A program made the position numbers and the translations under genes. A DNA stretch of 57,029 nucleotides from Patescibacteria group bacterium UBA3533 (GTDB lineage Bacteria; Patescibacteriota; Minisyncoccia; Phycocordibacterales; Phycocordibacteraceae): positions 30,763 to 87,791 of the forward strand of contig DFOU01000006.1 of the NCBI GenBank assembly GCA_002376865.1, in the 5' to 3' direction. The first letter of the stretch is position 1; every line of letters begins with the position of its first letter. The notes beneath the pieces were generated by a model that worked only from the letters and a program-made list of their open reading frames with translations, had not been told where the DNA came from and did no database searches. Of this stretch, positions 1 through 57,029 are shown in pieces.

Positions 1-1
1 T

Positions 2-23
2 GAGTTAACTACGTAGTTAACTC
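2..23. repeat. Perfect 22-bp palindrome GAGTTAACTACGTAGTTAACTC, 5 nt downstream of the ABC permease stop codon
   Basis: Read directly from the sequence: the two 11-nt halves are exact reverse complements. It shares the 12-mer AACTACGTAGTT with 26343..26354. It could be a terminator stem or a protein-binding site. The downstream context lies outside the window. Confidence 0.6.
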
Positions 24-28
24 AGTAG

Positions 29-790
29 TTACTCTCGGATCCTCCACCCTATCTTAAATAGATACCAAACCACCCCACTTAGCCCGAATAAGAGTGTGAG
101 CAATACAATATTTCCAATAAGAAGATTGCTGTTTGCAAACCCTGTCATCGCATACCGCATTCCATCAATGAAATAAAAGAATGGATTAAATACCGCAATC
201 TTCTGCATCAGTGGCGGAAGCATCTCAAGTGTATTGAACATTCCTCCTAGAAATGAAAGTGGTGTGATGACAAAGATGTTAAGTGCTCCTAGTTGTTCAA
301 AGCTATTTGCCCAAAGCCCAATGATAATTCCAACAAGTGAAAAGATCGCTGCAATAACTATCGTGTAGTAAATAAAGAGAAGCGGGCTTGCAAATGTAAC
401 TGCACCAAAGATAAGTCCAATGACAAGAATTCCTGATCCAATAACAAGCGCTCGAATAATTCCTCCAACAGTAAACCCAAGCATAAGCTCAAAATACGAT
501 AGTGGAGAAACAAGCAGCTCTTCTATAGTCTTCATGAACCGCTGGAAATATAATCCATTTGCCGCTTGCATAAATGAACCAGAAAGTACGTTCATTGCCA
601 GGATTCCGGGAAATACAAAGAGTAGATATGAGACTCCTCCAATTTCATCAATTCGTCCTCCAAGGACAAATCCAAAAATAAATATAAATAGTCCTGCTGA
701 GATCCATGGTGAGACAATTGAGTTAATTGGTGACCGTAACCAACTATCCATTTGTCGCCGTATAAGAGTGTAAAGTCGAATAAAATTCAT
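29..790 (-). CDS. ABC-2 type transporter permease
   Basis: 253-aa protein, hydrophobic throughout with about 6 predicted helices. Typical ABC-2/NodJ-like layout. It lies 1 nt downstream of the cognate ATPase gene. Confidence 0.8.
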   Translation of the reverse strand: MNFIRLYTLIRRQMDSWLRSPINSIVSPWISAGLFIFIFGFVLGGRIDEIGGVSYLLFVFPGILAMNVLSGSFMQAANGLYFQRFMKTIEELLVSPLSYFELMLGFTVGGIIRALVIGSGILVIGLIFGAVTFASPLLFIYYTIVIAAIFSLVGIIIGLWANSFEQLGALNIFVITPLSFLGGMFNTLEMLPPLMQKIAVFNPFFYFIDGMRYAMTGFANSNLLIGNIVLLTLLFGLSGVVWYLFKIGWRIRE

Positions 791-791
791 A

Positions 792-1511
792 TTACTTTTT
801 TGTTATTTCTAGATACGCACTTTCAAGCCCTCCTGGTTCTTTAAAGAAGTCATGCTTGTCTCCTTGTTTTGCAACCTTTCCATCTGAAATAATGGCGATT
901 GTTTTGCAAAGCTTTTCAACCTCCTCAAGATAGTGACTTGTGAGGATAATTGTTACTCCTTCTTTATTTAAATCTTGCAGGTGCTGCCAAAGCTCTCTTC
1001 GAAGCTCCACATCAACACCTGCTGTTGGCTCATCTAAAATAAGCAGCTTTGGGCTATTCATCATTGCTCGTGCTAACAGCACACGACGCTTAAGTCCTCC
1101 TGAGAGCATGCGGAACATCTTTTTCTTATGGTCCCGAAGATTAAACTGATCAAGTAGTACCTCAATACGTTCCTTTCGATCTTTTTTGCTCATTCCATAA
1201 TATCCTCCCATCCAGTCCAAGATCTGTACTGGTGTAGCAAAAATATCCGCATTAAATTCCTGAGGAGAAAGACCTACCAGTGCTCGTGCCTCTCTATATT
1301 CTGAGACAACATTTTTACCAAACACTTCAATAGAACCACCTGTTGGATTTACGATTCCAGTTATTGAGTGAATTGTTGTACTTTTCCCAGCTCCATTGGG
1401 TCCAAGTAAACCAAAAAAATCTCCTTCTTTAACCTCGAGATTTAATTCGTCAACAGCTTTTGTGCCTCCTCGATACTCTTTCGAGAAGTTCTTTATTGTA
1501 AGTGCATTCAT
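792..1511 (-). CDS. ABC transporter ATP-binding protein
   Basis: Walker A GPNGAGKST, ABC signature LSGGLKRR and Walker B LLILDEPTAGVD. Confidence 0.92.
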   Translation of the reverse strand: MNALTIKNFSKEYRGGTKAVDELNLEVKEGDFFGLLGPNGAGKSTTIHSITGIVNPTGGSIEVFGKNVVSEYREARALVGLSPQEFNADIFATPVQILDWMGGYYGMSKKDRKERIEVLLDQFNLRDHKKKMFRMLSGGLKRRVLLARAMMNSPKLLILDEPTAGVDVELRRELWQHLQDLNKEGVTIILTSHYLEEVEKLCKTIAIISDGKVAKQGDKHDFFKEPGGLESAYLEITKK

Positions 1512-1533
1512 AGCTGCCTATTTTATAACAAAA

Positions 1534-2052
1534 TTACTCAATCTGATATGCGCAATAGCGATTTACGGAACAATTTACAGATCCACAACACGCATAAAAT
1601 CCTCCACCTTTACACTCTGCGTCACTTGTTGGGGTAATTTCATCTGGCATCCAGACGATAAACTTTCCAGGTACTGTTTGCGCACCACAACCCTGAGAAA
1701 CATTTCCATCTACATATACATAACGATCTCCAATTCCTCTGTTTGGACTTGGGTCCTCCGGAACAGCTTGTAGATATGGAGTAAGAGCAGTTATTAAAGC
1801 AGAATCTCCAGAAACAGCACCTCCCCAACAACTTGAAGAATCAAGACACCTCGCTCCCGCCTGTCCTGGATATGACCCTAAAGCATTTTGAGCTAATTCA
1901 AATGCTGTGTGTATGGTTTTTAAATCACTTAACCTCCTAGAATCACGAGCATTTCCTCGCGCAGAGTTAAGTGATGCAAGAACTACAGATGAAAGCATTC
2001 CTATAATTGCTACCACCACAAGAAGCTCAATAAGTGTGAATCCTTTTTTCAT
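1534..2052 (-). CDS. Type IV pilin / T2SS pseudopilin-like protein with a Cys-rich C-terminal domain
   Basis: Class III signal MKKGFTLIELLVVVAIIGMLSSV (prepilin cleavage after G, conserved E+5). The globular C-terminus contains 8 Cys. Confidence 0.85.
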   Translation of the reverse strand: MKKGFTLIELLVVVAIIGMLSSVVLASLNSARGNARDSRRLSDLKTIHTAFELAQNALGSYPGQAGARCLDSSSCWGGAVSGDSALITALTPYLQAVPEDPSPNRGIGDRYVYVDGNVSQGCGAQTVPGKFIVWMPDEITPTSDAECKGGGFYACCGSVNCSVNRYCAYQIE

Positions 2053-2054
2053 AT

Positions 2055-2210
2055 TTAATCGAGAGTATCTATCACATCAAAAACATCTCCTTCATTATGA
2101 TAAAGGAAATCCTCATCACCACTAGATTGCACAATTACCGTTACCGCAAAAACAGCAAACACTGTAAAGAGAACAATGATGAATAGTTTATTTTTGAAAA
2201 ATTTCATCAT
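2055..2210 (-). CDS. Small single-TM protein (51 aa), hand-called below the ORF-track cutoff
   Basis: Translates as MMKFFKNKLFIIVLFTVFAVFAVTVIVQSSGDEDFLYHNEGDVFDVIDTLD. Its ATG overlaps the tktC stop codon (ATGA). It ends 2 nt before the pilin start codon. Confidence 0.4.
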   Translation of the reverse strand: MMKFFKNKLFIIVLFTVFAVFAVTVIVQSSGDEDFLYHNEGDVFDVIDTLD

Positions 2211-3199
2211 ATACGATCAATTGCTTTACGAATTGCCTGCTCGATATGAGAGACTCCCATACCATAGTGTTCTATCAATTCTTTAGGGTCTCCCGATTGC
2301 CCATACTGATCCTTCACGCCAATAAATTCCATTGGCATTGGTTTTACTTGAGAGAGGTACTCAGCTACGGCAGATCCAACACCTCCTGCAATTTGGTGCT
2401 CCTCTACTGTTACGATCGTTTCTACTTCACTACTTAAATCAAGTAATGCTTTTGTATCAAGAGGCTTCACGGTATGAAGATTGAGTACAATGCTTCCAAT
2501 CCCCTCCTCATCTAATTTCTTTGCTGCAAGGAGTGCGTTATGTAGAAGTCCCCCACTTGCAACAATCCCAACCTTTGGCTTCTCGCTCTCCCATACTCGA
2601 TACGCTTTCCCAATTTCAAATGGCGTGTCTTTTGTCGTAAAAATAGGGGATTTACTTCGCCCAAATCGCAAATACACAGGACCCTTATACTTTGCAGCTG
2701 CAATGGTCGCTTTACGCGCCTCTTCTACATCAGTTGGCACAATAACGGTCATGTTTGGCTGAGCTCGCATAAGAGCAATATCCTCAAGCTGCTGATGTGT
2801 TGCACCATCTGGTCCAACTGAAACTCCAGCGTGCATTCCACATACTTTTACATTGGTATTTTGAAGAGAAATAAGTGACCTTATTTGTTCATTATTCCTC
2901 CCTGGAGAAAATGCGGCGTACGAAGCTATAAAAGGAACCTTTCCAACAAGCGCTATTCCTGCAGCAGTTGCAGCTAAGTTCTGCTCTGCTACTCCCATCT
3001 CTATATATCTATCAGGAAACTTTTCATTAAAAAAGTGTGAGCGTGTACTCTCCATAAGATCAGCACACATCACTACAACACTCTCATCATCTTCCCCTGC
3101 CTCAACTACACCATGCCCATACCCATCACGAGTTGAGCCTTGCTCAAGAGCTTCAGTATTAAACGTGTCTTTACTTAGATGTAGTTTTTTATTAAGCAT
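2207..3199 (-). CDS. Transketolase, C-terminal (pyrimidine-binding) subunit
   Basis: Motifs EMGVAEQN, GPDGATHQ and VPTD are typical of the transketolase Pyr and C-terminal domains. The start is placed at the internal ATG (MLNKK...) that overlaps the end of tktN. The longest ORF extends to 3235. Confidence 0.88.
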   Translation of the reverse strand: MLNKKLHLSKDTFNTEALEQGSTRDGYGHGVVEAGEDDESVVVMCADLMESTRSHFFNEKFPDRYIEMGVAEQNLAATAAGIALVGKVPFIASYAAFSPGRNNEQIRSLISLQNTNVKVCGMHAGVSVGPDGATHQQLEDIALMRAQPNMTVIVPTDVEEARKATIAAAKYKGPVYLRFGRSKSPIFTTKDTPFEIGKAYRVWESEKPKVGIVASGGLLHNALLAAKKLDEEGIGSIVLNLHTVKPLDTKALLDLSSEVETIVTVEEHQIAGGVGSAVAEYLSQVKPMPMEFIGVKDQYGQSGDPKELIEHYGMGVSHIEQAIRKAIDRI

Positions 3200-4049
3200 A
3201 TTCTTCTGTAACTTTACCTCCGCACGTACGTACATTCTTTAGGAAACGCTCTGCCTCTTCTTTGCTTGGCGGCTTTCCGTGCCATGTATAATCACACTCA
3301 ATCTCAGGAACTCCCTTACCTGGAATTGTCTTTGCAATGATCATCGTTGGCTTTTCAGTTTGTGACTTCCCTTCTTCAACTGCATGTACAATTGCCTCAA
3401 TATTATGCCCATCAATTTCAATGACGTGGAAATTAAATGATTTGAATTTGTCCGCAAGTGGCTCAAGCGGCATTACATCCTGCGTCATTCCATTAATTTG
3501 AATATTGTTTCGATCGATAAAACAAATTAATTTATTGAGCTTATTATTCCCTGCAAACATTGCAGCCTCCCACGTATTCCCAGCTTGAAGCTCTCCATCT
3601 GAAAGAAGGCAGTATGTATAGTTTTCTTTTTCATCCATTCTAAGTCCGTATGCGATACCGGATGCTTGTGAGAGCCCAGACCCTAGTGGCCCTGAAGTTG
3701 TCTCAAGACCTGGCAATTTATCTGGCTCAGGGTGCCCTTGAAGGCGTGTGCCAAATTTTCGCAGCGTCATTATTTCCTTTAGAGGGAAGTAGCCTGCGTG
3801 TGCCATTGCCGCATATCGCACAGGAACAATATGTCCATTTGAAAGAATGAGTCTATCGCGCTCTTCCCATTCTGGGTCATCTGCCTTGTGATTTAAAATA
3901 TGAAAATAAAATGCAGAAAAGATATCTGTCATTCCAAGAGGTCCTGCGGTGTGACCGCTCTTAGCCTCAGTTAGCATCTCAATAATGCTCTCGCGTATAT
4001 CGCACGCCTTTGCTTCAACTTCTGCAATTTGTTCTTTTGAAATAGCCAT
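3192..4049 (-). CDS. Transketolase, N-terminal (TPP-binding) subunit
   Basis: Motifs SGHTAGPLG, LSNGH, GSLGSGL-like and LSDGELQAGNTWEA match the TPP-binding half of a split transketolase. Confidence 0.9.
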   Translation of the reverse strand: MAISKEQIAEVEAKACDIRESIIEMLTEAKSGHTAGPLGMTDIFSAFYFHILNHKADDPEWEERDRLILSNGHIVPVRYAAMAHAGYFPLKEIMTLRKFGTRLQGHPEPDKLPGLETTSGPLGSGLSQASGIAYGLRMDEKENYTYCLLSDGELQAGNTWEAAMFAGNNKLNKLICFIDRNNIQINGMTQDVMPLEPLADKFKSFNFHVIEIDGHNIEAIVHAVEEGKSQTEKPTMIIAKTIPGKGVPEIECDYTWHGKPPSKEEAERFLKNVRTCGGKVTEEYA

Positions 4050-4771
4050 TATTCGTAGATACCGTACTGTTCAGATAATTTTTCGAACTCCTTGATAGTA
4101 TGACCTATGTTTGCTGTTTTAAATAGAGCAGAACCCACAGCTAACCTATCTGCTCCTGCTGCAAGAAGAGCCGGTGCATTATCAAGTGATACTCCTCCAT
4201 CTACGTGGATGCACACATCAGGATATCGTTTATGAAAGTTCTTTATTCGATCAACAACACGTGGATCAAACTTTTGCCCCTGCTTTCCAATATCTACAAT
4301 TCCCATAAATTGTATGAAGTCTACATACTGTATATATGGAGCGTACTCAGTAAGCTCCAGGTCTATAGGGACTGCCATTCCAACTGAAAGAAGGTCTGGT
4401 GCAAACTCTTTATCATACCCATACTTTTCTGTAATGAGTTGAATGGTTTTTTTGAAGTCTTTTGTACTCTTAAAATGGATGATTATTCTTGTTGCGCCAA
4501 GATCAATAAAATCTCCAACAACTTCATCAGGATTTGCCACCATAAGGTCTATTCCATAGTGAATAGTATCTGCTTCCGGAAGCACCTCTCCTCTTCTTTT
4601 CATCTCCTCTACAGAAGGACCTGCACCTGTATATGGCCACGTGGTATTCCCAACATAGTTTCCGTCACACACATCAAGCTGCACTTTGCGCACAAAGGGT
4701 TTGATTGTGTTTATCTTCTCACTTAACTCAGCGAAGCTTTTGGGAAGTATTGCTGGTGTTACTAATTGCAT
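4049..4771 (-). CDS. rpe: Ribulose-phosphate 3-epimerase-like protein
   Basis: DVCDGNYV (compare DVMDGHFVPN) and HVDGGV motifs, a TIM-barrel length, and a position among pentose-phosphate genes. The sequence is divergent. Confidence 0.7.
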   Translation of the reverse strand: MQLVTPAILPKSFAELSEKINTIKPFVRKVQLDVCDGNYVGNTTWPYTGAGPSVEEMKRRGEVLPEADTIHYGIDLMVANPDEVVGDFIDLGATRIIIHFKSTKDFKKTIQLITEKYGYDKEFAPDLLSVGMAVPIDLELTEYAPYIQYVDFIQFMGIVDIGKQGQKFDPRVVDRIKNFHKRYPDVCIHVDGGVSLDNAPALLAAGADRLAVGSALFKTANIGHTIKEFEKLSEQYGIYE

Positions 4772-4773
4772 TG

Positions 4774-5223
4774 TTAATCTATTTTAGAAATTCTCCTCAC
4801 GTGTCGCTCATCCTCCGAGAACTCTGTGTTTAGCCACAACTCTGCAGCCTTCTTTGCTTGGTCTGCTGAAAGAAATCGAGCACCAAGTGAGAGGACATTT
4901 GCATCATTATGTTCTCTTGAAAGCCTCACGATATCTTCATCTCCTCCATAGAAAACTGCTGCACGTACATTCTTATATCTGTTCGCAACAATAGCTTCTC
5001 CTTGTCCTGAGCCACCCATAATAATTCCAACGTACTTATCTGGATTCTCTGAGATCTTCTCTGCTACTGGCGCCATGGTGTCTGGATAGTCATCATCATC
5101 CTTTTGTTTTTTGGGACCCATGTCCTCAACAGTGCACCCCAAAGACTCAAGATGTCCTAGGACAAATTCTCTTAGTTCAAACCCAGCATGGTCTGTTGCA
5201 AATAGTACTATTTTATCCTGCAT
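4774..5223 (-). CDS. rpiB: Ribose-5-phosphate isomerase B
   Basis: 149-aa protein with ATDHAGFELR and GGSGQGEAIVANR motifs typical of RpiB/LacAB. Confidence 0.88.
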   Translation of the reverse strand: MQDKIVLFATDHAGFELREFVLGHLESLGCTVEDMGPKKQKDDDDYPDTMAPVAEKISENPDKYVGIIMGGSGQGEAIVANRYKNVRAAVFYGGDEDIVRLSREHNDANVLSLGARFLSADQAKKAAELWLNTEFSEDERHVRRISKID

Positions 5224-6232
5224 GTTCTCCTGTTTTAATTACGTGCTGCACGAGAGTATTGGTATATCCGACCTCATTGTCATACCAGGCGCACACTTTT
5301 ATAAGGTTTCCATCTACGACTCGTGTCATATCAAGATCTGCAATTGATGCAAAAGGAGATCCAAGAATATCAGTAGATACAATTGGATCATTCGTTACCG
5401 TAAAGATTCCATCCCACCGCTTATCGTGCGCTGCCTCTACAAGAATGTTATTTACCTCCTCTGCTGTTACGTCCTTCTTTGCGATAAAGGTAATATCTAC
5501 AAAAGATCCTGCGGGCACCGGGACACGCACAGCAATTCCATCGAATTTCCCTTCAAGCTGTGTGTGAGCTTTTGCGGTTGCAAGCGCTGCCCCTGTTGAG
5601 CTTGGCACAATATTTACTGCAGCTGCTCGTCCTCGCCTTACCTTTTTATTTGGACCATCTACAAGGTTCTGAGATGTGGTGTATCCATGGATGGTATTTA
5701 AAATTGCCTTCTCTACACCAATACTCTCGTCAAGAATTGCCACAAGTGGACTTCCTGCGTTTGTTGTACATGATGCATTTGAAGAAATGTCACACGTCTG
5801 GAGCTTCTCTTCATTTACTCCCATAAGTACTGTAGCTCCTTCAATACCGCTTGGAGGAGCATCCTTTACTGGAGCTGATACAACCACCCTCTTTGCTCCT
5901 GCTTGTAGGTGCATTTGGGATTTCTCATAGCTTGCAAAAAATCCAGTAGATTCAAGTGCCACATCTACATTCATCTTCTTCCATGGAAGCTTTGATGGAT
6001 CCTTTTCACTTAGAAGAGGGATTTCTTTCCCATTTACTACAAGCGCTCCATCTTTTACTTCTACATCAAGACCGCTTGGTCCGTATACAGAGTCATACTT
6101 TAGGAGGTATGCGATATTCTCTGGATCTCCCAGATCATTAATTGCAACAATATCTAATTCATCCCTTTCAATCGCCAATTTAAAAAAGGCTCTTCCAATT
6201 CTTCCAAATCCATTTATTGCTATTCGTGACAT
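5213..6232 (-). CDS. gap: Glyceraldehyde-3-phosphate dehydrogenase
   Basis: INGFGRIGR NAD-binding motif, active-site SNASCTTN and a WYDNE C-terminal motif. Confidence 0.95.
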   Translation of the reverse strand: MSRIAINGFGRIGRAFFKLAIERDELDIVAINDLGDPENIAYLLKYDSVYGPSGLDVEVKDGALVVNGKEIPLLSEKDPSKLPWKKMNVDVALESTGFFASYEKSQMHLQAGAKRVVVSAPVKDAPPSGIEGATVLMGVNEEKLQTCDISSNASCTTNAGSPLVAILDESIGVEKAILNTIHGYTTSQNLVDGPNKKVRRGRAAAVNIVPSSTGAALATAKAHTQLEGKFDGIAVRVPVPAGSFVDITFIAKKDVTAEEVNNILVEAAHDKRWDGIFTVTNDPIVSTDILGSPFASIADLDMTRVVDGNLIKVCAWYDNEVGYTNTLVQHVIKTGEHAG

Positions 6233-6238
6233 ATATCT

Positions 6239-9200
6239 CTACTCTACCACGTCCTCCACAGGTGCCTCTGGAGTTTCTACAGCTACTACCGTTACGATTC
6301 GAGAAACTGAAGCTTCATTCCCTGCAATATCAGTTGCTGTATACGTAAGTGTATAAAGCCCTGCATTCTCAGTGTCTACTGCACCAGTTACTACGATATT
6401 TGCAGTTATATCTCCATCAATATCATCTGCTGCAGTCGCTCCCTCATCTGTAAATGAATCCCCTACAGTAATTTCAATTGCAGCTGCTCCAACAAGAGAT
6501 ATTACCGGGGCAATCTCATCAACTGGAGCCTCCTCTACCACCACCTCTTCTTCTACAACAGGAGTTTCCTCCACTACTGCTGGTGTAATTGTAGCTGTTG
6601 TCTCCTCTGTGCTTGTTCCTGTATTTAGTGATGTAAGAGATGCATCAGCTCCTACAACAACAGACCGTGTTGCAGTTGTGAGGTTCCCTGCAGTATCAAG
6701 TACTTTGTATGTAAGCACGTGCTCCCCTGCAACTGATGTATCAAGTGGATGCGTTTCAGCTGAGTATCCATCTACTGAAAGTGTGTAGGTAAGATTCTGA
6801 TCTACATTGTCAGTAATAGTTACTCCTGGCTCTACGTATGCAGTTCCTGTGGCGATATAGTATGGATTTGCTCCGATGATAGTAATAACTGGCTCTTCTG
6901 TATCTACTACGCCAGTATCAGATACTGGAGCTTGATCTCGCTCAGTCTGCACAATGAAGTAATCAAATGTTACGTCTGTATTTTGCACCTGATCTAGTGT
7001 TACGCGGAAGCTTCCATTTGCTTTGTCGGTAATGAACCAACTTCCCACAACAGGTGATGTGAAGGTAATGAAGACCTTTGAGCTTGCCTTAATCTGACTA
7101 TTCTCTACGAGCACCAGCTTATTCCCTGCGTAGATTGTTCCTGTACCTGCTGCTGCCTCCCCATCATTGTCCTTTTGCGCAATAAGCTGCTTGAAGGCAA
7201 GCGCATCAAACTGTGCAAATCCCTTTTCAATAAGTACCCCAAGCTCTGCAAATGCACTCTTGAGTGTTGTTGTACTGAATACTCCTCCTGAACCTGCAAC
7301 CACACCTGATGCCTCAAGTGCTGCAATACGCTCCTCAAGCGTTTCAAGCTTTAGAGCAATCTCCTGCACTGAAGCAAGTGTGAATGTTGCAAGCTTGTAG
7401 ATGTCTACCCCCTTTCCAGATACGCTAAGCACTTCAGAGGGTGCTTCCTCTGCGATAAGACCAAGTCTCAGTGGATTATCATCACTTTCAAAGTTGTATC
7501 GATACTCTGCAATCTGCACCGCCTTAAGCTTACTTAGAATGTCATCCTTTCGAGCCTCATCGAGGTATGCAATTCCCTTCTTCTCTTCTCGTGTTGAGAT
7601 ATTTACAAATGATGTAGCTGCAGCATCTCCAAGCACATGGAGTTTGTATGCTGGAGTTGTTGTTCCGATTCCGATGTTTCCAAGAGCGTCGATTGCTATT
7701 GCTCCATTTGCTCCGATTCGTGACTCAAGCTTCTCATCAAGCTCTATAATTCCTTGTAGCAATCGTGTAGTAAACGCGGTGTCATATGAGACACGTTTGT
7801 ACCCACGATCATCTTCCTGCACCATCTCTGGGAATACTGCCTCTACTTCCTGTGCAATAAGTCCATAGTTTGTTCCAGCTTGTCCATTTAGCCACTCAAA
7901 CTCATCGTTTCGCCACTCGAAAGTAACTCCTCGAAGCTGTGCAAGCCTATCGAGCACTGGATCAAGATCTTGAATATTTTTCTTTAGACGTTCATCTGAA
8001 ACACAAGTTCCTGTAAGAGTGGTGTTGTCAGCATCACGTACACAACCAGTTGTACCTGTTCCAATCTCAATGTCATCCTCAACATCAAGCTTAATTGAGT
8101 CTGGACTCGCAGTACCAATACCTACGTTTCCTGTTCCAAGAACAGTCAGAAGATTCCCTCCTCCATCTGCAACCTGGAATACTTCATCATTTACCCCAAG
8201 ATTATTTGTTGCAGTAAATAGAAATGCCTCATCTGTAGTTCCGCCTGCACTTCGTGCTGCATTAAACCCAACATCAAAACCTTGGAAAGTTGCATTGTTA
8301 TTGACAGTTCCAAATGTCTGTAGGTCAGAAGAGTCAAGAGTTACAAGTGAGCGATTTGCTCCACCTGTATCTTCAAACTGAAGTGATTGATTATTTGTTA
8401 GAAGAATATTTCCTCCTGATACCTCAAGTTTTGTTTCTGGAACAGTTTCTCCGATACCTACGTTTCCAGAGGAATCAATAGTTAGCCGCTCAGTAGAATT
8501 CGTCCACAATGAAATATCATTGTCAGCGTGATTGTATGAAAGCCGACCTCTTGTTGCATTGTCGCTGTCTCCAAAGAAGAGGTGCCCAACCGCAGTATTT
8601 GGCGTAAGGATACTAATACCTGCAGCCGCGCTGTTTTCAATAATCAAATCGTCTGCACTATTATTTGGAGATACTTGTCCTGAACCAGCACTTGCAACGT
8701 GCACTGTTCCTAGAGGAGAAGTAGTACCAATACCTACATTTCCTGCATCATTTACATACAGCTCAGGGTCTCCACTTATTGTTCCTCCCCAGATTCCAAT
8801 ACCAGGATTTGTTCCATCTCCATACGCTCCTACACCTCCTGCTGAGGCAGTAGTTAGATAATCAAAGCCAATTACTGTTCCTGACCCAGCAACTCCAAGG
8901 TTCTGTGTTCCTGCGTCAAGAGTAAAGATTTCTTGAATTACACCGTTGCTTCCTCCCTTTGAAACTGTAAGTAGTGATGCTGGACTTGAAGTACCGATAC
9001 CTACGTTTCCACTTGCATCAATACGCACATGCTCTGCCCCACCTTCGCTAAATGTATATTCTGAACCTGCACTTATAGCAAAGTTAGTAAGTCCTCCTGC
9101 AAAATCAATAGAGAAGTCTGATGCTACATCAGAGCGTTGGAGTTTAAATATGTCTCCTGCTCCACCAATTTCTGCATGCAAGAGAGCGTCTGGAGAAGTA

Positions 9201-12200
9201 GTACCAACCCCTACATTTCCTGATGAATCAATAGAGAGCGCCGTATTTGTAATACCTCCCGAATATGAATTTGAGGTACCAAAGGCAAGGTTTGACCCTG
9301 ATCCATCAAACATTGCTCCAATACGTACACTCGGTGCCGAATAGTCTGCAGTGTACATTCCCTCGATAAGAGAAATATAATTTCCAGCACTATAGTCTGT
9401 TTGCGTTACAAGCACCCCTTCTCCAAATGTTGCATTTTCAAATGTTGCACCAAGCCTGTTTGCCCCCTCAATTTCAAGCCTGGCATTTGGTGTAGTGTCT
9501 CCAACTCCTATATTTCCTTCTTCTCCATCAATATAAAGTCGTTCGGTAGTGCTTGCATAGAATATAAGGTCATTAGTTACGTGACTATAGGTAATTAAAC
9601 CAGCAGAAGCATGTTTTTCATCTGCAAATGCAATGGCTCCAAGTTCTGCACCAGAGTTTGGAGATGCAATGGTAAATCCTGCATATCCATTGTTATTTCC
9701 TCGAACTGTAAGGTGATTGTATGCAGTATTTGCAGCTTCAGTAAATGTTCCTGTTGGCGTGTACTCAACAAGCAGTCGCTGTGTTGCTGATGGAGAATCA
9801 CTTCCAATTCCTACGTTTCCTGCATCATCAATACGCACGCGTTCTGTAAGAGTGTTTGCACCATCAGCAGTTGTAAGGAATACGATGCGTCCAGGAGTGT
9901 CACCAGCCCCAGGAGTACCATCTACCTGAAATCGAATTCCTGCAGCAACACTATCGTAATCAACACCATCATCAACAGAGGCAAAGAAGTTACCTATTGT
10001 ATCGCCATCTTGCACAATGCTGTTTGAACCAACAGTAGTGCCGCGCGATTTGAAAAAGGCAATATTTGTTCCTCCAGCATTATTACTCCACCTTCCAAGC
10101 GTAGCACCAGAATCAGAATATTCTGTCCCCAATACCTGAACACCAAAATCTGCATATGCTATTGTTTGAGCGTAATCATGCCCCACGATAAGAGAATTAC
10201 CATCTGAAATACTTGTTGAGCCATTTATGTTTAGAACATTATTTGGCGTTGTAGTACCAATTCCTACGTTTCCTGAATCATCAATTACAAGACGGTACTC
10301 ATTTACTGCAGAGTCAGAGCTGTCATTACTTTGGTAGATATAGAAGAGGTTATTACCCGCCGAGTGAGTGTCTCCAAGGTTTCCAACAGCCCACTTGTAT
10401 ACATCTTCATTTTTGAAATCGAATTGAGCATACGAAGTATCGCTACCCACATCAATAGAAACACCTGTTGCCGTATCCTTATACACGTGTAGGAGTGATT
10501 GTGGTGATGAAGTACCAATACCTACGTTGCTCGTCGTCGCCAGATATAACTGATTACTTGTTGAATCTGCTGCTAAGTACAGTGGACGAATAACGCCAGT
10601 ACCGCCAGCACTAGTACGAATTTGGTATGCCTGCTCACTTGCTTGGTAACCAACGCCTAGGGATTCCAGATTTGTATTATCAGCAGGGGAACCTACACCA
10701 AATAGCGAGATTTTATTATTATCGGTACCATCACCATCATTGGTGAACATCCACAAACTTGAGTGGGTACCAGCTTGTTGACTCTGCACTACAAAGCGGC
10801 CATAAGTCGTAGCACCAATATTGGCTGTGTTACCTAAGCGATAGGTTTGGTAACTTGGGTCACCAAACTCAATGTCGCCAGTCACAGTTAACTTGGATGT
10901 TGGCGTTGAAGTACCAATACCCACATACCCAGCAGAGTCTACATACAGCGTGTTACTTGGTGTAGCTGGCTCAATCTGAAACGGTGTATTTCCTGATGCG
11001 TCTTCAATATAGAAGACTGATGAACCTGTAAGTCCAATATCGTATTGGTATGATGAACCTCGAGCAATACGAATATCTCCTCCTGCTGACGGCCCCTCAA
11101 ACTGAGCAATAATAGTTGAAGCAGAAACTACATCCAGCTGTGCATCAGGAGTACTGTCGTTAATTCCAACATTTCCGGTACCAAGAACAGTCAATCGCTC
11201 TTCTGGTGTAGCACCAGTCCAGAGTGAGATATTACGAGAGTTACTTGCAGCCTCAAACTCAAGTCCTGTGTCATTTGCCCTAATTTCTGTATTGTATCCA
11301 GAACTTATGTCTTCTACATCAAGACGTAGTCGTCCAGTAGCACCCCCTGCAGTGTTTGTAATAATAATTCCCTTTCCATCAAGGTTGGTAAGTGAGTGTG
11401 CATTTTCTCCAACTGCAACCCTCCCTGCTGTTGCATCTACATAAAATGCTTGAGCATTTCCTGCTTCTCCCACATTAAAGTCTCCATCTACATCGAGAAG
11501 GTATCCTGGAGATGTTGTTCCAATACCTACGTTTCCATCACCAGTGATAATAAACTTCGTATCAGAATCAGTTGGAGTTGCTGAACCATTAGACCTAGCT
11601 TTAAATAACACATCTGTTGAATCAGCATCACCATCTACAATCAACCCAACTGTTGCTCCACCATTACCCGCCAAGAAGTGCCCTGCTGCATCTCCAGATA
11701 TTGTGCCTCCTTGAACTACAAACTTGTGGACAGGTGTTGTGGTACCAATTCCCACACTTCCTCCCTGACTATTAAGCACCAAGTCTCTATTAAAGGTGCC
11801 TCCTTGATCCACTGCTTCAATATATCCATAATTCTCATCTGTAGCGTACCCAATCAATAGACGCTCTGTATCGTCAGTATTTCCTCGAATTGAGAACTGT
11901 GATTCAACATTTGTTGTAAATCGTGACGCGGCAAGGTCTTTCTGTACGATAAGCCCTGTCCCCGTTGTCGCGGTGTCAACAATATCAAGCTTTGCACCTG
12001 GACCTGCCTCACCGATTCCTACGTTTCCAGAAGCATCAATAGACCATCCAAGATTTCCATCATTATATGCTTGCAAATTGGGGCTTACGTAACGCAATCC
12101 AGTATTTCCACTTGTATGCTTTAGTAAATAACCGCTCTTTGCTGAATTTATAGTGTTAGCAAAGTAAGCTCCTCCCTCAACAGCAAACAAAGAAACTGGA

Positions 12201-15200
12201 GAGCTAGTACCAATACCTACGTTTCCAGAATTATCTACGATAAATATGTCTCCATCATTTGATGTATTTGAAGAAATACCAAAGTATCCATCTTCGTGAT
12301 TATCTGAAACTTCAAGTGTAAAGTCTGGAGTGTTATCTCCATTTACTCCGACCGTTCCATCACGAGTAACAGTAAAGAGGTTTGCAATAAACGCTCCAAT
12401 ATCATCTGCTGACTGCACATTAAAGCTACTATCTGTATCTCCAGTACCTCCAGTGTAGTTAAATCGCATTAACTTATACCCTGCTGAGGCTCCTGATGTG
12501 TCCTCAAGAATAAATGCTGGGTTGTTCTCTGCAATATGAACCTTTCTTCGAGGTGTGGTTGTACCAAATCCAACATTTCCAGAGCCATCCACCCGTAGCC
12601 GCTCCGTATCATCAGTTCGTACAATTACAGCCCCACTTGCAGAAGTATTAATAAGTTCAAGCGCACTTTGTCTATTTGCGGTACTTAAACTAGAACCATT
12701 GTATTGGATACGGGCAACATTACTTAGGTCCTCTTGGAATCGAATCTGACTAAAGCTTGTTTCGTCTGTAATATCAAGATCAATTCTTGCCTCTGTAGAA
12801 TCAGCAATCACAAGGTTTGATCCTGGCGTCGTAGTACCAATACCTACATTTCCACCACTAAGGAATGAATATCCATTTCCATCAAGCTTAATAGCATCAG
12901 CACCAGCATTTGTTTGAATCTCAAGCACACCAGCAGAATCTGATGAGTCTTGGTACAGCTGGATCAATTGATTTGTATTTGCTGAATTCTCAAGATAAAT
13001 ACCTCCGGTAATACCTCCACCACTTGCTTTCACTGCAAGTTGCGCATTTGGACTCTCTGTTCCAATACCAAACTCCCCCGCACTATCAAGGGTCACTACA
13101 TTACTTCCCCCGATATACCACCCAAATCCAGCAGTCTCTTGGTTATCAAGATTAAACTGCCCATCTGAAGCAAGAGACAATAGTGTTCCATCTGAAGAAG
13201 TTTCTCCATTACTTCTTGTAAACTGAATCTTCACCGCATCGCTTCCTCCAAGATGTAGAAGGTTTTGTGGGTCAGTTATTCCGATACCTATGTTTCCGCC
13301 ATCCTTTGCAGTAAGGACACTTGCGCCACCTGCACGAAGGAACAAATCATCTCCTGCTGCACGAAGTCCAACGACCCCAGAGCTGGTAGTGGTGTTGTCT
13401 ACCAATGAAAGATCTGCATTTGCATCACTAGACTCAAGTGTCAGAACATTATTTGAAGTACCTGCATCAACATGAAGTTTTGTAGTCGGACTTGTAGTAC
13501 CAATACCCACATTTCCAGAACTTAGAATACGTACAAGCTCGGTACTACCATTATTAAATACAAACTGCCCTCCTGAGCCATCACTTCGTGCAGTTAAAGC
13601 AAAGGTATTACCCGCTTGTGTAATCTGCCCTGTCTCTCCTCCATCATCTACAAACTCAAGGTACCCTTGTGTTCCATAGTCTCCTGCTGTGATGGTTCCA
13701 ATTACTTGAAGGGCAGTGTCTGGACTTGTGGTACCAATACCTACGTCCCCACTACTTTCTATAGTAAGTAGTGCAGAGCCATCTTCTTGGAATTGGTGCG
13801 CCACAGTTGCACCTCCAACCATGTTGTACACAGCATTGCTTGCACCCGCACCAATAGATAGATATGAGGGGTCATCTGTTCTTCCAAGGCGTAGCTGGTC
13901 TGCCGCAGAATCCCGTGCAACATGAAGGGCACTTTCTGGAGAAGTAGTACCAATACCTACATTTCCACTACTATCTATCCTTACCTGCTCTGATGCATTT
14001 GTATACAAAGACAAAGAGTCACTGGCATTAGCATAGAGAATGCGTCCCATCCAATCACTACTATCATCTCCAAATATCAACTGAGCCTCCGATGCTGCAT
14101 TGGTAATGATTGATATTTCAGCACCTCCTGAAGTATTGACGACTTCTATTTCATGATCCGGACTTGTCGTACCAATACCCAAACTTCCTCCATTGTTAAT
14201 GTAGTTATCGACACCAGAGGCTCCAGAGAATAATATTTTTGATGAACTACCATCTCGCAAGAGCAGCTCACCCGCAGTACCATTTCTATCAAGAATACCA
14301 ATTGCTGTTGAGCCATTCACAATTGATAGTCCTCTTGCATCATCTACAAATAAATTGAGAAGGCCTCCGGTACCAAACTGAGCACGCTGTGTACCACCAA
14401 GCGCAATGTCCAACTTATCTCCAGCACTAGTATAGATACCTGTATTAGGATCTGATGCAAAGCTTACTGATGGCAAGCTTGCGGAACCATCTTTTCCAAG
14501 ATACTGAGCACTTGTAAAGATATGATTGTCATTATAAAGACCTAGCTGATCACTTGAATTAAACCGTATAAGGTTTAGTGCTGCTCCTGCAGTAGTTACT
14601 CCCTGCAATGAGTAGTTATTTGTTCCAAGCTTTATATTTCCACCCTGAACAACAAACTTCTGATCCGGTGAGGTGCTTCCAACTCCTACATTTCCAGACG
14701 CATCTACAACAAAATCAAAATCTGTAAGTTGACTATCCTGCCCAATAAAGAACTTGCCCAAACCATCCCCTCCGTCGCGCACAAATCCAATAGCACCTAG
14801 CTGAGAATTTGTAACCCCCGTGTCAGATATTTGAAATTCAATTGCAGAACCAAAATCGTCTGCTGCATCTACAGAACTATTCGCTACAAATTCTGTAACA
14901 GGCCTAGGCGCATTACTCGTCCCTGTCCCTCTTGAAAACCTTGAAATGGCACCTACACCTGTACCTTCAAAATTGATACCTGTGCTACCTGTTACAGAAA
15001 GATTGTAATTTGGACTTGTAGTACCAATACCTACGTTTCCAGAGTCATCAATCGTCACCCGTTCAGTACCTGCAGTATAAAGCCGCAAATAATCCTCATC
15101 TGAGCTCTCCTCTGCTGTTACGTAGGTATCCTGATCAATATCAATTACCCCACCAAGTCCTAACCAATTGCTTCCGTTATACCCTTCATACTGTGTGGTA

Positions 15201-18200
15201 TTGGTGTTGTACCTGATCTGTCCCGTAAGTTCAGTAGAAGGACGCTGCGCAGTGGTACCAACTGGGATACGAATGGCATCAGTTGCATAGATATCAACTG
15301 TTGTTGCGGGAGTGGTAGTACCAATACCCACATTCCCAGAGCCATCTACCACAAGCGCCGCCCCTGTTGCCCCTGAATTTGGACTTGGATTTATGTAGAA
15401 GACATCTCCCCCTGCTGCATCAGTAGTTGCGGTAACTCCAAGCTCATACTGATCTGTAGAGCCTTGTGCAAACTGAAGGAATGGATAGTTTGCAACTCCT
15501 GCTGATTCAATGCGAACCCCCGAGTTTGCACTTGAAACTACATCAAGATGTGTGGCGCTTCCTGACCCCTCAATTACAAGTGCACTTGCAGGAGTGGTTG
15601 TACCAATACCAAGCCGATTTGTACTATCATTCCAGAAGAAATTACTATTATCTTGCGCGAGCGCTCCACTTGAGTTTGCAAACACGACTGACCCCTCTGT
15701 AAATCCAGCAGGAGCAATGGTTCCATACAGAGAGCCATCTACCTCAAGGTCCCCACTAATGTACGCACTATTATAATAATCGGCTGCAGCAATAGAGCTT
15801 GGTGTCCCTGTACCTACAGTTAACCGTACAGATGGCGAAGAACTTCCAAGTCCCAGATATCCATTTATGTCAAAGTTCGCAAGTTCAAGTCCGTTATTGT
15901 CTTGCACGGTAAAGAGGTTTCCAGTTTGTGAAGATGCAGCACGCACAGCAAGGGTACTTGTTCCTGTTGACCCATTATCATTTTGAATGAAAATGTTCTG
16001 GTTGAAGTCAAATCGATCCTCTGACGCATCCCATCCAATTACAGCATTCGGTACTACTACTCCTCGATAGAATACGAGAGATGCATCTTCTCCATCTGAA
16101 GTCGCATTGTCTGAGTTAATAGAAAATGAAGCATTGTTTGTTCCTGCAATTGAAGTGCTTGCTGCAGAAAGGTTATTTATAGTTGCACTATCAAAGTACG
16201 CATCGTCCCAATAGTATGCGGGAGATCCAAGGTCATATGTTGCATTTGATGTAGGGATAATTGCCACACTTGAATCAACCTGCCCTGAAGAGAACTGGAA
16301 CTGTGTTGTTTCGTTATATCCAATATGAAGTGGCAACCCACTTGAAGAGTACACACGGAATGAGTCGCCTATGTATCCATTTAGAAGTCCCACATTGCTT
16401 CCTCCTGCAACAAGCCGCACTCGTGGCTCAGTTGTAGCTCTGAAAATAGCAGGCTTACTTGCAGACACGGTCACATCAAGTGGGGACTCTGGAGTTGTGT
16501 CATTAATTCCAACATATCCATTTGCAAGCACTGTAAGGCCAGATGCTTGTGAACCTCCACTTGCTGCAGAGAAGGTTCCTGTAGTTGTTGCATTAGTAGA
16601 AGTAAGTTCTGGGAATGTAGACGCAACAGATGTAGATGTAGCAGTAAAGTACTCAGCAACCGCTTGCCCTACTACTGAGAGCTTTGCATATGGAGATGTT
16701 GTTCCAATACCTACACTTCCATCCTCCTGTACACGGAAGAGCTCTGTACCACCTGCAAGAGAAGCACTATCTTTCGCAACAATAAATGCTGAGGTTGTCT
16801 CGTCATTGTTTGAATCAATATTGAAATAAAAACTTCCGGGAGCATTTACACCTGCACGCAACGCAGAATCCCGAGGAATATATGCACTGTTAGAAGAAAA
16901 TCCAATAAAGTTACCACTTGAAAGTGTTGCAATGTTTCCATCAACTCCAAGCGCTTGCCCTGGACTGTTTGTGTTTATACCAACCTGCGCATTTGTGGCA
17001 TCTACAAACAGAGCGTTTGAGCTTCCTGCTTCTCCTACACGGAAGTCTCCATCTACATCAAGAAGATATCCTGGAGTTGTTGTACCGATTCCAAGACGAT
17101 CATTCCCATTATCAAAAAATAAGTTGCTATTATCTTCGACCACAAGACCTCCTGTTCCAATAAATGGAATTGATCCTGCAGTTAGGCTGCTGATTGTAAG
17201 ATTTGTTGTCGTTGCATTAGTAGTTGTGGCATTTGTTGCAGTTAGATTTGTAAGTGTCGCAGTAATTGCCTCTAATGCTGTTGTGTAGAAGTTTGTTGAG
17301 GTTGCGTTTGTAACTACAGAGTTGTTACTAAAGAAGTTGGTTGAAGTTGCATTTGTTGTAGATGCATTGTTTGCAAAAAGATTTGTGCTTGTTGCGTTAG
17401 TTGTTGACGCATTTATTGCAAAGAAGTTTGTTGTTGTTGCAGATGCAAGAGTTGCTGTTGTTCCTGTAAGTGGCCCTGTGAGCGTTGTAGTAGCAAGAGT
17501 GGTTGTCCCTGAGGCAATAAGTGTCGGAATTGTAAGCGGCCCTGTGAGCGTTGTTGTGGCAGCATTCAACGTATCAAATGTTCCTGTATTTGCATTCACA
17601 CTTGATCCACGGAATGTTGACCCAGTAATTTCACTGTTTCGAATGATTCCGCTTAAGAATTCTCCATCACGAATGATTGTTCCGCTGATATCCTCAATCT
17701 TGTTCACCCACTGAATGGTTTCAATATTCTGAACAATCTGATTTCGGTTAACTGCAGTTAGTTTCTGGATCTCAGCTGAAAGCGCTGCGTGAAGTGCAGT
17801 AATACTTGAATCTACGTAAAGCTTATTTACGTCAGTGCTTGCAAAGAAATTCTGAGTAACATTTCGAGGAGCAATGTACACAGGAGCTGCTGGCTCATCT
17901 TCCTTAATGACAACATTGGTTTGAGCAGGCCCCGGATTTACAAGCAGTACCGGATCTTTCTTTCGACCAAAGATTCGATCGAAAATATCTCGTACGCCAC
18001 CTGCAACTCCTCCGATTACATTTGCTTGAGCTTCCTCAACTTTCTCTGCTGTATTTGTTGCAAGAGGAGATTTTACGCCTGCAAGTTTTGATCCAATATT
18101 CTCTGGAACTGCCATTACAGTTTCTACTGCTGGAACAAAAACATTTGCTGCAATACGCTCTCCAGCAAACTTAATCATTCCCATAACTTTTTCTGTAGAA

Positions 18201-19486
18201 ACATCTAGACCTGAATTTGCACCTGCAAGGATTGTTGTAGGTAAATCAAACCGAGCATACGCATACCCTGTTCCAATCGTATCTCCTGTTGATTCAATCG
18301 CATCCTTATACGTATCTGTAAGTGCATACGTGCTATCAACGAAGCTGTAAATGAAATCTACATACCCGCCAATAATTGCTCTTCCAAGTTTTGGAGAATT
18401 CTCTCGTACAGAACTTCCAATCTTAATGTTTGCCTCAGGAATTGATTGTGCTGAAGTGAGAATAGCTCCTCCTGTGTTATACGGCACAGAAGCAAGAGTG
18501 TTTGCAAGCACAAAACTTCCATCAACAAATCCGTAGACTAGCTCCGCCTGTGCTTTTGGAAGCTCTTGAGCAAGAACAGCAAACGCCCCTAGACCTTCTT
18601 CATATGAGTTCAAAATGTTGGCGCTTGCTGCCTGTGCAATATTCTGCACAGCAAGAGCATTTGAAAGGCTTTCCTTGCCAAGATATTTAACAAACCCCGT
18701 GTACGCATCAACTGACCCATGAGCTGCTACGACAAGCCCTTCTCCAAGCGCCTTATATCCATTCCAAATATCTGTAGAGCTTGGAAGCATCAAACTTCTT
18801 CCTGGAACATACGTAGAAGCGAAACTTTTTTGAACACCAGTGTACTTAAAGCGATTTCCAAAAGACTCTACTTCTGCAAATCCTGTTGCAAAAATATTAT
18901 TGGCCTCAAACTTTATTTCATTAGAAACTTTATTTTGTGCAACTACATAGTTGACCCGAGCCAGTTCTGGGTGACGCTCTGATCGAGCAAGTACTCGATG
19001 CACATCACTTGCCCTCTCATGCACAGCGGAAATCAATTTAAATGGAAGAGAAGAAATTCCTGTTGCCCCAGCCAAAGAGTATCCTCCAAAAACAATTAGA
19101 ACAGTTAGGGCAAGTGCTGCTGCATTTTCAAATGGAAGCTTATCGAAACTTTTTGCAAAAATATTCTTAAAGTCATCTTGAGCCTTAGGGGCTTGAACTT
19201 TCTTATATTCAATTTTTCTTTCCTTAGAGAGAGATTCTCTTTTGATTTCTTTTACGGCTTCTTTAATATCAAAAAATTCAAGTAGAGCTTTTTTCTCAAC
19301 AACCCAAGAGCGTCCAATCCTACTTGCAGGAATTTTTCCTTCTCGAGCAAGTCGACCTACGTAGTCAGAAGTACGCCCGACAATGGACGAAGCTTCTTTT
19401 GTTGAAATAAATTTTTTATGCTCGGCAGACATAGTTCGGAAGAACGATTTCCCTATTATTTTAACCAATATTTTCAATATCGACAC
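6239..19486 (-). CDS. Giant (4,415 aa) membrane-anchored fibre protein: N-terminal HTH, one TM helix, T/N-rich repeats, about 33 GNVGIGTTSP tail-fibre-like repeats, 2 peptidase-S74-like domains and 2 Ig-like (DUF5011-like) domains
   Basis: One uninterrupted 13,248-nt ORF. The annotated start at 19486 is GTG. An in-frame ATG at 19432 (MSAEHKKFISTKEA...) is at least as plausible. Domain calls are listed as separate sub-features. Confidence 0.85.
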   Translation of the reverse strand: MSILKILVKIIGKSFFRTMSAEHKKFISTKEASSIVGRTSDYVGRLAREGKIPASRIGRSWVVEKKALLEFFDIKEAVKEIKRESLSKERKIEYKKVQAPKAQDDFKNIFAKSFDKLPFENAAALALTVLIVFGGYSLAGATGISSLPFKLISAVHERASDVHRVLARSERHPELARVNYVVAQNKVSNEIKFEANNIFATGFAEVESFGNRFKYTGVQKSFASTYVPGRSLMLPSSTDIWNGYKALGEGLVVAAHGSVDAYTGFVKYLGKESLSNALAVQNIAQAASANILNSYEEGLGAFAVLAQELPKAQAELVYGFVDGSFVLANTLASVPYNTGGAILTSAQSIPEANIKIGSSVRENSPKLGRAIIGGYVDFIYSFVDSTYALTDTYKDAIESTGDTIGTGYAYARFDLPTTILAGANSGLDVSTEKVMGMIKFAGERIAANVFVPAVETVMAVPENIGSKLAGVKSPLATNTAEKVEEAQANVIGGVAGGVRDIFDRIFGRKKDPVLLVNPGPAQTNVVIKEDEPAAPVYIAPRNVTQNFFASTDVNKLYVDSSITALHAALSAEIQKLTAVNRNQIVQNIETIQWVNKIEDISGTIIRDGEFLSGIIRNSEITGSTFRGSSVNANTGTFDTLNAATTTLTGPLTIPTLIASGTTTLATTTLTGPLTGTTATLASATTTNFFAINASTTNATSTNLFANNASTTNATSTNFFSNNSVVTNATSTNFYTTALEAITATLTNLTATNATTTNATTTNLTISSLTAGSIPFIGTGGLVVEDNSNLFFDNGNDRLGIGTTTPGYLLDVDGDFRVGEAGSSNALFVDATNAQVGINTNSPGQALGVDGNIATLSSGNFIGFSSNSAYIPRDSALRAGVNAPGSFYFNIDSNNDETTSAFIVAKDSASLAGGTELFRVQEDGSVGIGTTSPYAKLSVVGQAVAEYFTATSTSVASTFPELTSTNATTTGTFSAASGGSQASGLTVLANGYVGINDTTPESPLDVTVSASKPAIFRATTEPRVRLVAGGSNVGLLNGYIGDSFRVYSSSGLPLHIGYNETTQFQFSSGQVDSSVAIIPTSNATYDLGSPAYYWDDAYFDSATINNLSAASTSIAGTNNASFSINSDNATSDGEDASLVFYRGVVVPNAVIGWDASEDRFDFNQNIFIQNDNGSTGTSTLAVRAASSQTGNLFTVQDNNGLELANFDINGYLGLGSSSPSVRLTVGTGTPSSIAAADYYNSAYISGDLEVDGSLYGTIAPAGFTEGSVVFANSSGALAQDNSNFFWNDSTNRLGIGTTTPASALVIEGSGSATHLDVVSSANSGVRIESAGVANYPFLQFAQGSTDQYELGVTATTDAAGGDVFYINPSPNSGATGAALVVDGSGNVGIGTTTPATTVDIYATDAIRIPVGTTAQRPSTELTGQIRYNTNTTQYEGYNGSNWLGLGGVIDIDQDTYVTAEESSDEDYLRLYTAGTERVTIDDSGNVGIGTTSPNYNLSVTGSTGINFEGTGVGAISRFSRGTGTSNAPRPVTEFVANSSVDAADDFGSAIEFQISDTGVTNSQLGAIGFVRDGGDGLGKFFIGQDSQLTDFDFVVDASGNVGVGSTSPDQKFVVQGGNIKLGTNNYSLQGVTTAGAALNLIRFNSSDQLGLYNDNHIFTSAQYLGKDGSASLPSVSFASDPNTGIYTSAGDKLDIALGGTQRAQFGTGGLLNLFVDDARGLSIVNGSTAIGILDRNGTAGELLLRDGSSSKILFSGASGVDNYINNGGSLGIGTTSPDHEIEVVNTSGGAEISIITNAASEAQLIFGDDSSDWMGRILYANASDSLSLYTNASEQVRIDSSGNVGIGTTSPESALHVARDSAADQLRLGRTDDPSYLSIGAGASNAVYNMVGGATVAHQFQEDGSALLTIESSGDVGIGTTSPDTALQVIGTITAGDYGTQGYLEFVDDGGETGQITQAGNTFALTARSDGSGGQFVFNNGSTELVRILSSGNVGIGTTSPTTKLHVDAGTSNNVLTLESSDANADLSLVDNTTTSSGVVGLRAAGDDLFLRAGGASVLTAKDGGNIGIGITDPQNLLHLGGSDAVKIQFTRSNGETSSDGTLLSLASDGQFNLDNQETAGFGWYIGGSNVVTLDSAGEFGIGTESPNAQLAVKASGGGITGGIYLENSANTNQLIQLYQDSSDSAGVLEIQTNAGADAIKLDGNGYSFLSGGNVGIGTTTPGSNLVIADSTEARIDLDITDETSFSQIRFQEDLSNVARIQYNGSSLSTANRQSALELINTSASGAVIVRTDDTERLRVDGSGNVGFGTTTPRRKVHIAENNPAFILEDTSGASAGYKLMRFNYTGGTGDTDSSFNVQSADDIGAFIANLFTVTRDGTVGVNGDNTPDFTLEVSDNHEDGYFGISSNTSNDGDIFIVDNSGNVGIGTSSPVSLFAVEGGAYFANTINSAKSGYLLKHTSGNTGLRYVSPNLQAYNDGNLGWSIDASGNVGIGEAGPGAKLDIVDTATTGTGLIVQKDLAASRFTTNVESQFSIRGNTDDTERLLIGYATDENYGYIEAVDQGGTFNRDLVLNSQGGSVGIGTTTPVHKFVVQGGTISGDAAGHFLAGNGGATVGLIVDGDADSTDVLFKARSNGSATPTDSDTKFIITGDGNVGIGTTSPGYLLDVDGDFNVGEAGNAQAFYVDATAGRVAVGENAHSLTNLDGKGIIITNTAGGATGRLRLDVEDISSGYNTEIRANDTGLEFEAASNSRNISLWTGATPEERLTVLGTGNVGINDSTPDAQLDVVSASTIIAQFEGPSAGGDIRIARGSSYQYDIGLTGSSVFYIEDASGNTPFQIEPATPSNTLYVDSAGYVGIGTSTPTSKLTVTGDIEFGDPSYQTYRLGNTANIGATTYGRFVVQSQQAGTHSSLWMFTNDGDGTDNNKISLFGVGSPADNTNLESLGVGYQASEQAYQIRTSAGGTGVIRPLYLAADSTSNQLYLATTSNVGIGTSSPQSLLHVYKDTATGVSIDVGSDTSYAQFDFKNEDVYKWAVGNLGDTHSAGNNLFYIYQSNDSSDSAVNEYRLVIDDSGNVGIGTTTPNNVLNINGSTSISDGNSLIVGHDYAQTIAYADFGVQVLGTEYSDSGATLGRWSNNAGGTNIAFFKSRGTTVGSNSIVQDGDTIGNFFASVDDGVDYDSVAAGIRFQVDGTPGAGDTPGRIVFLTTADGANTLTERVRIDDAGNVGIGSDSPSATQRLLVEYTPTGTFTEAANTAYNHLTVRGNNNGYAGFTIASPNSGAELGAIAFADEKHASAGLITYSHVTNDLIFYASTTERLYIDGEEGNIGVGDTTPNARLEIEGANRLGATFENATFGEGVLVTQTDYSAGNYISLIEGMYTADYSAPSVRIGAMFDGSGSNLAFGTSNSYSGGITNTALSIDSSGNVGVGTTSPDALLHAEIGGAGDIFKLQRSDVASDFSIDFAGGLTNFAISAGSEYTFSEGGAEHVRIDASGNVGIGTSSPASLLTVSKGGSNGVIQEIFTLDAGTQNLGVAGSGTVIGFDYLTTASAGGVGAYGDGTNPGIGIWGGTISGDPELYVNDAGNVGIGTTSPLGTVHVASAGSGQVSPNNSADDLIIENSAAAGISILTPNTAVGHLFFGDSDNATRGRLSYNHADNDISLWTNSTERLTIDSSGNVGIGETVPETKLEVSGGNILLTNNQSLQFEDTGGANRSLVTLDSSDLQTFGTVNNNATFQGFDVGFNAARSAGGTTDEAFLFTATNNLGVNDEVFQVADGGGNLLTVLGTGNVGIGTASPDSIKLDVEDDIEIGTGTTGCVRDADNTTLTGTCVSDERLKKNIQDLDPVLDRLAQLRGVTFEWRNDEFEWLNGQAGTNYGLIAQEVEAVFPEMVQEDDRGYKRVSYDTAFTTRLLQGIIELDEKLESRIGANGAIAIDALGNIGIGTTTPAYKLHVLGDAAATSFVNISTREEKKGIAYLDEARKDDILSKLKAVQIAEYRYNFESDDNPLRLGLIAEEAPSEVLSVSGKGVDIYKLATFTLASVQEIALKLETLEERIAALEASGVVAGSGGVFSTTTLKSAFAELGVLIEKGFAQFDALAFKQLIAQKDNDGEAAAGTGTIYAGNKLVLVENSQIKASSKVFITFTSPVVGSWFITDKANGSFRVTLDQVQNTDVTFDYFIVQTERDQAPVSDTGVVDTEEPVITIIGANPYYIATGTAYVEPGVTITDNVDQNLTYTLSVDGYSAETHPLDTSVAGEHVLTYKVLDTAGNLTTATRSVVVGADASLTSLNTGTSTEETTATITPAVVEETPVVEEEVVVEEAPVDEIAPVISLVGAAAIEITVGDSFTDEGATAADDIDGDITANIVVTGAVDTENAGLYTLTYTATDIAGNEASVSRIVTVVAVETPEAPVEDVVE
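6290..6514 (-). other. Ig-like domain 2 (DUF5011 / bacterial surface Ig-like) of the giant protein
   Basis: PVISLVGAAAIEITVGDSFTDEGATAADDIDGDITANIVVTGAVDTENAGLYTLTYTATDIAGNEASVSRIVTV matches the remembered consensus (P.I.l.G ... dpGatA.D..dGdlt ... G.Y.vtY.vtD.aGN). Confidence 0.7.
6653..6898 (-). other. Ig-like domain 1 (DUF5011-like) of the giant protein
   Basis: EEPVITIIGANPYYIATGTAYVEPGVTITDNVDQNLTYTLSVDG...HVLTYKVLDTAGNLTTATRSVVV. Confidence 0.65.
7313..7612 (-). other. Second, degenerate peptidase-S74-like (intramolecular chaperone) domain followed by a coiled-coil tail
   Basis: ISTREEKKGIAYLD...LKAVQIAEYRYNFESDDNPLRLGLIAEEAPSEVL...YKLATFTLASVQEIALKLETLEERIAALE parallels domain 1. The SDxRxKxNI entry motif is degraded to STREEKKGI. 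Confidence 0.55.
7724..7999 (-). other. Peptidase S74 / endosialidase-type intramolecular chaperone domain (canonical)
   Basis: SDERLKKNIQDL...LRGVTFEWRNDE...NYGLIAQEVEAVFPEMV...YKRVSYDTAFTTRLLQGIIELDEKLE. The SDxRxKxNI entry, the G(L/F)IAQEVE core and the C-terminal helix are the hallmarks I recall for PF13884. Confidence 0.8.
8000..17098 (-). repeat. Array of about 32 irregularly spaced (about 60-110 aa) repeats anchored on the G-N-V-G-I-G-T-T-S/T-P motif. One more copy lies between the two S74 domains.
   Basis: On the plus strand this shows up as recurring gtaccaatacctacgtttcc-type 20-mers, for example near 8110, 8455, 8730, 8990, 9205, 10255, 12210 and 15020. I counted 33 motif copies in the translation. 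Confidence 0.85.
17177..17596 (-). repeat. Thr/Asn-rich short-repeat segment (TTTLTGPL x2, and TNATSTNFF / NASTTNATSTN units)
   Basis: Residues about 631-770: ...TTTLTGPLTIPTLIASGTTTLATTTLTGPLTGTTATLASATTTNFFAINASTTNATSTNLFANNASTTNATSTNFFSNNSVVTNATSTNFYTT...TNATTTNATTTNLT. Confidence 0.8.
19055..19126 (-). other. Single predicted transmembrane helix of the giant protein
   Basis: NAAALALTVLIVFGGYSLAGATGI is preceded by a Lys-rich segment. The positive-inside rule then places the HTH in the cytoplasm. Confidence 0.65.
19271..19411 (-). other. N-terminal helix-turn-helix (excisionase/MerR-like, HTH_17-type) domain of the giant protein
   Basis: FISTKEASSIVGRTSDYVGRLAREGKIPASRIGRSWVVEKKALLEFF fits the pattern (hydrophobic)-T-x-x-E-A-A-x-x-L-G-V-S-x-x-T-(V/L)-x-x-(W/L)-x-x-x-G-x-(I/L)-P-x-x-x-(I/V)-G-R-x-(W/I/Y)-x-(F/I). 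Confidence 0.7.
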
Positions 19487-19516
19487 GTACTACATGTGGA
19501 TACAAATTATGTAAAA

Positions 19517-19533
19517 TACGTAATTTACGTAGT
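19517..19533. promoter_or_regulatory. TACGTAATTTACGTAGT double-TACGTA motif upstream of the giant gene
   Basis: 31 nt upstream of the GTG start and 85 nt upstream of the ATG start. It matches 15 of 17 positions of TACGTAGTTTACGTAGG at 26346..26362, in the same orientation. Confidence 0.4.
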
Positions 19534-19858
19534 AAGAATATTTGGACGAGAAAAGTATAAAAAGTGTTCAAAAAAATTCTTTTGAAAACAGTTTTTGCAT
19601 GAGAAAATCCTTATCTTTTTCAAAAACAGGTGTGCACAGGCTCTTAAACTGGGCGAGAAGTGTTCTTTTTTTAAAAAGAAAAGTAGCTTTTATAGAAAAA
19701 ATTTAATACTGTCCCCTCTGATCACATTGTTTCTAAACTCATTATTTTGCGACACACAAAATAACCGTTATAGCGAAATTTCTAAAAAACAAGCCATTTA
19801 AATAGATCATGAGAGTCTTCTCATAACTATTTGGATATCTTTTAATTACTTTTTTATA

Positions 19859-19873
19859 TATCCGAGATTTTAT
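19859..19873. repeat. TATCCGAGATTTTAT motif, copy 1
   Basis: Exact 15-mer, repeated at 20065..20079. It lies in the long spacer upstream of the giant gene. Confidence 0.7.
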
Positions 19874-20007
19874 ACTCACTTACACAAAGGGATTACAAGG
19901 ACGGGGCTTACAAAGCACATTTGAAGCTTTCAAAATACCTTTTATATCCATTGCATTTGCCTAACTAATGAAAGTCGATGATGCTGGCCAATCTTCCAAA
20001 ATCTAAA

Positions 20008-20030
20008 AAGAACTCCTTGTGAGAGTTCTT
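20008..20030 (-). terminator. Hairpin terminator candidate downstream of the small HTH-TM gene
   Basis: AAGAACTC-cttgtga-GAGTTCTT (8-bp stem), flanked by an A-run on one side and T-rich sequence on the other. On the minus strand it is followed by CTTTTTAGATTTT. Confidence 0.5.
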
Positions 20031-20064
20031 TCCCTTTATTTAAGCTATATCGCGTGTTTCTCGC

Positions 20065-20079
20065 TATCCGAGATTTTAT
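20065..20079. repeat. TATCCGAGATTTTAT motif, copy 2
   Basis: Exact repeat of 19859..19873. Confidence 0.7.
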
Positions 20080-20102
20080 CGATATATCTTTATTTTATAG
20101 GA

Positions 20103-20122
20103 TATCTCGGTTATCTCGGATA
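20103..20122. repeat. Two tandem inverted copies of the motif core (TATCTCGG and TATCTCGGATA)
   Basis: TATCTCGGATA is the reverse complement of TATCCGAGATA. The pair lies 8-27 nt downstream of the stop codon at 20130. Confidence 0.65.
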
Positions 20123-20129
20123 AACGTTC

Positions 20130-20882
20130 TTACTTTTTAGACTCAAAATGCTGCACTCCCAAAACATAATCTTTAACTCCTTGGTAAGCAGCGGCAACTG
20201 GAGAATCTGTATTGCGTGTGAGCACGTACCCTGTTGTAACCGTAAGAGCACCAACAAAAACTATTGCTAGTGCAGCGGCAACAACAAGCCCTGTCCCCGA
20301 CCAAGATCTCTGTACTGGCAGTGGACTTGGAGCAGGCTGAGCAACCTCTTTCTCTTCAACCTCCTCTTCTACTGAAATCTCTTCCTCTCTAGGAGCTGGT
20401 TCTGACTTTGTAATTGGAACCTGAACCTCTTCAGAAATTTTCTCCTCCTCCACTTCTTTATCTGCTTCACTTAAGAAAACTTCTTCATTCTCTGTAGGAA
20501 CCGCCTTCTGTGCCTTATACCAATCCTGCCAAGCGTTCTGCATCTCACTGAGAGCGTTCTCTTCGACAGGTGCTTCTTCCGCCATAGGCACCTCTTCTAC
20601 TGCTGGAGCTTCTGCCTCTTCCAGAACTTCTTCGGTATTACTTACAAGCACCTCAAGCTGTGGAGCTGGCGCCTCCTTCTCTTCTTTTACTGAAACCTGT
20701 GCTTCCCCAAACTTATGCTTCTTTATTGAAACCTCATCTATATACCAATTGCGCCCTACTAATTGAGCGTCAATCTTCCCTCCTCGAGCAAGCTGCCCGA
20801 CGTAATCTGTTGTATATCCTGTAATCTCTGCTGCACGTTTTGTTGATAGGTACGTACGACCATTAAGTGTTAGCTCTTTCAT
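20130..20882 (-). CDS. Small HTH / acidic linker / TM protein, paralogous to the N-terminal module of the giant protein
   Basis: YLSTKRAAEITGYTTDYVGQLARGGKIDAQLVGRNWYIDEVSIKKHKF shares 21 of the first 37 aligned residues with the giant protein's HTH. It is followed by a Glu/Pro/Val-rich linker and the TM helix GLVVAAALAIVFVGALTVTTGYVL. The start is set at ATG 20882 because the longer ORF (to 20918) would run through the hairpin at 20895..20916. Confidence 0.75.
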   Translation of the reverse strand: MKELTLNGRTYLSTKRAAEITGYTTDYVGQLARGGKIDAQLVGRNWYIDEVSIKKHKFGEAQVSVKEEKEAPAPQLEVLVSNTEEVLEEAEAPAVEEVPMAEEAPVEENALSEMQNAWQDWYKAQKAVPTENEEVFLSEADKEVEEEKISEEVQVPITKSEPAPREEEISVEEEVEEKEVAQPAPSPLPVQRSWSGTGLVVAAALAIVFVGALTVTTGYVLTRNTDSPVAAAYQGVKDYVLGVQHFESKK

Positions 20883-20894
20883 GCATACAGTATA

Positions 20895-20916
20895 GCCGAG
20901 ACCCACGAGTCTCGGC
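20895..20916 (-). terminator. Hairpin GCCGAGAC-ccacga-GTCTCGGC between gatB and the HTH-TM gene
   Basis: 8-bp GC-rich stem located 29 nt after the gatB stop codon. The trailing sequence is only weakly T-rich, so it may instead be an attenuator or an RNA-processing element. Confidence 0.4.
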
Positions 20917-20944
20917 AAGAAGAAGTTCGAGATAACCTTATTTT

Positions 20945-22357
20945 CTAACGTATCTCGTTTAAAATAGCCTCCTTTAGAATTCCTGGATTTGCTGCACCCT
21001 GAGTCTTCTTCATACCCTGCCCAACCAAGAATTGGAGCGATGCCTCCTTTCCATTTTTATACTCTTCTACAACACTTTTATTCTCAGAAATAATCTCAAG
21101 CACAACTTCCTTAAGCGCTCCTGCATCTTGAACCTGGAAAAGATTTTTCTCCTGTGCAATTTTCTCGGGGTCTCCCCCCTCTTCTAAAAGAATTCTCAAA
21201 ATGTCTTTTGCTCCACGAGAAGAAACTTTGTCTGCACACACCATCTCAATAAGAGAAGCGAATGCTTCGGGAGTTAGAGTTTCAAACTCCACTTTGTCTG
21301 AGTGCTCATTGTAATACCCTGCAATATCAGAAGTTAGATAATTAACCGCTCGCTTAATTTTCTCTGGAGCCTGGAGTTTCTCTATGACAGCGTCAAAGAA
21401 TCTTGCGCGCTCAAGAGAAGCCACAAGATCAGTAACGTCTTCAGGCTTCATGCCAAGATCTTCATAACGCTTTCGCTTCTCGGACGGAAGCTCTGGAAGA
21501 CTCTTCTTCAAAACCTCTTCCTCTAATTCAGGAATTTCTGAAAGCTGAAGCTTTGGAAGGTCTGGCTCTGGGAAGTACCGATACTCTGCAGCACCTTCTT
21601 TAATACGCTGTCCGAATGTCTCCTGCTTTGCCTCATCCCAACCTCGAGTCTGCTGCACTATCTCTCCTCCCTCTTCAAGAACTTTCTCATGTCTCTTTAA
21701 CTCATACGCAATAGCTCGTTCAACAGATCTAAATGAGTTTAGATTTTTAACCTCAACTTTTGTACCAAATTCTTCTGTGTCACTTATTGAAATGTTTGCC
21801 TCAATACGCATCTCCCCTTTTTCAAGATTGGCATCTGAAACACCAAGAGTCCGAAGCAGCAACTGTAGTTCTCGAGCAAATGCGCTCGCCTGTTCTGCAC
21901 TATGAATTACAGGCTCTGTAACAAGCTCCATAAGAGGAATTCCTGCACGATTAAAATCTACAAGAGACTCGTCCCCCTTATGAGTTGAACGAGCAGTATC
22001 CTCCTCAAGATGCACACGAGTAATTTCTACATTATTTAAAGTTCCTCCACTTACAAGTGGAAACTTGTACTGACTAATCTGATACCCCTTTGGAATGTCC
22101 GGATAAAAATAATTCTTCCGATCAAATTCAGTAAAGTCTGCAATCTTTCCACCGAGCGCAACACCAACTTTACACACATGCTCAACTGCCTTTTTATTAA
22201 TAACTGGAAGAGTTCCAGGATGACTCATACAAATAGGACACACGTGAGTATTTGGCTCACGCTCATTTGGATCATTCTTGGAGTCACAGAACATCTTTGT
22301 GTTCGTCTTGAGCTCAGCATGAATCTCTAGTCCTATTGTTGCTTTATACTTCGACAT
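20945..22357 (-). CDS. gatB: Asp-tRNA(Asn)/Glu-tRNA(Gln) amidotransferase subunit B
   Basis: N-terminus YKATIGLEIHAELKT, plus CPICMSHPGTLPV, FDRKNYFYPD and a C-terminal GatB/YqeY tail. Confidence 0.95.
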   Translation of the reverse strand: MSKYKATIGLEIHAELKTNTKMFCDSKNDPNEREPNTHVCPICMSHPGTLPVINKKAVEHVCKVGVALGGKIADFTEFDRKNYFYPDIPKGYQISQYKFPLVSGGTLNNVEITRVHLEEDTARSTHKGDESLVDFNRAGIPLMELVTEPVIHSAEQASAFARELQLLLRTLGVSDANLEKGEMRIEANISISDTEEFGTKVEVKNLNSFRSVERAIAYELKRHEKVLEEGGEIVQQTRGWDEAKQETFGQRIKEGAAEYRYFPEPDLPKLQLSEIPELEEEVLKKSLPELPSEKRKRYEDLGMKPEDVTDLVASLERARFFDAVIEKLQAPEKIKRAVNYLTSDIAGYYNEHSDKVEFETLTPEAFASLIEMVCADKVSSRGAKDILRILLEEGGDPEKIAQEKNLFQVQDAGALKEVVLEIISENKSVVEEYKNGKEASLQFLVGQGMKKTQGAANPGILKEAILNEIR

Positions 22358-23348
22358 CTTTATTTTCTTCTATGGCAGAGCGCCCATCTTCTAGAAGCTT
22401 TGAGAGCTTCTTCCCGAATTCCTTTAACATACCAGGATTTTGGGTAGAAAGCACCCATACTTGCGCCCCCGCCCCCTCAAGCTCTTGTACGTATTTTTCT
22501 TGTGTCTTATGGTCCACAAGATCTGCTTTTGAAAGCACGGCAATCTCGCGCTTCTCTGTAAGGGATGTATCGTACCGAGATAGCTCGTTTCGAATAGTAT
22601 TGTACCGCTCAACAACATGCTCATCTTCTGCAGAAACAAGATGAAATAGCACTCGTGTACGCGAGATATGGCGCAAAAACTTATCTCCAAGCCCCTTGCC
22701 ATCTGCGGCACCTTCGATAAGCCCTGGAATGTCTGCCAATACGTACCCAAAATAACTTCCGAGATGCGGCTCTAAGGTCGTAAATGGGTATGCTCCGACC
22801 TGACTCTTAGCATTGGTTAATGCGTTCAATAGAGACGATTTTCCGGCACTTGGGAGCCCAATAAGACCTATATCTGCTACGAGTTTTAACTCTATATGAA
22901 AATTACCTCTCTCACCTGCTTTCCCTGGTGTTGATTGCTTTGGAGAAACATTCCGAGAGTTCTTAAAACGAGCATTTCCAAATCCCCCACTTCCTCCTTT
23001 TAAAACTTTCACCTTCTCTCCCTCATGCAAAAGCTCTACCACATCATCAGTATCAGTATTGGTAACAACAGAACCAACAGGAACTTTGAGAATTAGATCT
23101 TCTCCATTCTTCCCCTCCATATTTTTCTTTGATCCATCTCCGCCATCTTCTCCTGCAAAACTTTTTGTATGTCGATAGTTTGAAAGATAGGCAAAGTCAC
23201 GAACAGCCTCTACATAGACATCAGCTCCGCGACCTCCGTCACCTCCTGCAGGACCTCCTTTCATTCCTTTATCTGCATGCCAACGAACAACACCGTCTCC
23301 GCCGTTGCCTGCTCGAGCAAAAATACGAACTTCATCTACAAATGCCAT
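22344..23348 (-). CDS. obg: GTPase Obg/CgtA
   Basis: FVDEVRIFARAGNGGDG Gly-rich Obg fold, then G1 GLPSAGKSS, G3 DIPGLIEGA and G4 SKAD. Confidence 0.95.
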   Translation of the reverse strand: MAFVDEVRIFARAGNGGDGVVRWHADKGMKGGPAGGDGGRGADVYVEAVRDFAYLSNYRHTKSFAGEDGGDGSKKNMEGKNGEDLILKVPVGSVVTNTDTDDVVELLHEGEKVKVLKGGSGGFGNARFKNSRNVSPKQSTPGKAGERGNFHIELKLVADIGLIGLPSAGKSSLLNALTNAKSQVGAYPFTTLEPHLGSYFGYVLADIPGLIEGAADGKGLGDKFLRHISRTRVLFHLVSAEDEHVVERYNTIRNELSRYDTSLTEKREIAVLSKADLVDHKTQEKYVQELEGAGAQVWVLSTQNPGMLKEFGKKLSKLLEDGRSAIEENKDVEV

Positions 23349-23350
23349 AA

Positions 23351-25840
23351 TTATTTTTTAACAATCTTCCACCCACTTTCAAGTAGAGATTCTGCTTTTT
23401 TAAACTTTACTTCTTTTGTCTCCTTTCCATCAGTAATAGTTACAAGATCATTTCGACCATATTCTTTCTTCTTTGCGAGAGCTCCAGTAGATGCAGTCTC
23501 TGATCCTCCACTTGTCTCCATCTTAATTGGCTTTGGCTCCTCCTTTCGCTCTTCGATATTTGGAACAAGAGAAATAATCTTCTCATCAATAGAAGCTTCC
23601 ATCTCCTTAAAGAGATTGAGTCCTTCCCTGCGATACTCAATAAGAGGATCCCTCTGGCCATACGCTCGCAAACTAACAGAGCGTCGCAAGTACTCCATAG
23701 TCTCAAGGTGATCAATCCAGAGTGCATCAAAAAGCTGCAGCAACAACGCACGCATTCCTTGATACAGTTTTTCTTTTGTAAAATCTTCTTCTTTCTTTAG
23801 AAGAGCTTCTGCAGCATCAGTTCCCTCTACAATATTCTTTACGTACGCCTCAATCTCTTCTCCCGTACCCTTAAGCACAGTGTCGCGCTTATCGTAGAAA
23901 ATCTGTCGCTGATGATTAAGAATGTCATCGTATGCAAGCACCTGCTTACGAGCATCAAAGTTTACTCCTTCAATCTTCTGCTGTGCAGACTCTAGCGCTC
24001 CTGAAATCATCTTATTTGCAATTGGCTCATCCTCTGGAATACCAAAGCGGCCCATCATTGCCTTGATAGAGTCTGTGGCAAAGATACGCATAAGCTTATC
24101 TTCAAGAGAAACAAAGAACTGCGTCTCTCCCGGATCTCCCTGACGACCTGATCGTCCTCGAAGCTGATCATCAATACGACGCGCCTCATGTCGCTCAGTT
24201 CCAATAACAAAAAGCCCGCCAAGCTTTTTGATTTCTTCTTGCTCTTTTTCTGTTGCTGTCTCCCCTCCAAGCTTAATATCAACTCCACGACCTGCCATGT
24301 TTGTGGCAACAGTTACATTTCCTTTCTTTCCAGCATCAGCAACAATCTCTCCTTCCCGCTCATGATTCTTCGCATTAAGAACTTCATGAGGAATCTTTGC
24401 ATCTTTTAAGGTTTGTCCAACAACCTCATTGTCATCAATAGAAACAGTACCAATAAGTACTGGCTGCCCTTTCTTATGTAGCTCCATTACCTTCTTTGCA
24501 AGTGCCTGGTACTTTCCCCTTGCTGTCTGGAAGATAAAGTCATTGTGATCAATACGTGCAACGTCACGATGTGTTGGAATTGGCACAACCTCAAGCTCAT
24601 ACACTGTATAGAGCTCTTCCTTTGAGGAGTATGCTGTCCCTGTCATACCCGCAAGCTTTTTGTACATTCGGAAGTAGTTCTGGAATGTAATAGAAGCCAT
24701 CGTTCTGCTCTCACGATTGATCTTTGTCCCCTCTTTTGCTTCTACCGCCTGATGCAGCCCCTCACTCCACCTTCGTCCAGGCTGCAATCTTCCGGTAAAT
24801 TCATCCACAATGACAATCTCTCCATCACGAACAACGTACTCCTTATCCTTCGTAAAGAGCGCTTTTGCGCGAACAGCATTTTCAAGATGGTGTGCATACT
24901 TTACTCCTCCTGCAGCATAAAGATTTTCTACATTTAAAATCTTTTCTGCCTTATCAATTCCAGAGTCTTTTATCTGCACTGCCTTCTGCTTCTCATCGAT
25001 AACATAATCTTCTTCGCTAAAAGTTTTTACAACACTTGCAAACACTTCATAGAGATTTTCTGAGTCCTGATACGGTGCAGAGATAATAAGAGGAGTACGT
25101 GCCTCATCAATCAAAATAGAGTCAACCTCATCAACAAGAGCAAAGTCGTGATTACGCTGTACTCGCTGCTCAACAGCATACGCAGTATTGTCTCGAAGAT
25201 AATCAAACCCAAACTCATTGTTTGTTCCGTATGTAATATCAGCTTCGTATGCCTCTTTCTTTGTTACAGGACGCAAGAACTCCTCATAGATTTTGAAGAA
25301 CCCTTTCTCATCACGCTCCTTATCGATGTCTGAATGGTCAGGATCATACAGATACGATCCATCGCTTGTAATGACTCCAATACTCATTCCAAGTCCGTGA
25401 TACACCTGCCCCATCCACGCGGCATCTCGGCGAGCCAAATAATCATTCACCGTAATCACGTGAACTCCCTTGCCCTTAAGAGCATGAGCATACGCCGGAA
25501 GTGTCGCCACAAGAGTTTTTCCTTCTCCTGTTCGCATCTCGGCAACTTTTCCATGAGTTAGGATAAGTCCTCCCAAAAGCTGCACGTCATAGTGACGAAG
25601 TCCTGCAGTTCGAAATGCAACCTCTCGGGCATTTGCAAAGGCCCGCGCCAGAACACTTTCAAAATCCTTGCCGTCGGCAAGTTCTTTCTTTAAAGATGCT
25701 GTAACCTCTTTAAGCTCTTCGTCACTTTTTGCCTTGAAATCCTGCTCTAAGGCGTTAATTTCAGCAACAAAAGGACGCATCTGCTTAATATCAGAAGCTC
25801 CAGGCTCTCCACCAAACATCTTTTGTAGGCCAGATAACAT
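23351..25840 (-). CDS. secA: Preprotein translocase ATPase SecA
   Basis: MRTGEGKTL Walker A, DEVDSILIDEARTPLII, TNMAGRGVDI and GRSGRQGDPG. The start is set at MLSGLQKMFGG (ATG 25840). The 7-codon upstream extension would overlap a terminator hairpin. Confidence 0.95.
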   Translation of the reverse strand: MLSGLQKMFGGEPGASDIKQMRPFVAEINALEQDFKAKSDEELKEVTASLKKELADGKDFESVLARAFANAREVAFRTAGLRHYDVQLLGGLILTHGKVAEMRTGEGKTLVATLPAYAHALKGKGVHVITVNDYLARRDAAWMGQVYHGLGMSIGVITSDGSYLYDPDHSDIDKERDEKGFFKIYEEFLRPVTKKEAYEADITYGTNNEFGFDYLRDNTAYAVEQRVQRNHDFALVDEVDSILIDEARTPLIISAPYQDSENLYEVFASVVKTFSEEDYVIDEKQKAVQIKDSGIDKAEKILNVENLYAAGGVKYAHHLENAVRAKALFTKDKEYVVRDGEIVIVDEFTGRLQPGRRWSEGLHQAVEAKEGTKINRESRTMASITFQNYFRMYKKLAGMTGTAYSSKEELYTVYELEVVPIPTHRDVARIDHNDFIFQTARGKYQALAKKVMELHKKGQPVLIGTVSIDDNEVVGQTLKDAKIPHEVLNAKNHEREGEIVADAGKKGNVTVATNMAGRGVDIKLGGETATEKEQEEIKKLGGLFVIGTERHEARRIDDQLRGRSGRQGDPGETQFFVSLEDKLMRIFATDSIKAMMGRFGIPEDEPIANKMISGALESAQQKIEGVNFDARKQVLAYDDILNHQRQIFYDKRDTVLKGTGEEIEAYVKNIVEGTDAAEALLKKEEDFTKEKLYQGMRALLLQLFDALWIDHLETMEYLRRSVSLRAYGQRDPLIEYRREGLNLFKEMEASIDEKIISLVPNIEERKEEPKPIKMETSGGSETASTGALAKKKEYGRNDLVTITDGKETKEVKFKKAESLLESGWKIVKK

Positions 25841-25860
25841 TGTGGAATGAGCATAGCACA

Positions 25861-25884
25861 AAACCCTCCATTTCTGGAGGGTTT
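25861..25884 (-). terminator. Hairpin terminator after the histone-like gene
   Basis: AAACCCTCCA-tttc-TGGAGGGTTT, a 10-bp stem located 17 nt downstream of the stop codon at 25901. Confidence 0.6.
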
Positions 25885-25900
25885 TGTGTTGTGCGGAAAA

Positions 25901-26212
25901 CTACTTTCGTCGCTTTACTACACGCTTCTTTGGAGCTGCTTTTCGCTTTTTAGGCGCAGCTTTTTTAACTGTCCGCTTCTTAGCAGGTGACTTCTTTGCA
26001 ACCTTCTTCTTTGGAGCTGCTTTTTTCTTCACCACCCGCTTCTTAGCTGGAGCTTTCTTTGCCACTCGCTTCTTTGGAGCTGCCTTCTTCTTCTTCACAA
26101 CTCGCTTCTTAGCAGGTGACTTCTTTGCTACACGCTTTTTTGCAGGAGCCTTCTTAGCGACCTTTCGCTTTGGGGCTGCCTTCTTACGTGTAGTTTTCTT
26201 TTTTGCCGGCAT
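25901..26212 (-). CDS. Lys/Ala/Pro-rich histone H1-like (Hc/AlgP-type) basic protein
   Basis: MPAKKKTTRKKAAPKRKVAKKAPAKKRVAKKSPAKKRVVKKKKAAPKKRVAKKAPAKKRVVKKKAAPKKKVAKKSPAKKRTVKKAAPKKRKAAPKKRVVKRRK. The DNA shows imperfect repeats of about 63 bp. The start is set at ATG 26212; the longer ORF adds a non-basic leader. Confidence 0.7.
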   Translation of the reverse strand: MPAKKKTTRKKAAPKRKVAKKAPAKKRVAKKSPAKKRVVKKKKAAPKKRVAKKAPAKKRVVKKKAAPKKKVAKKSPAKKRTVKKAAPKKRKAAPKKRVVKRRK

Positions 26213-26214
26213 AG

Positions 26215-26228
26215 AATCTACGTAGATT
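26215..26228. promoter_or_regulatory. Perfect 14-bp palindrome AATCTACGTAGATT, 2 nt upstream of the histone-like gene's ATG
   Basis: Read directly from the sequence. It shares the CTACGTAG core with 9..16 and 26345..26352. Confidence 0.5.
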
Positions 26229-26342
26229 ATTTTTATATAAAGTCGACCCGTATACAGGAACTCACCTGCGTGTCCATGCATGTATTATCGAACACGAACG
26301 ACTCTCTATGCGTACAAAATAAAAAATTTGGGGATAAGTTAT

Positions 26343-26361
26343 AACTACGTAGTTTACGTAG
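26343..26361. promoter_or_regulatory. AACTACGTAGTT palindrome followed by a second TACGTAG
   Basis: AACTACGTAGTTTACGTAG. The 12-mer is identical to 7..18. The double-TACGTA layout matches 19517..19533. Confidence 0.45.
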
Positions 26362-26482
26362 GTTGGTTTCTGAAGAGACAAGGGGGCGGGTGCGAGCTCC
26401 ACCGATGTTAATACGTGAGTCCAGCCGTCCCCATGTCTTTCCACAAACTCTTCCTCTATTGTATTCTTCTCTCTAAAAAATG

Positions 26483-26502
26483 CAAAAAACCGCCCGGGGG
26501 CG
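26483..26502 (-). terminator. Rho-independent terminator downstream of the Wzy_C/TPR gene
   Basis: The minus strand reads CCGCCCCCGGGCGG followed by TTTTTT. Confidence 0.75.
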
Positions 26503-26567
26503 GATCTTTACAAACATCGGTGTGTGCTCAAAAACACTCACTTATAGAGCACTATACCAGAGATGCT

Positions 26568-28403
26568 TTATTTTGAAAGTCGCAATTCTGCCTGCTCATA
26601 CAAAACTTGAGCTTGCTCATATGAAGTATCTAACTCATATGCTTTCTTGAAAGCAAGAAGTGCTTCCTCCTTCTTCCCCACTGCCTCTGCTGCCAACGCA
26701 AATTCAAAAATTACACTTTGTTTTTTGGGAGCAATTTCTCTTGCTCGAGACAAAATCTCATATGCTTTCTCATTGCTGCCGAGCAATCTGTACGTAAGTC
26801 CATAAAGTAGATGTATACGAGCACTCTCGGGCATAAGAGCTGCCTGCTTCTCCATCTCTGTAACTGCATCTGCTAACAGTGCAATCTTTGCATCAACAGA
26901 AAGATTTTCTTGTCGCAGCGCCCTAAGTGCAAGCTGCACCATTTGCTCTCTAATCTCTTGATCAGCAAAAGATTTGTACGAGAGCGCCTCTTGGAAAAGA
27001 GCCTGTTTTTCAGCAACTCCATACTGTGGCCCAAGAGCTCTCAATAAAGCTCCGTTTGCATTTAATGCAGGAATGTTTACGACATATATAACAAACAAAC
27101 CAACGATAATAATGAGTGATCGTGCAATATTTGTATCTAAAGAAACTTTGGGAAGACTAAATCCTTTCTCTATACCTGCACTTGCATGAGCAAGGATGAA
27201 AATAAATAAGATGTAGCTTATAAGATTGTCGAATACGAAAAGATTATTAACGAAGTATGCTCCAAGCAAGGCAATAAATATTGTTTTTTCTTCTGCAGAA
27301 GATTTGCCTCTATAGATAAAATACAAGGCACTTCCAAATAACAACATATATGAGGCAAGTCCTAGGATTCCTCCTGCCACAAGCCAGTCCACAAATACAT
27401 TGTGCGCTCTATCAAACCAAGGCTCTTGCGCATATAAACTTGGATCATAGTGCTTGCTAAATACAAGATTGAAATTTCCTTGACCCCACCCAATGATTGG
27501 CCGCTCTAGAAATCCTTTATAGGCAATGTTCCAAATCTTAAAGCGTGTCTCCCCTGCCTCAAGGGAAATACTTGCGATACGAGAAAGCACTGGACTGCCA
27601 GATACAACCTGAGAGCCCTTTAGAGAAACAAGTGCTCCAAAAGAAATCAGCACCAAAAACCCGAACCCTATTGCAGCTGCAACAATTCCTTTTCTTTTTT
27701 TGAAAAGACCGTACAGCAAAATAAACAACCCCATTCCTGCAACAAGACCAAGAAGAGCTCCTCGTGTTGCAGAGAAATAAATGAGCGCCATATTTAAAAC
27801 AGCAACTCCTGCATACAAAAATTTATATACACGAGCATCTGTTTTCAAAAATAGAAGCAGTGCGAAGAAGAAATGCATCAAACTGTACACCGCAAGATAT
27901 GTAGCGTTTCCAAAGTTGGCATCAAGACGAACACCTCCTTGGTGAATATCAGCTATTCCTAATACTTGGAATACTCCATGAATCCCCACCAATACTGAAA
28001 CTCCCAACGAAACTTGCATCCACCTCTTCCACAAACCGTGTAGACCAAGTACTTTTTCAAACAAAATAAATGCACCAAATAAATGGATGAGTGTTATCCA
28101 CCCTTCCATTCGTTCAAAGTTACTCCAAATACTTCTTGTAATGTTTGCTCCCAAAACATCCGCAAGAAGCATAACAGCAACAAAAAGACCAAAAAATGCC
28201 GTGATTGGAGTAATTTTGGGAACGTATCTCTTGTCAGTGAGAGCCAAAAGAGCAAGAGCAATCACCCCAACCTCAACTAAGATACGAAACACGAACGCTT
28301 TCCCAGTAATAAATGGGAAAAAGAGACCATCAAATACAAGAAGTGGAATAAATGGTAGCAAAAAGACAACACCGAGGAGAATTCGCTCTAGAAACTTTTG
28401 CAT
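26568..28403 (-). CDS. O-antigen ligase/polymerase family (Wzy_C-like) polytopic membrane protein with a C-terminal TPR domain
   Basis: About 10-12 hydrophobic helices. One loop carries SATRGALLGL and, later, AHNVFVDWL (Wzy_C-like). The C-terminal 170 aa are repetitive helical A/L/Y/E-rich TPR-like units. Confidence 0.65.
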   Translation of the reverse strand: MQKFLERILLGVVFLLPFIPLLVFDGLFFPFITGKAFVFRILVEVGVIALALLALTDKRYVPKITPITAFFGLFVAVMLLADVLGANITRSIWSNFERMEGWITLIHLFGAFILFEKVLGLHGLWKRWMQVSLGVSVLVGIHGVFQVLGIADIHQGGVRLDANFGNATYLAVYSLMHFFFALLLFLKTDARVYKFLYAGVAVLNMALIYFSATRGALLGLVAGMGLFILLYGLFKKRKGIVAAAIGFGFLVLISFGALVSLKGSQVVSGSPVLSRIASISLEAGETRFKIWNIAYKGFLERPIIGWGQGNFNLVFSKHYDPSLYAQEPWFDRAHNVFVDWLVAGGILGLASYMLLFGSALYFIYRGKSSAEEKTIFIALLGAYFVNNLFVFDNLISYILFIFILAHASAGIEKGFSLPKVSLDTNIARSLIIIVGLFVIYVVNIPALNANGALLRALGPQYGVAEKQALFQEALSYKSFADQEIREQMVQLALRALRQENLSVDAKIALLADAVTEMEKQAALMPESARIHLLYGLTYRLLGSNEKAYEILSRAREIAPKKQSVIFEFALAAEAVGKKEEALLAFKKAYELDTSYEQAQVLYEQAELRLSK

Positions 28404-28481
28404 GAAAAAACTATACCATTGAAAGCAACTAACGTAGTATTGAAGCGTTAAATTGCTATACTGACATTACAAACAATCTTT

Positions 28482-29720
28482 ATGCAGCAACGAATTACGA
28501 ATCTGCTTCGATGGAGTGAGAAGTATACAAAAACTGACATGGTCTACCTTGCAAAGGGTGGTTTTTGGCTTTCTCTTGGATCTATTGCGTCTCACATTTC
28601 AGTCTTCATAATTGCCATAGCATTTGCAAACCTACTACCAAAAGAAGTATACGGAACATACAAGTACATAATTTCTGTTGCAACGATACTTTCCTTTTTC
28701 ACACTCCAAGGAATGGCTGAGTCAATCATTCAATCGGTTGCGCGTGGATATGAGCAAACATTTATTCAGGCAACAAAAATGAAAGTGCGTTGGGGTCTTG
28801 TTGGAAGTTTCGTAGGACTTGGAATAGCAGCATACTATTTTGTAAATGAAAACATGATGCTTGCTACTGCTTTCCTTATAGTGGCAGCTTTTGTTCCTAT
28901 ATGGAATACATTTAATGTCTATAATTCACTTTTAGCTGGAAGAAGGCGCTTCGATATTTCCACAAAATACCACCTTGCAAGTCAACTTTTCATACTTATT
29001 GCAACAGTATCTGCACTTTTACTTACAGACAATCTTTTTATCCTTCTTATTGTATTCTTCTCATCATGGACAATGGTGCGCATCTTTTTCTATATTCGCA
29101 CCTTAAAAAAGTATCCACTTAATAAAGAGGTTGATGTTGATGCTATTTCTTTTGGAAAGCACCTTACCCTCTCTCGAGCACCGTCTGCTATTGCTGAGCA
29201 ACTTGACAAAGTACTGCTCTGGCATTTCCTTGGGCCAATTGCTGTTGCAACATACTTTTTTGCGCTGGCACCAGTTAAGGTGCTTGCAGAACCTCTAAAA
29301 AATGTAGCAGCATTGGCACTTCCAAAACTAAGCACAGCAGATGTGAATGGAGTAAAAAAGACACTTATAGGAAGAATTCTTTTGCTCTCTCTTTTCTTCA
29401 TCCCCATCGTAGGGCTTTATATATACTTTGCGCCTTATGTATATGCATTAGTATTCCCTCAATACTTAGATGCTGTTTTGTACTCTCAACTTTTTGCACT
29501 TTCACTTTTACTTGCTCCAAAAATATTTATACGACAAACACTCGTTGCCAAGAAAAAAAAGAGGGAAATATACCAATTACAAACAATCGTGCCTTTGGTA
29601 AAAATAGGACTTCTATTGACTCTTTTGCCTCCATATGGGCTTCTTGGTGCAGTTGTTGCACTTTTACTTGTAGATATGACAAATTTTCTTTTGAACCTAT
29701 ACTTATTTAGAAAGATTTAA
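28482..29720 (+). CDS. Polysaccharide/oligosaccharide flippase (Wzx, MOP superfamily)
   Basis: 412-aa protein with about 12 TM helices. The N-terminus (AKGGFWLSLGSIASHISVFIIAIAFANLLPKEVYGTYKY) is typical of Wzx/RfbX. It is the only long plus-strand gene in the window. Confidence 0.7.
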   Translation: MQQRITNLLRWSEKYTKTDMVYLAKGGFWLSLGSIASHISVFIIAIAFANLLPKEVYGTYKYIISVATILSFFTLQGMAESIIQSVARGYEQTFIQATKMKVRWGLVGSFVGLGIAAYYFVNENMMLATAFLIVAAFVPIWNTFNVYNSLLAGRRRFDISTKYHLASQLFILIATVSALLLTDNLFILLIVFFSSWTMVRIFFYIRTLKKYPLNKEVDVDAISFGKHLTLSRAPSAIAEQLDKVLLWHFLGPIAVATYFFALAPVKVLAEPLKNVAALALPKLSTADVNGVKKTLIGRILLLSLFFIPIVGLYIYFAPYVYALVFPQYLDAVLYSQLFALSLLLAPKIFIRQTLVAKKKKREIYQLQTIVPLVKIGLLLTLLPPYGLLGAVVALLLVDMTNFLLNLYLFRKI

Positions 29721-30338
29721 AATTTTTTTTGGAACATCTTCTATAGATATAATGTACTTTTTCATTACCTCATCTTCTCCCCAGGCATTCCATTTGTTTG
29801 CTACGCCAATAAACTCTGCACCAATTGCTTGCGCGAGTGCATAGTCGCTTCCCCCATCACCAATAACAACATATCTGTGATCATAACGGTCTTCTATTCT
29901 ATTAAAATTTTCTAATTTTGTTCTTGGGTTACCAAATAGAGATGTAAAGTACGAATCAACACCAAAATACTTTGCTTGGAATATAAGATCTTCCTCTTTT
30001 GTGGCAGAAATAACATGCATAACAAAACCTTTTTTCTTCAAGGAGTCTATAACCTCTCTAATGCCAGGCATAAGATTTATTTTTGTCACTCCATCCTGAA
30101 GTACTTTTGAAAAACGCTCAGCTATCTCTCTCTGATATAAATCACTACTTTCAGGTGCTATTTTTGCAATAAGCTCATATCGATTGAGTGCCCTGCCTTC
30201 GGGTGTACTAAGAAGTGCAACCGCACGAGCAGCCTTCTTCTGATCTTCTCCGAACGTCTCCTCCCAAGCATCTTTCCACTTAAAAGCGTTCGAGTCTACA
30301 ACAACGCCATCCCAATCAAAGATAATTACTGGTTTCAT
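29703..30338 (-). CDS. HAD-superfamily hydrolase (phosphatase-like)
   Basis: Motif I FDWDGVVVDS, motif II ISAT, motif IV GDGGSD. Confidence 0.75.
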   Translation of the reverse strand: MKPVIIFDWDGVVVDSNAFKWKDAWEETFGEDQKKAARAVALLSTPEGRALNRYELIAKIAPESSDLYQREIAERFSKVLQDGVTKINLMPGIREVIDSLKKKGFVMHVISATKEEDLIFQAKYFGVDSYFTSLFGNPRTKLENFNRIEDRYDHRYVVIGDGGSDYALAQAIGAEFIGVANKWNAWGEDEVMKKYIISIEDVPKKILNLSK

Positions 30339-31063
30339 TATTTTTTAGCCAAAATTTTCTCTACCTCTTGTATGTGATGTTCGCGATCAACCTCAACCCA
30401 CTCTGCGCCCTCAAGCTCAACACCCTGTACTATAAAGTTATTTGTGTAGAGGCGAATGGGGTGACTTGCTTCAGCTTCTTCAATTTTTGAAACAGGCAAT
30501 TCTGCAAACCGCAAGAGTGCATCTCTTTTCCAAAGATAGAGCCCAAGTGTCCTATACCCTGTCTGTATTGGCTGCCTTGTTTGAAATAATAACTGTTTAT
30601 TTGCAGCAACCACAACCTTAAGAACATCAGGTGACTCTGTTTGCTCTTTTGTTGCAGCCGCAAACGGTATTACAACATCTATATCAGGATTTTCTTTGAA
30701 AAGCTGAGCTGCCTGAGAAACAAAAGTATCAATGATTTCTGGAGTTACAAGAGGCTGATCTCCTTGCATTTCAAAAATGTATTCATCGTCAAGTTCTCTT
30801 GCAACTTCAGCAACTCTCTCTGATCCATTTGGGCAAGCATCGCTTGTTCTTACATAAGAAACACTTTGCATATCACAGTGCTCAAAAATCCTCTCATCAT
30901 CAGTTGCAACAATTGCTGCACCTACATGCGTTGCTGCTACCGCATTATCATATACTCTGCAGATCATCGATTTTCCAGAAATATCTGCAAGGGGCTTCCC
31001 TTGGAAACGAAGAGATTCGTATCTAGCGGGAATAATACAGGTAAATTTTTCCGGAATGCTCAT
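30338..31063 (-). CDS. CMP-sugar cytidylyltransferase, KdsB-like (CMP-Kdo / CMP-nonulosonate synthetase family)
   Basis: CIIPARYESLRFQGKPLADISGKSMI closely resembles the KdsB N-terminus (IIPARyaStRlPGKPL.di.GkPMi). A later MQGDQPL motif is also present. Confidence 0.75.
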   Translation of the reverse strand: MSIPEKFTCIIPARYESLRFQGKPLADISGKSMICRVYDNAVAATHVGAAIVATDDERIFEHCDMQSVSYVRTSDACPNGSERVAEVARELDDEYIFEMQGDQPLVTPEIIDTFVSQAAQLFKENPDIDVVIPFAAATKEQTESPDVLKVVVAANKQLLFQTRQPIQTGYRTLGLYLWKRDALLRFAELPVSKIEEAEASHPIRLYTNNFIVQGVELEGAEWVEVDREHHIQEVEKILAKK

Positions 31064-31088
31064 TGCGTGACGTGCTAGATTACAGTGA

Positions 31089-32153
31089 TTATTTGAAGAT
31101 TGGCTGATCTTTTTTCACTGACTCCTTTAGAGTAACTTCTTCTCCAAGCTCTCGTGCAGAATACTGGTTGTCTTCAAGAGGAATCGCAAAATAAAAATCT
31201 TCATCTAGAGATTCTTTTGTAAGTACATGCCCCTTCTCAAGATCTTTCTTTGCATACATTCCTCTTGAAACACTTTGAATATAGTCCCGTTCTTTCTGTG
31301 GAATATTTCGAGCTCCTTCTCCATCTCCAACCATCTCTTTTGCAAGAAGAAATGCTTTAAACCAGGTGTCTACTTGTTCAGGTAAAGAACAGTACTTGGA
31401 AACAGTAATTCCATCAGCATCAATATCAACATGTCGCTCAAAAGTACGTGCCCCTTTTGCATAGGCAATAGTTACAGAAGTAACCCAGTCATTGTACTCA
31501 TGCGTTGAAAGTCCAATAACGTTATTTGGATATCGCTTCACAAGAAAATCAATCTGTGAGAGATGTAGATCACTATTTTCTGATGGATACAAAGATACAC
31601 AGTGGTTTACCGCAAGGGGCACACCCTTCTTTTCAAAAAGCTCCACGATACGGTCCATATCCTCAATATCTGTTCCTCCATTTGAGACAGCAGTAGGAAT
31701 TTTTGCCTCAAGAATCTTATCAATTAAGCTGACAGCTTTTGTGTCCTGACTTGCTATTTTAAGAACATCAATACCAAGCTCAACACATAGATCAACTGAC
31801 TTCTCATCAAAAGGTGTTGCCATTGCAATAAGACCCCGTTTCTTTACCTCATTAACAAGCTGCTGTAGCTCATCTTTTGTAAGTTTTGTTGATAGTGTCT
31901 TTTTTACATACCGAGAATTTTTTCCTGGAGGTACGACAATCTCTGCAGCTCCTTTCTCAAGCTTATTTTCTTGCTGTGCAGAGTGCACAAAAGTATCAAT
32001 GTCACGCAATTGCAGCTTAATTGCAGCATGTATACCATTTTTCTCAACAACATCTGCATGGTCGTTAATGATTTTAAGTCCCCGCTTTACATCTCCCCAG
32101 TGATTATTTGCTATTTCAAGGACAAATAGGTTTTTGAATATTTCACTTTTCAT
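31089..32153 (-). CDS. NeuB-family sugar-phosphate/PEP condensing synthase (N-acetylneuraminate/pseudaminate/legionaminate/KDN synthase-like) with a C-terminal SAF domain
   Basis: FVLEIANNHWGD (compare IAEIG.NHNGD), STHEY (compare SDH), and a C-terminal segment of about 60 aa that looks SAF-like. Confidence 0.75.
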   Translation of the reverse strand: MKSEIFKNLFVLEIANNHWGDVKRGLKIINDHADVVEKNGIHAAIKLQLRDIDTFVHSAQQENKLEKGAAEIVVPPGKNSRYVKKTLSTKLTKDELQQLVNEVKKRGLIAMATPFDEKSVDLCVELGIDVLKIASQDTKAVSLIDKILEAKIPTAVSNGGTDIEDMDRIVELFEKKGVPLAVNHCVSLYPSENSDLHLSQIDFLVKRYPNNVIGLSTHEYNDWVTSVTIAYAKGARTFERHVDIDADGITVSKYCSLPEQVDTWFKAFLLAKEMVGDGEGARNIPQKERDYIQSVSRGMYAKKDLEKGHVLTKESLDEDFYFAIPLEDNQYSARELGEEVTLKESVKKDQPIFK

Positions 32154-32180
32154 AATTACTCTATCATATAGGCAACTTTA

Positions 32181-33554
32181 TTATTTGCAACAAACTGACT
32201 CGAAAACAATTTCCGCAAGCCGTTTTCCTGAGAAACCATCAAATGGGGCAACAAATGTCTTAATAACCTCTTTTCTTCCTTCTGCATCTTTTTTGGGATT
32301 TTCAAAATATGTATTTATGTTCTGTATTAATGCTTCTGAACTCTCTGGAGTAACCGCCCCTCCAGTTGCAACAAGTTTTTCATAGTGATCAAAATGATCA
32401 TAGAGACGACCAACCTGCTCCCAGTAGGAAAGATGCTTACTTTTTGAGTCAAAATTGATACATATTGCTGGCGTATCAAACACCGCAGCATCAATTGAAA
32501 GCGTTGATGCAATATTTATCACTACATCAGCATGATACATAAGGTTAACAAAACGCTCAGCATCAGAAAAGAATACTTTCTCCTTATTTACAAATGTGGG
32601 ATCAAGAGTGATGTGAGGTAAGGTATTTAATCCATACTCTTCAATAGAAAAGAGTGATGCAGGATGCGGCCTAAATATAACGTGCGCAGGTTCTTTGATC
32701 TCATTTTTCTCTATCGCATCATTTAAAATTTTAGGAAGTTCATCTTCACTGTAGTAAAAATCAGAACCACCAATAAACAGTATTTTTTTATCACTATCTA
32801 TACCCAAAGCATCACAAAATACCTTACGTGGTACAAGATATTTTTTTGGATTTTTATATATATCGTAATGCGGAAGCCCCACAATCATTTTCTCGGGTTC
32901 AATAATATCAATGTGCTGAAACTTCTTTGCAGCTTCAATAAGCCATCTATTTTGGAAAATGAATATATCAGGAATAACTGCTAACAGGCCGTGATTATTT
33001 AGATTATCCCAGCTTCTTACCATTCCAACCACTTGTATGTTTCGTCTTTTTGCCTCAACTGCAACAAGCACATCAAATTCATTATCAATTAATGATGGTA
33101 CAAAAATCGAATCGAAGTCTCCTTCATCAAATACTTTCTTGATCCCTTGTGGGGGCGTAATTTGCAATACAAGTGTGCGAATAAAAGATTGATACCAGCT
33201 AAATCTTGCAAACAATACTCCAATACCTGCCTTTACAATAGTTGCAACAAGACTTGCCTGCCCCCTTTTTAAAGCTCGCATTCGATACGTTGTAACACTG
33301 TGTGAATATACTCCTGTACGTACCAAAAAATTCACCACCTTCTCGTACAAACTTTTCTTTACGCGTGTAAAACCACGAACTGCCACATCTGCAGGAAGCT
33401 CCTCTCTAAAGTAATCAACCCGCTTTTCTTCTACAAGAAAAGTAATGGTATTTTTTTCTTTTTTATTACGCTTGTAAAACTCTAGCCAAAAATCTGTATC
33501 AATAATATTTCTACGAATGATATCTTTGGAAATAACGATGAGTATATTTTTCAT
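32181..33554 (-). CDS. Hypothetical protein, possibly a GT-B-like glycosyl/glycerophospho/nonulosonate transferase
   Basis: Two Rossmann-like halves, an FRPHP motif and a late IASTLSIDAAVFDTPAI segment are reminiscent of TagF/capsule-synthesis-type enzymes. No motif is firmly recognised. Confidence 0.3.
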   Translation of the reverse strand: MKNILIVISKDIIRRNIIDTDFWLEFYKRNKKEKNTITFLVEEKRVDYFREELPADVAVRGFTRVKKSLYEKVVNFLVRTGVYSHSVTTYRMRALKRGQASLVATIVKAGIGVLFARFSWYQSFIRTLVLQITPPQGIKKVFDEGDFDSIFVPSLIDNEFDVLVAVEAKRRNIQVVGMVRSWDNLNNHGLLAVIPDIFIFQNRWLIEAAKKFQHIDIIEPEKMIVGLPHYDIYKNPKKYLVPRKVFCDALGIDSDKKILFIGGSDFYYSEDELPKILNDAIEKNEIKEPAHVIFRPHPASLFSIEEYGLNTLPHITLDPTFVNKEKVFFSDAERFVNLMYHADVVINIASTLSIDAAVFDTPAICINFDSKSKHLSYWEQVGRLYDHFDHYEKLVATGGAVTPESSEALIQNINTYFENPKKDAEGRKEVIKTFVAPFDGFSGKRLAEIVFESVCCK

Positions 33555-33558
33555 ATAA

Positions 33559-34395
33559 TTATTCTTCTCTCACTGCAGTAATGATATAAGTCTTAAATCC
33601 ATCAGGTTTTTCGGCATTAAGTCGAATTGTGTACATAAACCTGTTTTCTTCAAAAAACTTAATAATATTTGAGAGCATATTATCTTTAGCCTCAAAGGCA
33701 AAATGGTACTCCATAAGTATAGAGCGCACATGCTTTGAAGCAGCAGCTTTCTGTAGATCTCGGAAAAGAGGACCTTCAGAAAGTTGTATATCAATTTTTA
33801 ACACATCGACTGGTTCATCAATAAATGTAGATAGTTTTTTCTTGGGCACAGAAACTTTTGTACCACCCCGCCGCTCTTCTACCGATGTTGTTGTTGCAAG
33901 CGACATTCCTTCTCGCACAAAAAGATCTATTTCTCCTTCTGTGTCAGAAAGTGCAACATCGTACACATATACATCCTTTAGACTATTTTCTTCAACATTC
34001 TTCTTTAAAAGTGCAACTACTAGCGGTGATGGTTCAAAAACTTTTATCTTTGCTTTTGGGTATAGATGTTTGAAATACAATACTGATAATCCAATATTTC
34101 CTCCGCAATCATAAATGGTTGGATTTTTGCTTTCCGAATAGAAGTAGTAGGGTTCATGCACAAAAATTTCTGTCACCAGCATTTCTAGTTCAGATATTGA
34201 TTCAAAAAATACTCTATACTTTAAAAATCTTATTGATTCTATATGAAATAATCTTCCATCAAGGACATTTGCTGCAACAACTTTTGTATAGAAATAAAAT
34301 AGAATTATTTTCTTTGAAAATGATAGGTGCTTCCCAGAGAAAATTCGCACCATGCTTCCAAGATATCGTTTTATTCTATGAGAAATATTTTTCAT
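33559..34395 (-). CDS. FkbM-family SAM-dependent methyltransferase
   Basis: YDCGGNIGLSVLYFKHLYPKAKIKVFEPSP and LKIDIQLSE (compare DCGAN.G and lKiDvEG.E). Confidence 0.8.
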   Translation of the reverse strand: MKNISHRIKRYLGSMVRIFSGKHLSFSKKIILFYFYTKVVAANVLDGRLFHIESIRFLKYRVFFESISELEMLVTEIFVHEPYYFYSESKNPTIYDCGGNIGLSVLYFKHLYPKAKIKVFEPSPLVVALLKKNVEENSLKDVYVYDVALSDTEGEIDLFVREGMSLATTTSVEERRGGTKVSVPKKKLSTFIDEPVDVLKIDIQLSEGPLFRDLQKAAASKHVRSILMEYHFAFEAKDNMLSNIIKFFEENRFMYTIRLNAEKPDGFKTYIITAVREE

Positions 34396-35246
34396 GATCT
34401 TTTCTTTGCAACAATCATAATATGAGAAAAACTCCGTGCATTCATATCAATAGCTCGTGTCACATTACTTATAAAAGAAATACTAAAGTTTGCACCTTCA
34501 AAGGCAGATATGATATCTGATAATTTATTTTCCCCACCTTCAAAGGCATGGTATTCCAGTATTACATGCTGCAACTTCTCTAGAGCATCTGTTTTTGCAA
34601 GCTCTTGCAGAACCTGACCTTCTGCGCCCTCGATATCCATTTTTAAGAAATCAACCTCTTTATCAATAAACGTAGAGAGCGGCACCACTTCCACGTCAAC
34701 ACATGCACTCATATCAGATTTTGTGTGGGCACTTTTCATACCTTCTGAAATAGTTGCGGCTCTTCGATCTCCACATATTTGTATAGTCCCAAAGCTTTCT
34801 CCAACTGCTTTTTTTATGATCACAACATTCTCTAGACTATTATTCTTTATATTTCTTTCTAAGATTTCGGCGTTCTCAGGTAATGCCTCAAATACAAAAA
34901 CTTTTGCTTTTGGGTACAGATATTTGAAATACAATACTGATAATCCAATATTTCCTCCACAATCAATAATCAGTGGATGATTATTCTTGGCAACAAAATG
35001 GTACTCATCTTCCAAAAATACTTCCCGAAATGTCCAATAAAAATCTGAAAAGCTCTCGAAACTCACGGTAAAAGAAAGCATTTTCTGTTGCGTTATTTTT
35101 GCTACTCTTCCATCTAAAAACTTATTAATTCGAATATGTAAGTATGTAAAAAGAAATTCAAGTTTCTTCCTAATGTTTAAATGTGATTTAGAAAAAATTG
35201 TTCTTAAATCAGAATATAAGTCTGTGGTTTTTCTTATGGCATTCAT
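34392..35246 (-). CDS. FkbM-family SAM-dependent methyltransferase (tandem paralogue)
   Basis: IDCGGNIGLSVLYFKYLYPKAKVFVFEALP and LKMDIEGAEG. The start is set at ATG 35246 (MNAIRK...); the longest ORF reaches 35315. Confidence 0.8.
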   Translation of the reverse strand: MNAIRKTTDLYSDLRTIFSKSHLNIRKKLEFLFTYLHIRINKFLDGRVAKITQQKMLSFTVSFESFSDFYWTFREVFLEDEYHFVAKNNHPLIIDCGGNIGLSVLYFKYLYPKAKVFVFEALPENAEILERNIKNNSLENVVIIKKAVGESFGTIQICGDRRAATISEGMKSAHTKSDMSACVDVEVVPLSTFIDKEVDFLKMDIEGAEGQVLQELAKTDALEKLQHVILEYHAFEGGENKLSDIISAFEGANFSISFISNVTRAIDMNARSFSHIMIVAKKRS

Positions 35247-35325
35247 AATAAAAAGATAGGTGTGGTGGCGCAAGCCTCCATATGCTCTTTCAAAGCATCT
35301 TACAGAAATACGCATTGAATAGCAA

Positions 35326-35351
35326 AAGAGGTGTCCATGCGGACACCTCTT
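35326..35351 (-). terminator. Perfect 11-bp-stem hairpin terminating the GC-rich gene
   Basis: AAGAGGTGTCC-atgc-GGACACCTCTT, 20 nt after the stop codon at 35372. The minus strand continues TTTGCTATTC. Confidence 0.7.
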
Positions 35352-35371
35352 AAGGTACTGAGTTGGAGACT

Positions 35372-36421
35372 TTATATCTCCAAAAGTGCATCTGCCATCT
35401 TGCGTGGCACCGCATCAGGGTCAGTAGATTCAGGAAGCGGCAGCCTCTTTTCAAGTACAGCAACCTCCCCACTCCTATAGGCCTGATCATACTTGAGGCG
35501 AACAAGTTCTCGCCTCAAGGAATGAGGAGACGTAAACCGCTTCGCAATCCCAGTAAGAACTGCTTCCGGGTGCGAACTCCCCATAATGCGAATATTTTCT
35601 TGATCCACAACATGGCCACCAAGCGCGAGCACTGGGATGCGCTGATATGCAGCCGAGAACGCAATGGACGTACCCGGATCAATCAGAACATCAACTCCTA
35701 CAATTGCGTCGTCAGAAGGCATTTCTTCCTTTATAATCATACGGACCGACACATCTCCAGCATGAGCGATGAGCTCATCATACAAGCTAGAGTTTTGAAG
35801 CGCTGGATCACCAGGATGCGGTGAAAGCAACAGGTGCGTGTTCTTGAACCTGGAGCTTGCAAGTGCCTGCATGATTGAACTCCAGAGGAATGCATTCCCC
35901 ATTGAGAATTTCATGCCTGCTGCCATGATCAGAAAATCTGAATCATTGTAGCCGAGCTGTTTGCGAATATCTGCACGCGTCCTGCTCGAGAAGGCACTTC
36001 TCTCACGAAGCATATTGCCGGTATGGAAACCTTTCGCCGAAGCGAACACTTCCTTAGTCGCCGCCGAGACATCAGTGGCGAGATACCCAAAGTAGAATGC
36101 AGCACCCTTTGCAAGGTCTGCAAACCATGGCCGAGCAAAACAATTATGCGCATCGCCGTAAAAACCGTACCGAATGCCAGCACTATTTGCAGCCTTTGCA
36201 AAACAAAGCTCTGGACCTGCGAGCACTTCAGACGAAGACATCCCGCAAAGCAATACGCTTGCACCAGAGAGAGCTTCACAGACCTCATCCGGCGTAACTT
36301 CTTTCAACTTTCCCATTCCAAGGAACGAGATTACTGTTACACCACGTGCCTTGAGCACGCGCTCAAGTACTGCGAACGTTTGCGAGGGACTGAAGTCCGT
36401 TGCAACTAAAACAGCCTTCAT
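35372..36421 (-). CDS. Hypothetical protein (349 aa) of atypical, GC-richer composition; two Rossmann-like halves suggest a GT-B-like fold
   Basis: Hand-counted GC in 100-nt samples is 55% (35401-35500) and 50% (36101-36200). The flanking genes give 31% (34401-34500) and 41% (36501-36600). The ORF track shows many long overlapping off-frame ORFs only here, which is a high-GC signature. No family motif recognised. Confidence 0.6.
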   Translation of the reverse strand: MKAVLVATDFSPSQTFAVLERVLKARGVTVISFLGMGKLKEVTPDEVCEALSGASVLLCGMSSSEVLAGPELCFAKAANSAGIRYGFYGDAHNCFARPWFADLAKGAAFYFGYLATDVSAATKEVFASAKGFHTGNMLRERSAFSSRTRADIRKQLGYNDSDFLIMAAGMKFSMGNAFLWSSIMQALASSRFKNTHLLLSPHPGDPALQNSSLYDELIAHAGDVSVRMIIKEEMPSDDAIVGVDVLIDPGTSIAFSAAYQRIPVLALGGHVVDQENIRIMGSSHPEAVLTGIAKRFTSPHSLRRELVRLKYDQAYRSGEVAVLEKRLPLPESTDPDAVPRKMADALLEI

Positions 36422-36475
36422 GGCTCCACTCCTTTTTCAATCTTCTCTGTTGTTACTATAACATATAGAAGTAGT

Positions 36476-37603
36476 TTAGTCAATATTCTCCAGAATACGC
36501 CTTGCCCTCTCTTCCCAGGTATGCTCTGTTATTCTTTTAAATGCAGCATCTGTTTTGTCTATATCAGAAGACAGCACTTCCTGCACCTTTGTTTTCAATG
36601 CATTCACATCATCTGGAGTGACAAGAAATAACTCTTCTTCTCCTCCAACTTCACGTACTGATGGTAAATCAGAGGCAATAATGGGTCGCTTACTTGCCAT
36701 ATATTCAAAAAGCTTCATTGGAGACGTATAGTATTTTGAAATCTTCTCTTTCGCAGTATTAGGAAGCACTAGTATATCCGCAGCCGCTTGCCAAATAAAT
36801 ACTTCCTTATGGGGGACATGCCCCATGATGTGTATATTTTTAAACTCTCTGTGCTTTTCCCGTATGCGCGCTACATCTTTCTTGGTGCCACCAATAAAAT
36901 AGAAGGAGATATCTGGCAACCCCTTGGCAGCAGCAAGTAATGTATCTGTCCCTTTCCATGAATAGAAATGTCCTGTATACACAACAATACTCCCTTCAAT
37001 AGGAAGTGACAATTTTTCTCGCGCTTCTTCCTTTTTCATATTGTATGGAATAGATGCAATATCAACAGCATTTAACTCCACAACAATACGCTTAGGCGAC
37101 ACCTCAAATGCCCGTACGAGCTCGTCTTTTTTCCATGTATTCGTTGCAATAATTTTATGAAGTAATGAAAATACAAACCTATAGAGCCACTTACTTTGCT
37201 CAGGAAAGTCATGGAGTTCATACACCACCTTGTATCGTGTAAATAGCACACAAAATAGTGCAGGAATAATTTCATTGGTGTACACAATCTTCTTCTCTGT
37301 TTTATCAAACAAAATAAAAAATAATGCACTTAGAGAAAATACAAAAAGGCTTAAACGAAATGCAAACACCTTAAGTGCACTCTTAAACAGATCAATAGTG
37401 AATAGATAGTGCACAGAAAAATTCTTCTCTACTTTGTAGTATTCAAAGGGGTCAACATTAACACCCTCTCTCTTTGGCACTAAAAGCTTTACTGACACTC
37501 CAACATTAGAAAATGCCTCAGCACCCCTTGCCGCAAAGATGCCATGTGCTTTTTCGCTTGGGAAGCGTCCATGAAAAATTGAATATAAAGTTACTTTCTC
37601 CAT
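36476..37603 (-). CDS. Glycosyltransferase family 4 (GT-B)
   Basis: C-terminal E-x7-E region SPMKLFEYMASKRPIIASD. Confidence 0.75.
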   Translation of the reverse strand: MEKVTLYSIFHGRFPSEKAHGIFAARGAEAFSNVGVSVKLLVPKREGVNVDPFEYYKVEKNFSVHYLFTIDLFKSALKVFAFRLSLFVFSLSALFFILFDKTEKKIVYTNEIIPALFCVLFTRYKVVYELHDFPEQSKWLYRFVFSLLHKIIATNTWKKDELVRAFEVSPKRIVVELNAVDIASIPYNMKKEEAREKLSLPIEGSIVVYTGHFYSWKGTDTLLAAAKGLPDISFYFIGGTKKDVARIREKHREFKNIHIMGHVPHKEVFIWQAAADILVLPNTAKEKISKYYTSPMKLFEYMASKRPIIASDLPSVREVGGEEELFLVTPDDVNALKTKVQEVLSSDIDKTDAAFKRITEHTWEERARRILENID

Positions 37604-38448
37604 ATATCTAGTGTACGTGAAATGTTTTTCTCAAGCACGCGTATATCTTCTTCGTAATATTCCATGAGCTCTTTTTTGAGGGCCGGATCAATAGATTCTT
37701 TCCAAGCAGTTTTTGTCGAACGTGCATTGAGGTGCTGCAAATATGCAATACTCTTTGTAATGCCACTTATTTTGGCAAAGGTACGTAATGGAGCAAAAAT
37801 TATACTCTTATGCATAAATACACGAATGTGTTGAATGCCATGCTGAAACCAGGCAAGATAATATGCGTGGTCCTTAGATGCATTTATCTCTTTCCCGATA
37901 CACGAAGGAGTGAAAGAAGCATCTACTCCTAAACTTTCATATACTTCTTGTATAATTGCACGCGGATTTTCCCTACTCTCTTCCTGAATGATGAATACAA
38001 ATTGTTTTTTTGGGAATAAGTTAAAAAACGGCGCAAGATGCTTTGCGTACAACCCCTCATTAATTAAGTCTCCTTTTTCCTTTACAATATCAATAAATGC
38101 ACCCTGCCCTCCAACACGTGCTTTACGGTACGTATAATTTGAAAAGGCGCGCTCTGCAGGATTGCGAAGCATAACAAGTAACCTTGCATCTGGATTATAT
38201 GCATGAATACGTGGCGCTACTTTTTCTCCCTCCCGCGTATACACAGCTGTAAACTCTGCAACCACCTTTTCATCAGCACAGTCAAAGTTTGCATGATATG
38301 CATCAATTCCCTCCTTATATCGTGCATCCAAATTAAAAAAATGCGTTTCTTTTTCTTTTGAAAAACAGATTTCTGGATGTTCCTCTAAGCACTTTGAAAG
38401 CCAGGTGCTTCCTGTTCGCGAAAAACCAATACCAATAACGTTAACCAT
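37591..38448 (-). CDS. Sulfotransferase-family protein
   Basis: 5'-PSB loop GFSRTGSTWL, and a 3'-PB-like RNPAERAFSNY motif (RxxxxRxxS). Confidence 0.75.
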   Translation of the reverse strand: MVNVIGIGFSRTGSTWLSKCLEEHPEICFSKEKETHFFNLDARYKEGIDAYHANFDCADEKVVAEFTAVYTREGEKVAPRIHAYNPDARLLVMLRNPAERAFSNYTYRKARVGGQGAFIDIVKEKGDLINEGLYAKHLAPFFNLFPKKQFVFIIQEESRENPRAIIQEVYESLGVDASFTPSCIGKEINASKDHAYYLAWFQHGIQHIRVFMHKSIIFAPLRTFAKISGITKSIAYLQHLNARSTKTAWKESIDPALKKELMEYYEEDIRVLEKNISRTLDIWRK

Positions 38449-39244
38449 GAATAAAATATTTTAAATATGTTTTAAAAGTCACCCACTGTAAATACAACCT
38501 ATTGAGCTCATACTGTGCGGGTATACCCTCTTTCCCATACCGCACTTTTACATAAAGCATCTTCACAAGAGTTTTTACACTTTCAACAAAAGGCTTATAC
38601 ACTCCTCGAGCAATAAAGTTTCCAAGAGTGTGCTTTTGACCCTTTGCCATTTCATTCATGCGATAAATAACTTTCTTTCTGTACTCTACAAAATCTAGCT
38701 CTTCCTCCAAAAGCACGTACCAAGGCTCATCAATAACTCCAACTGAAAGACTCTCATCAAAAAAGATTTTCTCATGAATCTTCTTCTTGAATCGTGCCCC
38801 TGACTTTTTATTAAAAAATCTTGTCTGATAATACTCTTTAAATGTTCTGTATTTTATAGATAAGTCTGAACTTGTTTTTACGTAACGAACTTTGTAGATT
38901 AAAAATTCTTCCTCGTTTTTTTCTACAATTGATCGAATTTTTTCAACAAGCTCAGAGGATACAACTTCATCAGAATCTACATAGAAAAACCAATCATGCT
39001 TTGCTGCATCTAAAGAAATGTTTCTTTCTTTTGCAAAATCTTCAATTGGATTTCCAGGATTGCTTTGTGAGACAACCTTGCACCCATATTGCTTTGCCAC
39101 ATCAAGAGTGCCATCGGCACTCCCCCCATCAGCAAGAATAATCTCATCAAAATCTTTAATGCTTTCAAGAAGCCTTGGTAGCTCACCTGCAACGTTATAG
39201 GTCAAAATTCCTACAGAACACGGTATTTTTTTACTTTTGCTCAT
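38441..39244 (-). CDS. Glycosyltransferase family 2
   Basis: VGILTYNVAGELPRLLESI...ADGGSADGT...VDSDE (DxD). The start is set at ATG 39244; the track start at 39253 is TTG. Confidence 0.8.
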   Translation of the reverse strand: MSKSKKIPCSVGILTYNVAGELPRLLESIKDFDEIILADGGSADGTLDVAKQYGCKVVSQSNPGNPIEDFAKERNISLDAAKHDWFFYVDSDEVVSSELVEKIRSIVEKNEEEFLIYKVRYVKTSSDLSIKYRTFKEYYQTRFFNKKSGARFKKKIHEKIFFDESLSVGVIDEPWYVLLEEELDFVEYRKKVIYRMNEMAKGQKHTLGNFIARGVYKPFVESVKTLVKMLYVKVRYGKEGIPAQYELNRLYLQWVTFKTYLKYFIHG

Positions 39245-39848
39245 AGATAACAATAGTCCACTTCTGCTTAGCAGTACTTACACAATACCGCTTTATTCTC
39301 CCAAAGCACAAGCGTATATAGGCCCAAATAAAAGATGAGCGCCAAGATTTATAATAAGAAAATACAACAACAGAAGGAGTAGACTTCTTTAAACGTGCAA
39401 GAAATGGTGCCATGGGAATATAGTAAATAACCTCATTACAAATCACTACATCCGCCTCCATTGCCTCCCCTGGAATTTCTTTTGATAAATCAACACACCT
39501 GTACTCCCCTTGAGGAAAAATTTTCTTTGCCTTTTCAAGAGCTTCTTCTGATATATCTACACCAAGAGATGAAGCAACGGGAACATTTAGATTTGCAAGT
39601 GCTGTTCCCAGCCCGCCATTTCCACAACCCAAATCAACAATTGAGATTGGACGATTTAATTTTTTAGAAAGAGAAAGACAATATTCAGCAATATGCACCG
39701 TGTTTGGCTGATCAGAAGTAATCAGCCTGTCCCAAGATCCTTTTCTATACTGATCTTCCCAATCATTTTTGGAAATAATAGAAGAAACAACTTCCTCTCC
39801 AGAAAAAAGTTTATGCAATACGTTTTTTATTTTTTGCCACGAAGCCAT
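39231..39848 (-). CDS. Class I SAM-dependent methyltransferase
   Basis: Motif I VDLGCGNGG and post-I VDIS. Confidence 0.75.
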   Translation of the reverse strand: MASWQKIKNVLHKLFSGEEVVSSIISKNDWEDQYRKGSWDRLITSDQPNTVHIAEYCLSLSKKLNRPISIVDLGCGNGGLGTALANLNVPVASSLGVDISEEALEKAKKIFPQGEYRCVDLSKEIPGEAMEADVVICNEVIYYIPMAPFLARLKKSTPSVVVFSYYKSWRSSFIWAYIRLCFGRIKRYCVSTAKQKWTIVIYEQK

Positions 39849-40603
39849 GAAAGTATTTTTTTATATAGATGCACTGCACGTGTTGTGCGTAATTTAAATA
39901 GAGCAAATGGCATTGTTCTATCAATCTGTACTCTTCGTAACCGATAAAGATTATCTCCTGGATTAATTATTCCTTCTGTAATTCCAAAACCGGCAACAAG
40001 ACCGAGGCCCTCTACCCTATCTTCAATTTCTTTATTTCTGTGCCCTGAAGCATATGCAATATATTTTGGCGCATGTCCTGTGTATGAAATTATATCGTCT
40101 CTACAGCCCGCTACTTCTGCTTCAAACTCTTCATTTGAAATTTCTTTTAGATTTAGATGATTTCTTCCATGAATCTCAAAAGACACGAGTCCTGAGTCAG
40201 ACATTTCTTTTATCTGCTCCTTAGTTAAGCGTTCAATGTCACCCAGTTTCTCTTTTCTTTCCAAATTTGAAGTTAGAAATACTGTTGCATGTACATTATA
40301 TTTTTTTAGAAGCGGGAATACATTTGTATATGTATCTAAATACCCATCATCTATAGTTATGGCAATCTCTGATCTTTCTATTTTTCTTTCTCCTTTTGCA
40401 TAAGCAACTACATTAGAAAGCGAAACGACACTATGTTTTTGAGCAAGAAATTTTAGCTCTTTTTCAAAAAGAGTTTTCGGCACGTCGTATTTTGTGTCTC
40501 CTCCTGACACTGAGTGATACATAAGAACAAAAACATGGGGCTTATTGCTTGAAAAAAACTTTACAAGCCAAAGAGCAATTATTTTAAAGTATCCGCGAAT
40601 CAT
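39827..40603 (-). CDS. Polysaccharide deacetylase (CE4, NodB-like) with an N-terminal membrane anchor
   Basis: ITIDDGYLDTYTNVFPLLKKYNVHATVFL (TFDDG motif region) and a later HGRNH motif. Confidence 0.8.
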   Translation of the reverse strand: MIRGYFKIIALWLVKFFSSNKPHVFVLMYHSVSGGDTKYDVPKTLFEKELKFLAQKHSVVSLSNVVAYAKGERKIERSEIAITIDDGYLDTYTNVFPLLKKYNVHATVFLTSNLERKEKLGDIERLTKEQIKEMSDSGLVSFEIHGRNHLNLKEISNEEFEAEVAGCRDDIISYTGHAPKYIAYASGHRNKEIEDRVEGLGLVAGFGITEGIINPGDNLYRLRRVQIDRTMPFALFKLRTTRAVHLYKKILSWLRGKK

Positions 40604-41178
40604 ATTTTTATTGTCTCACAAGAACCTGTTTGCACATCAAAATTATTTTCAGCTAGCAACCTACTTAACACCCCCTCATGAGCAGAAGATATCTCTAGAA
40701 GAAGACCATCTTCTTTTTTAGACTTTGTTCTTGCAAAAACTCTTCCTCGTTTTTTTGCATATATTTCTTGAACATTATTTGGAACAACAATATGAATATA
40801 CTTATCTGCAATTTTTGGCATTGCTGCAAAGAGCATTTCTATCTCCTTTTCTGAAACTTGTTCATCAGAAAGGTTCATTATGTTCTGAATTAAACCTTCA
40901 TCTACAACCCTAATTCCAGATACTGGGACCATATAACGAGCAAGACGAACTCCTAATCCATGCACACATTTTGTATACAAGCTGTGCTTAGAGTGTTTTA
41001 TCGTAAAAAACAAAAGCTTTACACAAAAAACTGGATATCGAAACCAGAAAAGAAGCGCATACCATACAACAGCAAGCTTTGTTTCTAATTCTGGTCTTTT
41101 GTATTCACTTTTTTCACACATCATGTCAACACATGTTGTTTTTCCTACTGCAGGCAATCCAAAAAGTTCAATTGTCAT
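40600..41178 (-). CDS. P-loop-containing hypothetical protein (kinase- or sulfotransferase-like)
   Basis: N-terminal GLPAVGKTT P-loop. Nothing else recognised. Confidence 0.35.
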   Translation of the reverse strand: MTIELFGLPAVGKTTCVDMMCEKSEYKRPELETKLAVVWYALLFWFRYPVFCVKLLFFTIKHSKHSLYTKCVHGLGVRLARYMVPVSGIRVVDEGLIQNIMNLSDEQVSEKEIEMLFAAMPKIADKYIHIVVPNNVQEIYAKKRGRVFARTKSKKEDGLLLEISSAHEGVLSRLLAENNFDVQTGSCETIKI

Positions 41179-41882
41179 GATTTCTTAAAATGAACAACGT
41201 ACGATTCGCAAAAGAGCGCATGGATTATAGACAGGGGCATCCACCCAAGAAATACATATGCGACTCTATTTAATGTTGCAGATTTAAAAAACGGTACTGT
41301 TAGCGTAAGAGGTGAAATTGACACAACTTCAAGACCAGCGTTTTTAAGAAGAGTCCTGAAGGCATTCGGATGAACTCTTCCTTCGTGCAAATCAGAAGGT
41401 GCTGCACCTCTCGGGTACTTTGTACTTATAACCCCCTGTCCTCCAGGCGTTAAAATTTTTTCAATTGTATCTACTGCCTTTTGTTGATCTGGCAAATATT
41501 CAAAAACTCGAGATGAGAAAAACAGATCACACCACTCCTCTTTTCCATCATATGCATCAAAATCTCCTTCAATAAAATCTATATCGCAATCTTTTACATT
41601 TTCTGCCGCCATCTCTAACATGTGTGAAGAAATATCAAATGCGTTGATGTGAACATTTGGAAATCTCTCACACAGAAGCTTTGTCCATGTTCCTGCTCCA
41701 GGCCCAAGCTCAAAACATTCTTTTGCATTAACTTTTTTCAAAACCTTCAAAAGACCCTTTCGAGTCATCCAATACCCAGCTTTGGAAATTGCATCCTTGT
41801 GCCATCTATCAAACTCATAAGCGCTTCCTGCACGCTCTAGCACGTCATTATTATAGTGACTTTGTACGTTTTTACTTTTCAT
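41175..41882 (-). CDS. Class I SAM-dependent methyltransferase
   Basis: Motif I FELGPGAGTWT, then FDIS. Confidence 0.75.
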   Translation of the reverse strand: MKSKNVQSHYNNDVLERAGSAYEFDRWHKDAISKAGYWMTRKGLLKVLKKVNAKECFELGPGAGTWTKLLCERFPNVHINAFDISSHMLEMAAENVKDCDIDFIEGDFDAYDGKEEWCDLFFSSRVFEYLPDQQKAVDTIEKILTPGGQGVISTKYPRGAAPSDLHEGRVHPNAFRTLLKNAGLEVVSISPLTLTVPFFKSATLNRVAYVFLGWMPLSIIHALFCESYVVHFKKS

Positions 41883-42894
41883 ATATAGCTAAGATTTTCG
41901 GCACAAGACCTGAAAGAGCATGTTGCTCTTTCACAAGTTCTCGTAACTGCAGTCCTATTGACTCTCGCTCCTTTAAAGGAATTCTTGAAACTTCTTCCAG
42001 AGTTTTTGTTAAATCTAATACATTGTGTTCTTCCACATATGCACTATAAGGAAGTCTAGAAAACATATCCTTAAATGCCTCATTCGTCGAGATAACAAGT
42101 GTACCAGTGCTCATGGCCTCAAGAACAACTTTGTCTATACTTCCCGTATTACTTGTATTTACAAAAACATCTGCACCCTGATACAAGAAAGGTAGCTCTT
42201 CTTGTGTTTTTGCACCCAAAAAAGAAACTTTTGTGCCAAACTCTTTTTTAAGTCCCTCTTCATACACTTTGTCTGTTTTTGTAATGGGCGCTCCAACGAC
42301 CGAAAGTGTAGAGTTCCCACAGTTTAAAACTGCAGCGATTAAAACTTCAATCTGCTTTACAGGCGCAATTCGACCAACAGAAAGGATTTTGAGCATCTTA
42401 CTTTCCGCCTTATTTTTATAAGCAAAGAGCTCAGTATCAATACCATGTCCAAGAATATGAAGTTTTTTGCTCTTTACCCTAAAACTTTCTTTCGAGGCAG
42501 AAGCAACGCCGTCAACAAAAGCATGCGCAAACTTTAGAGAAGTTGTTACTGATTTATGCATATACCAAAGTAGCACCCTCTTTTTTAAGCCTTGCCAGAT
42601 AAACATCCCCAACAAAACATATATTTGATTCATATGCACAAATACCGAATCATATTCGTTTCTATATTTCCAGGTATACGAATAGAATCTTCTTACGTAC
42701 TCAAGCTTACTTACCCCTTCTTCTTTCCCAAGAGAATGTACAGTTACATTTTTTGGAAGATCATACTCTCCAACTTGAAGTGCAACAACATGCAAATGTT
42801 CCACGTGCTTTGCAAACTCAACAATCCACCTATGAAAAAATCCAAGAATTGGATGTTGTGTATCTACCACTTGAGTAATAATTAAAAGCTTCAT
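41872..42894 (-). CDS. Glycosyltransferase family 4
   Basis: GSIDKVVLEAMSTGTLVISTN (E-x7-E region). Confidence 0.75.
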   Translation of the reverse strand: MKLLIITQVVDTQHPILGFFHRWIVEFAKHVEHLHVVALQVGEYDLPKNVTVHSLGKEEGVSKLEYVRRFYSYTWKYRNEYDSVFVHMNQIYVLLGMFIWQGLKKRVLLWYMHKSVTTSLKFAHAFVDGVASASKESFRVKSKKLHILGHGIDTELFAYKNKAESKMLKILSVGRIAPVKQIEVLIAAVLNCGNSTLSVVGAPITKTDKVYEEGLKKEFGTKVSFLGAKTQEELPFLYQGADVFVNTSNTGSIDKVVLEAMSTGTLVISTNEAFKDMFSRLPYSAYVEEHNVLDLTKTLEEVSRIPLKERESIGLQLRELVKEQHALSGLVPKILAIYEK

Positions 42895-43997
42895 GGAGTT
42901 AGTGCCCGCTCTATATCTTTTGCAAAAAGTTCTGCTGCGTTTTTATACTTTGCAATATGTGCCACCGCCTGATCATATGCCTGTCTAGGAATAGTCTCTC
43001 GTAGATACGTATTGTTCATAAGCTCACGTACTCCAGCTGAAAGACAGGCAATATCATCAATTGGACACGCAAAGATATCCTGCCCCAGCCTAAATACCTC
43101 TCCCACAACTCCAACATCCGTGCTTACAATAGGAAGTTTTGCGAGCGCTGCCTCAACCAACACTCTTCCATACCCTTCATATGCACCTGTATGTAACAAG
43201 CAATGCGCCTTTCCAAACCACTCGTGCGGCTTATTACTCCACCCCGCAAAATGCACAGAACCTTTGAGATCTTTGCTTTTTGCGTAAGCTTCCAGTCTCT
43301 TTTTCTCTGTTCCTTCTCCAACAAAAATAATTCCTGCTCCCGGGAAACTCTTATGTGCCTCCTTTAAGACATCTATGGCCGTGTGCCAATGCTTCTCTTT
43401 TTCTAGTCTTCCTACACAAAGAATTGTAAATGGGTATCGTGGCTTATCTTTTTCTGGCTGTGTAGCAGAAAGTCCATGCACAATAGGAAGTACTGACGGC
43501 TCGACCACATCAATAAGTTTTGATTTTATCCCTCGCTTTACACGTTCACTTACAGCACGAATTGCATCTGCTTTCTTTAGCACACGATGCATGAGTCCAA
43601 GGCGAGCAAGATTCTTTGGATTATTTTTAATGAACCAAGGACTTGTAGGATCTGTGTGCACTTGCACATGAAGCTTCGCACCAACTTTTTTTGCAATACG
43701 TGCACCAATCTCGCCAACCTCAAATGGATCTTGTGTTGTTACCACTTGAACCTTATTCTGCTTTGCAATCCGTACACCAATTGAAAGTGCATCAAATGGA
43801 ATAAGCGCCTTCATCATTGAACGCGTTGAGTAAAGCCACACGCCTTCTGCTATCTCCTCTTTCCCCTCTCCCATTCCAGTATTTAAAACAAGAATATGTA
43901 ATTCATCGAAATGTTTTCCATATTCAACAAACCGCAAACGAACTTCATTGTTTGCATTGAGAGCATTCTTGTCTGTTGAGAGCATTAGTACTTTCAT
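42891..43997 (-). CDS. Glycosyltransferase family 4
   Basis: YEGYGRVLVEAALAKLPIVSTDVG. Confidence 0.8.
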   Translation of the reverse strand: MKVLMLSTDKNALNANNEVRLRFVEYGKHFDELHILVLNTGMGEGKEEIAEGVWLYSTRSMMKALIPFDALSIGVRIAKQNKVQVVTTQDPFEVGEIGARIAKKVGAKLHVQVHTDPTSPWFIKNNPKNLARLGLMHRVLKKADAIRAVSERVKRGIKSKLIDVVEPSVLPIVHGLSATQPEKDKPRYPFTILCVGRLEKEKHWHTAIDVLKEAHKSFPGAGIIFVGEGTEKKRLEAYAKSKDLKGSVHFAGWSNKPHEWFGKAHCLLHTGAYEGYGRVLVEAALAKLPIVSTDVGVVGEVFRLGQDIFACPIDDIACLSAGVRELMNNTYLRETIPRQAYDQAVAHIAKYKNAAELFAKDIERALTP

Positions 43998-45091
43998 AGT
44001 AATTCAAGCATTTCTTTTGTTTCTCTTACCATTCTGTCTTTTGAAAACTTCGCAGCTTTTCTCTTTCCTATATCACGCGCACTTCTTCTAAATGATTCAT
44101 TGATCAGAGCCTGCGTGATCGCTCCTGTAAGTGCTTTGGTATCTTTATATGGTACCAAAAGACCATTCTTTCCATGTGTTATAAGCTCTGGATTTCCTCC
44201 AACATTTGTTGTTACCGTTGGCGTGCCAACTGCCTGCGCCTCAAGGAGCAAGTGACTAAATCCCTCATACCCAGTATTTAAAGCAAACACATCTGCTGCC
44301 TTTAGATAAGCAAGCGTAATATCATGTGGAAGCTTCCCTGCAAAAGAAACTTTCTTCCCTTCTGCGTGCTTTTCAAGACTTTCTCTCTCAGGACCATCTC
44401 CCACAACAAGAAGCTGTACATCAATACCGTTTTTTTCTACAACATCAACAGCATCTATTAGTTCTTTTATTCCTTTCCAAGGCACGAGGCGAGCAATAGT
44501 AATAACGTACTTTCCGTGATACTTAAGAAGTCCTCGCAAAACCTTCTTGTGTCCCACTCCTTCCACATTTGGCGCTGCATTATAAATGACCTTTATTTTT
44601 TCCTTTTCTATTCCCCAAGAAGTAACTACTTTTTTTAAATACTCACTAGGAACCACAACTTTACGTGCCCGCTTTGCTACAAAAATTTCAATACTTCGAA
44701 GTATTTGCACTGGGAGTGAATACCAATCTCTCTTTAAAAATGAATCGAGAAGTTCTGTTACTCCAAAACGCTGCATTCCTTGCTCCCACGCATAATCTCC
44801 AACAACCTTTAGAGCAAATTTCTTTTTTGTAAAAAGTGAAGCAATGCATGCAGGAAGTCCTACAGAAACAGGGTCCATGGCATAAATAACATCAGAACCC
44901 TTTGAAAGCTTAAGACAAAGAAATAGATATACAATATGACGAATTATTGGAGGGTATTTTCTCACACGAGAAAATGGAAGCACTGTTACTTCAACTCCAT
45001 GTGATGGCAACATATCGTATAGCGCCTTTGAATAGGTGGCAGGCCCACCCCCTTCTGGAGGATATAGCCCTGTAGCCACGAGAATCTTCAT
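43994..45091 (-). CDS. Glycosyltransferase family 4
   Basis: YEGFSHLLLEAQAVGTPTVTTNVGGNPE. Confidence 0.8.
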   Translation of the reverse strand: MKILVATGLYPPEGGGPATYSKALYDMLPSHGVEVTVLPFSRVRKYPPIIRHIVYLFLCLKLSKGSDVIYAMDPVSVGLPACIASLFTKKKFALKVVGDYAWEQGMQRFGVTELLDSFLKRDWYSLPVQILRSIEIFVAKRARKVVVPSEYLKKVVTSWGIEKEKIKVIYNAAPNVEGVGHKKVLRGLLKYHGKYVITIARLVPWKGIKELIDAVDVVEKNGIDVQLLVVGDGPERESLEKHAEGKKVSFAGKLPHDITLAYLKAADVFALNTGYEGFSHLLLEAQAVGTPTVTTNVGGNPELITHGKNGLLVPYKDTKALTGAITQALINESFRRSARDIGKRKAAKFSKDRMVRETKEMLELL

Positions 45092-45102
45092 ATATGGCTA
45101 TA

Positions 45103-46317
45103 TTAGCCTTTTGTAAGCACCTTGTCGAAGAGTGACTTCATGTCCTTTGCTATTACCTCCCAGTCGTATTTGGCAACAACCATCTCCTTTGCGTTTACCA
45201 AGACTTCATTAGTCTCCTCTTCATTTTGTAAAATATCTTCTACCGCAAGTGCAATTTGCTTTGGATTATCACTTCCAACAGCCCATCCTGTTGCTTTTTT
45301 ATCTGGATTTAGCTTTTTATCAAAAAGAAAGTCTGCAATTCCCCCTTCTTGTGTTGCAATAACAGGTAAGTCAGCTGCCATAGCTTCAATAAATGAGTTT
45401 CCCATTCCTTCTGACCTAGATGGCCGGATAAAAATATCACATGCCTTATAGAAAGCTGGAATTTCTGAATGGTCTACAAAACCATAGAAATGTACCCTAC
45501 CTGCGACTTCTTTACTCTTCGCAAGCTCTTCTAACATGCTTTGATCTGGCCCTGTTCCCAGCACCAAGAAATGAACTTCTTTTGGCAAAAACTCTAAAGA
45601 TCGGATAACATCATCTACTGCGTTTTTATGCACCAAACGAGAGGTTGTAATAAGCCAAGTTTCTCCTTCTTTCTTTCCAATCTTCTTTTGCACATCTTTA
45701 ATTTCTTCTTCAGACACTGGGGTTGTGAAGTGCTTTACATTTACTGCATTTGGAATAAGCACTGACTCTCCAGAAAATCCCATACTCTTTCCCCAATTCA
45801 TAAGGAATGTAGAAATTGCTTGGAGATAATCAGCTGAAGTAAAAGCCTGCGTAAATAGACCCCAAACCTTTTTCATCATTGCTTCAATCTGCTCTGGCGG
45901 ATCTCCTTCTTGAAGAGTCAGAACATATGGCACATCAGAGAATTTTTTCTTGAACATTCCAGCTGGAATTCCAGTAGAGTGCGCCATCATTGCCCATGTA
46001 GCATCAAAATTATATTTCTTATGCAGTCTCTTTGCTTCCCAGAAAGCTAGAAATTGATACATGTGCTTCATATAGTGGAGTGGAAACTTCTTTAAATCAT
46101 CAGGAGATGGATTTGGAATTGAAAAACCAATTCTATGCACATGCACATTTCCAACCTTTTCTTCTTTTGGAAGATTTGAGTCAAAACGAAGTGTTACAAG
46201 ATGAAATTCAATATCTTGTATACGGTCCGTTATCTCTTTAATAGCGACCTCAGCTCCCCCAACAAATGTTGGGTAGTAACTCATCGAAAATATAAGTATT
46301 TTCTTTTTAGGACTCAT
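45103..46317 (-). CDS. Glycosyltransferase family 4
   Basis: SRSEGMGNSFIEAMAADLPVIATQEGG. Confidence 0.8.
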   Translation of the reverse strand: MSPKKKILIFSMSYYPTFVGGAEVAIKEITDRIQDIEFHLVTLRFDSNLPKEEKVGNVHVHRIGFSIPNPSPDDLKKFPLHYMKHMYQFLAFWEAKRLHKKYNFDATWAMMAHSTGIPAGMFKKKFSDVPYVLTLQEGDPPEQIEAMMKKVWGLFTQAFTSADYLQAISTFLMNWGKSMGFSGESVLIPNAVNVKHFTTPVSEEEIKDVQKKIGKKEGETWLITTSRLVHKNAVDDVIRSLEFLPKEVHFLVLGTGPDQSMLEELAKSKEVAGRVHFYGFVDHSEIPAFYKACDIFIRPSRSEGMGNSFIEAMAADLPVIATQEGGIADFLFDKKLNPDKKATGWAVGSDNPKQIALAVEDILQNEEETNEVLVNAKEMVVAKYDWEVIAKDMKSLFDKVLTKG

Positions 46318-47167
46318 TAGATTCTTTTATATAGTCAAGAACATCTTCTTTTGGCACCCAACCAAGCTCTTCCATTTTTGTATAATCACACTTTGATCGC
46401 TTTCTGTCTCCAGGCAAAGCATCTTTCATTTCTATTTCACCACCAAAAGCTTTCGCTATTTCCATAATTGAATACTCTTTCTTTGCACTTATACAATGCC
46501 CGTCTCCCCTTCCCTTTTCCCCAACTAAAGTAATTCCATCTACTGTGTCTTTAACATGTGTAAATGCACGCCTTTGCTCTCCTGTTCCAAAAACCTTAAG
46601 TTTTTCTCCATTTAATATTTTTTGCCTGAAAATCTCTATTACTGTCCCATATGTTCCAGCACGTTCTCGTGGACCATACACATTGTAAAAGTACGTGATT
46701 GCATAATCTAACCCAAACCATTCCCCATAATTATTTACGAGCTGTGTGTTTGTTGTCTTAAAATAAGCGTATGGTGATTTGTTTTCTCCATTATCCGCAT
46801 CATCAAACTCTCCAAACTTTGTACTAGAGCCAGCATATATAAGACGTATATTTTTCTTCTTGCAGAACTCCAAAACTCCAAAGGTTCCTTTCACGTTTAA
46901 ATCCCAAACCTTCTCAACATCATCAAAAGAAGTCAGTACTCGAGAATACTCCCCCAAATGAAATACAATATCTGGAGTCTCTGTAATATGCTTTGCAATA
47001 TCTTTTGTATGCCCCTCTCGATACTCAACACCTTCTACATGGTTCTCTTTTGAACCAGTAAAGTAGTTATCTAGTGAGATAACTTGATATCCATCAGCAA
47101 CAAGCCGCTCACACAAATGTGAACCAATAAACCCGGCACCTCCTGTAACTACTGCTAATTTAGCCAT
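46307..47167 (-). CDS. NAD-dependent sugar-nucleotide epimerase/dehydratase (UXS/GalE-like SDR)
   Basis: VTGGAGFIGSHLCERL and YAYFK (YxxxK). The start is set at ATG 47167 (MAKLAVV...); the longest ORF reaches 47197. Confidence 0.85.
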   Translation of the reverse strand: MAKLAVVTGGAGFIGSHLCERLVADGYQVISLDNYFTGSKENHVEGVEYREGHTKDIAKHITETPDIVFHLGEYSRVLTSFDDVEKVWDLNVKGTFGVLEFCKKKNIRLIYAGSSTKFGEFDDADNGENKSPYAYFKTTNTQLVNNYGEWFGLDYAITYFYNVYGPRERAGTYGTVIEIFRQKILNGEKLKVFGTGEQRRAFTHVKDTVDGITLVGEKGRGDGHCISAKKEYSIMEIAKAFGGEIEMKDALPGDRKRSKCDYTKMEELGWVPKEDVLDYIKESNES

Positions 47168-48362
47168 ATCTTCGTATGTAGACGATACTACCACCAACTA
47201 GCAAAACAAGCACTATCCATGAATATACCCAGATGGAGATAGTACTGCCTCCTGTATCAGCAACCACAGCTGCAGCTGGCTGAATACTTACAACTTCCTC
47301 TTCCTCTTGAACTTCTGCCTCCTTACCAATTGGTACATATACTATCTCTTTTTTTATTTCTTCTATCTTAGAAACCTGTTCTCCATTTGAATAGGTAAGT
47401 TTTGCATCTTTAGAGAAAAAGAATCCTGCAACCTTGTGCGAAAGCATGAGAGACGTTTCTCCCATAATAAATGTTTCCTCTGGAAACTGAAATATATTTT
47501 CCTCACTTACAACTCTCCATCGTGAGATATCAAGCTCTTCTTTGTCACCATTTTCTATACGAACTACATTTTGATCTATATATGAAAATGAAATCTCTGA
47601 CTCATGCACAGTTACAACCACTCTCTGAGAAACCTCTTCCCTTCCATACCTACCTGTTACTTTCGCAATATATGTACCAGGATACTCATATACATGATAA
47701 ATATTGTTCCCTTGAATTCTTGTACCGTCACCAAAATTCCAAACAACTGTTGCACTATCAAACCTTGTGCCATCTGTGTCCCCAATCTTCGCGTAAAAAA
47801 CTGCTTCATTGCCAGCAACAATACGGATCTCTTTCGGAAAATCTAATACCAACTCTGGTTTTGTATATGAAGAAGTGACTTCTTCTACAACAATCTCTTC
47901 CTTGATAGTCTCTACGGCACCTGGTGTTGGAGAAGCAGTCTTCCAAACGCCATTTGTATACTGTGCTGTCTCTTTTGTTGCATTATCGCCTCCTACAGAA
48001 GACCAGTTTGAAGAGCCATCTACCCTATCTACCTCTACTCCATCTGCATTCGTTAAAATCAGAATTTCTCCCGAATTTTCCAACGCACCTGCATATAAAA
48101 TATCTGCAGGAGAAGAAAGCGCTACCTCATTTCTCTCAAGAAGCAGAACTCCATTAATTTCTCCGCTTAAAGAAACATCAGGAGTTCCATCTACTGCTGT
48201 TAAACTCCAACCCTCAAGAGAAGTTACTTCTGTACTATAGAACTCTATCCATTCATAGTTCGCACTCTCACTATTCCCCATCCATGCAATTTCACTTATA
48301 TATACTTCTGCAGATGCAGTAGCTGGCATCAAGAATAAAAGAAAAAGTAATTTACGAATCAT
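47160..48362 (-). CDS. Secreted lamin-tail-domain (LTD) + PKD-domain protein with a C-terminal TM anchor
   Basis: Signal peptide. LTD signature YISEIAWMGNSESANYEWIEFYS...ENSGEILILTNADG. PKD signature VVWNFGDGT...HVYEYPGTYIAKV. C-terminal helix ISIWVYSWIVLVLLVGGSIVYI. Confidence 0.75.
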   Translation of the reverse strand: MIRKLLFLLFLMPATASAEVYISEIAWMGNSESANYEWIEFYSTEVTSLEGWSLTAVDGTPDVSLSGEINGVLLLERNEVALSSPADILYAGALENSGEILILTNADGVEVDRVDGSSNWSSVGGDNATKETAQYTNGVWKTASPTPGAVETIKEEIVVEEVTSSYTKPELVLDFPKEIRIVAGNEAVFYAKIGDTDGTRFDSATVVWNFGDGTRIQGNNIYHVYEYPGTYIAKVTGRYGREEVSQRVVVTVHESEISFSYIDQNVVRIENGDKEELDISRWRVVSEENIFQFPEETFIMGETSLMLSHKVAGFFFSKDAKLTYSNGEQVSKIEEIKKEIVYVPIGKEAEVQEEEEVVSIQPAAAVVADTGGSTISIWVYSWIVLVLLVGGSIVYIRRYG

Positions 48363-49980
48363 CAGCGATGATCTGCTTCAAAACCTCCTCAGGAACTTCA
48401 TTTGTTTTTGCTTTTGGAGTCTCTTTCTTTTCTACACCAACTTTCTTTAAAGCATCCTTAAGTGGATTAAGTTCAGCCTGCATTCCTTTCGATTCTTTTT
48501 TTACCTCCTTCTTTCCATTTTTGCCCGCAACCTTCTGAAGAGTTTCTCGTAAGTCCCCTAGTGTTTTTTCATTCTTCTTTGGCTCAAACTTTTTTGCTGG
48601 AGTGTGATTTCCATTTTTATTTCCATTCTTTTTTGGAGATTTCCTTTCTTCTTTCATTGCTTTCCCTGCAGGCTGCAGTGGAGAGAGGCTATCAAAGACA
48701 GATTTCTCAATATCCGCACGATCATGTCCATATGCCTTTTTAGAGCGTGCAATAACCTCGTCTCGATATGAAATATCTGCTGGTTCTATTGGAGGAATAG
48801 TAAGAGCTGAAAATGGAGCAGACCCAACACCATTTATCATAAGTGTAAGATAGATTTGGTATTGCCCAAGATTTACAAGATCTTCTTTTGTAAAGTTTGG
48901 TGTAAACACGGTCTCAAGAACCTCTGCATCAAATGGCCCCACCCTAAAGGAAATTGTGGTTCCTACATTTCCAAATACAGCATTTTTAACCTCTTCCTCC
49001 ATCTGCTCCACATACTGATGAGCAATAATAAGATTAAGTTTATACTTTCGAGCTTCGGATAAAATTTCTGCAAATGTTTCGTTTGCAAAGTTCTGGAACT
49101 CATCTACATAGAAATAAAATGGAGGAAGTTTATTAAGCTCTGCTTTTCTAAGATCAGCTCGACTCATAGCAGCCAAGTACAGACGAGTTGTGAGCATTGA
49201 TCCTAGAAGCTGCGCATTGGTATCTCCCACCTGCCCCTTTGAGAGGTTAATAATTAGAATCTTTTTCTGATCCATCAACTCTCGAATATCAAAAGAAGAT
49301 TTCTCTTGCCCAATAATATTTCGAATCACTGGATTACTTGTAAACTGCCCTACTTTGTTTTGAATAGCAGGTGTCGCTTCTTGAGTGAATCGATCTGTGT
49401 ATCCTGCAAACTCTTTTGTCCAAAAATCTTTTACAACTGGATCAGTAATATGAGAAATTACATCATTTCGATACTCTTTATCGACATACATTCTATTTAC
49501 TCCAAGCAATGTTGCCCCTGGATACTCAAGGAGAGCCAAGAGTGTATTAGTTAGAATGTATTCCATTCGGGCACTCCATGCATCTACCCAAATCTTCTTA
49601 AACGTAGACATAAGACCACTTACTACCAAGTGTCGCTTGTCATACCCAACATCCTCCATAACATTGAAAGCAATGGGGTTATCCAAATCAAAGGGAGCAA
49701 AATACACCACATCTTTAACACGATGCTCAGGAATATAATCTAAAAGAGTTTCAGCTGTCGATCCGTGCGGGTCGATAAAGGCAAGCCCTTCTCCATTATT
49801 GATATCTTGAATAGCAAGATTCTCAAGAAGGGTACTCTTACCCATTCCTGTCTTTCCAATAACGTACATGTGACGCGCTCTATCCCCCTTTCGTATACCA
49901 AAAGGAGTATTCTTTCCACGCGCATCGGCAGCACCAAAATATGTAACCTTATCAAGGTCTTCCATGTCTTTAGTATACAA
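48352..49980 (-). CDS. TraD/VirD4/TrwB-like (type IV coupling protein-like) P-loop ATPase without an N-terminal TM domain, with a Lys-rich C-terminal tail
   Basis: Walker A GKTGMGKST, Walker B FYFYVDEFQNFA, IIAHQYVEQM (compare the HQS..QL motif), and the tail KKNGNKNGNHTPAKKFEPKKNEK. Confidence 0.7.
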   Translation of the reverse strand: MYTKDMEDLDKVTYFGAADARGKNTPFGIRKGDRARHMYVIGKTGMGKSTLLENLAIQDINNGEGLAFIDPHGSTAETLLDYIPEHRVKDVVYFAPFDLDNPIAFNVMEDVGYDKRHLVVSGLMSTFKKIWVDAWSARMEYILTNTLLALLEYPGATLLGVNRMYVDKEYRNDVISHITDPVVKDFWTKEFAGYTDRFTQEATPAIQNKVGQFTSNPVIRNIIGQEKSSFDIRELMDQKKILIINLSKGQVGDTNAQLLGSMLTTRLYLAAMSRADLRKAELNKLPPFYFYVDEFQNFANETFAEILSEARKYKLNLIIAHQYVEQMEEEVKNAVFGNVGTTISFRVGPFDAEVLETVFTPNFTKEDLVNLGQYQIYLTLMINGVGSAPFSALTIPPIEPADISYRDEVIARSKKAYGHDRADIEKSVFDSLSPLQPAGKAMKEERKSPKKNGNKNGNHTPAKKFEPKKNEKTLGDLRETLQKVAGKNGKKEVKKESKGMQAELNPLKDALKKVGVEKKETPKAKTNEVPEEVLKQIIADDS

Positions 49981-49988
49981 GAGTTCTG

Positions 49989-51209
49989 CTACTGTTCAGA
50001 GCTTAGCAGTGCTGCCTTTGTGTATTGATTACTTGGATCCCAAAGCATCCAAGAAGTAAGTCCTGCATCATACACCGCCTGTATCTGCGCACGAACTTCC
50101 TCAGGCCCATAATTTCCTCCATAGTCAAAGTCCTGAATCCATGGACGAATCTTGTCTATATTATCTACCTCTTTCGGATATAGCGCAGGTGTTGTAGAGG
50201 CAATTGCAGCAACTCCTTCAAGGGGTACGAGTGTGCTTGTTGCAACAAAACGTTTTACCGCCTCATCAAGTGAGATCTTCATCACGTCATACACGCGTTC
50301 ATTTGGGTTTGTAATACCAAAGAATCCTGACGGGTAGTGTGACGGATACGTCATTGGTGCAATGTAATCAAAGTATGGATTCGCATACTCCATAACCTGC
50401 CCAATATTTAAATCATCAATATTTGTTGTAACCATTCCAAAAAGATCAGCTGATGTTACAGCATCCTCATGAATCTCCTCCTTTAGATAGGCAAAGAACT
50501 TTTCAAGCTCCTTTGCCTTTCCATACTCAGGATCTGCCTGAACTGCAGTTTCTGTAATTGGATAATAAATATCCCTCATATCTCCATCAGATGGATATCG
50601 CACATAATCAAAATTTAACTCATCAAAACCAATTGCATATGATTCATTTCCAAGCTGGATAATGTAATCCCAATATGTTTTTGCTCCTACATCTATAAAT
50701 GAAAGACCTTTATGATCTGTCCACACACTTTTATCACTCTCCTTCTGTACTGCAATCTCAGGATTCCTTACCGCATAGTATGGATCCTGGAACACGGTAA
50801 TGCGTGCAATGGTATACACTCCCGCATCGTGGAACATTTTCACTAACTCCTTCATGTCTCTTACAAAACAACCTGTTGCATCATCTTGCTGTAATCTTTT
50901 GTCTTTTGCAGCAAAAGCAATTGTTCCACTGAAATCTTTTACATCAATCATTACTGCATTAAGTTCAGTATCAGCAAAAAGCTCCATGAAATGATCTCTG
51001 AAGCTTTGCGAGCTTGCGGCACATGCACTCATATATACCGCTTTTACTGCTTCTGGAGTTTCAATATGCGGAACATTTTCCTGCTGCTCTTCAACAGAAT
51101 TGAGAAAAACATCACCATTTGCGATAAAAGAGAAATTATTTGTTGGAACGACAATAAGAGCTCCTCCAAGAAGAGCTCCAAAAAACATCATGCTGACCTT
51201 AGAAATCAT
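49989..51209 (-). CDS. Putative TIM-barrel glycoside hydrolase (DUF4015/GHL-type), N-terminally anchored
   Basis: TM/signal segment, then NAVMIDVKDFSGTIAF, ARITVFQDP and GFDELNFDYVRYPSDG, as I recall for the DUF4015 family. Confidence 0.6.
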   Translation of the reverse strand: MISKVSMMFFGALLGGALIVVPTNNFSFIANGDVFLNSVEEQQENVPHIETPEAVKAVYMSACAASSQSFRDHFMELFADTELNAVMIDVKDFSGTIAFAAKDKRLQQDDATGCFVRDMKELVKMFHDAGVYTIARITVFQDPYYAVRNPEIAVQKESDKSVWTDHKGLSFIDVGAKTYWDYIIQLGNESYAIGFDELNFDYVRYPSDGDMRDIYYPITETAVQADPEYGKAKELEKFFAYLKEEIHEDAVTSADLFGMVTTNIDDLNIGQVMEYANPYFDYIAPMTYPSHYPSGFFGITNPNERVYDVMKISLDEAVKRFVATSTLVPLEGVAAIASTTPALYPKEVDNIDKIRPWIQDFDYGGNYGPEEVRAQIQAVYDAGLTSWMLWDPSNQYTKAALLSSEQ

Positions 51210-51381
51210 GATTTTCCTCTATTACCTCTTTCTTTGACTCCGGCTTTGGAAGAAGCAACACAAGAAGCAGTACCGCAGCTGCAAACAACTGTATTAAAGC
51301 ATCCTCAACACCACCAGGAATACCTGAAAATGGCGTCAGAATGATTAAAATCGAAAGAATAATAAGAAGTGTTCGGTACAT
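51199..51381 (-). CDS. Small two-TM membrane protein
   Basis: MYRTLLIILSILIILTPFSG...LFAAAVLLLVLLLP. It overlaps the start of the next gene by 11 nt. Confidence 0.45.
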   Translation of the reverse strand: MYRTLLIILSILIILTPFSGIPGGVEDALIQLFAAAVLLLVLLLPKPESKKEVIEENHDF

Positions 51382-51395
51382 TTGTACCTACTATA

Positions 51396-52070
51396 CTATT
51401 TAGAAGAAACTGCTACAACAAACTCTCCTCGAATATGTTCTTCATTCTCTGTAAAGTATTCAAAAACTTCAGTTGCGCTTCCCTGCACAACCTCTTCATG
51501 CATTTTTGTAATCTCACGAAAAATACTCACTTTCTGTCCATCAACCAAAACTTCTTGAAGTGAAGCAAGAGTTTTCATAATTCTGTGTGGAGATTCATAA
51601 AAAACCATCGTTCGCTCTGACTGTGCAATTTCAGCAAAAAGTGTCTGTCTTCCCTTCTTGTGTGGCAAGAATCCAAGAAACGTAAACTCGTTTGTTGGAA
51701 TGCCCGCAATGGAAAGCGCTGCAGTTAGTGCAGATGCTCCTGGCACTGACACAACATTTGCACCCTTTGCTCGAGCATGATGTACAAGCTCGCTCCCTGG
51801 ATCTGAAATACCAGGAGTTCCCGCATCTGTTACAAGAGCAATATCATCACCCCTTTCTAATTGCTCAACAATTTTTGAAAGCACTGAATCATTACTTTGT
51901 GCGTGATATGAAATCAGTGGAGTAGAAATTTCATAATGCTGTAATAGTTTTTTTGTAACTCGTGTATCTTCTGCAGCAATAACTGACACACTAGAAAGCA
52001 CCTCGATTGCTCGATGCGTCATATCTCCCAGATTTCCAATTGGAGTTGCTACAACAAATAGTGTTCCCAT
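51396..52070 (-). CDS. rsmI: 16S rRNA (cytidine1402-2'-O)-methyltransferase
   Basis: GTLFVVATPIGNLGDMTHRAIEVL, DAGTPGISDPG and a tetrapyrrole-methylase-like fold length. Confidence 0.9.
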   Translation of the reverse strand: MGTLFVVATPIGNLGDMTHRAIEVLSSVSVIAAEDTRVTKKLLQHYEISTPLISYHAQSNDSVLSKIVEQLERGDDIALVTDAGTPGISDPGSELVHHARAKGANVVSVPGASALTAALSIAGIPTNEFTFLGFLPHKKGRQTLFAEIAQSERTMVFYESPHRIMKTLASLQEVLVDGQKVSIFREITKMHEEVVQGSATEVFEYFTENEEHIRGEFVVAVSSK

Positions 52071-52092
52071 GCAGCTAGCCTACATAAGAGAC

Positions 52093-52608
52093 CTATTCTC
52101 CGCAACTATATTCTTCCCTTACTTCAATTGCACGAAGAGGTTTGTCAGTCTTTTTCACAACAACAATATGATATGGATTTGTTAGTGCCCCAGTTGCTGC
52201 GCAGTTCCCATCAGGAGAGATGATGACTGTTTCAATCAACCGCTCATCTATTCCCTCAATAATGTCTCGTATATAAATATCATATCCTCCGGATGACTTT
52301 ACTCCTGCAACAACTGCAATTACGTGATCACGCGTAAAGTTTACAAACGGTGCATTTTGAGCTGTTGGATCATTCCCATACAACAATTCCCAGAATGCCA
52401 GGTAATCATCTTTATCTCTAAAGATGTAGTTCTTTCTTTCCACCAATACATCAGTTGGACCATCAATACCTACATCTAATGTTTTAAATGCTGGAGAATA
52501 ATTAGAACCAAATCCTGGAATAGAATCCCCTTCTACTAAAAGAAAAAGTCCTCCTCCGATGATAAGGCTGAAAAACGTTGCGAGAGCAAGCAACTGTAGT
52601 TCTTTCAT
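52093..52608 (-). CDS. Secreted protein with a PrcB_C-like domain
   Basis: N-terminal signal/TM segment, then FVNFTRDHVIAVVAGVKSSGGYDIYI...LTNPYHIVVVKK, which resembles the PrcB C-terminal domain pattern. Confidence 0.5.
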   Translation of the reverse strand: MKELQLLALATFFSLIIGGGLFLLVEGDSIPGFGSNYSPAFKTLDVGIDGPTDVLVERKNYIFRDKDDYLAFWELLYGNDPTAQNAPFVNFTRDHVIAVVAGVKSSGGYDIYIRDIIEGIDERLIETVIISPDGNCAATGALTNPYHIVVVKKTDKPLRAIEVREEYSCGE

Positions 52609-52623
52609 TACCTACAGTGTACC

Positions 52624-53907
52624 TTAGGAAAAGTTCACAGAGACGTACTCAGGAATCCAAGTGTAGATATCTCCTGCTCCCATTGTAAAGAGAACTGTGT
52701 CCTTGCCGCACTCCTCTACGACACTTTGCAGACCTTCCTTACCATCAATAGTTTCTGCGCACCCACCTGCTTCATTTATTTTTTCAACCAATGCTTTATT
52801 GGTTGTAACACCATCAAACTCTTCTCGTGCTGCAAAAATTGGTGCAACATAAACTTTATCAGCAAGCGCTAGCGACTCTGCAAATCCATCCATAAAGTCA
52901 CGTGTTCGTGAGTAAAGATGAGGATGAAAGGCAACAACAATTTCCTTGCTTGGGAAATGCTTCTTTACTGCAGCGACTGTCTTCTCTATTGCAGTTGGAT
53001 GGTGCGCGTAATCGTCATACACTAGAGACCCTTCGTTTGTCTTCCCTTTAAATTCAAAGCGGCGCCATGTACCTGGGAAACTTTCTAGTCCTTCTTTGTG
53101 AGATTCATTTTCCCCCTCTACTGCAATAGCAGTTGCCATGGCAGTTTTTGCATTTTCAATATTAAATTCTCCTGGAATCAATAGTGTGGGTGCTTCCACT
53201 TCTGCATAATCAATCACCTTACACTTTGCATGCTCTGAGAGTGCCTGCTCATACTTTCCTGCTTTATTTAAAATAAGCGCCCCGTCCTCTGGAAGTTTTT
53301 CTACAAGTTTTTTATATGAACCTACAAGCTGATCAATGTCTTTAAAATAATCTGTGTGGTCAAGCTCTATATTTGTAATTGCAAGAATTGTTGGAGAGAG
53401 ATGTAGGAAATGATCGTTGTACTCACACGCCTCTACAAGCAAATACTCGCTCTCTCCAATCAATACATTTGTATCTGTATCGCGCATGATGCTCCCCACA
53501 ATTACCGTGGGATCAATACTCTTTAGCATTCGAGCAAGCATTGCTGTTGTGGTTGTCTTTCCGTGAGTCCCGGCAATCGCAATGGTTTTATATTTTTTTG
53601 AAACTTCACCGAGCGCTTCAAAGTATGAATACACTGGCACTCCTCTTTTCTTTGCTTCCTCCAAAACCTCTGGGTGATTTGTAAGCCACGCGTCACTGTA
53701 CACAAAAGCATCTACCTCTGGCAGCTTATCTTTCTCTGAGATAACAGAAACACCCTTCTTTTTTAAAGGGTCAAGTGTCCGAGGACTCTCATTATCCTCT
53801 GTTCCTGTTACTTCTTTTCCAAGCCCTACCAAAAGACCTGCAAGTGCTGAAACTCCAGCGCCACCTATACCGATGCAATGAATTTTATTTGCTTCAAGTA
53901 TGTTCAT
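52624..53907 (-). CDS. murC: UDP-N-acetylmuramate--L-alanine ligase
   Basis: IHCIGIGGAGVSALA, GTHGKTTTT, and the central and C-terminal Mur ligase domains. Confidence 0.92.
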   Translation of the reverse strand: MNILEANKIHCIGIGGAGVSALAGLLVGLGKEVTGTEDNESPRTLDPLKKKGVSVISEKDKLPEVDAFVYSDAWLTNHPEVLEEAKKRGVPVYSYFEALGEVSKKYKTIAIAGTHGKTTTTAMLARMLKSIDPTVIVGSIMRDTDTNVLIGESEYLLVEACEYNDHFLHLSPTILAITNIELDHTDYFKDIDQLVGSYKKLVEKLPEDGALILNKAGKYEQALSEHAKCKVIDYAEVEAPTLLIPGEFNIENAKTAMATAIAVEGENESHKEGLESFPGTWRRFEFKGKTNEGSLVYDDYAHHPTAIEKTVAAVKKHFPSKEIVVAFHPHLYSRTRDFMDGFAESLALADKVYVAPIFAAREEFDGVTTNKALVEKINEAGGCAETIDGKEGLQSVVEECGKDTVLFTMGAGDIYTWIPEYVSVNFS

Positions 53908-53910
53908 TTG

Positions 53911-53984
53911 TGCGCGTACTAGGATTCGAACCTAGGACCTTTCGAGTATCAGTCGAATGCTCTAGCCAACTGAGCTATACGCGC
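53911..53984 (-). tRNA. tRNA-Ile (anticodon GAU)
   Basis: Hand-folded cloverleaf. Acceptor GCGCGTA/TACGCGC; D stem GCTC/GAGC; anticodon stem TTCGA/TCGAA with loop CTGATAC; T arm CTAGG-TTCGAAT-CCTAG; discriminator A. CCA is not encoded. The 3' end lies 3 nt before the murC ATG. Confidence 0.93.
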
Positions 53985-54110
53985 ATGATGTACGGGCCAT
54001 ACTAGCAAATATGCTTGTATACAGCAATGATATTAGGGACATGTGGAGAATCCTGTGGACAAAGCGTTTATAACCTCTGTATAGTGAATACGGAAGAAAA
54101 GGAGAAGCGT

Positions 54111-54269
54111 TTGTTCTCACCCTATCATCGTGGACCAACTCGGAATAGAACCTCGCCTATTGATCGCTCGCAAACTCGTTATTGTTCGACGCAACGTGAT
54201 AAAAACCGTCGACATGAAAACAAACAGCGCATCACAAGACGATATCATTCCAAGCTGAATCTACATTGA
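54111..54269 (+). CDS. Candidate small, highly basic peptide (52 codons) or an ncRNA; orphan plus-strand unit
   Basis: AAAAGGAG at 54097..54104, a 6-nt spacer, then TTG at 54111. The product FSPYHRGPTRNRTSPIDRSQTRYCSTQRDKNRRHENKQRITRRYHSKLNLH is Arg/Lys-rich. It is followed by a plus-strand terminator-like hairpin. No family recognised, so it could be a spurious ORF. Confidence 0.25.
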   Translation: MFSPYHRGPTRNRTSPIDRSQTRYCSTQRDKNRRHENKQRITRRYHSKLNLH

Positions 54270-54272
54270 ATC

Positions 54273-54297
54273 CTCGCCTCACACTATGTGAGGCGAG
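54273..54297 (+). terminator. 11-bp-stem hairpin whose 3-nt loop is the murD stop codon; T-rich tail on the plus strand only
   Basis: CTCGCCTCACA-cta-TGTGAGGCGAG followed by CTTCTTTTAT on the plus strand. On the minus strand it is followed by GATTCAATG. Confidence 0.55.
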
Positions 54298-55555
54298 CTT
54301 CTTTTATACATGCAAGAAATTGATCATTTCGATCATACTCATTTTTGAACATTCCAAATGATGCAAACCCCGGACTAAATAGAATTACATCTCCCTCCTC
54401 TGCAATGCCAAACGCTTCAGTAACAGCACTTTGTATAGAATCGTGCTGTTTTTCATCTCTCTCCAACTTTTCTGTACCAGAACCTGCAAGCAATATCACA
54501 TGATCTGCAGAGTCTAGGACCTCATTAAATCCATCAAGTGGAAGCTCTTTATCTGCCCCTCCTGTAATTACAATTATCTTCCCCGCTCCCTTTAGTGCAG
54601 CAATACCTGCTGCGGTTGCTGCTGGAGTTGTTGAGGTTGAGTCATTAAAAATCTGAACACCATTTACTTTTCCAATATCTTCTAACCTTCCCTCAATTCC
54701 TTTGAAGGACATGAATGCTTCTTTTATTTGCTCATCAGTAAGTCCATATGTTTTTAGGACATGATATGCACACGCTACGTTCTTTTCATTGTGCTCCCCA
54801 ATTAAATTTGGGTGCCACGATGGATCAACATCTCCTCTCCTGGCAACAATATAGTCATCCCTATACTCTTTTATTTTCTCCTCCATCTCTTCTCCAATGA
54901 TAAGCACATCACCGTCTTTTTGATATAAGAAAATATTAGCCTTATCCTTAAAATAAAGGCTCATATCACCCTTATAGTAGTTAAGGTGATCTTCCATAAA
55001 GTTTATAAATACAGCTATATTTGGACTTATTTTTTTATCTCCAAATCCTTGTAGCTGCCAACTATCAAGCTCAAATACAGCAATATCTTTCCCTTCTGTT
55101 TGATCAAGAAGCTCGAGATTTGAAACTCCTCGTATATTTCCTCCTAAAAGAGAGTTTTCAAGAGCGTGATGAATAAGGTGCGTAACTGTTGTTTTCCCGC
55201 GCGTACCTGTGATTCCAATCATTTTGAGATTACTCAACTCATGAAAAAGCGCTCCACTCATTACAGCCTCTACCCCATGCTCTCTCGCATGATTTATATA
55301 TTTATTATCTAAAGGAACACCGTTTCCTTTAAGAACCATGTCTTTGTTTTCAAAATCTTCCAGACGGTGCTCTCCTAGGACATACGTAATATTTGAAAAT
55401 TCTTTGAGCTGATCAAGAGATGATCTCAACTCTTCTTCTGTCTTTAGATCAGTTACAAGTAAGTCAGCTCCCTGCTGCGCAAGGTACTTTGTATCCCCCA
55501 CGCCGCGACCAAGAAGTCCTAGACCCATAACTGTTATTTTCTTTCCTACAAACAT
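54284..55555 (-). CDS. murD: UDP-N-acetylmuramoylalanine--D-glutamate ligase
   Basis: VMGLGLLGRG, GITGTRGKTT and the Mur ligase central and C-terminal domains. Confidence 0.9.
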   Translation of the reverse strand: MFVGKKITVMGLGLLGRGVGDTKYLAQQGADLLVTDLKTEEELRSSLDQLKEFSNITYVLGEHRLEDFENKDMVLKGNGVPLDNKYINHAREHGVEAVMSGALFHELSNLKMIGITGTRGKTTVTHLIHHALENSLLGGNIRGVSNLELLDQTEGKDIAVFELDSWQLQGFGDKKISPNIAVFINFMEDHLNYYKGDMSLYFKDKANIFLYQKDGDVLIIGEEMEEKIKEYRDDYIVARRGDVDPSWHPNLIGEHNEKNVACAYHVLKTYGLTDEQIKEAFMSFKGIEGRLEDIGKVNGVQIFNDSTSTTPAATAAGIAALKGAGKIIVITGGADKELPLDGFNEVLDSADHVILLAGSGTEKLERDEKQHDSIQSAVTEAFGIAEEGDVILFSPGFASFGMFKNEYDRNDQFLACIKEARLT

Positions 55556-55804
55556 ATTTGCTTAAGCATACCCTAATCATTGACGGAGTAAACAAAGAGA
55601 GGTAGCTTGAACATATACGATCTTTATAAAGCTGGAGGCACTATTGTGCAATTCTGAAAAGCGAAATCAACATTATCGGGCAATCCCCTCACGAAGTCAG
55701 GTTAGTGACAAAACACCGCCTGGCAACGTATACAAGCCTGGCAAGTTGAAACGGATTTCAGGAAAGGATCCTGCACAAACTCTTCGCGAGTCTTAAATAA
55801 ACAA

Positions 55805-55827
55805 AGCCCGAGCATTCTGCTCGGGCT
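55805..55827 (-). terminator. Hairpin terminator after the 40-aa ORF
   Basis: AGCCCGAGCA-ttc-TGCTCGGGCT. The minus strand continues TTGTTTATTT. Confidence 0.6.
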
Positions 55828-55847
55828 CTCTGTTTATGGGGCCTTGG

Positions 55848-55970
55848 TTATTTCAACCAAAGCATGAAATCAACTGCAAGCAAGAAGCCAAAGCTTCCAA
55901 CAAGTGATACGGTGAGACACCCCACAATACCCCAAAGAAGCCATTTGATGTTGCGCTCGCAACGCTTCAT
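55848..55970 (-). CDS. Small hydrophobic protein (40 aa), hand-called
   Basis: MKRCERNIKWLLWGIVGCLTVSLVGSFGFLLAVDFMLWLK: one TM helix with a positively charged N-terminus. A terminator lies 21 nt downstream. Confidence 0.35.
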   Translation of the reverse strand: MKRCERNIKWLLWGIVGCLTVSLVGSFGFLLAVDFMLWLK

Positions 55971-56079
55971 TTCAATTACTTCCGGTGATTCAACCACCGG
56001 TACATACAACTGATTCAAAGAAACCTCCCTTACTTCCTATATTTATTATACCACGCATAAATATTTTATGTCAATATAC

Positions 56080-56107
56080 AAAAAACACCCCTGTTGAGGT
56101 GTTTTTT
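56080..56107 (-). terminator. Bidirectional-looking terminator about 185 nt downstream of the 16S 3' end
   Basis: AAAAAACACC-cctgttga-GGTGTTTTTT. Confidence 0.65.
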
Positions 56108-56289
56108 GCAATACTAGAGTACGAAAATGATATATTCTCTTTCGTTCCGCCTATTCACCATTATGTTGCGAATTCCACAACACAATGTCCCATTTCTGAC
56201 TATATGGGGAGCCAAGCACCATTTAAGGATGTGTGCTATCTCCTCACAATAAATTGTGATCGCCATAACCTCGTACTATGTACGAGAAT

Positions 56290-57029
56290 CCACTTGGAAT
56301 TGATCCACGACCAGCTTCCGCTAGCCGTGCCTTGTTACGACTTAGTCCTTGTCATTGAATTTGCCTTAGGTCCAGATTAACTGGAACGTCGGGCACCCCC
56401 AACTCCCTTGACTTGACGGGCGGTGAGTACAAGACTTGAGAACGTATTCACCGTGGTGTTGCTGACCCACGATTACTAGCGATTCCGACTTCATGAGGTC
56501 GAGTTTCAGACCTCAATCCGGATTGAGATTGGTTTTAATAGATTTGCTCCGGGTTACCCCATTGCGTCTCATTGTACCAACCATTGTATCACGCGTGCAG
56601 CCCAGGGTATCAAGGGACATGCTGACCTGGCGTCATCCCCACCTTCCTCTCCCGTGAGGGAGCAGTCTCGCCTGACACTTATAACAGGCAACGAGGGTTG
56701 CGTTCGTTACCCCACTTAAGGGAACAGTTCAAACCACGAACTGACGACGGCCATGCATCACCTGTCCAGCACCCTCGAAGGCTATTCTAGTTTCTTAGAA
56801 TATGCAGCTGGATTTCTAACCCTGGTAAGGTTCTTCGCTTAGCGACGAATTAAGCCGCATGATCCACCGCTTGTGCAAGTCCCCGTCTATTCCTTTGAGT
56901 TTTAAGCTTGCGCTCGTACTACCCAGGCGGCTCGCTTACCGCGTTAGCTTAGCCTCCGAGAGGGTCGATACTCCCGAAAGCGAGCGAGCAGCGTTTAGGG
57001 CCAGGACTACCGGGGTATCTAATCCCGTT
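56290..57029 (-). rRNA. rrs: 16S rRNA gene, 3' portion (about E. coli position 785 to the 3' end), truncated by the window edge
   Basis: The plus strand carries the reverse complements of universal sites: GGACTACCGGGGTATCTAATCC (806R), GACGGGCGGTGAGTAC (1392 region, with one substitution) and CCTTGTTACGACTT (1492R). Helix 45 (CACGGCTAGC-GGAA-GCTGGTCGTG) is followed by GGATCA. The exact 3' end is uncertain. Confidence 0.93.

Follow-up and report, generated by a model that had tools for sequence, protein, structure and literature searches.

The giant protein described here, encoded by a gene of 4,415 codons, ends in the C-terminal assembly cassette of a trimeric fibre, with a predicted membrane anchor, that resembles phage tail fibres. 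The cassette contains two S74 intramolecular-chaperone (IMC) domains, and each of them is preceded by a beta-helix rung and ends in a predicted C-terminal helix of its own. On balance we lean towards the reading that both S74 domains would trimerise the exported chains, nucleate their folding and then cut. The gene was found in a window of 57,029 nucleotides of contig DFOU01000006.1 (the whole stretch of DNA that was analysed), from an ultrasmall, UBA2103-like member of the Patescibacteria. This layout of tandem S74 domains plus a tip appears to be undescribed so far; the search of one literature library recovered no paper joining S74/IMC domains to Patescibacteria, nor any report of tandem or internal bacterial S74 domains. 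The features are the following (positions in the window, residues of the protein):

6239..19486, minus strand: giant fibre gene, 4,415 codons from a GTG start (list of open reading frames and translation)
19271..19408, minus strand: HTH_17 / excisionase-like domain, aa 27-72 (Pfam PF12728, 36.6 bits)
19067..19123, minus strand: lone hydrophobic stretch AAALALTVLIVFGGYSLAG, aa 122-140 (read from the sequence)
8120..19066, minus strand: fibre shaft with about 30 rungs G-I/V-G-T-T-x-P-x-x-x-L, aa ~800-3790 (regular expression)
8000..8119, minus strand: conserved stalk block IGTASPDSIKLDVEDDIEIGTGTTGCVRDADNTTLTGTCV, aa 3790-3829, adjoining copy 1 upstream
7700..7999, minus strand: S74/IMC copy 1, aa 3830-3929 (PF13884, PDB, PHROG, AF2/Foldseek)
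7598..7699, minus strand: beta-helix rung IAIDALGNIGIGTTTPAYKLHVLGDAAATSFVNI, aa 3930-3963, stalk of copy 2 (alignment with 8ojn)
7301..7597, minus strand: S74/IMC copy 2, aa 3964-4062 (PF13884, PHROG, hhalign, tblastn)
6902..7300, minus strand: 'tail' module, aa 4063-4195, a short helix and a beta-sandwich at aa ~4113-4180 (AF2, Foldseek, BFVD)
6656..6901, minus strand: Ig-like domain 1 (PF16403), aa 4196-4277 (Pfam, 50.1 bits alone)
6515..6655, minus strand: acidic T/E/V-rich linker, aa 4278-4324 (read from the sequence)
6287..6514, minus strand: Ig-like domain 2 (PF16403), aa 4325-4400 (Pfam)
6242-6286, minus strand: acidic end of 15 aa after Ig domain 2

The first ATG codon of the reading frame is found at residue 19, and the protein has a mass of 455.8 kDa from M19. 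Positions 6242-7999 of the minus strand encode residues 3830-4415, the last codon being at 6242-6244. The flanking genes are housekeeping genes (GAPDH, Rpe, a split transketolase, GatB, Obg and SecA) and there are no phage genes among them; the giant fibre gene sits on a cellular chromosome of the Patescibacteria type. In Patescibacteria (CPR), genome size is about 0.6 Mb; these bacteria are attached to other microbes, by means that are poorly understood. With its 13,248 nt, the gene would occupy about 2.3% of a genome of this kind, taking the closed chromosome of a relative (578,798 bp) as the measure. At the N-terminus, the HTH_17 domain, which is presumably cytoplasmic, also displays a weak match to TIGR01764, and the N-terminal module is found again in complete relatives. 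We infer that the hydrophobic stretch at residues 122-140 is a signal-anchor transmembrane helix.

The family PF13884 (gathering cut-off of 22 bits) matches the protein twice above this cut-off, which bears out the two S74/IMC domains, both internal, announced in the preliminary description. The match of copy 1 extends over residues 3830-3889 (69.1 bits, E-value 3.9e-19, model positions 1-57). Its entry motif is SDERLK, where Ser3830 is encoded by positions 7997-7999 and Lys3835 by positions 7982-7984, in agreement with the earlier view of a canonical copy with its serine near residue 3830. The domain carries an F-E-W aromatic pair and a terminal helix at residues ~3903-3926. It displays sequence similarities with the PDB entries 6f45 and 7dc3 and, with an E-value of 1.7e-25, with many tail-fibre families of PHROG. 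Among 163 copy-1-type domains of relatives, the serine is conserved in 161 and the lysine in all. Copy 1 is a canonical S74 domain.

The match of copy 2 is found between residues 3965 and 4015 (24.3 bits, E-value 3.9e-5). Since it covers the model positions 2-49, S3964 is placed on the column of the catalytic serine and K3969 on that of the lysine; aligned with PF13884, both copies therefore keep the Ser/Lys dyad (S3830/K3835 and S3964/K3969). In copy 2, the entry motif is STREEK (Ser3964 encoded by 7595-7597, Lys3969 by 7580-7582), followed by the pair Y3995-R-Y3997 and by a terminal helix at residues ~4029-4060. The weak Pfam score understates the significance of copy 2. Comparison of the two copies with hhalign gives a probability of 97.6% and an E-value of 2.9e-12 over 87 columns that include this helix. 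The coiled-coil-like tail of the preliminary description, LKLETLEERIAALE (aa 4045-4058), is present; however, it is not a separate element, since AF2 and hhalign place it inside the C-terminal helix of copy 2. Copy 2 also matches PHROG tail-fibre families, including phrog_18983, at the very end of the profiles (E-value 1.4e-15) and, with tblastn, the terminal IMCs of the fibres of Bacillus phages (Stahl, Flapjack). The Bacillus phage IMCs nearest to copy 2 have no 'SD' and keep S-x4-K (SLRELK, SSESYK). An alignment of 219 unique copy-2-type domains (median identity 56%, minimum 29%) reveals that Ser and Lys are each conserved in 219 of 219 sequences and the two Tyr of Y-x-Y in 219 and 218; these residues are among only 16 columns conserved at 95% or more. 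The entry motif had been considered as degraded, which does not hold for the dyad in view of this invariance and of the non-'SD' motifs S-x4-K of phage IMCs. A search of the PDB with phmmer and copy 2 alone recovered no IMC, a single-sequence search being too insensitive here. The AF2 monomer model (pLDDT 83.6) contains two IMC folds with a long terminal helix on each, and Foldseek aligned it with the MyRF ICA (7dc3, E-value 7e-5) and with the endoNF IMC (3gw6). Copy 2 belongs to a distinct IMC lineage in which Ser, Lys(+5) and Y-x-Y hardly vary.

The presence of additional folded domains after the S74 copies, some 350-400 aa in all, is confirmed. All the elements that had been listed are present: the GIGTTTP repeat between the copies (aa 3939-3945, in the rung IAIDALGNIGIGTTTPAYKLHVLGDAAATSFVNI, which is strongly conserved across all relatives), the beta-rich segment, the acidic V/E/T linker and two DUF5011-like Ig domains (aa ~4113-4400). 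The 'tail' segment has no sequence family in Pfam, NCBIfam or PHROGs and was identified by fold comparison only. Its beta-sandwich is modelled with pLDDT values above 90 and matches the PDB structures 7eea, 9k4a, 4urr and 6cl6 in Foldseek with a probability of about 1. It recovered 21 matches from BFVD at E-values of at most 1e-3, many of them annotated as "K1 capsule-specific polysaccharide lyase C-terminal domain". The model suggests that residues ~4113-4180 form a sandwich of the tailspike C-terminal / K1-lyase C-terminal type. The family PF16403 (Bact_surface_Ig-like, DUF5011) is above threshold in two stretches that together score 122 bits, and Ig domain 2 has sequence matches with 2kpn (E-value 4.5e-11) and 4hmc in the PDB; the linker between the two domains is not conserved among relatives. 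The distance from Ser3830 to the C-terminus is 586 aa (62.4 kDa), where a fragment of about 585 aa had been predicted, and from Ser3964 it is 452 aa.

A search for related loci with the alignment A3 detected the succession of rung, copy 2, sandwich and Ig domains in 139 GTDB loci, all from Patescibacteria, and the relatives of the cassette form 398 clusters at E-values of at most 1e-10. The list of homologous proteins contains entries of at most ~710 aa; full-length architectures were drawn from the GTDB loci and a representative library, and full-length relatives comprise 3,100-7,900 aa. Copy 2 is never terminal in relatives, 137-411 aa being always present downstream. Copy 1 is found upstream of it in 40 of 69 loci, with a spacing of 119-225 aa, mostly 130-145 (134 aa in the giant fibre). 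In the comparison with the loci L002 and L003, the rung, copy 2 and tail display 84-86% identity, the shaft 26-48%, and copy 1 has 36% identity or is missing. The stalk IGTASPDSIKLDVEDDIEIGTGTTGCVRDADNTTLTGTCV and copy 1 are conserved with 70-80% identity in a set of relatives (P0013, P0015, P0016, P0018, P0020-24, P0027). Copy 2 and everything after it make up the unit that all members of the family have and that is best conserved among them, and copy 1 is a frequent but optional second unit on a variable shaft. IMC systems typically combine a conserved downstream chaperone with a variable upstream fibre, and the giant fibre fits this pattern because of the difference in identity between cassette and shaft. 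Relatives such as L065 and P0181 contain four to five S74 domains along a single shaft, one every ~650-1,200 aa. In some relatives the cassette has a gene to itself and a split intein ligates it to the shaft behind a copy-1 domain; this arrangement implies a need, if only a transient one, for a covalent link. These data indicate that Patescibacteria make phage-fibre-like appendages of great length, whose standard C-terminal cassette contains one or two predicted self-processing chaperones. The genes of giant fibres are usually fragmented in metagenome assemblies, and the cassette represents a sequence marker for finding them.

In the mechanism that we favour, the chain would be exported from N to C, starting from the N-terminal signal anchor. 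Three chains would then associate through their C-terminal IMC helices into trimeric coiled coils, which would put the chains in register and start the folding of the triple beta-helix from C to N. Finally, each Ser-Lys dyad would cut the bond just before its own serine, between V3829 and S3830 and between I3963 and S3964. If both sites are cut, an anchored fibre of 393 kDa would remain, with the conserved Cys-containing stalk as its new tip. The middle piece of 14.9 kDa would comprise IMC 1 and one rung, and the C-terminal piece of 47.6 kDa IMC 2, the sandwich and the two Ig domains; the latter would be lost as an oversized pro-domain or freed as a trimer. In MyRF, the mutations S587A and K592A each abolish cleavage, as does the double mutation Y615A/Y617A, whereas R590A does not (PMC8326128). 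Bd3182, a bacterial S74 fibre, self-cleaves at the serine of SDxxxK (PMC10769870). If the domains of the giant fibre cut, they would represent the first bacterial S74 processing that frees a large conserved folded module and not a bare chaperone; if they do not, the first S74 lineage with an intact dyad in a purely structural role.

It is very improbable that the gene is non-native, whether it came from the tail fibre of a prophage, from a chimeric assembly or from the fusion of pseudogenes. Each of its recognisable folds does have relatives in phage tail fibres or tailspikes, but the flanking genes are housekeeping genes without phage genes and the reading frame 6239-19486 is unbroken. A copy of the gene with 98% identity is present in UBA2103 (L001), and dozens of independent genomes have the same architecture with HTH_17 and a predicted transmembrane anchor at the N-terminus, among them the closed 578,798-bp chromosome. 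Moreover, a scan of IMG/VR with two peptide patterns, which distant viral relatives may escape, found no viral relative of the cassette. It is improbable, to a lesser degree, that copy 1 alone is an active protease-chaperone and that copy 2 is a decayed duplicate kept as a coiled-coil spacer. This would account for the low score of copy 2 against PF13884 (24.3 bits), for the replacement of Asp+1 by Thr and for the shifted Arg. However, it is copy 1 that is optional in the family and copy 2 that is universal, the Ser, Lys and Y-x-Y of copy 2 are invariant, and its homology to copy 1 spans the whole domain. The phage terminal IMCs matched at an E-value of 1e-15 also have no 'SD', and the Arg is not essential in MyRF (PMC8326128).

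The preliminary description had left the choice between cleavage and trimerisation nodes, and here the sequence evidence leans to retained catalysis. We regard as possible, with clear reservations, that the S74 domains are permanent nodes of trimerisation and registration, either uncut or cut but held, and that the sandwich and Ig domains stay as a tip adhesin. The cassette contains folds of lectin/tailspike-tip type and Ig-like domains, and no other part of the protein is as well conserved; such binding-type folds and such conservation are unexpected if it is merely thrown away. The relatives L065 and P0181, which would be chopped into pieces if all nodes cut, make sense as 'polyfibres' with periodic folding nuclei of a very long fibre, and the split-intein ligation of the cassette would be pointless if the upstream copy 1 cut at once. 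Against this, exactly the residues needed for catalysis are fully conserved in both S74 lineages, although a structural role might in principle also keep Ser and Lys invariant. The S74 domains with an intact dyad that have been tested so far self-cleave (endoNF, T5 pb1, MyRF and Bd3182), and a distal receptor-binding tip should vary more than the rest of the fibre, whereas here it is the most conserved part. A further reading, to which we give a similarly tentative place, considers the S74 nodes as built-in processing sites of giant secreted polyproteins of Patescibacteria, which would be exported whole by the single N-terminal anchor, trimerise and then be cut into separate trimeric products; the conserved 47.6-kDa piece would leave the cell surface as an extracellular trimer with its own function. 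In that case this trimer could be an adhesin, a lectin or a host-surface effector, the relatives with multiple S74 domains would give several fibres per gene, and the split inteins would ligate one standard cassette gene to different shafts.

The S74/IMC domain of phages (K1F endoNF, T5 pb1, S16 gp37, Bacillus phage fibres) is the same domain as both copies of the giant fibre. It has Ser-x4-Lys in common with them, and the models of the two copies likewise place it directly after a predicted triple beta-helix rung and end it in a long C-terminal helix. In phages it is found at the extreme C-terminus, as had been stated: the PHROG matches are within ~10-20 positions of the profile ends, and the Stahl and Flapjack fibres stop 10-15 aa past the domain. 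The giant fibre does not have this terminal single IMC, but two in tandem followed by 350 aa of conserved folded domains and, unlike phage fibres, it is a chromosomal bacterial protein with a predicted membrane anchor. The departure from the textbook arrangement is thus real with respect to phage IMCs; however, this layout is the norm in the family of Patescibacteria, and an internal S74 domain has a precedent in MyRF.

The MAT fibres of Bdellovibrio (Bd3182, 8ojn; PMC10769870) are, as the giant fibre, cellular trimeric beta-helical fibres with S74 domains and the same capping-loop motif, and both are mosaics of exchangeable modules. The MAT capping-loop consensus is V-G-G/N-pi-x-x-P-x-x-x-L (PMC10769870), to which the motif GIGTTxPxxxL of the rungs corresponds. 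The regular expression of this motif has 32 matches in the giant fibre, and the rung resembles the beta-helix of Bd3182 by sequence (8ojn, E-value 5.7e-5), as found in the MAT superfamily. MATs comprise ~1,000 aa, with a signal peptide followed by a conserved beta-rich N-terminal domain of ~130 aa, and those with S74 end in it, whereas those with other tips (beta-sandwich, TNF-like, lectin) have no S74 (PMC10769870). In contrast, the giant fibre combines S74 and a sandwich/Ig tip in one chain, with S74 duplicated; the giant-fibre proteins are 4-7 times longer and have HTH_17 and a predicted transmembrane anchor at the N-terminus. The signal peptide and beta-rich N-terminal domain of MATs are probably not shared.

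MyRF/MrfA ICA (7dc3; PMC8326128) has in common with the giant fibre that its S74 domain is internal and that a large, functional part follows on the C-terminal side. No other structure matches the AF2 model better, and its Y-R-Y next to the scissile site is also found in copy 2. MyRF is a eukaryotic transcription factor of the ER membrane, with the transmembrane segment downstream of the ICA, and its cleavage frees an N-terminal DNA-binding trimer. The giant fibre has no such downstream anchor and its topology is opposite: the predicted transmembrane helix is N-terminal (aa 122-140), the S74 domains would be extracytoplasmic and the C-terminal part would be freed. A MyRF-like release of the HTH domain was also considered and is rejected, the predicted transmembrane helix lying between the HTH and S74 domains. 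With the C-terminal sandwiches of tailspikes (Pam1, Sf6, K64-1 S2-4, R2 pyocin fibre, H-type lectins) the likeness is at the level of the fold only. In phage tailspikes the sandwich replaces the terminal IMC, whereas in the giant fibre it comes after the IMC.

The giant fibre protein (4,415 aa) is encoded by an open reading frame whose 3' end holds two S74 intramolecular chaperone (IMC) domains (copy 1, aa 3830-3929; copy 2, aa 3964-4062) and the domains downstream of them:

6239-19486, reverse strand: giant fibre ORF, 4,415 codons from a GTG start, uninterrupted; codon 19 is the first ATG
aa 27-72: HTH_17/excisionase-like domain at the N-terminus
aa 122-140: single hydrophobic stretch, in place of a signal peptide

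The Ser3830 codon begins at 7999 and the last sense codon ends at 6242. The checked codon positions thus equate the span 6242-7999 of the preliminary description exactly with aa 3830-4415. The flanking genes have housekeeping functions (GAPDH, ribulose-phosphate epimerase, a split transketolase, GatB, Obg and SecA); farther out come a large cluster for surface glycans, MurC/D-like ligases, tRNA-Ile and the 3' portion of a 16S rRNA gene. No phage genes are present among the neighbours in the window. Among public sequences, the nearest is a "Patescibacteria group bacterium UBA2103" contig, with 98% identity across the cassette (rung, copy 2, tail and Ig domains), and the closed UBA2103 chromosome (578,798 bp) has a cassette 83% identical to that of the window. 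We therefore assign the gene to the cellular genome of an ultrasmall CPR bacterium; the 13,248 nt of the gene correspond to about 2.3% of a genome of that size.

Both copies are bona fide S74/IMC domains, as had been proposed from the sequence. Pfam detects PF13884 twice, with 69.1 bits (E 3.9e-19) at aa 3830-3889 and with 24.3 bits (E 3.9e-5) at aa 3965-4015, against a cut-off of 22. The second match starts at model position 2, so that S3964 falls on the catalytic Ser column and K3969 on the Lys column; both columns are filled in the two copies. PHROG tail-fibre families match copy 2 over about 100 residues at the extreme end of their profiles (E 1.4e-15), and profiles of the two copies built from relatives align over 87 columns (97.6% probability, E 2.9e-12). 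The marginal Pfam score thus understates copy 2. The AlphaFold2 model of aa 3790-4195 (pLDDT 83.6) displays two alike alpha/beta units, each with a long closing helix (aa ~3903-3926 and ~4029-4060), and in the PDB it best matches the MyRF ICA domain (7dc3, E 7e-5) and the chaperone of endosialidase (3gw6). The "coiled-coil-like tail" (aa 4045-4058), previously taken as an element of its own, is therefore the terminal helix of copy 2. The counterpart helix drives trimerisation in MyRF (PMC8326128).

In MyRF, the cut occurs directly before the Ser, the mutations S587A and K592A abolish cleavage, the adjacent pair Y615/Y617 is needed and the Arg of SDxRxK is dispensable (PMC8326128). The bacterial S74 fibre Bd3182 self-cleaves unless its Ser is mutated (PMC10769870). 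From the alignment of 219 unique copy-2-type domains (identity to the window copy: median 56%, minimum 29%), we observe that the Ser and the Lys are conserved in all sequences and the Tyr pair in 219 and 218. Only 16 columns reach at least 95% conservation and they include all four catalytic positions; thus the family motif FVN[IT]ST[RK]xxK is a conserved variant, and not the "degraded" entry motif of the preliminary description. Among phage domains, those closest to copy 2 are the IMCs at the ends of the fibres of Bacillus phages Stahl and Flapjack; they also lack "SD" and keep S-x4-K (SLRELK, SSESYK). Among 163 unique copy-1-type domains (median identity 39%, minimum 24%), Ser is conserved in 161 and Lys in 163; the window copy has F-E-W at the Tyr pair.

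One beta-helix rung (...GNIGIGTTTPAYKLHVLGD...), which aligns with the Bdellovibrio fibre Bd3182 (PDB 8ojn), separates the two copies. The segment after copy 2 has no family match in Pfam, NCBIfam or PHROGs; it contains a well-predicted beta-sandwich (aa ~4113-4180). By fold comparison, this sandwich resembles the C-terminal domains of the phage tailspikes Pam1 (7eea), K64-1 S2-4 (9k4a) and Sf6 (4urr), the R2 pyocin fibre, H-type lectins and many viral proteins named "K1 capsule-specific polysaccharide lyase C-terminal domain". Two PF16403 Ig-like domains with an acidic linker between them end the protein, in agreement with the DUF5011-like domains initially noted.

A scan of GTDB (one genome per species) with the copy-2 cassette as query recovered 139 relatives, all from records named Patescibacteria or unclassified bacterium MAG (Paceibacteria, Kaiser-, Wolfe-, Taylor-, Niyogi-, Nomurabacteria and others). 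Searching 1.84 billion cluster representatives exhaustively with phmmer gave 398 proteins at E<=1e-10 (1,186 at E<=1e-3), among them proteins of 7,275 and 7,920 aa. The GTDB ORFs are giant, up to 3,800 aa within 10-kb flanks (complete ones 651-3,661 aa), with the common order HTH_17 and TM segment, optional copy-1-type S74, rung, copy-2-type S74, tail and one or two Ig domains. None of the 71 representatives that reach 1,000 aa ends with copy 2, which is followed by 137-411 aa (median 256). A copy-1-type domain precedes the copy-2 Ser in 40 of the 69 loci with enough upstream sequence, at 119-225 aa, mostly 130-145 (134 aa in the window). The copy-1 block with its stalk (PDSIKLDVEDDIEIGTGTTGCVRDADNTTLxGxCVSDERLKKNI...) is 70-80% identical in further Patescibacteria proteins, whose C-terminal extensions differ markedly. 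Together with the family counts, this makes further protein behind an S74 domain the rule in these bacteria. The departure from the textbook arrangement was thus correctly seen, and it is not a one-off.

The closed UBA2103 genome has another beta domain in place of copy 1. Such a domain precedes the copy-2 rung in the relatives without copy 1, L003 (aa ~2770-2960), L054 (aa ~2550-2770), L019, L044, L075, L076 and L060, with the motif ...VPVALAGRVPVKV..EGG.I.VGD...; in L054 it matches Pfam XM1_gp53_minor_capsid / Phage_cement_2. This replacement is evidence of module swapping at the joint before the copy-2 rung.

Two relatives, L065 (ORF of 2,984 aa ending at the contig edge) and P0181 (5,473 aa), contain four copy-1-type domains ~650-1,200 aa apart, all with Ser and Lys (SDxRLK), in addition to copy 2. 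The P0181 modules between S74 domains are ~46% identical to one another, and each restarts with T/N/A-rich repeats like those opening the window's shaft. Several relatives encode the cassette as a gene of its own, which opens with an intein C-fragment, and the partner shaft gene (2,028 aa) ends with an intein N-fragment directly past its copy-1 S74:

L083, 994-7080 and 10001-11527: split-gene relative
L013, 3554-5572: split-gene relative
P0007, P0012, P0059 and P0067: proteins of split-gene relatives

The split lies exactly between "shaft + copy-1 S74" and "rung + copy-2". The upstream fragment reads ...NIVAQ|CVTGDTRL...; Met and a 75-95-aa C-fragment (...GNDIFAHN|T) open the cassette gene, and the halves are separated by a PIN/DUF433 pair, a PD-(D/E)XK protein and small ORFs. 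The arrangement resembles an intein, naturally split or disrupted by an insertion, within a fibre protein that is exported; the window gene itself lacks an intein.

The N-terminal module (19067-19432, reverse strand) consists of the HTH_17/excisionase-like domain and one hydrophobic helix, without signal peptide; it is kept in the complete relatives L003, L004, L021, L023, L028, L031, L046, L054, L057 and L083. This places a DNA-binding-type fold at the putative cytoplasmic end of a surface fibre. About 30 GIGTTxPxxxL rungs follow, and correspond to the capping-loop motif V-G-G/N-pi-x-x-P-x-x-x-L, the defining feature of the trimeric mosaic adhesive trimer (MAT) fibres of Bdellovibrio (PMC10769870). 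We infer a cytoplasmic N-terminus, a long trimeric fibre outside and a distal S74 cassette. The T/N/A/S-rich part of the shaft (ATSTNFF.NNASTTN...) is encoded at 16000-18000, the one 2-kb block where GC skew is positive (+0.03 versus about -0.15 elsewhere), with a 45-bp tandem repeat at 17346-17441.

The mechanism that we favour, by a modest degree, is that the S74 domains would act as C-terminal trimerisation and folding nuclei and would then self-cleave at V3829|S3830 and I3963|S3964. Autoproteolysis is favoured at both sites mainly because the catalytic residues are conserved. The conservation pattern is a second argument: L002 and L003 share with the window 83-86% identity in rung, copy 2 and tail, 69-79% in the Ig domains and 26-48% in the shaft (copy 1 is 36% identical in L002 and absent in L003), with the same ranking in more distant relatives. 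In the classic picture of IMC systems, a conserved C-terminal chaperone stands behind a variable fibre.

The main rival, possible although clearly less probable, is that the domains are uncleaved or retained nodes bearing an adhesive tip. The cassette has folds usually used in binding and is strongly conserved, which would be odd for a discarded piece; if all S74 domains of L065 and P0181 cut, the first module alone would stay on the cell; and ligation of the split relatives exactly at the shaft/cassette joint suggests that the covalent link has a role, at minimum in export. Against such nodes stand the nearly invariant catalytic residues of both types and a cassette conserved most where a distal receptor-binding tip is expected to vary most. 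Binding folds, multi-S74 relatives and intein split fit either permanent nodes or a polyprotein exported whole and then processed.

The shaft is like MAT and phage fibres, and an internal S74 is also known from MyRF, where the topology is the reverse. We found no paper, among those searched, that describes the tandem S74 arrangement or a conserved sandwich/Ig cassette downstream of the IMC in giant proteins with an HTH anchor.

Elsewhere in the window, the ~20-kb surface-glycan cluster (26568-47197, all on one strand) includes a Wzy-type ligase/polymerase with TPR, a flippase, a NeuB-type nonulosonic-acid synthase with CMP-sugar cytidylyltransferase and HAD phosphatase, two FkbM methyltransferases, a sulfotransferase and several GT4 glycosyltransferases. 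Other features are:

56293-57029, reverse strand: 16S rRNA 3' end
54284-55555: MurD-like ligase ORF (423 aa), between the 16S rRNA 3' end and tRNA-Ile-GAT
53910-53984, reverse strand: tRNA-Ile-GAT
1534-2052: type IV pilin-like protein with N-terminal methylation motif
48352-49980: VirD4/TraG-type coupling protein

The MurD-like ORF is unusual content for a 16S-tRNA spacer, and a MurC-like ORF comes after the tRNA (region 53910-57029). Type IV pilin and VirD4/TraG-type surface systems are implicated in the lifestyle of Patescibacteria.

What the first reader, a model, noticed from the sequence alone, without database searches (positions are those of the whole stretch)
19271..20882. Paired HTH-TM modules: a 250-aa HTH / acidic linker / TM protein immediately upstream of the giant gene mirrors the giant protein's N-terminus
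The two HTH segments are FISTKEASSIVGRTSDYVGRLAREGKIPASRIGRSWVV and YLSTKRAAEITGYTTDYVGQLARGGKIDAQLVGRNWYI. They share the skeleton (F/Y)(I/L)STK.A..I.G.T.DYVG.LAR.GKI.....GR.W, with 21 of the first 37 aligned residues identical. In both proteins a charged linker and a single TM helix follow. The small protein looks like a stand-alone copy of the giant protein's anchor module, with an extracellular tail of only about 30 aa. The genes are adjacent and co-oriented. They are separated by a 640-bp spacer that contains a terminator and repeated motifs. This suggests a functional pair, for example a partner or regulator that shares the same DNA or protein target at the membrane. I know of no characterised system of this kind.
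Basis: partly seen in the sequence, partly recalled or inferred. Interest (0 to 1): 0.7.

Follow-up and report, generated by a model that had tools for sequence, protein, structure and literature searches.

The report
Paired membrane-anchored HTH genes, Patescibacteria
A small membrane-anchored protein and the giant surface-fibre protein next to it carry related DNA-binding-type domains on the inside of the membrane; this gene pair, with its own conserved promoter motifs, recurs in all 80 related ultra-small bacterial species examined and looks like an undescribed membrane-tethered control module for a surface fibre.

Summary
The small gene (20130-20882, minus strand, 250 aa) and the giant gene (6239-19432, minus strand, 4397 aa) both begin with an excisionase/MerR-like winged helix-turn-helix (HTH_17). 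A single membrane helix follows in each. BLASTP between them gives E=5e-12.

The pairing is not local chance. All 80 GTDB species loci fetched show gatB, then the small HTH-TM gene, then a spacer. In 73 of them the next gene again starts with HTH plus TM. The two HTHs are ancient paralogs, not recent copies.

Both domains model confidently as the Xis/BldC/RacA/TraN DNA-binding fold.

Each gene has its own conserved promoter. The small gene looks leaderless and is bracketed by an inverted CGAGACGAGA(T/A)A repeat. The giant gene has a position-locked TTATCCACA (DnaA-box-like) element. In most lineages it also has a TCGGATATCCGA palindrome just upstream of (often directly abutting) the start codon. 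In the sampled DNA both repeat motifs are almost confined to this locus.

Best reading, inferred and not shown: two membrane-tethered DNA-binding proteins that (auto)regulate, and perhaps hold at the membrane, the gene of a variable tail-fibre-like surface protein. The closest analogues are the Vibrio transmembrane regulator pairs, which use a different DNA-binding domain. I found no literature on this module.

The parts
20130..20882 (-). Small gene S: 250-aa bitopic protein. It has a cytoplasmic winged HTH (aa 1-60), an acidic disordered linker containing a conserved MQxAWQxW(Y/F) helix (aa 109-126), a TM helix (aa 197-223) and a ~27-aa outside tail.
   Evidence: ORF. Family alignment A2, with invariant TGY..DYV.Q..R....A..VGRNW. 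AF2 pLDDT >90 for residues 1-60. 182 homologues, all from Patescibacteria where a name is given.
20703..20882 (-). S winged-HTH domain (aa 1-60), of Xis/MerR-like type.
   Evidence: Pfam HTH_17 E=1.6e-3, below the cut-off. Foldseek top hits are Pukovnik Xis, RacA-DNA, BldC-DNA, TraN and RdfS, with probability 0.96-1.0 and target TM-score up to 0.77.
20214..20294 (-). S transmembrane helix (aa 197-223).
   Evidence: AF2 helix at 197-223. In 76 of 78 loci scored there is one hydrophobic segment, with 20-53 aa (usually 25-40) left after it; the other two small ORFs are cut by contig ends. In orthologues the basic residues lie on the N-terminal side of it.
20883..20918 (-). Promoter of S. The -35 is TTGCCG (20918-20913). 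A palindrome, GCCGAGAC (20916-20909) / GTCTCGGC (20902-20895), occupies the spacer. The -10 is TATACT (20894-20889) and lies 6 nt before the ATG, so the mRNA is probably leaderless.
   Evidence: Promoter scan. Hairpin dG -16.1, z -4.0. Class-wide consensus ACGAGACGAGA(T/A)AGCCT-TATACT-N6-ATG.
20095..20122 (-). Repeat just after the S stop codon: TATCCGAGATAACCGAGATATCC followed by TATAAA. This is the window clade's version of the class-wide element found 3' of S.
   Evidence: In 51 other loci CGAGAC[GA]AGA[TA]A sits 5-34 nt (all but one within 20 nt) after the stop codon in reverse orientation, with only 6 hits elsewhere in 1.29 Mb.
20065..20074 (-). ATCTCGGATA repeat, the inverse orientation of TATCCGAGAT.
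19996..20031 (-). Intrinsic terminator of S: a 12-bp stem, a 5-nt loop and a U-rich tail.
   Evidence: dG -13.7, z -2.5. Comparable GC hairpins follow the post-stop repeat in other loci.
19859..19868 (-). Third ATCTCGGATA repeat, in mid-spacer.
19517..19531 (-). Clade-specific palindrome TACGTAAATTACGTA, upstream of the giant gene's promoter.
   Evidence: Conserved in the window, L001/L009, L002, L007 and L008, but not in L003 or L004.
19495..19503 (-). DnaA-box-like element GTATCCACA (consensus TTATCC[AC]CA), held at a fixed position upstream of the giant gene.
   Evidence: TATCC[AC]CA occurs 70 times in the spacers of 76 loci, always in the forward orientation and nearly always about 60-82 nt upstream of the giant's HTH; there are 120 further hits on both strands of the remaining 1.18 Mb.
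19433..19463 (-). Core promoter and 5' leader of the giant gene. The -10 is TAAAAT (19463-19458). AAATCGTTCTTCCGAAC (19450-19434) is the degenerate local version of the class-wide TAATTCGGATATCCGAC palindrome and abuts the ATG.
   Evidence: Alignment A1. The palindrome TCGG[AT][TA]A[TC]CCGA scores 41 forward-strand hits in the 76 spacers, against 3 elsewhere in 1.18 Mb. In GTDB the exact 16-mer is followed by an HTH ORF in 27 loci, one match per contig.
6239..19432 (-). Giant gene G: 4397 aa from the ATG. It has a cytoplasmic wHTH plus a long helix, a TM signal-anchor, a ~4,270-aa GNVGIGTTSP-repeat fibre, a Peptidase_S74 intramolecular chaperone domain and two C-terminal Ig-like domains.
   Evidence: HTH_17 at aa 9-54, Peptidase_S74 at aa 3812-3871 (80 bits), Bact_surface_Ig-like x2. 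PHROGs tail-fibre hits.
19193..19432 (-). G cytoplasmic module (aa 1-80): a winged HTH (aa 8-46) followed by one long helix (aa 47-80). This is the only part of G conserved across the class.
   Evidence: AF2 pLDDT >90 for residues 11-70. Foldseek hits TraN, Xis, RacA, RdfS and BldC. Conservation profile.
19058..19132 (-). G transmembrane signal-anchor (aa ~101-125), preceded by a lysine-rich segment.
   Evidence: AF2 helix 101-123. A hydrophobic segment lies between residues 90 and 203 (usually 95-160) in the partner proteins of most loci.
7820..7999 (-). Peptidase_S74 (intramolecular chaperone, auto-cleaving) domain of G, which marks a trimeric tail-fibre-like ectodomain.
   Evidence: E=1.6e-22. 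PHROGs tail-fibre families.

Best explanation
S (small) and G (giant) are an ancient paralogous pair of N-in bitopic membrane proteins. This locus, gatB - S - spacer - G, is a core feature of the Paceibacteria/Parcubacteria-type Patescibacteria; the window is about 98% identical at S to MAG UBA2103.

Shown:
- Both proteins expose an Xis/MerR-like winged HTH to the cytoplasm.
- S is held by a C-terminal TM helix with almost nothing outside the cell.
- G continues through a signal-anchor into a hypervariable, trimeric, tail-fibre-like ectodomain.
- S and G are separate transcription units, each with its own highly conserved promoter, and each promoter carries a motif almost confined to this locus.
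- The first motif is a tandem or inverted CGAGA(C/T) repeat. It lies in the -35/-10 spacer of the apparently leaderless S promoter and recurs, inverted, just after the S stop codon.
- The second is a TCGGATATCCGA palindrome, with extra ATCCGA half-sites, around the -10 and leader of G. A position-locked TTATCCACA element lies upstream of it.

Inferred:
- The HTH domains bind these repeats, so the pair acts as membrane-tethered transcriptional (auto)regulators.
- S would loop or repress its own unit through the two flanking repeats.
- S and/or the first-translated HTH of G would occupy the operator at the G promoter.
- This would limit how many copies of a 13-kb, Sec-exported gene are expressed at once. 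It would also keep that promoter at the membrane, so that transcription, translation and export stay coupled (transertion).
For: Synteny holds in L001-L006 and in the 80 GTDB species loci. gatB lies upstream in 80/80, and a second HTH+TM ORF follows in 73/80; six of the other seven contigs end within about 1.1 kb.

S is under strong purifying selection: the HTH is 78% identical across species, and its basic residues K15/R16/R33/R44 are at least 90% conserved.

Both HTHs score at or near Pfam HTH_17 and TIGR01764. Both fold with pLDDT >90 into the Xis/BldC/RacA/TraN/RdfS type, whose solved examples are DNA complexes or DNA-binding proteins.

The cis-elements are locus-specific. TCGG[AT][TA]A[TC]CCGA scores 41 forward-strand hits in the spacers of 76 loci, against 3 hits elsewhere in 1.18 Mb. 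CGAGAC[GA]AGA[TA]A has 74 hits flanking S, against 6 elsewhere in 1.29 Mb. TATCC[AC]CA has 70 forward-orientation hits in the 76 spacers, at a nearly fixed position.

The exact 16-mer of the G operator occurs once per Patescibacteria contig and is followed by an HTH ORF in 27 cases.

The operator positions fit repressor or MerR-type logic: one lies within the -35/-10 spacer, the other overlaps the leader.

There is a weak lineage-level covariation. The variant operator TCG[CT]TCATCCGA goes with LCR->L[AVT]R in G's recognition helix (6/12 vs 1/55) while S is unchanged.

Pairs of transmembrane regulators that capture a promoter at the membrane are experimentally established in Vibrio (PMC11856585, PMC9977878, PMC8546550).
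Against: No binding data of any kind exist. The conserved motifs could be read by other factors, such as DnaA at TTATCCACA, sigma factors or unknown regulators.

The window's own clade has a degenerate G operator (AAATCGTTCTTCCGAAC) and a rearranged repeat set, so the motif-protein assignment is least clear in this very window.

The covariation is confounded by phylogeny.

S has no sensor domain, so what it would respond to is unknown. Its conserved linker helix (MQxAWQxW) has no role in this model.

Transcription start sites are inferred only from -10-like hexamers.

HTH domains in bitopic proteins are not always DNA binders (RodZ; my own knowledge).
Confidence: 0.5

Rival explanations
1. The HTH domains are protein-protein adaptors rather than DNA binders, as in RodZ. 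S would be a dedicated cytoplasmic-face partner, escort or anchor for the N-terminus of G. For example, it might nucleate or position the trimeric fibre, or couple it to Sec/YidC or a cytoskeletal element. Other factors would then read the conserved DNA motifs.
For: The S and G pairing is obligate. S has a conserved tryptophan-rich helix in an otherwise disordered linker, which a pure DNA-binding model does not need. G has a conserved long helix after its HTH that could oligomerise. secA lies three genes upstream. RodZ shows that an HTH on a bitopic protein can bind a protein (MreB) instead of DNA (my own knowledge).
Against: The fold type is Xis/MerR-like. Every close structural neighbour is a DNA binder. 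The conserved basic residues sit on helix 1, at the end of the recognition helix and on the wing. There are no Pfam hits to RodZ domains. Two highly specific repeat motifs lie exactly at the two genes' promoters, and this model leaves them unexplained.
Confidence: 0.2
2. The pair is a chromosome-to-membrane tether, that is a RacA/Par-like centromere function. Membrane-anchored wHTH proteins would bind a small set of sites to attach or segregate the nucleoid in these minimal cells. The adjacent fibre gene would simply share the N-terminal module.
For: Among the top structural matches are RacA-DNA and the pSK1 Par centromere-binding domain. S is a conserved core gene in a housekeeping neighbourhood of gatB, obg and secA. 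A DnaA-box-like element is locked to the locus.
Against: In about 1.2 Mb of sampled flanks the motifs occur essentially only at the two promoters. The G operator is single-copy per contig. GC skew does not change sign anywhere in the window, so this is not the origin. A tether does not explain why a hypervariable surface fibre carries the same module.
Confidence: 0.1
3. This is a domesticated phage remnant with no joint function. The excisionase-type HTH and the tail-fibre gene would be left over from a prophage, and the resemblance would be just shared membership of the very large HTH_17 family.
For: G's N-terminus hits the phage excisionase/regulator family phrog_66. Its C-terminal region hits many tail-fibre PHROGs and Peptidase_S74.
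Against: The chromosomal position and orientation are the same in 80 species. There are no integrase, capsid or other phage genes; the flanks are gatB/obg/secA and GAPDH/pentose-phosphate genes. S has no PHROG hit. Both proteins carry TM anchors. The promoter architecture is conserved.
Confidence: 0.03

Closest known systems
Transmembrane transcriptional regulator pairs of Vibrio: ToxR+TcpP, ChiS+TfoS, and VtrA/VtrC leading to VtrB
   Same: Both are bitopic proteins with an N-terminal cytoplasmic DNA-binding domain and one TM helix. Two such proteins act together at one promoter. Capturing the promoter at the membrane enables local expression of an envelope machine (PMC11856585, PMC9977878, PMC8546550).
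   Different: The DNA-binding domain here is Xis/MerR-like HTH_17, not OmpR/PhoB-type or the others. S has no periplasmic sensor, only a tail of about 27 aa. The second 'regulator' is itself the 4,397-aa structural product. The lineage is Patescibacteria. DNA binding is not demonstrated.
BldC, RacA, phage Xis/RdfS and TraN (small MerR-like/excisionase winged-helix DNA binders)
   Same: The fold is the same: beta-alpha-alpha-beta-beta wing, target TM-score 0.67-0.77, rmsd 1.2-2.5 A. These proteins bind direct or inverted short repeats, often cooperatively. This matches the tandem CGAGA repeats and the relatives that carry two tandem HTH domains.
   Different: Those proteins are soluble and none has a TM anchor. 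Sequence identity is only 14-25%. A profile search of PDB sequences found nothing.
RodZ
   Same: The topology is the same: a cytoplasmic N-terminal HTH, a linker, a single TM helix, N-in.
   Different: RodZ has an XRE-type HTH that binds MreB, and a sizeable periplasmic domain (my own knowledge). There is no sequence or Pfam relationship here.
MYRF-type membrane-bound transcription factors (DNA-binding domain + Peptidase_S74 intramolecular chaperone domain + TM)
   Same: One polypeptide combines a DNA-binding-type domain, a TM helix and an S74 auto-cleaving trimerisation domain.
   Different: The order and topology differ. Here the S74 domain lies about 3,700 residues beyond the TM, on the outside. 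Its cleavage cannot release the HTH. It serves fibre folding, as in phage tail fibres.
Phage tail fibres and tailspikes with a C-terminal intramolecular chaperone
   Same: G's ectodomain has GNVGIGTTSP-type repeats, Peptidase_S74 and many tail-fibre PHROG hits.
   Different: G is a chromosomal core-locus gene, membrane-anchored through an N-terminal signal-anchor, with a cytoplasmic HTH. About 520 residues, including the Ig-like domains, follow the S74 domain.

Membership tests
Pfam HTH_17 (PF12728) / TIGR01764 excisionase-family DNA-binding domain | Sequence match at or above the curated cut-off | tested here: met
   G scores 34.0 bits (N-terminal 400 aa) and 30.0 bits (full length), against a cut-off of 27. 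S itself scores 19.1 bits, below the cut-off. Many S relatives carry a precomputed PF12728 hit, and S aligns to G at E=5e-12. TIGR01764 gives G 28.0 bits against 28.8, just below.
Pfam HTH_17 (PF12728) / TIGR01764 excisionase-family DNA-binding domain | Winged-helix fold of the Xis/MerR type | tested here: met
   AF2 pLDDT >90 for both domains. Foldseek probability 0.96-1.0 to Xis 4j2n, BldC 6ama, RacA 5i44, RdfS 8dgl and TraN 4p0z.
Pfam HTH_17 (PF12728) / TIGR01764 excisionase-family DNA-binding domain | Binds DNA | not testable with these tools
   There is only indirect support: locus-specific repeat motifs at both promoters.
Transmembrane transcriptional regulators (ToxR/TcpP/CadC/VtrB type) | N-terminal cytoplasmic DNA-binding domain followed by a single TM helix | tested here: met
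   S has its HTH at 1-60 and its TM at 197-223. G has its HTH at 8-46 and its TM at about 101-125. Basic residues lie on the N-terminal side of the TM.
Transmembrane transcriptional regulators (ToxR/TcpP/CadC/VtrB type) | OmpR/PhoB-type winged-helix DNA-binding domain | tested here: not met
   Only HTH_17/excisionase-type hits were found and there is no Trans_reg_C hit. The structural neighbours are of the Xis/MerR type.
Transmembrane transcriptional regulators (ToxR/TcpP/CadC/VtrB type) | Extracytoplasmic sensor domain | tested here: not met
   S has only about 27 residues outside the membrane. G's ectodomain is a structural fibre.
Transmembrane transcriptional regulators (ToxR/TcpP/CadC/VtrB type) | Regulates a promoter while membrane-anchored | not testable with these tools
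   This needs ChIP, reporter or EMSA experiments.
MerR-family regulators | MerR-type HTH profile match and a C-terminal effector-binding domain | tested here: not met
   There is no PF00376 or PF13411 hit at E<=1. G does have a long helix after the wHTH, and the S operator lies in an 18-bp -35/-10 spacer. These are resemblances only.
RodZ | XRE-type HTH (HTH_25) plus a DUF4115 periplasmic domain | tested here: not met
   No such Pfam hits were found.
Peptidase_S74 intramolecular-chaperone tail-fibre proteins (the giant only) | S74 domain match above the cut-off | tested here: met
   80 bits against a cut-off of 22, at aa 3812-3871. Tail-fibre PHROGs down to E=7.8e-24.
Peptidase_S74 intramolecular-chaperone tail-fibre proteins (the giant only) | Part of a virion or prophage | tested here: not met
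   The context is housekeeping chromosome, conserved in 80 species.

The most novel reading that the evidence does not exclude
S and G form a new kind of self-referential, membrane-tethered nucleoprotein switch. The HTH of the nascent giant fibre, together with S, would bind the operator that abuts the giant gene's own start codon. This would physically hold the 13-kb gene at the translocon (obligate transertion). It would also feed the occupancy or assembly state of the surface fibre straight back to its promoter. A structural surface protein would then double as its own transmembrane transcription factor, and the position-locked DnaA-box-like element would tie expression to the replication cycle.
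Probability: 0.2. Interest if true: 0.85.

Novelty: new variant of a known kind. Interest (0 to 1): 0.66.

Why it matters
Patescibacteria (CPR) make up a large share of bacterial diversity. They live attached to other cells, and almost nothing is known about how they regulate or build their surface structures.

This module is a core-genome feature in every one of the 80 species sampled. It links a very conserved membrane-anchored HTH protein to the most variable and largest surface protein of the cell. It also comes with compact, sharply defined candidate operators that can be tested directly in vitro, without cultivating the organisms.

If the HTHs bind these sites, three things follow:
- Transmembrane transcription regulators would extend to a new DNA-binding fold and a new phylum.
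- It would be an example of a structural protein carrying its own regulator domain.
- It would give a natural system for studying transertion of giant genes.

If they do not bind, the pair would define a new protein-protein anchoring module for giant fibres. Homologues of that module number in the thousands: 3,454 clusters at 50% identity.

Tried and rejected
- Known RNA in the 697-bp spacer. Rfam found nothing at gathering thresholds and only chance-level hits at E<=1.
- A hidden small gene in the spacer. An all-against-all comparison of spacer peptides from 77 loci found only translations of the conserved promoter DNA.
- Recent duplication or gene conversion between S and G. This is rejected: within-genome identity is 0.409 and cross-genome identity is 0.406, and the window clade is not exceptional.
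- Replication origin at the spacer. This is rejected, because GC skew keeps one sign across the whole window and there is only a single DnaA-box-like site.
- An invertible or mobile cassette bounded by the inverted repeats around S. This is unlikely: the orientation is identical in 80/80 species and no recombinase lies nearby.
- Prophage origin. This is rejected on context.
- Sequence-profile search of the PDB with the S family. There was no meaningful hit, so fold comparison was used instead.
- Word-indexed homology search with the giant's N-terminus. It gave only 2 weak hits. The exhaustive phmmer search was needed.
- A collection-wide scan for the 16-mer operator. It is dominated by chance hits in other phyla, 92 of 119, so it cannot define a regulon. 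It supports only single-copy use in Patescibacteria.
- Literature searches for this architecture in CPR or giant-gene papers. Nothing was found.

Full report
**What is in the window**

On the minus strand the gene order is secA (23351-25861), obg (22344-23348), gatB (20945-22357), a small ORF (20130-20918 from TTG) and a 4,415-aa ORF (6239-19486 from GTG). The small ORF gives 250 aa from the ATG at 20882.

Downstream of the giant ORF lie GAPDH, rpiB, rpe and transketolase genes. Further upstream lie Wzy_C, a flippase, NeuB and cytidylyltransferase genes. The setting is therefore ordinary chromosome. A partial 16S rRNA gene lies at the window's end.

The best DNA-level relative is MAG 'Patescibacteria group bacterium UBA2103', at 98% identity over the small protein.

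**Checking the observation**

- BLASTP of the small protein against the giant's N-terminus gives 26/70 identical, E=5e-12.
- A six-frame phmmer scan finds only these two copies in the 57 kb window.
- Pfam HTH_17 is above its cut-off for the giant (34 bits against 27) and below it for the small protein (19 bits). TIGR01764 'excise' behaves the same way.
- Both proteins have one hydrophobic helix after the HTH. In the small protein it spans residues 197-223, leaving a tail of about 27 residues. In the giant it spans about residues 101-125.
- The spacer terminator at 20031-20007 folds at -13.7 kcal/mol, z -2.5.
- The repeats are real. Four of the window's nine ATCTCGG sites lie in 19862-20119, and no shuffle reached nine.

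I make three corrections.

- Orthologous gene calls and the conserved promoter put the giant's start at ATG 19432. The spacer is then 697 bp.
- The giant's linker is K/E-mixed and basic, not acidic.
- Only the HTH is homologous between the two proteins.

**Is the pairing conserved?**

Yes, to a striking degree.

Five contigs carrying homologues of the small protein at 42-64% identity show secA-obg-gatB-S, a spacer of about 650 bp, and then a large or giant ORF. Where the ORF was not cut by the contig end it was marked HTH_17. A sixth, more distant contig keeps gatB - S - large ORF, with two extra small genes between gatB and S.

A pattern-plus-tblastn scan of one genome per GTDB species returned 80 loci. 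Their records are titled Paceibacterota, Parcubacteria, Kaiserbacteria, Wolfebacteria and Minisyncoccia. Some are titled Saccharibacteria.

I ran my own hmmsearch over six-frame translations of these loci.

- gatB lies directly upstream in 80/80.
- A second HTH opens the next same-strand ORF in 73/80.
- Six of the seven exceptions are contigs that end within about 1.1 kb.

Wherever the contig allows it to be scored, S has one TM with 20-53 (usually 25-40) residues left after it. The partner has a hydrophobic segment between residues 90 and 203 (usually 95-160) in most loci.

The partner's size varies widely. Complete ORFs in the fetched loci range from 243 to 2,922 aa, many more run off the locus at over 3,000 aa, and called orthologues reach 4,698 aa. 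The conserved unit is therefore 'two HTH-TM genes in tandem', not 'small plus giant'.

In four loci an extra HTH gene sits between S and the canonical partner, and the canonical partner keeps the canonical promoter.

**Relationship of the two HTHs**

I aligned both sets to one HMM.

- S-S identity across species is 0.78.
- G-G identity across species is 0.55.
- S-G identity within a genome is 0.409, and S-G identity between genomes is 0.406.

They are ancient paralogs with no gene conversion. S is the slowly evolving member. The window's own clade is not exceptional.

An exhaustive phmmer search of 1.84 billion cluster representatives with the giant's first 140 residues gave 3,454 hits at E<=1e-3. 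The top six are giants of 3,195-4,698 aa. Most of the rest are proteins of about 300-350 aa with two tandem HTHs. Several further giants are interspersed, up to 7,214 aa. The HTH(-HTH)-TM module is therefore widespread on both small and giant proteins.

**Fold**

AF2 on the S family alignment gives pLDDT >90 for residues 1-60. The topology is beta-beta-alpha-alpha-beta-beta-alpha. The model also shows:

- a confident helix at 109-126, the invariant M114/W118/W121 motif;
- the TM helix;
- a short C-terminal helix;
- disorder in the acidic remainder.

AF2 on the giant's first 140 residues gives the same winged helix, followed by a single 34-residue helix (47-80) and the TM. That helix is the only other part of G conserved across the class.

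Foldseek against the PDB ranks the following highest for both models, at probability 0.96-1.0:

- mycobacteriophage Xis;
- RacA-DNA;
- BldC-DNA;
- the DNA-binding T4SS protein TraN;
- the excisionase RdfS.

Among the close small-domain matches (Xis, BldC, RdfS), rmsd is 1.2-2.5 A and target TM-score up to 0.77.

E-values are weak (>=0.016), as expected for a 50-residue domain. A profile search of PDB sequences found nothing. The 'non-DNA-binding fold' refutation therefore fails.

**Cis-elements (the main new result)**

The spacers are poorly conserved overall. They contain no conserved peptide and no Rfam family. The last ~100 nt before G and the ~60 nt before S, however, are conserved across the whole class.

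*The G promoter.* Its consensus is TTATCC[AC]CA, about 20 nt, (T)CCGAAAT, about 8 nt, TAnAAT, nTAGnTAATTCGGATATCCGAC, and then the start codon, usually at once and otherwise within about 30 nt.

- TATCC[AC]CA scores 70 hits in the spacers of 76 loci, all in the forward orientation and nearly all at one of two offsets (about -62 and -72). There are 120 hits on both strands of the other 1.18 Mb.
- The palindrome TCGG[AT][TA]A[TC]CCGA scores 41 forward-strand hits in those spacers, against 3 elsewhere.
- In GTDB the exact 16-mer is followed by an HTH ORF in 27 loci, one match per contig. The other 92 hits are chance matches in other phyla.

*The S promoter.* Its consensus is ...CTATT(C/T)CAT-ACGAGACGAGA(T/A)AGCCT-TATACT-N6-ATG.

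- The -10 lies six bases before the start codon, so the mRNA is probably leaderless. This is an inference.
- A tandem CGAGA repeat fills the -35/-10 spacer.
- The same 12-mer recurs in reverse orientation 5-34 nt (all but one within 20 nt) after the S stop codon in 51 loci.
- There are 23 strict promoter hits and only 6 hits elsewhere in 1.29 Mb.
- S is thus bracketed by an inverted repeat 818-1,036 bp apart, usually followed by a terminator.

*The window's clade is a variant.* The differences are:

- P_S carries the palindrome GCCGAGAC/GTCTCGGC (20916-20895; hairpin dG -16.1, z -4.0).
- The post-stop element is TATCCGAGATAACCGAGATATCC (20122-20100).
- Two ATCTCGGATA copies follow (20074-20065 and 19868-19859).
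- The G operator has degenerated to AAATCGTTCTTCCGAAC (19450-19434).
- The upstream box reads GTATCCACA (19503-19495).

**Mechanism**

Shown:

- two paralogous N-in bitopic proteins with an Xis/MerR-type wHTH;
- class-wide synteny;
- separate transcription units;
- two different, locus-specific, repeat-type motifs at operator-like positions.

Inferred:

- The HTHs bind those motifs.
- S autoregulates through its two flanking repeats, possibly by looping.
- S and/or G's first-translated HTH occupy the operator at the G start. This would throttle expression of the 13-kb Sec-exported gene and tether it at the membrane.

A weak hint that G's own HTH reads the G operator comes from one variant. The operator TCG[CT]TCATCCGA accompanies LCR->L[AVT]R in G's recognition helix (6/12 vs 1/55) while S is unchanged. 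Shared ancestry could explain this equally well.

I put about 0.5 on this model. The rivals are a RodZ-like protein-protein adaptor role (0.2), a RacA-like tether (0.1) and a phage remnant (0.03). The remainder is left unassigned.

**Comparison with known systems**

Functionally, the nearest systems are the Vibrio transmembrane regulator pairs: ChiS+TfoS (PMC11856585), ToxR+TcpP (PMC8546550) and VtrA/VtrC leading to VtrB with transertion of T3SS2 (PMC9977878). Membership of that group is not claimed. The DNA-binding domain type and the sensor domain both fail the test, and binding itself is untested.

Structurally, the domain belongs with the BldC/RacA/Xis/TraN group. Those proteins are soluble.

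The giant's ectodomain is tail-fibre-like, with Peptidase_S74 and many tail-fibre PHROGs. MYRF combines the same three domain kinds, but in an order that allows release of the DNA-binding domain. Here the S74 domain lies outside the cell, about 3,700 residues from the TM.

Full-text searches, including the giant-gene preprint and a 2026 CPR pilus preprint, found no description of this module.

**Verdict**

The finding is real, conserved and undescribed. Its interpretation as a functional pair is well supported, and its DNA-binding mechanism is plausible and directly testable. I class it as a new variant of a known kind, with interest of about 0.66.

Noticed in passing
window 19495-19503 (-), and the same position in 70/76 related loci: A near-perfect DnaA-box sequence sits at a fixed distance, about 55 nt, upstream of the giant gene's operator. 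The consensus is TTATCC[AC]CA; the window has GTATCCACA. It is always in the same orientation. A weaker inverted version (TGT[TG]nA[TC]AA) lies upstream of the small gene's promoter. It could be a DnaA-dependent (cell-cycle) input or a site for one of the HTH proteins.
   Followed up: partly
window 20880-20894 (-), and 43+ related loci: The small gene's -10 hexamer (TATACT) ends 6 nt before its ATG, with no Shine-Dalgarno sequence. This implies a leaderless mRNA, and the arrangement is conserved across the class.
   Followed up: partly
related loci L012, L025, L034, L037, L039, L040, L045, L046 (15-45 nt after the small gene's stop codon): In these loci the post-stop repeat is a full palindrome, for example TATCTCGTCTCGGCAAGACGAGATA. 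In most others only the reverse arm is strict. Its geometry resembles a second, antisense copy of the S promoter, including a -10-like TTATTTA. It might therefore drive an antisense RNA.
   Followed up: partly
window 19517-19531 (-): The palindrome TACGTAAATTACGTA is conserved only in the UBA2103-type clade (window, L001/L009, L002, L007, L008). It lies just upstream of the DnaA-box-like element.
   Followed up: no
L006, L013, L067, L074; proteins P0026, P0034, P0056, P0102 and most hits: Many relatives carry two tandem HTH domains before the TM, in ~300-350-aa proteins and in giants up to 7,214 aa. Some loci hold three HTH-TM genes in a row.
   Followed up: partly
window 53911-57029: The rRNA region is split by protein genes. 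The order is a partial 16S rRNA (56293-57029, -), a MurD-like ligase gene (54284-55555, -), tRNA-Ile(GAT) (53911-53984, -) and a MurC-like ligase gene (52624-53907, -).
   Followed up: no
window 25901-26281 (-): A 126-aa lysine-rich ORF just downstream of secA (on the minus strand) gives a sub-threshold match to histone H1-like nucleoprotein HC2 (33.9 bits, cut-off 40).
   Followed up: no
window 16001-18000: This is the only 2-kb block in the window with positive GC skew (+0.027, against about -0.15 elsewhere). It coincides with the low-complexity T/S/N/A-rich repeats (TTNATSTN...) near the giant protein's N-terminal ectodomain.
   Followed up: no
window 1534-2052 (-): A 172-aa protein with a type IV pilin N-terminal methylation motif (N_methyl, E=1.3e-7) lies next to ABC transporter genes.
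   Followed up: no

Follow-up and report, generated by a model that had tools for sequence, protein, structure and literature searches.

In textbook bacterial initiation, the start codon is chosen by pairing between the Shine-Dalgarno (SD) sequence of the mRNA and the anti-SD at the 3' end of 16S rRNA. To our knowledge, the anti-SD itself is seldom lost. The stretch of DNA analyzed here (the window, 57,029 nucleotides of a Patescibacteria group bacterium) ends in a 16S rRNA gene for which a first-pass annotation, made from the letters alone, had claimed a tail without CCUCC, together with a lack of SD sequences in front of most genes. Has this bacterium really lost its anti-SD, and how would its start sites then be chosen? 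The 16S rRNA gene occupies the window's last 737 bases and belongs to contig C13 of a 584-kb, 14-contig, 97%-complete genome (G000). Its 5' part is missing, being cut off by the contig end. The RNA features all lie on the minus strand.

56293 to 57029, minus strand: 3' half of the 16S rRNA gene, model positions 771 to 1533 (Rfam RF00177, 671.9 bits)
56306 to 56329, minus strand: helix 45 (h45), made of CACGGCUAGC, a GGAA loop, and GCUGGUCGUG (covariance-model alignment)
56293 to 56306, minus strand: 3' tail GGAUCAAUUCCAAG, with AUUCC in place of the usual CCUCC of the anti-SD (covariance-model alignment)

The gene belongs to the bacterial small-subunit (SSU) rRNA family, scoring 671.9 bits against a cut-off of 50, and its 3' end is complete. 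When the Rfam SSU covariance model was re-run on the 3' region alone, its last position (1533) fell on 56293, with posterior '*' throughout and zero insertions, and the tail GGAUCAAUUCCAAG was aligned without interruption to the consensus GAUCACCUCCUUU (model positions 1520 to 1533). A canonical anti-SD, that is, CCUCC in the single-stranded tail after h45 (GAUCACCUCC), was not found there; the tail reads GAUCAAUUCCAAG. Thus, the missing CCUCC was confirmed to the base by alignment and motif search, and the h45 that had been described as well formed was located at 56306 to 56329. The claim that CCUCC is lacking between 56100 and 56300 was borne out over an even wider interval, since the motif search found no GGAGG on the plus strand throughout 56000 to 56340.

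A canonical anti-SD could have been overlooked if it lay beyond an insertion or in an unassembled second 16S gene, or if the tail were an artifact of assembly or binning. The gene does stand half assembled at a contig end, passages of PMC9297842 describe 16S genes of the candidate phyla radiation (CPR) as frequently bearing insertions, and the trailer contains CAUCCUUAAA plus one CUCC. However, the contig cut hits the 5' end of the gene and leaves the tail untouched. The covariance-model alignment, which the first-pass annotation had named as a check, reached the model end without an insertion and revealed no canonical tail further downstream, and CCUCC was absent from the ~200-nt trailer up to a terminator-like hairpin (motif search). 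The trailer segment CAUCCUUAAA was considered as a displaced anti-SD and rejected: it varies among relatives (UCCUU, UCUCU, UCCCU, and UCCAG) together with a complementary upstream arm, as judged by eye. Because it is variable and covaries with that arm, the segment is one side of a hairpin rather than a conserved anti-SD. Only one 16S copy is present in the 97%-complete assembly, the same tail occurs in G003, a congeneric genome that is complete in one contig and has a single 16S match, and tails without CCUCC are found in at least 119 other species. On this evidence, an overlooked anti-SD is highly improbable. The loss of the anti-SD from the 16S rRNA of G000 is real and is neither chance nor artifact.

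Comparison of related 16S 3' ends, a further check that had been proposed, demonstrated that the CCUCC-less tail is a trait of the lineage. All anchor-bearing 16S loci of the same genus, family, and order lacked CCUCC in the tail (for example, GGAUCAAUUCCAAG, GGAACAAUUCCAUG, GGAACAUAUCCAAU, and GGAAUCAUUCAAUU), and genomes of the same genus as G000 had an identical or near-identical tail. In a scan of one genome per prokaryote species, the h45 variant was present in at least 119 further species; among the matches listed, 119 of 119 were free of CCUCC in the 20 nt past h45. The titles of these listed records include Parcubacteria group, Candidatus Paceibacteria/Paceibacterota, and Nomura-, Kaiser-, Taylor-, Zambryski-, Lloyd-, and Staskawiczbacteria. 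The exact h45 variant and the similar tails in records so titled indicate that G000 comes from an ultra-small member of the Paceibacteria (Parcubacteria, CPR). In an even sample of the phylum, the anchor was followed by CCTCC at the right distance in 213 of 401 genomes, compared with 0 of 8 genomes of the same order and 5 of 16 other genomes of the same class. Judged from these tails, the loss is old and clade-wide, yet not common to the whole class.

Loss of the anti-SD in this lineage is already known and was published by Tsurumaki, Saito, Tomita, and Kanai in 2022 (RNA 28:1041; PMC9297842), and the novelty of the central fact is therefore low. In the pertinent passages of that paper, the anti-SD motif was detected in 48% of Parcubacteria, the lineages without it overlapped the group lacking uL1, the link to uL1 was called unclear, and SD helices were thought not to form in anti-SD-less lineages. 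Like the Parcubacteria subgroup described in those passages, G000 has neither CCUCCU at the 16S 3' end nor uL1: uL1 (PF00687) was not found in G000 (97% complete) or in the complete G003, and the control search found it in 14 of 14 genomes. Era, which binds GAUCACCUCC (PMC10582724) and is largely missing from Paceibacteria (PMC12641178), was not found in G000 above the family cut-off in a profile search. The idea that loss of Era or uL1 is strictly coupled to that of the anti-SD was considered and dropped, because two genomes of the same class (G279 and G163) have neither uL1 nor Era by profile search and yet keep the canonical GGAUCACCUCC in their tails; in this respect, our observations differ from the subgroup as those passages describe it. 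What is given below on SD use across the genome, on leaderless starts, and on covariation in the tail hairpin goes beyond those passages.

For SD-dependent initiation, enrichment of GGAGG-type motifs or of tail-complementary duplexes is expected 5 to 12 nt upstream of most starts. The gene set comprised 599 genes defined by our own longest-ORF rule (89% coding, code 11) rather than by a trained gene finder, and SD use was measured as a 4-mer core in -18 to -4 and as duplex energy, with shifted positions as controls. No such enrichment was found in G000, where an SD core preceded 15.6% of the 599 genes versus 16.0% at control positions; the corresponding values were 13.1% and 15.3% in G003, and 44% and 5% in Escherichia coli K-12 run through the same pipeline (50 kb, 61 genes only). 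Upstream G content remained flat at ~0.2 from -20 to -1 in G000, whereas it climbed to 0.43 in E. coli. At the SD position, the mean duplex energy did not drop, whether it was computed against the canonical or the observed tail. Thus, the genome-wide scan that the first-pass annotation had suggested, with energies computed against both CCUCC and the observed tail, gave no normal GGAGG enrichment, and the claim that most genes lack an SD sequence holds for the genome at large; a small class of genes with textbook AGGAG sites had gone unseen. These data support the view that start sites in G000 would not be picked by SD:anti-SD pairing.

Several variants of the measurement were set aside. The strict 5-mer measure (AGGAG or GGAGG) was too insensitive, giving only 8% in E. 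coli, and was replaced by the 4-mer core and duplex-energy thresholds. A relative that keeps ACCUCC (G275) was dropped as positive control because it showed no SD use either, and the 50 kb of E. coli K-12 were substituted. SD sequences hidden at downstream alternative starts were also considered and rejected, with 43 observed versus 63 expected by chance.

Within the window, 4 of the 43 genes of at least 90 aa had a 4-mer SD core in -18 to -4, and 1 had AGGAG or GGAGG. Four start contexts had been quoted as examples of SD-less starts; all exist as written, and their products were confirmed by Pfam.

22344 to 23348, minus strand: obg, SD-less start (Pfam GTP1_OBG, 1.7e-43)
54284 to 55555, minus strand: murD-like ligase, SD-less start with TATGCT at -15 (Pfam and upstream sequence)
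52624 to 53907, minus strand: murC-like ligase, ATG 3 nt past the 3' end of a tRNA at 53911 to 53984 (Pfam, Rfam)
1534 to 2052, minus strand: type IV pilin-like gene, SD-less start with TACTCT at -15 (Pfam N_methyl)

A promoter signal lies where the SD sequence would be expected. TANNNT peaked at -15 to -12 in 157 of the 599 genes of G000, and in 10 genes the exact TATAAT stood at -14, being nearly absent from other positions. When the sites were aligned on the box, an extended -10 TG emerged (T 0.52 and G 0.50 at box positions -3/-2), giving the form TGnTAnnnT at 12 to 15 nt upstream of ATG; about a quarter of the genes have such a start-proximal box. The extended TG was found in 36% of start-proximal boxes versus 4.5% of intragenic TANNNT, and ATG was the start codon of 92% of boxed genes versus 66% of the remaining genes. 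The same -10-box peak was obtained in G003. G000 thus displays both features expected of leaderless genes, a -10 element at a fixed short distance and a strong preference for AUG. With the -10 hexamer ending 7 to 10 nt before ATG, transcription would start at or within a few nucleotides of the start codon. It is well supported by box position that the first genes of transcription units would be largely leaderless, and the ATG preference fits. Together with the null SD enrichment, these boxes support the SD-independent initiation that had been proposed for this genome.

Other components may contribute. Among co-directional gene pairs, 213 of 409 overlap or lie no more than 20 nt apart, and this tight packing makes reinitiation possible. 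A 368-aa ORF in which three or more S1 domains were recognized represents bS1, and bS21, for which the match in G000 was borderline, is probably present. The tRNA directly upstream of murC (window 53907 to 53984, minus strand; Rfam tRNA, 76 bits) is an observation of a related kind: tRNA 3' processing alone would give a near-leaderless murC mRNA, resembling the tRNA punctuation of mitochondria.

The first-pass annotation had also raised an altered pairing code, in which the new AUUCC tail would pair with a GGAAU-type upstream motif and pairing-based initiation would continue. Judged from the sequence, pairing of UUCC with GGAA is possible in principle, as is pairing with GGAG if one G-U wobble is allowed. 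However, GGAAT, TGGAA, and TTGGA did not peak at any position in front of starts, and GGAA reached 6 at -10 against a background of 2 to 3. Duplexes with the genome's own tail at dG <= -5 were in fact depleted at starts (7.6% versus 14.8%, or ~15%) in G000 and G003. Because own-tail pairing is rarer upstream of starts than in the control, the altered code was rejected. In addition, the tail varies widely between related genera (UUCC, UUCA, CUCA, GUCA, and AU-only), and a pairing code shared among them is implausible since the tail letters differ freely. We therefore give next to no credence to an altered code, and SD-independent initiation is preferred.

At the former anti-SD position, the tail is predicted to fold with the first bases of the trailer.

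56287 to 56301, minus strand: mini-hairpin AAUUC-CAAGU-GGAUU, with the former anti-SD position paired with the first trailer bases (MFE fold)
56108 to 56292, minus strand: 16S trailer, highly structured and CCUCC-free (fold z-score of -7.9 for 56075 to 56345)
56080 to 56107, minus strand: terminator-like hairpin of 15 pairs including A/U flanks, with a U-run and no 23S rRNA gene after it (MFE fold)

The arms of the mini-hairpin covary. Among 132 distinct tails, 57 had UCA combined with UGA and 39 had UCC combined with GGA, cross combinations being absent, and the outer pair alternated between U-A, C-G, and G-C. These figures are a direct count of arm combinations; the MAFFT alignment of the 132 tails was ungapped, and unequal loops shifted the register of the 3' arm. 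Since the tails share ancestry, the counts overstate independence. A stem of at least 4 bp was found in 81% of tails versus 48% of shuffled tails, figures that concern a short hairpin in phylogenetically related sequences. In Patescibacteria that keep the anti-SD, a homologous CUCC-UUUCUA-GGAG hairpin was present in 9 of 11 tails. In our reading, the precursor 3'-end hairpin may have stayed under selection as the need for CCUCC vanished.

A bolder proposal starts from the forms that this hairpin takes, which are CUCC..GGAG in the anti-SD-keeping relatives and UUCC..GGAA, UUCA..UGAA, CUCA..UGAG, and GUCA..UGAC in the anti-SD-less clade. The former anti-SD arm might be retained in mature 16S rRNA as part of a short extra 3' helix, which would close the mRNA-docking platform and so favor 70S/leaderless initiation, or would replace an Era-dependent checkpoint of 3'-end maturation; SD-led cassettes would in addition persist through an anti-SD-independent role of AGGAGG. 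We regard this combination as doubtful.

Beyond the mini-hairpin, the trailer at 56108 to 56292 matched no Rfam family; it may serve as a stem in pre-rRNA processing or represent an unknown RNA element. In the trailers of eight relatives (L003, L006, L010, L012, L014, L017, L023, and L029), a conserved GGCGAUC/GUCGAUC box is followed by hairpins, and trailer hairpin arms in relatives covary by eye (AGGA..UCCU, GAGAGA..UCUCU, and GGGGA..UCCCU). A simple terminator scan did not flag the hairpin at 56080 to 56107, which is shown by the MFE fold. Since the trailer ends in this long hairpin with a U-run, the 16S rRNA gene forms a stand-alone transcription unit.

The order of events was approached through genomes that keep the anti-SD. 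In G275, an SD core preceded 7.3% of genes versus 11% in the control, over 400 kb. In G279, of the same class as G000, the values were 12.1% and 9.3% over 191 kb, with a small GGAG peak only. Start-proximal -10-like boxes were present in both. Because these two genomes, one of them sampled over only 191 kb, keep CCUCC and show no SD enrichment, they suggest that SD disuse preceded anti-SD loss.

Against this general absence, a minority of genes in G000 carry textbook SD sites. GGAG peaked sharply at -11/-10 (13 + 19 = 32 genes versus ~6 expected, or ~3 per position), AGGA peaked at -12/-11, and AGGAG or GGAGG at the proper spacing preceded 42 of 599 genes versus ~18 at control positions. The SD-led genes were short (median of 152 aa versus 230 aa), slightly GC-richer (45.5% versus 41.9%), and mostly first in their units (23 of 215 first-like genes versus 8 of 225 internal ones). 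They were also clustered, with 11 of the 42 lying at 15 to 61 kb of contig C3 in G000. A homolog in G003 was found for 11 of the 42 SD-led genes versus 417 of the 557 others (Fisher p = 3e-10), and G003 itself had no excess of AGGAG or GGAGG (17 of 595 versus 15.9 in the control).

One of these few SD-led units of an anti-SD-less host lies in the window directly after the terminator-like hairpin of the 16S rRNA gene.

56016 to 56074, minus strand: start of an SD-led cassette, a perfect TTGACA-18-TATAAT promoter followed by GGGAGG 6 nt before the TTG of a small ORF (promoter scan, 12/12 with TG)
55803 to 55829, minus strand: 12-bp terminator-like hairpin closing the cassette

Outside the window, the C3 region at ~15 to 61 kb includes 7 SD-led genes within 37 to 48 kb. 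Because the SD-led ORFs of this region are mostly short and hypothetical and have no homolog in the sister genome G003, the region is probably an accessory or mobile island. The simplest reading of textbook SD sequences in an anti-SD-less host is recent acquisition.

Alternatively, the sharp GGAG and AGGA peaks could reflect a weak residual SD function used by a minority of genes, in which the tail UUCC would pair with GGAG through G-C, G-C, A-U, and G-U. In favor of this, a GAGGAGG motif is kept upstream of an MreB-like core gene in both G000 and G003. However, GGAA would pair at least as well and is not enriched, the peak is near-absent in G003 despite the same tail (17/595 versus 15.9), and the SD-led genes are overwhelmingly strain-specific. 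Moreover, the tails of many sister lineages are UUCA or AU-only and are unable to pair with GGAG. A residual SD function is quite unlikely, and accessory acquisition is preferred for these sites. The MreB-like gene (G000 C8:14637 to 15698; G003 ortholog h167, 88% protein identity) has GAAAGAGGAGGA 2 to 3 nt upstream of ATG in both genomes; this motif may simply lie inside the preceding coding sequence.

Taken together, we consider it probable, at roughly 85%, that this Paceibacteria genome has lost its 16S anti-SD as a lineage-wide trait, that starts are SD-free and largely leaderless, that SD disuse came before the loss, that the tail hairpin was kept, and that the SD sites that exist are accessory. 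For genes first in their units, an extended -10 promoter 12 to 15 nt before AUG would yield an mRNA starting at or within a few nucleotides of the start codon. Genes further downstream could be reached by termination-reinitiation, which tight packing would permit, and a bS1 of 3 to 4 domains would serve A/U-rich leaders. SD use was probably marginal already before the loss, leaving the CCUCC letters free to drift to UUCC or UUCA. The small hairpin formed with the first trailer bases would have stayed under selection, probably as a feature of pre-rRNA 3' processing, and the few textbook AGGAG sites would be mostly strain-specific accessory cassettes outside the core initiation system.

Other systems show parts of this pattern. 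Bacteroidota reportedly keep the anti-SD in a sequestered form and rarely use SD sequences. G000 resembles them in that most genes lack an SD, upstream regions are A-rich, and SD genes are few; the difference is that CCUCC is retained there, whereas in G000 the sequence itself is gone. G275 and G279, with the anti-SD kept and no SD enrichment, are nearer to the Bacteroidota state than G000 is. In Actinobacteria and Deinococcus-Thermus, leaderless genes are abundant and a short, fixed spacing separates the -10 box from the AUG that follows. This short spacing is shared by G000; however, those taxa retain the anti-SD and use SD sequences for leadered genes. Mammalian mitochondrial mRNAs are leaderless and are punctuated by tRNAs. 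The mammalian mitochondrial ribosome, whose SSU rRNA has no anti-SD (PMC10582724), is similar to that of G000 in this lack and in its (near-)leaderless mRNAs, of which murC, 3 nt past a tRNA, would be an example here. In contrast, the genome of G000 is bacterial and free, its extended -10 promoters are of the sigma-70 type, bS1 is present, and bS21 probably is. In addition, mammalian mitochondria keep ERAL1, whereas no Era was detected in G000.

The window offers a clear case, from a clade that is large and uncultured, of an rRNA change alongside genome-wide SD absence and promoter-adjacent, apparently leaderless starts. In practice, gene finders that reward ribosome-binding-site motifs will mis-score starts in such genomes. 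The additions to earlier work are modest: SD disuse among anti-SD-keeping relatives, a tail hairpin whose arms covary and which appears to have outlasted the loss, and SD-led accessory cassettes in a host unable to read them by pairing.

The 16S rRNA gene carries one further change, for which the first-pass annotation had noted a substitution in the 1392-region beside its description of the tail.

56415 to 56430, minus strand: 1392-region GUACUCACCGCCCGUC, with U at E. coli position 1396 (covariance-model alignment)

The change of A1396 to U is real, and it has no bearing on the tail. U1396 pairs with an A at position 921 (56883 to 56896), and the covariance model flagged no mispair. Because the change of U921 to A compensates that of A1396 to U, h28 keeps its closing pair in flipped form, as A-U instead of U-A. 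The A-U flip was found in 49 of the 50 Patescibacteria loci carrying both regions, including 3 that keep the anti-SD. Since it is common to relatives with an intact anti-SD, the 1392 change is a phylum-level signature unrelated to the tail. In practice, position 1396 is a mismatch for "universal" primers and probes of the 1392 type.
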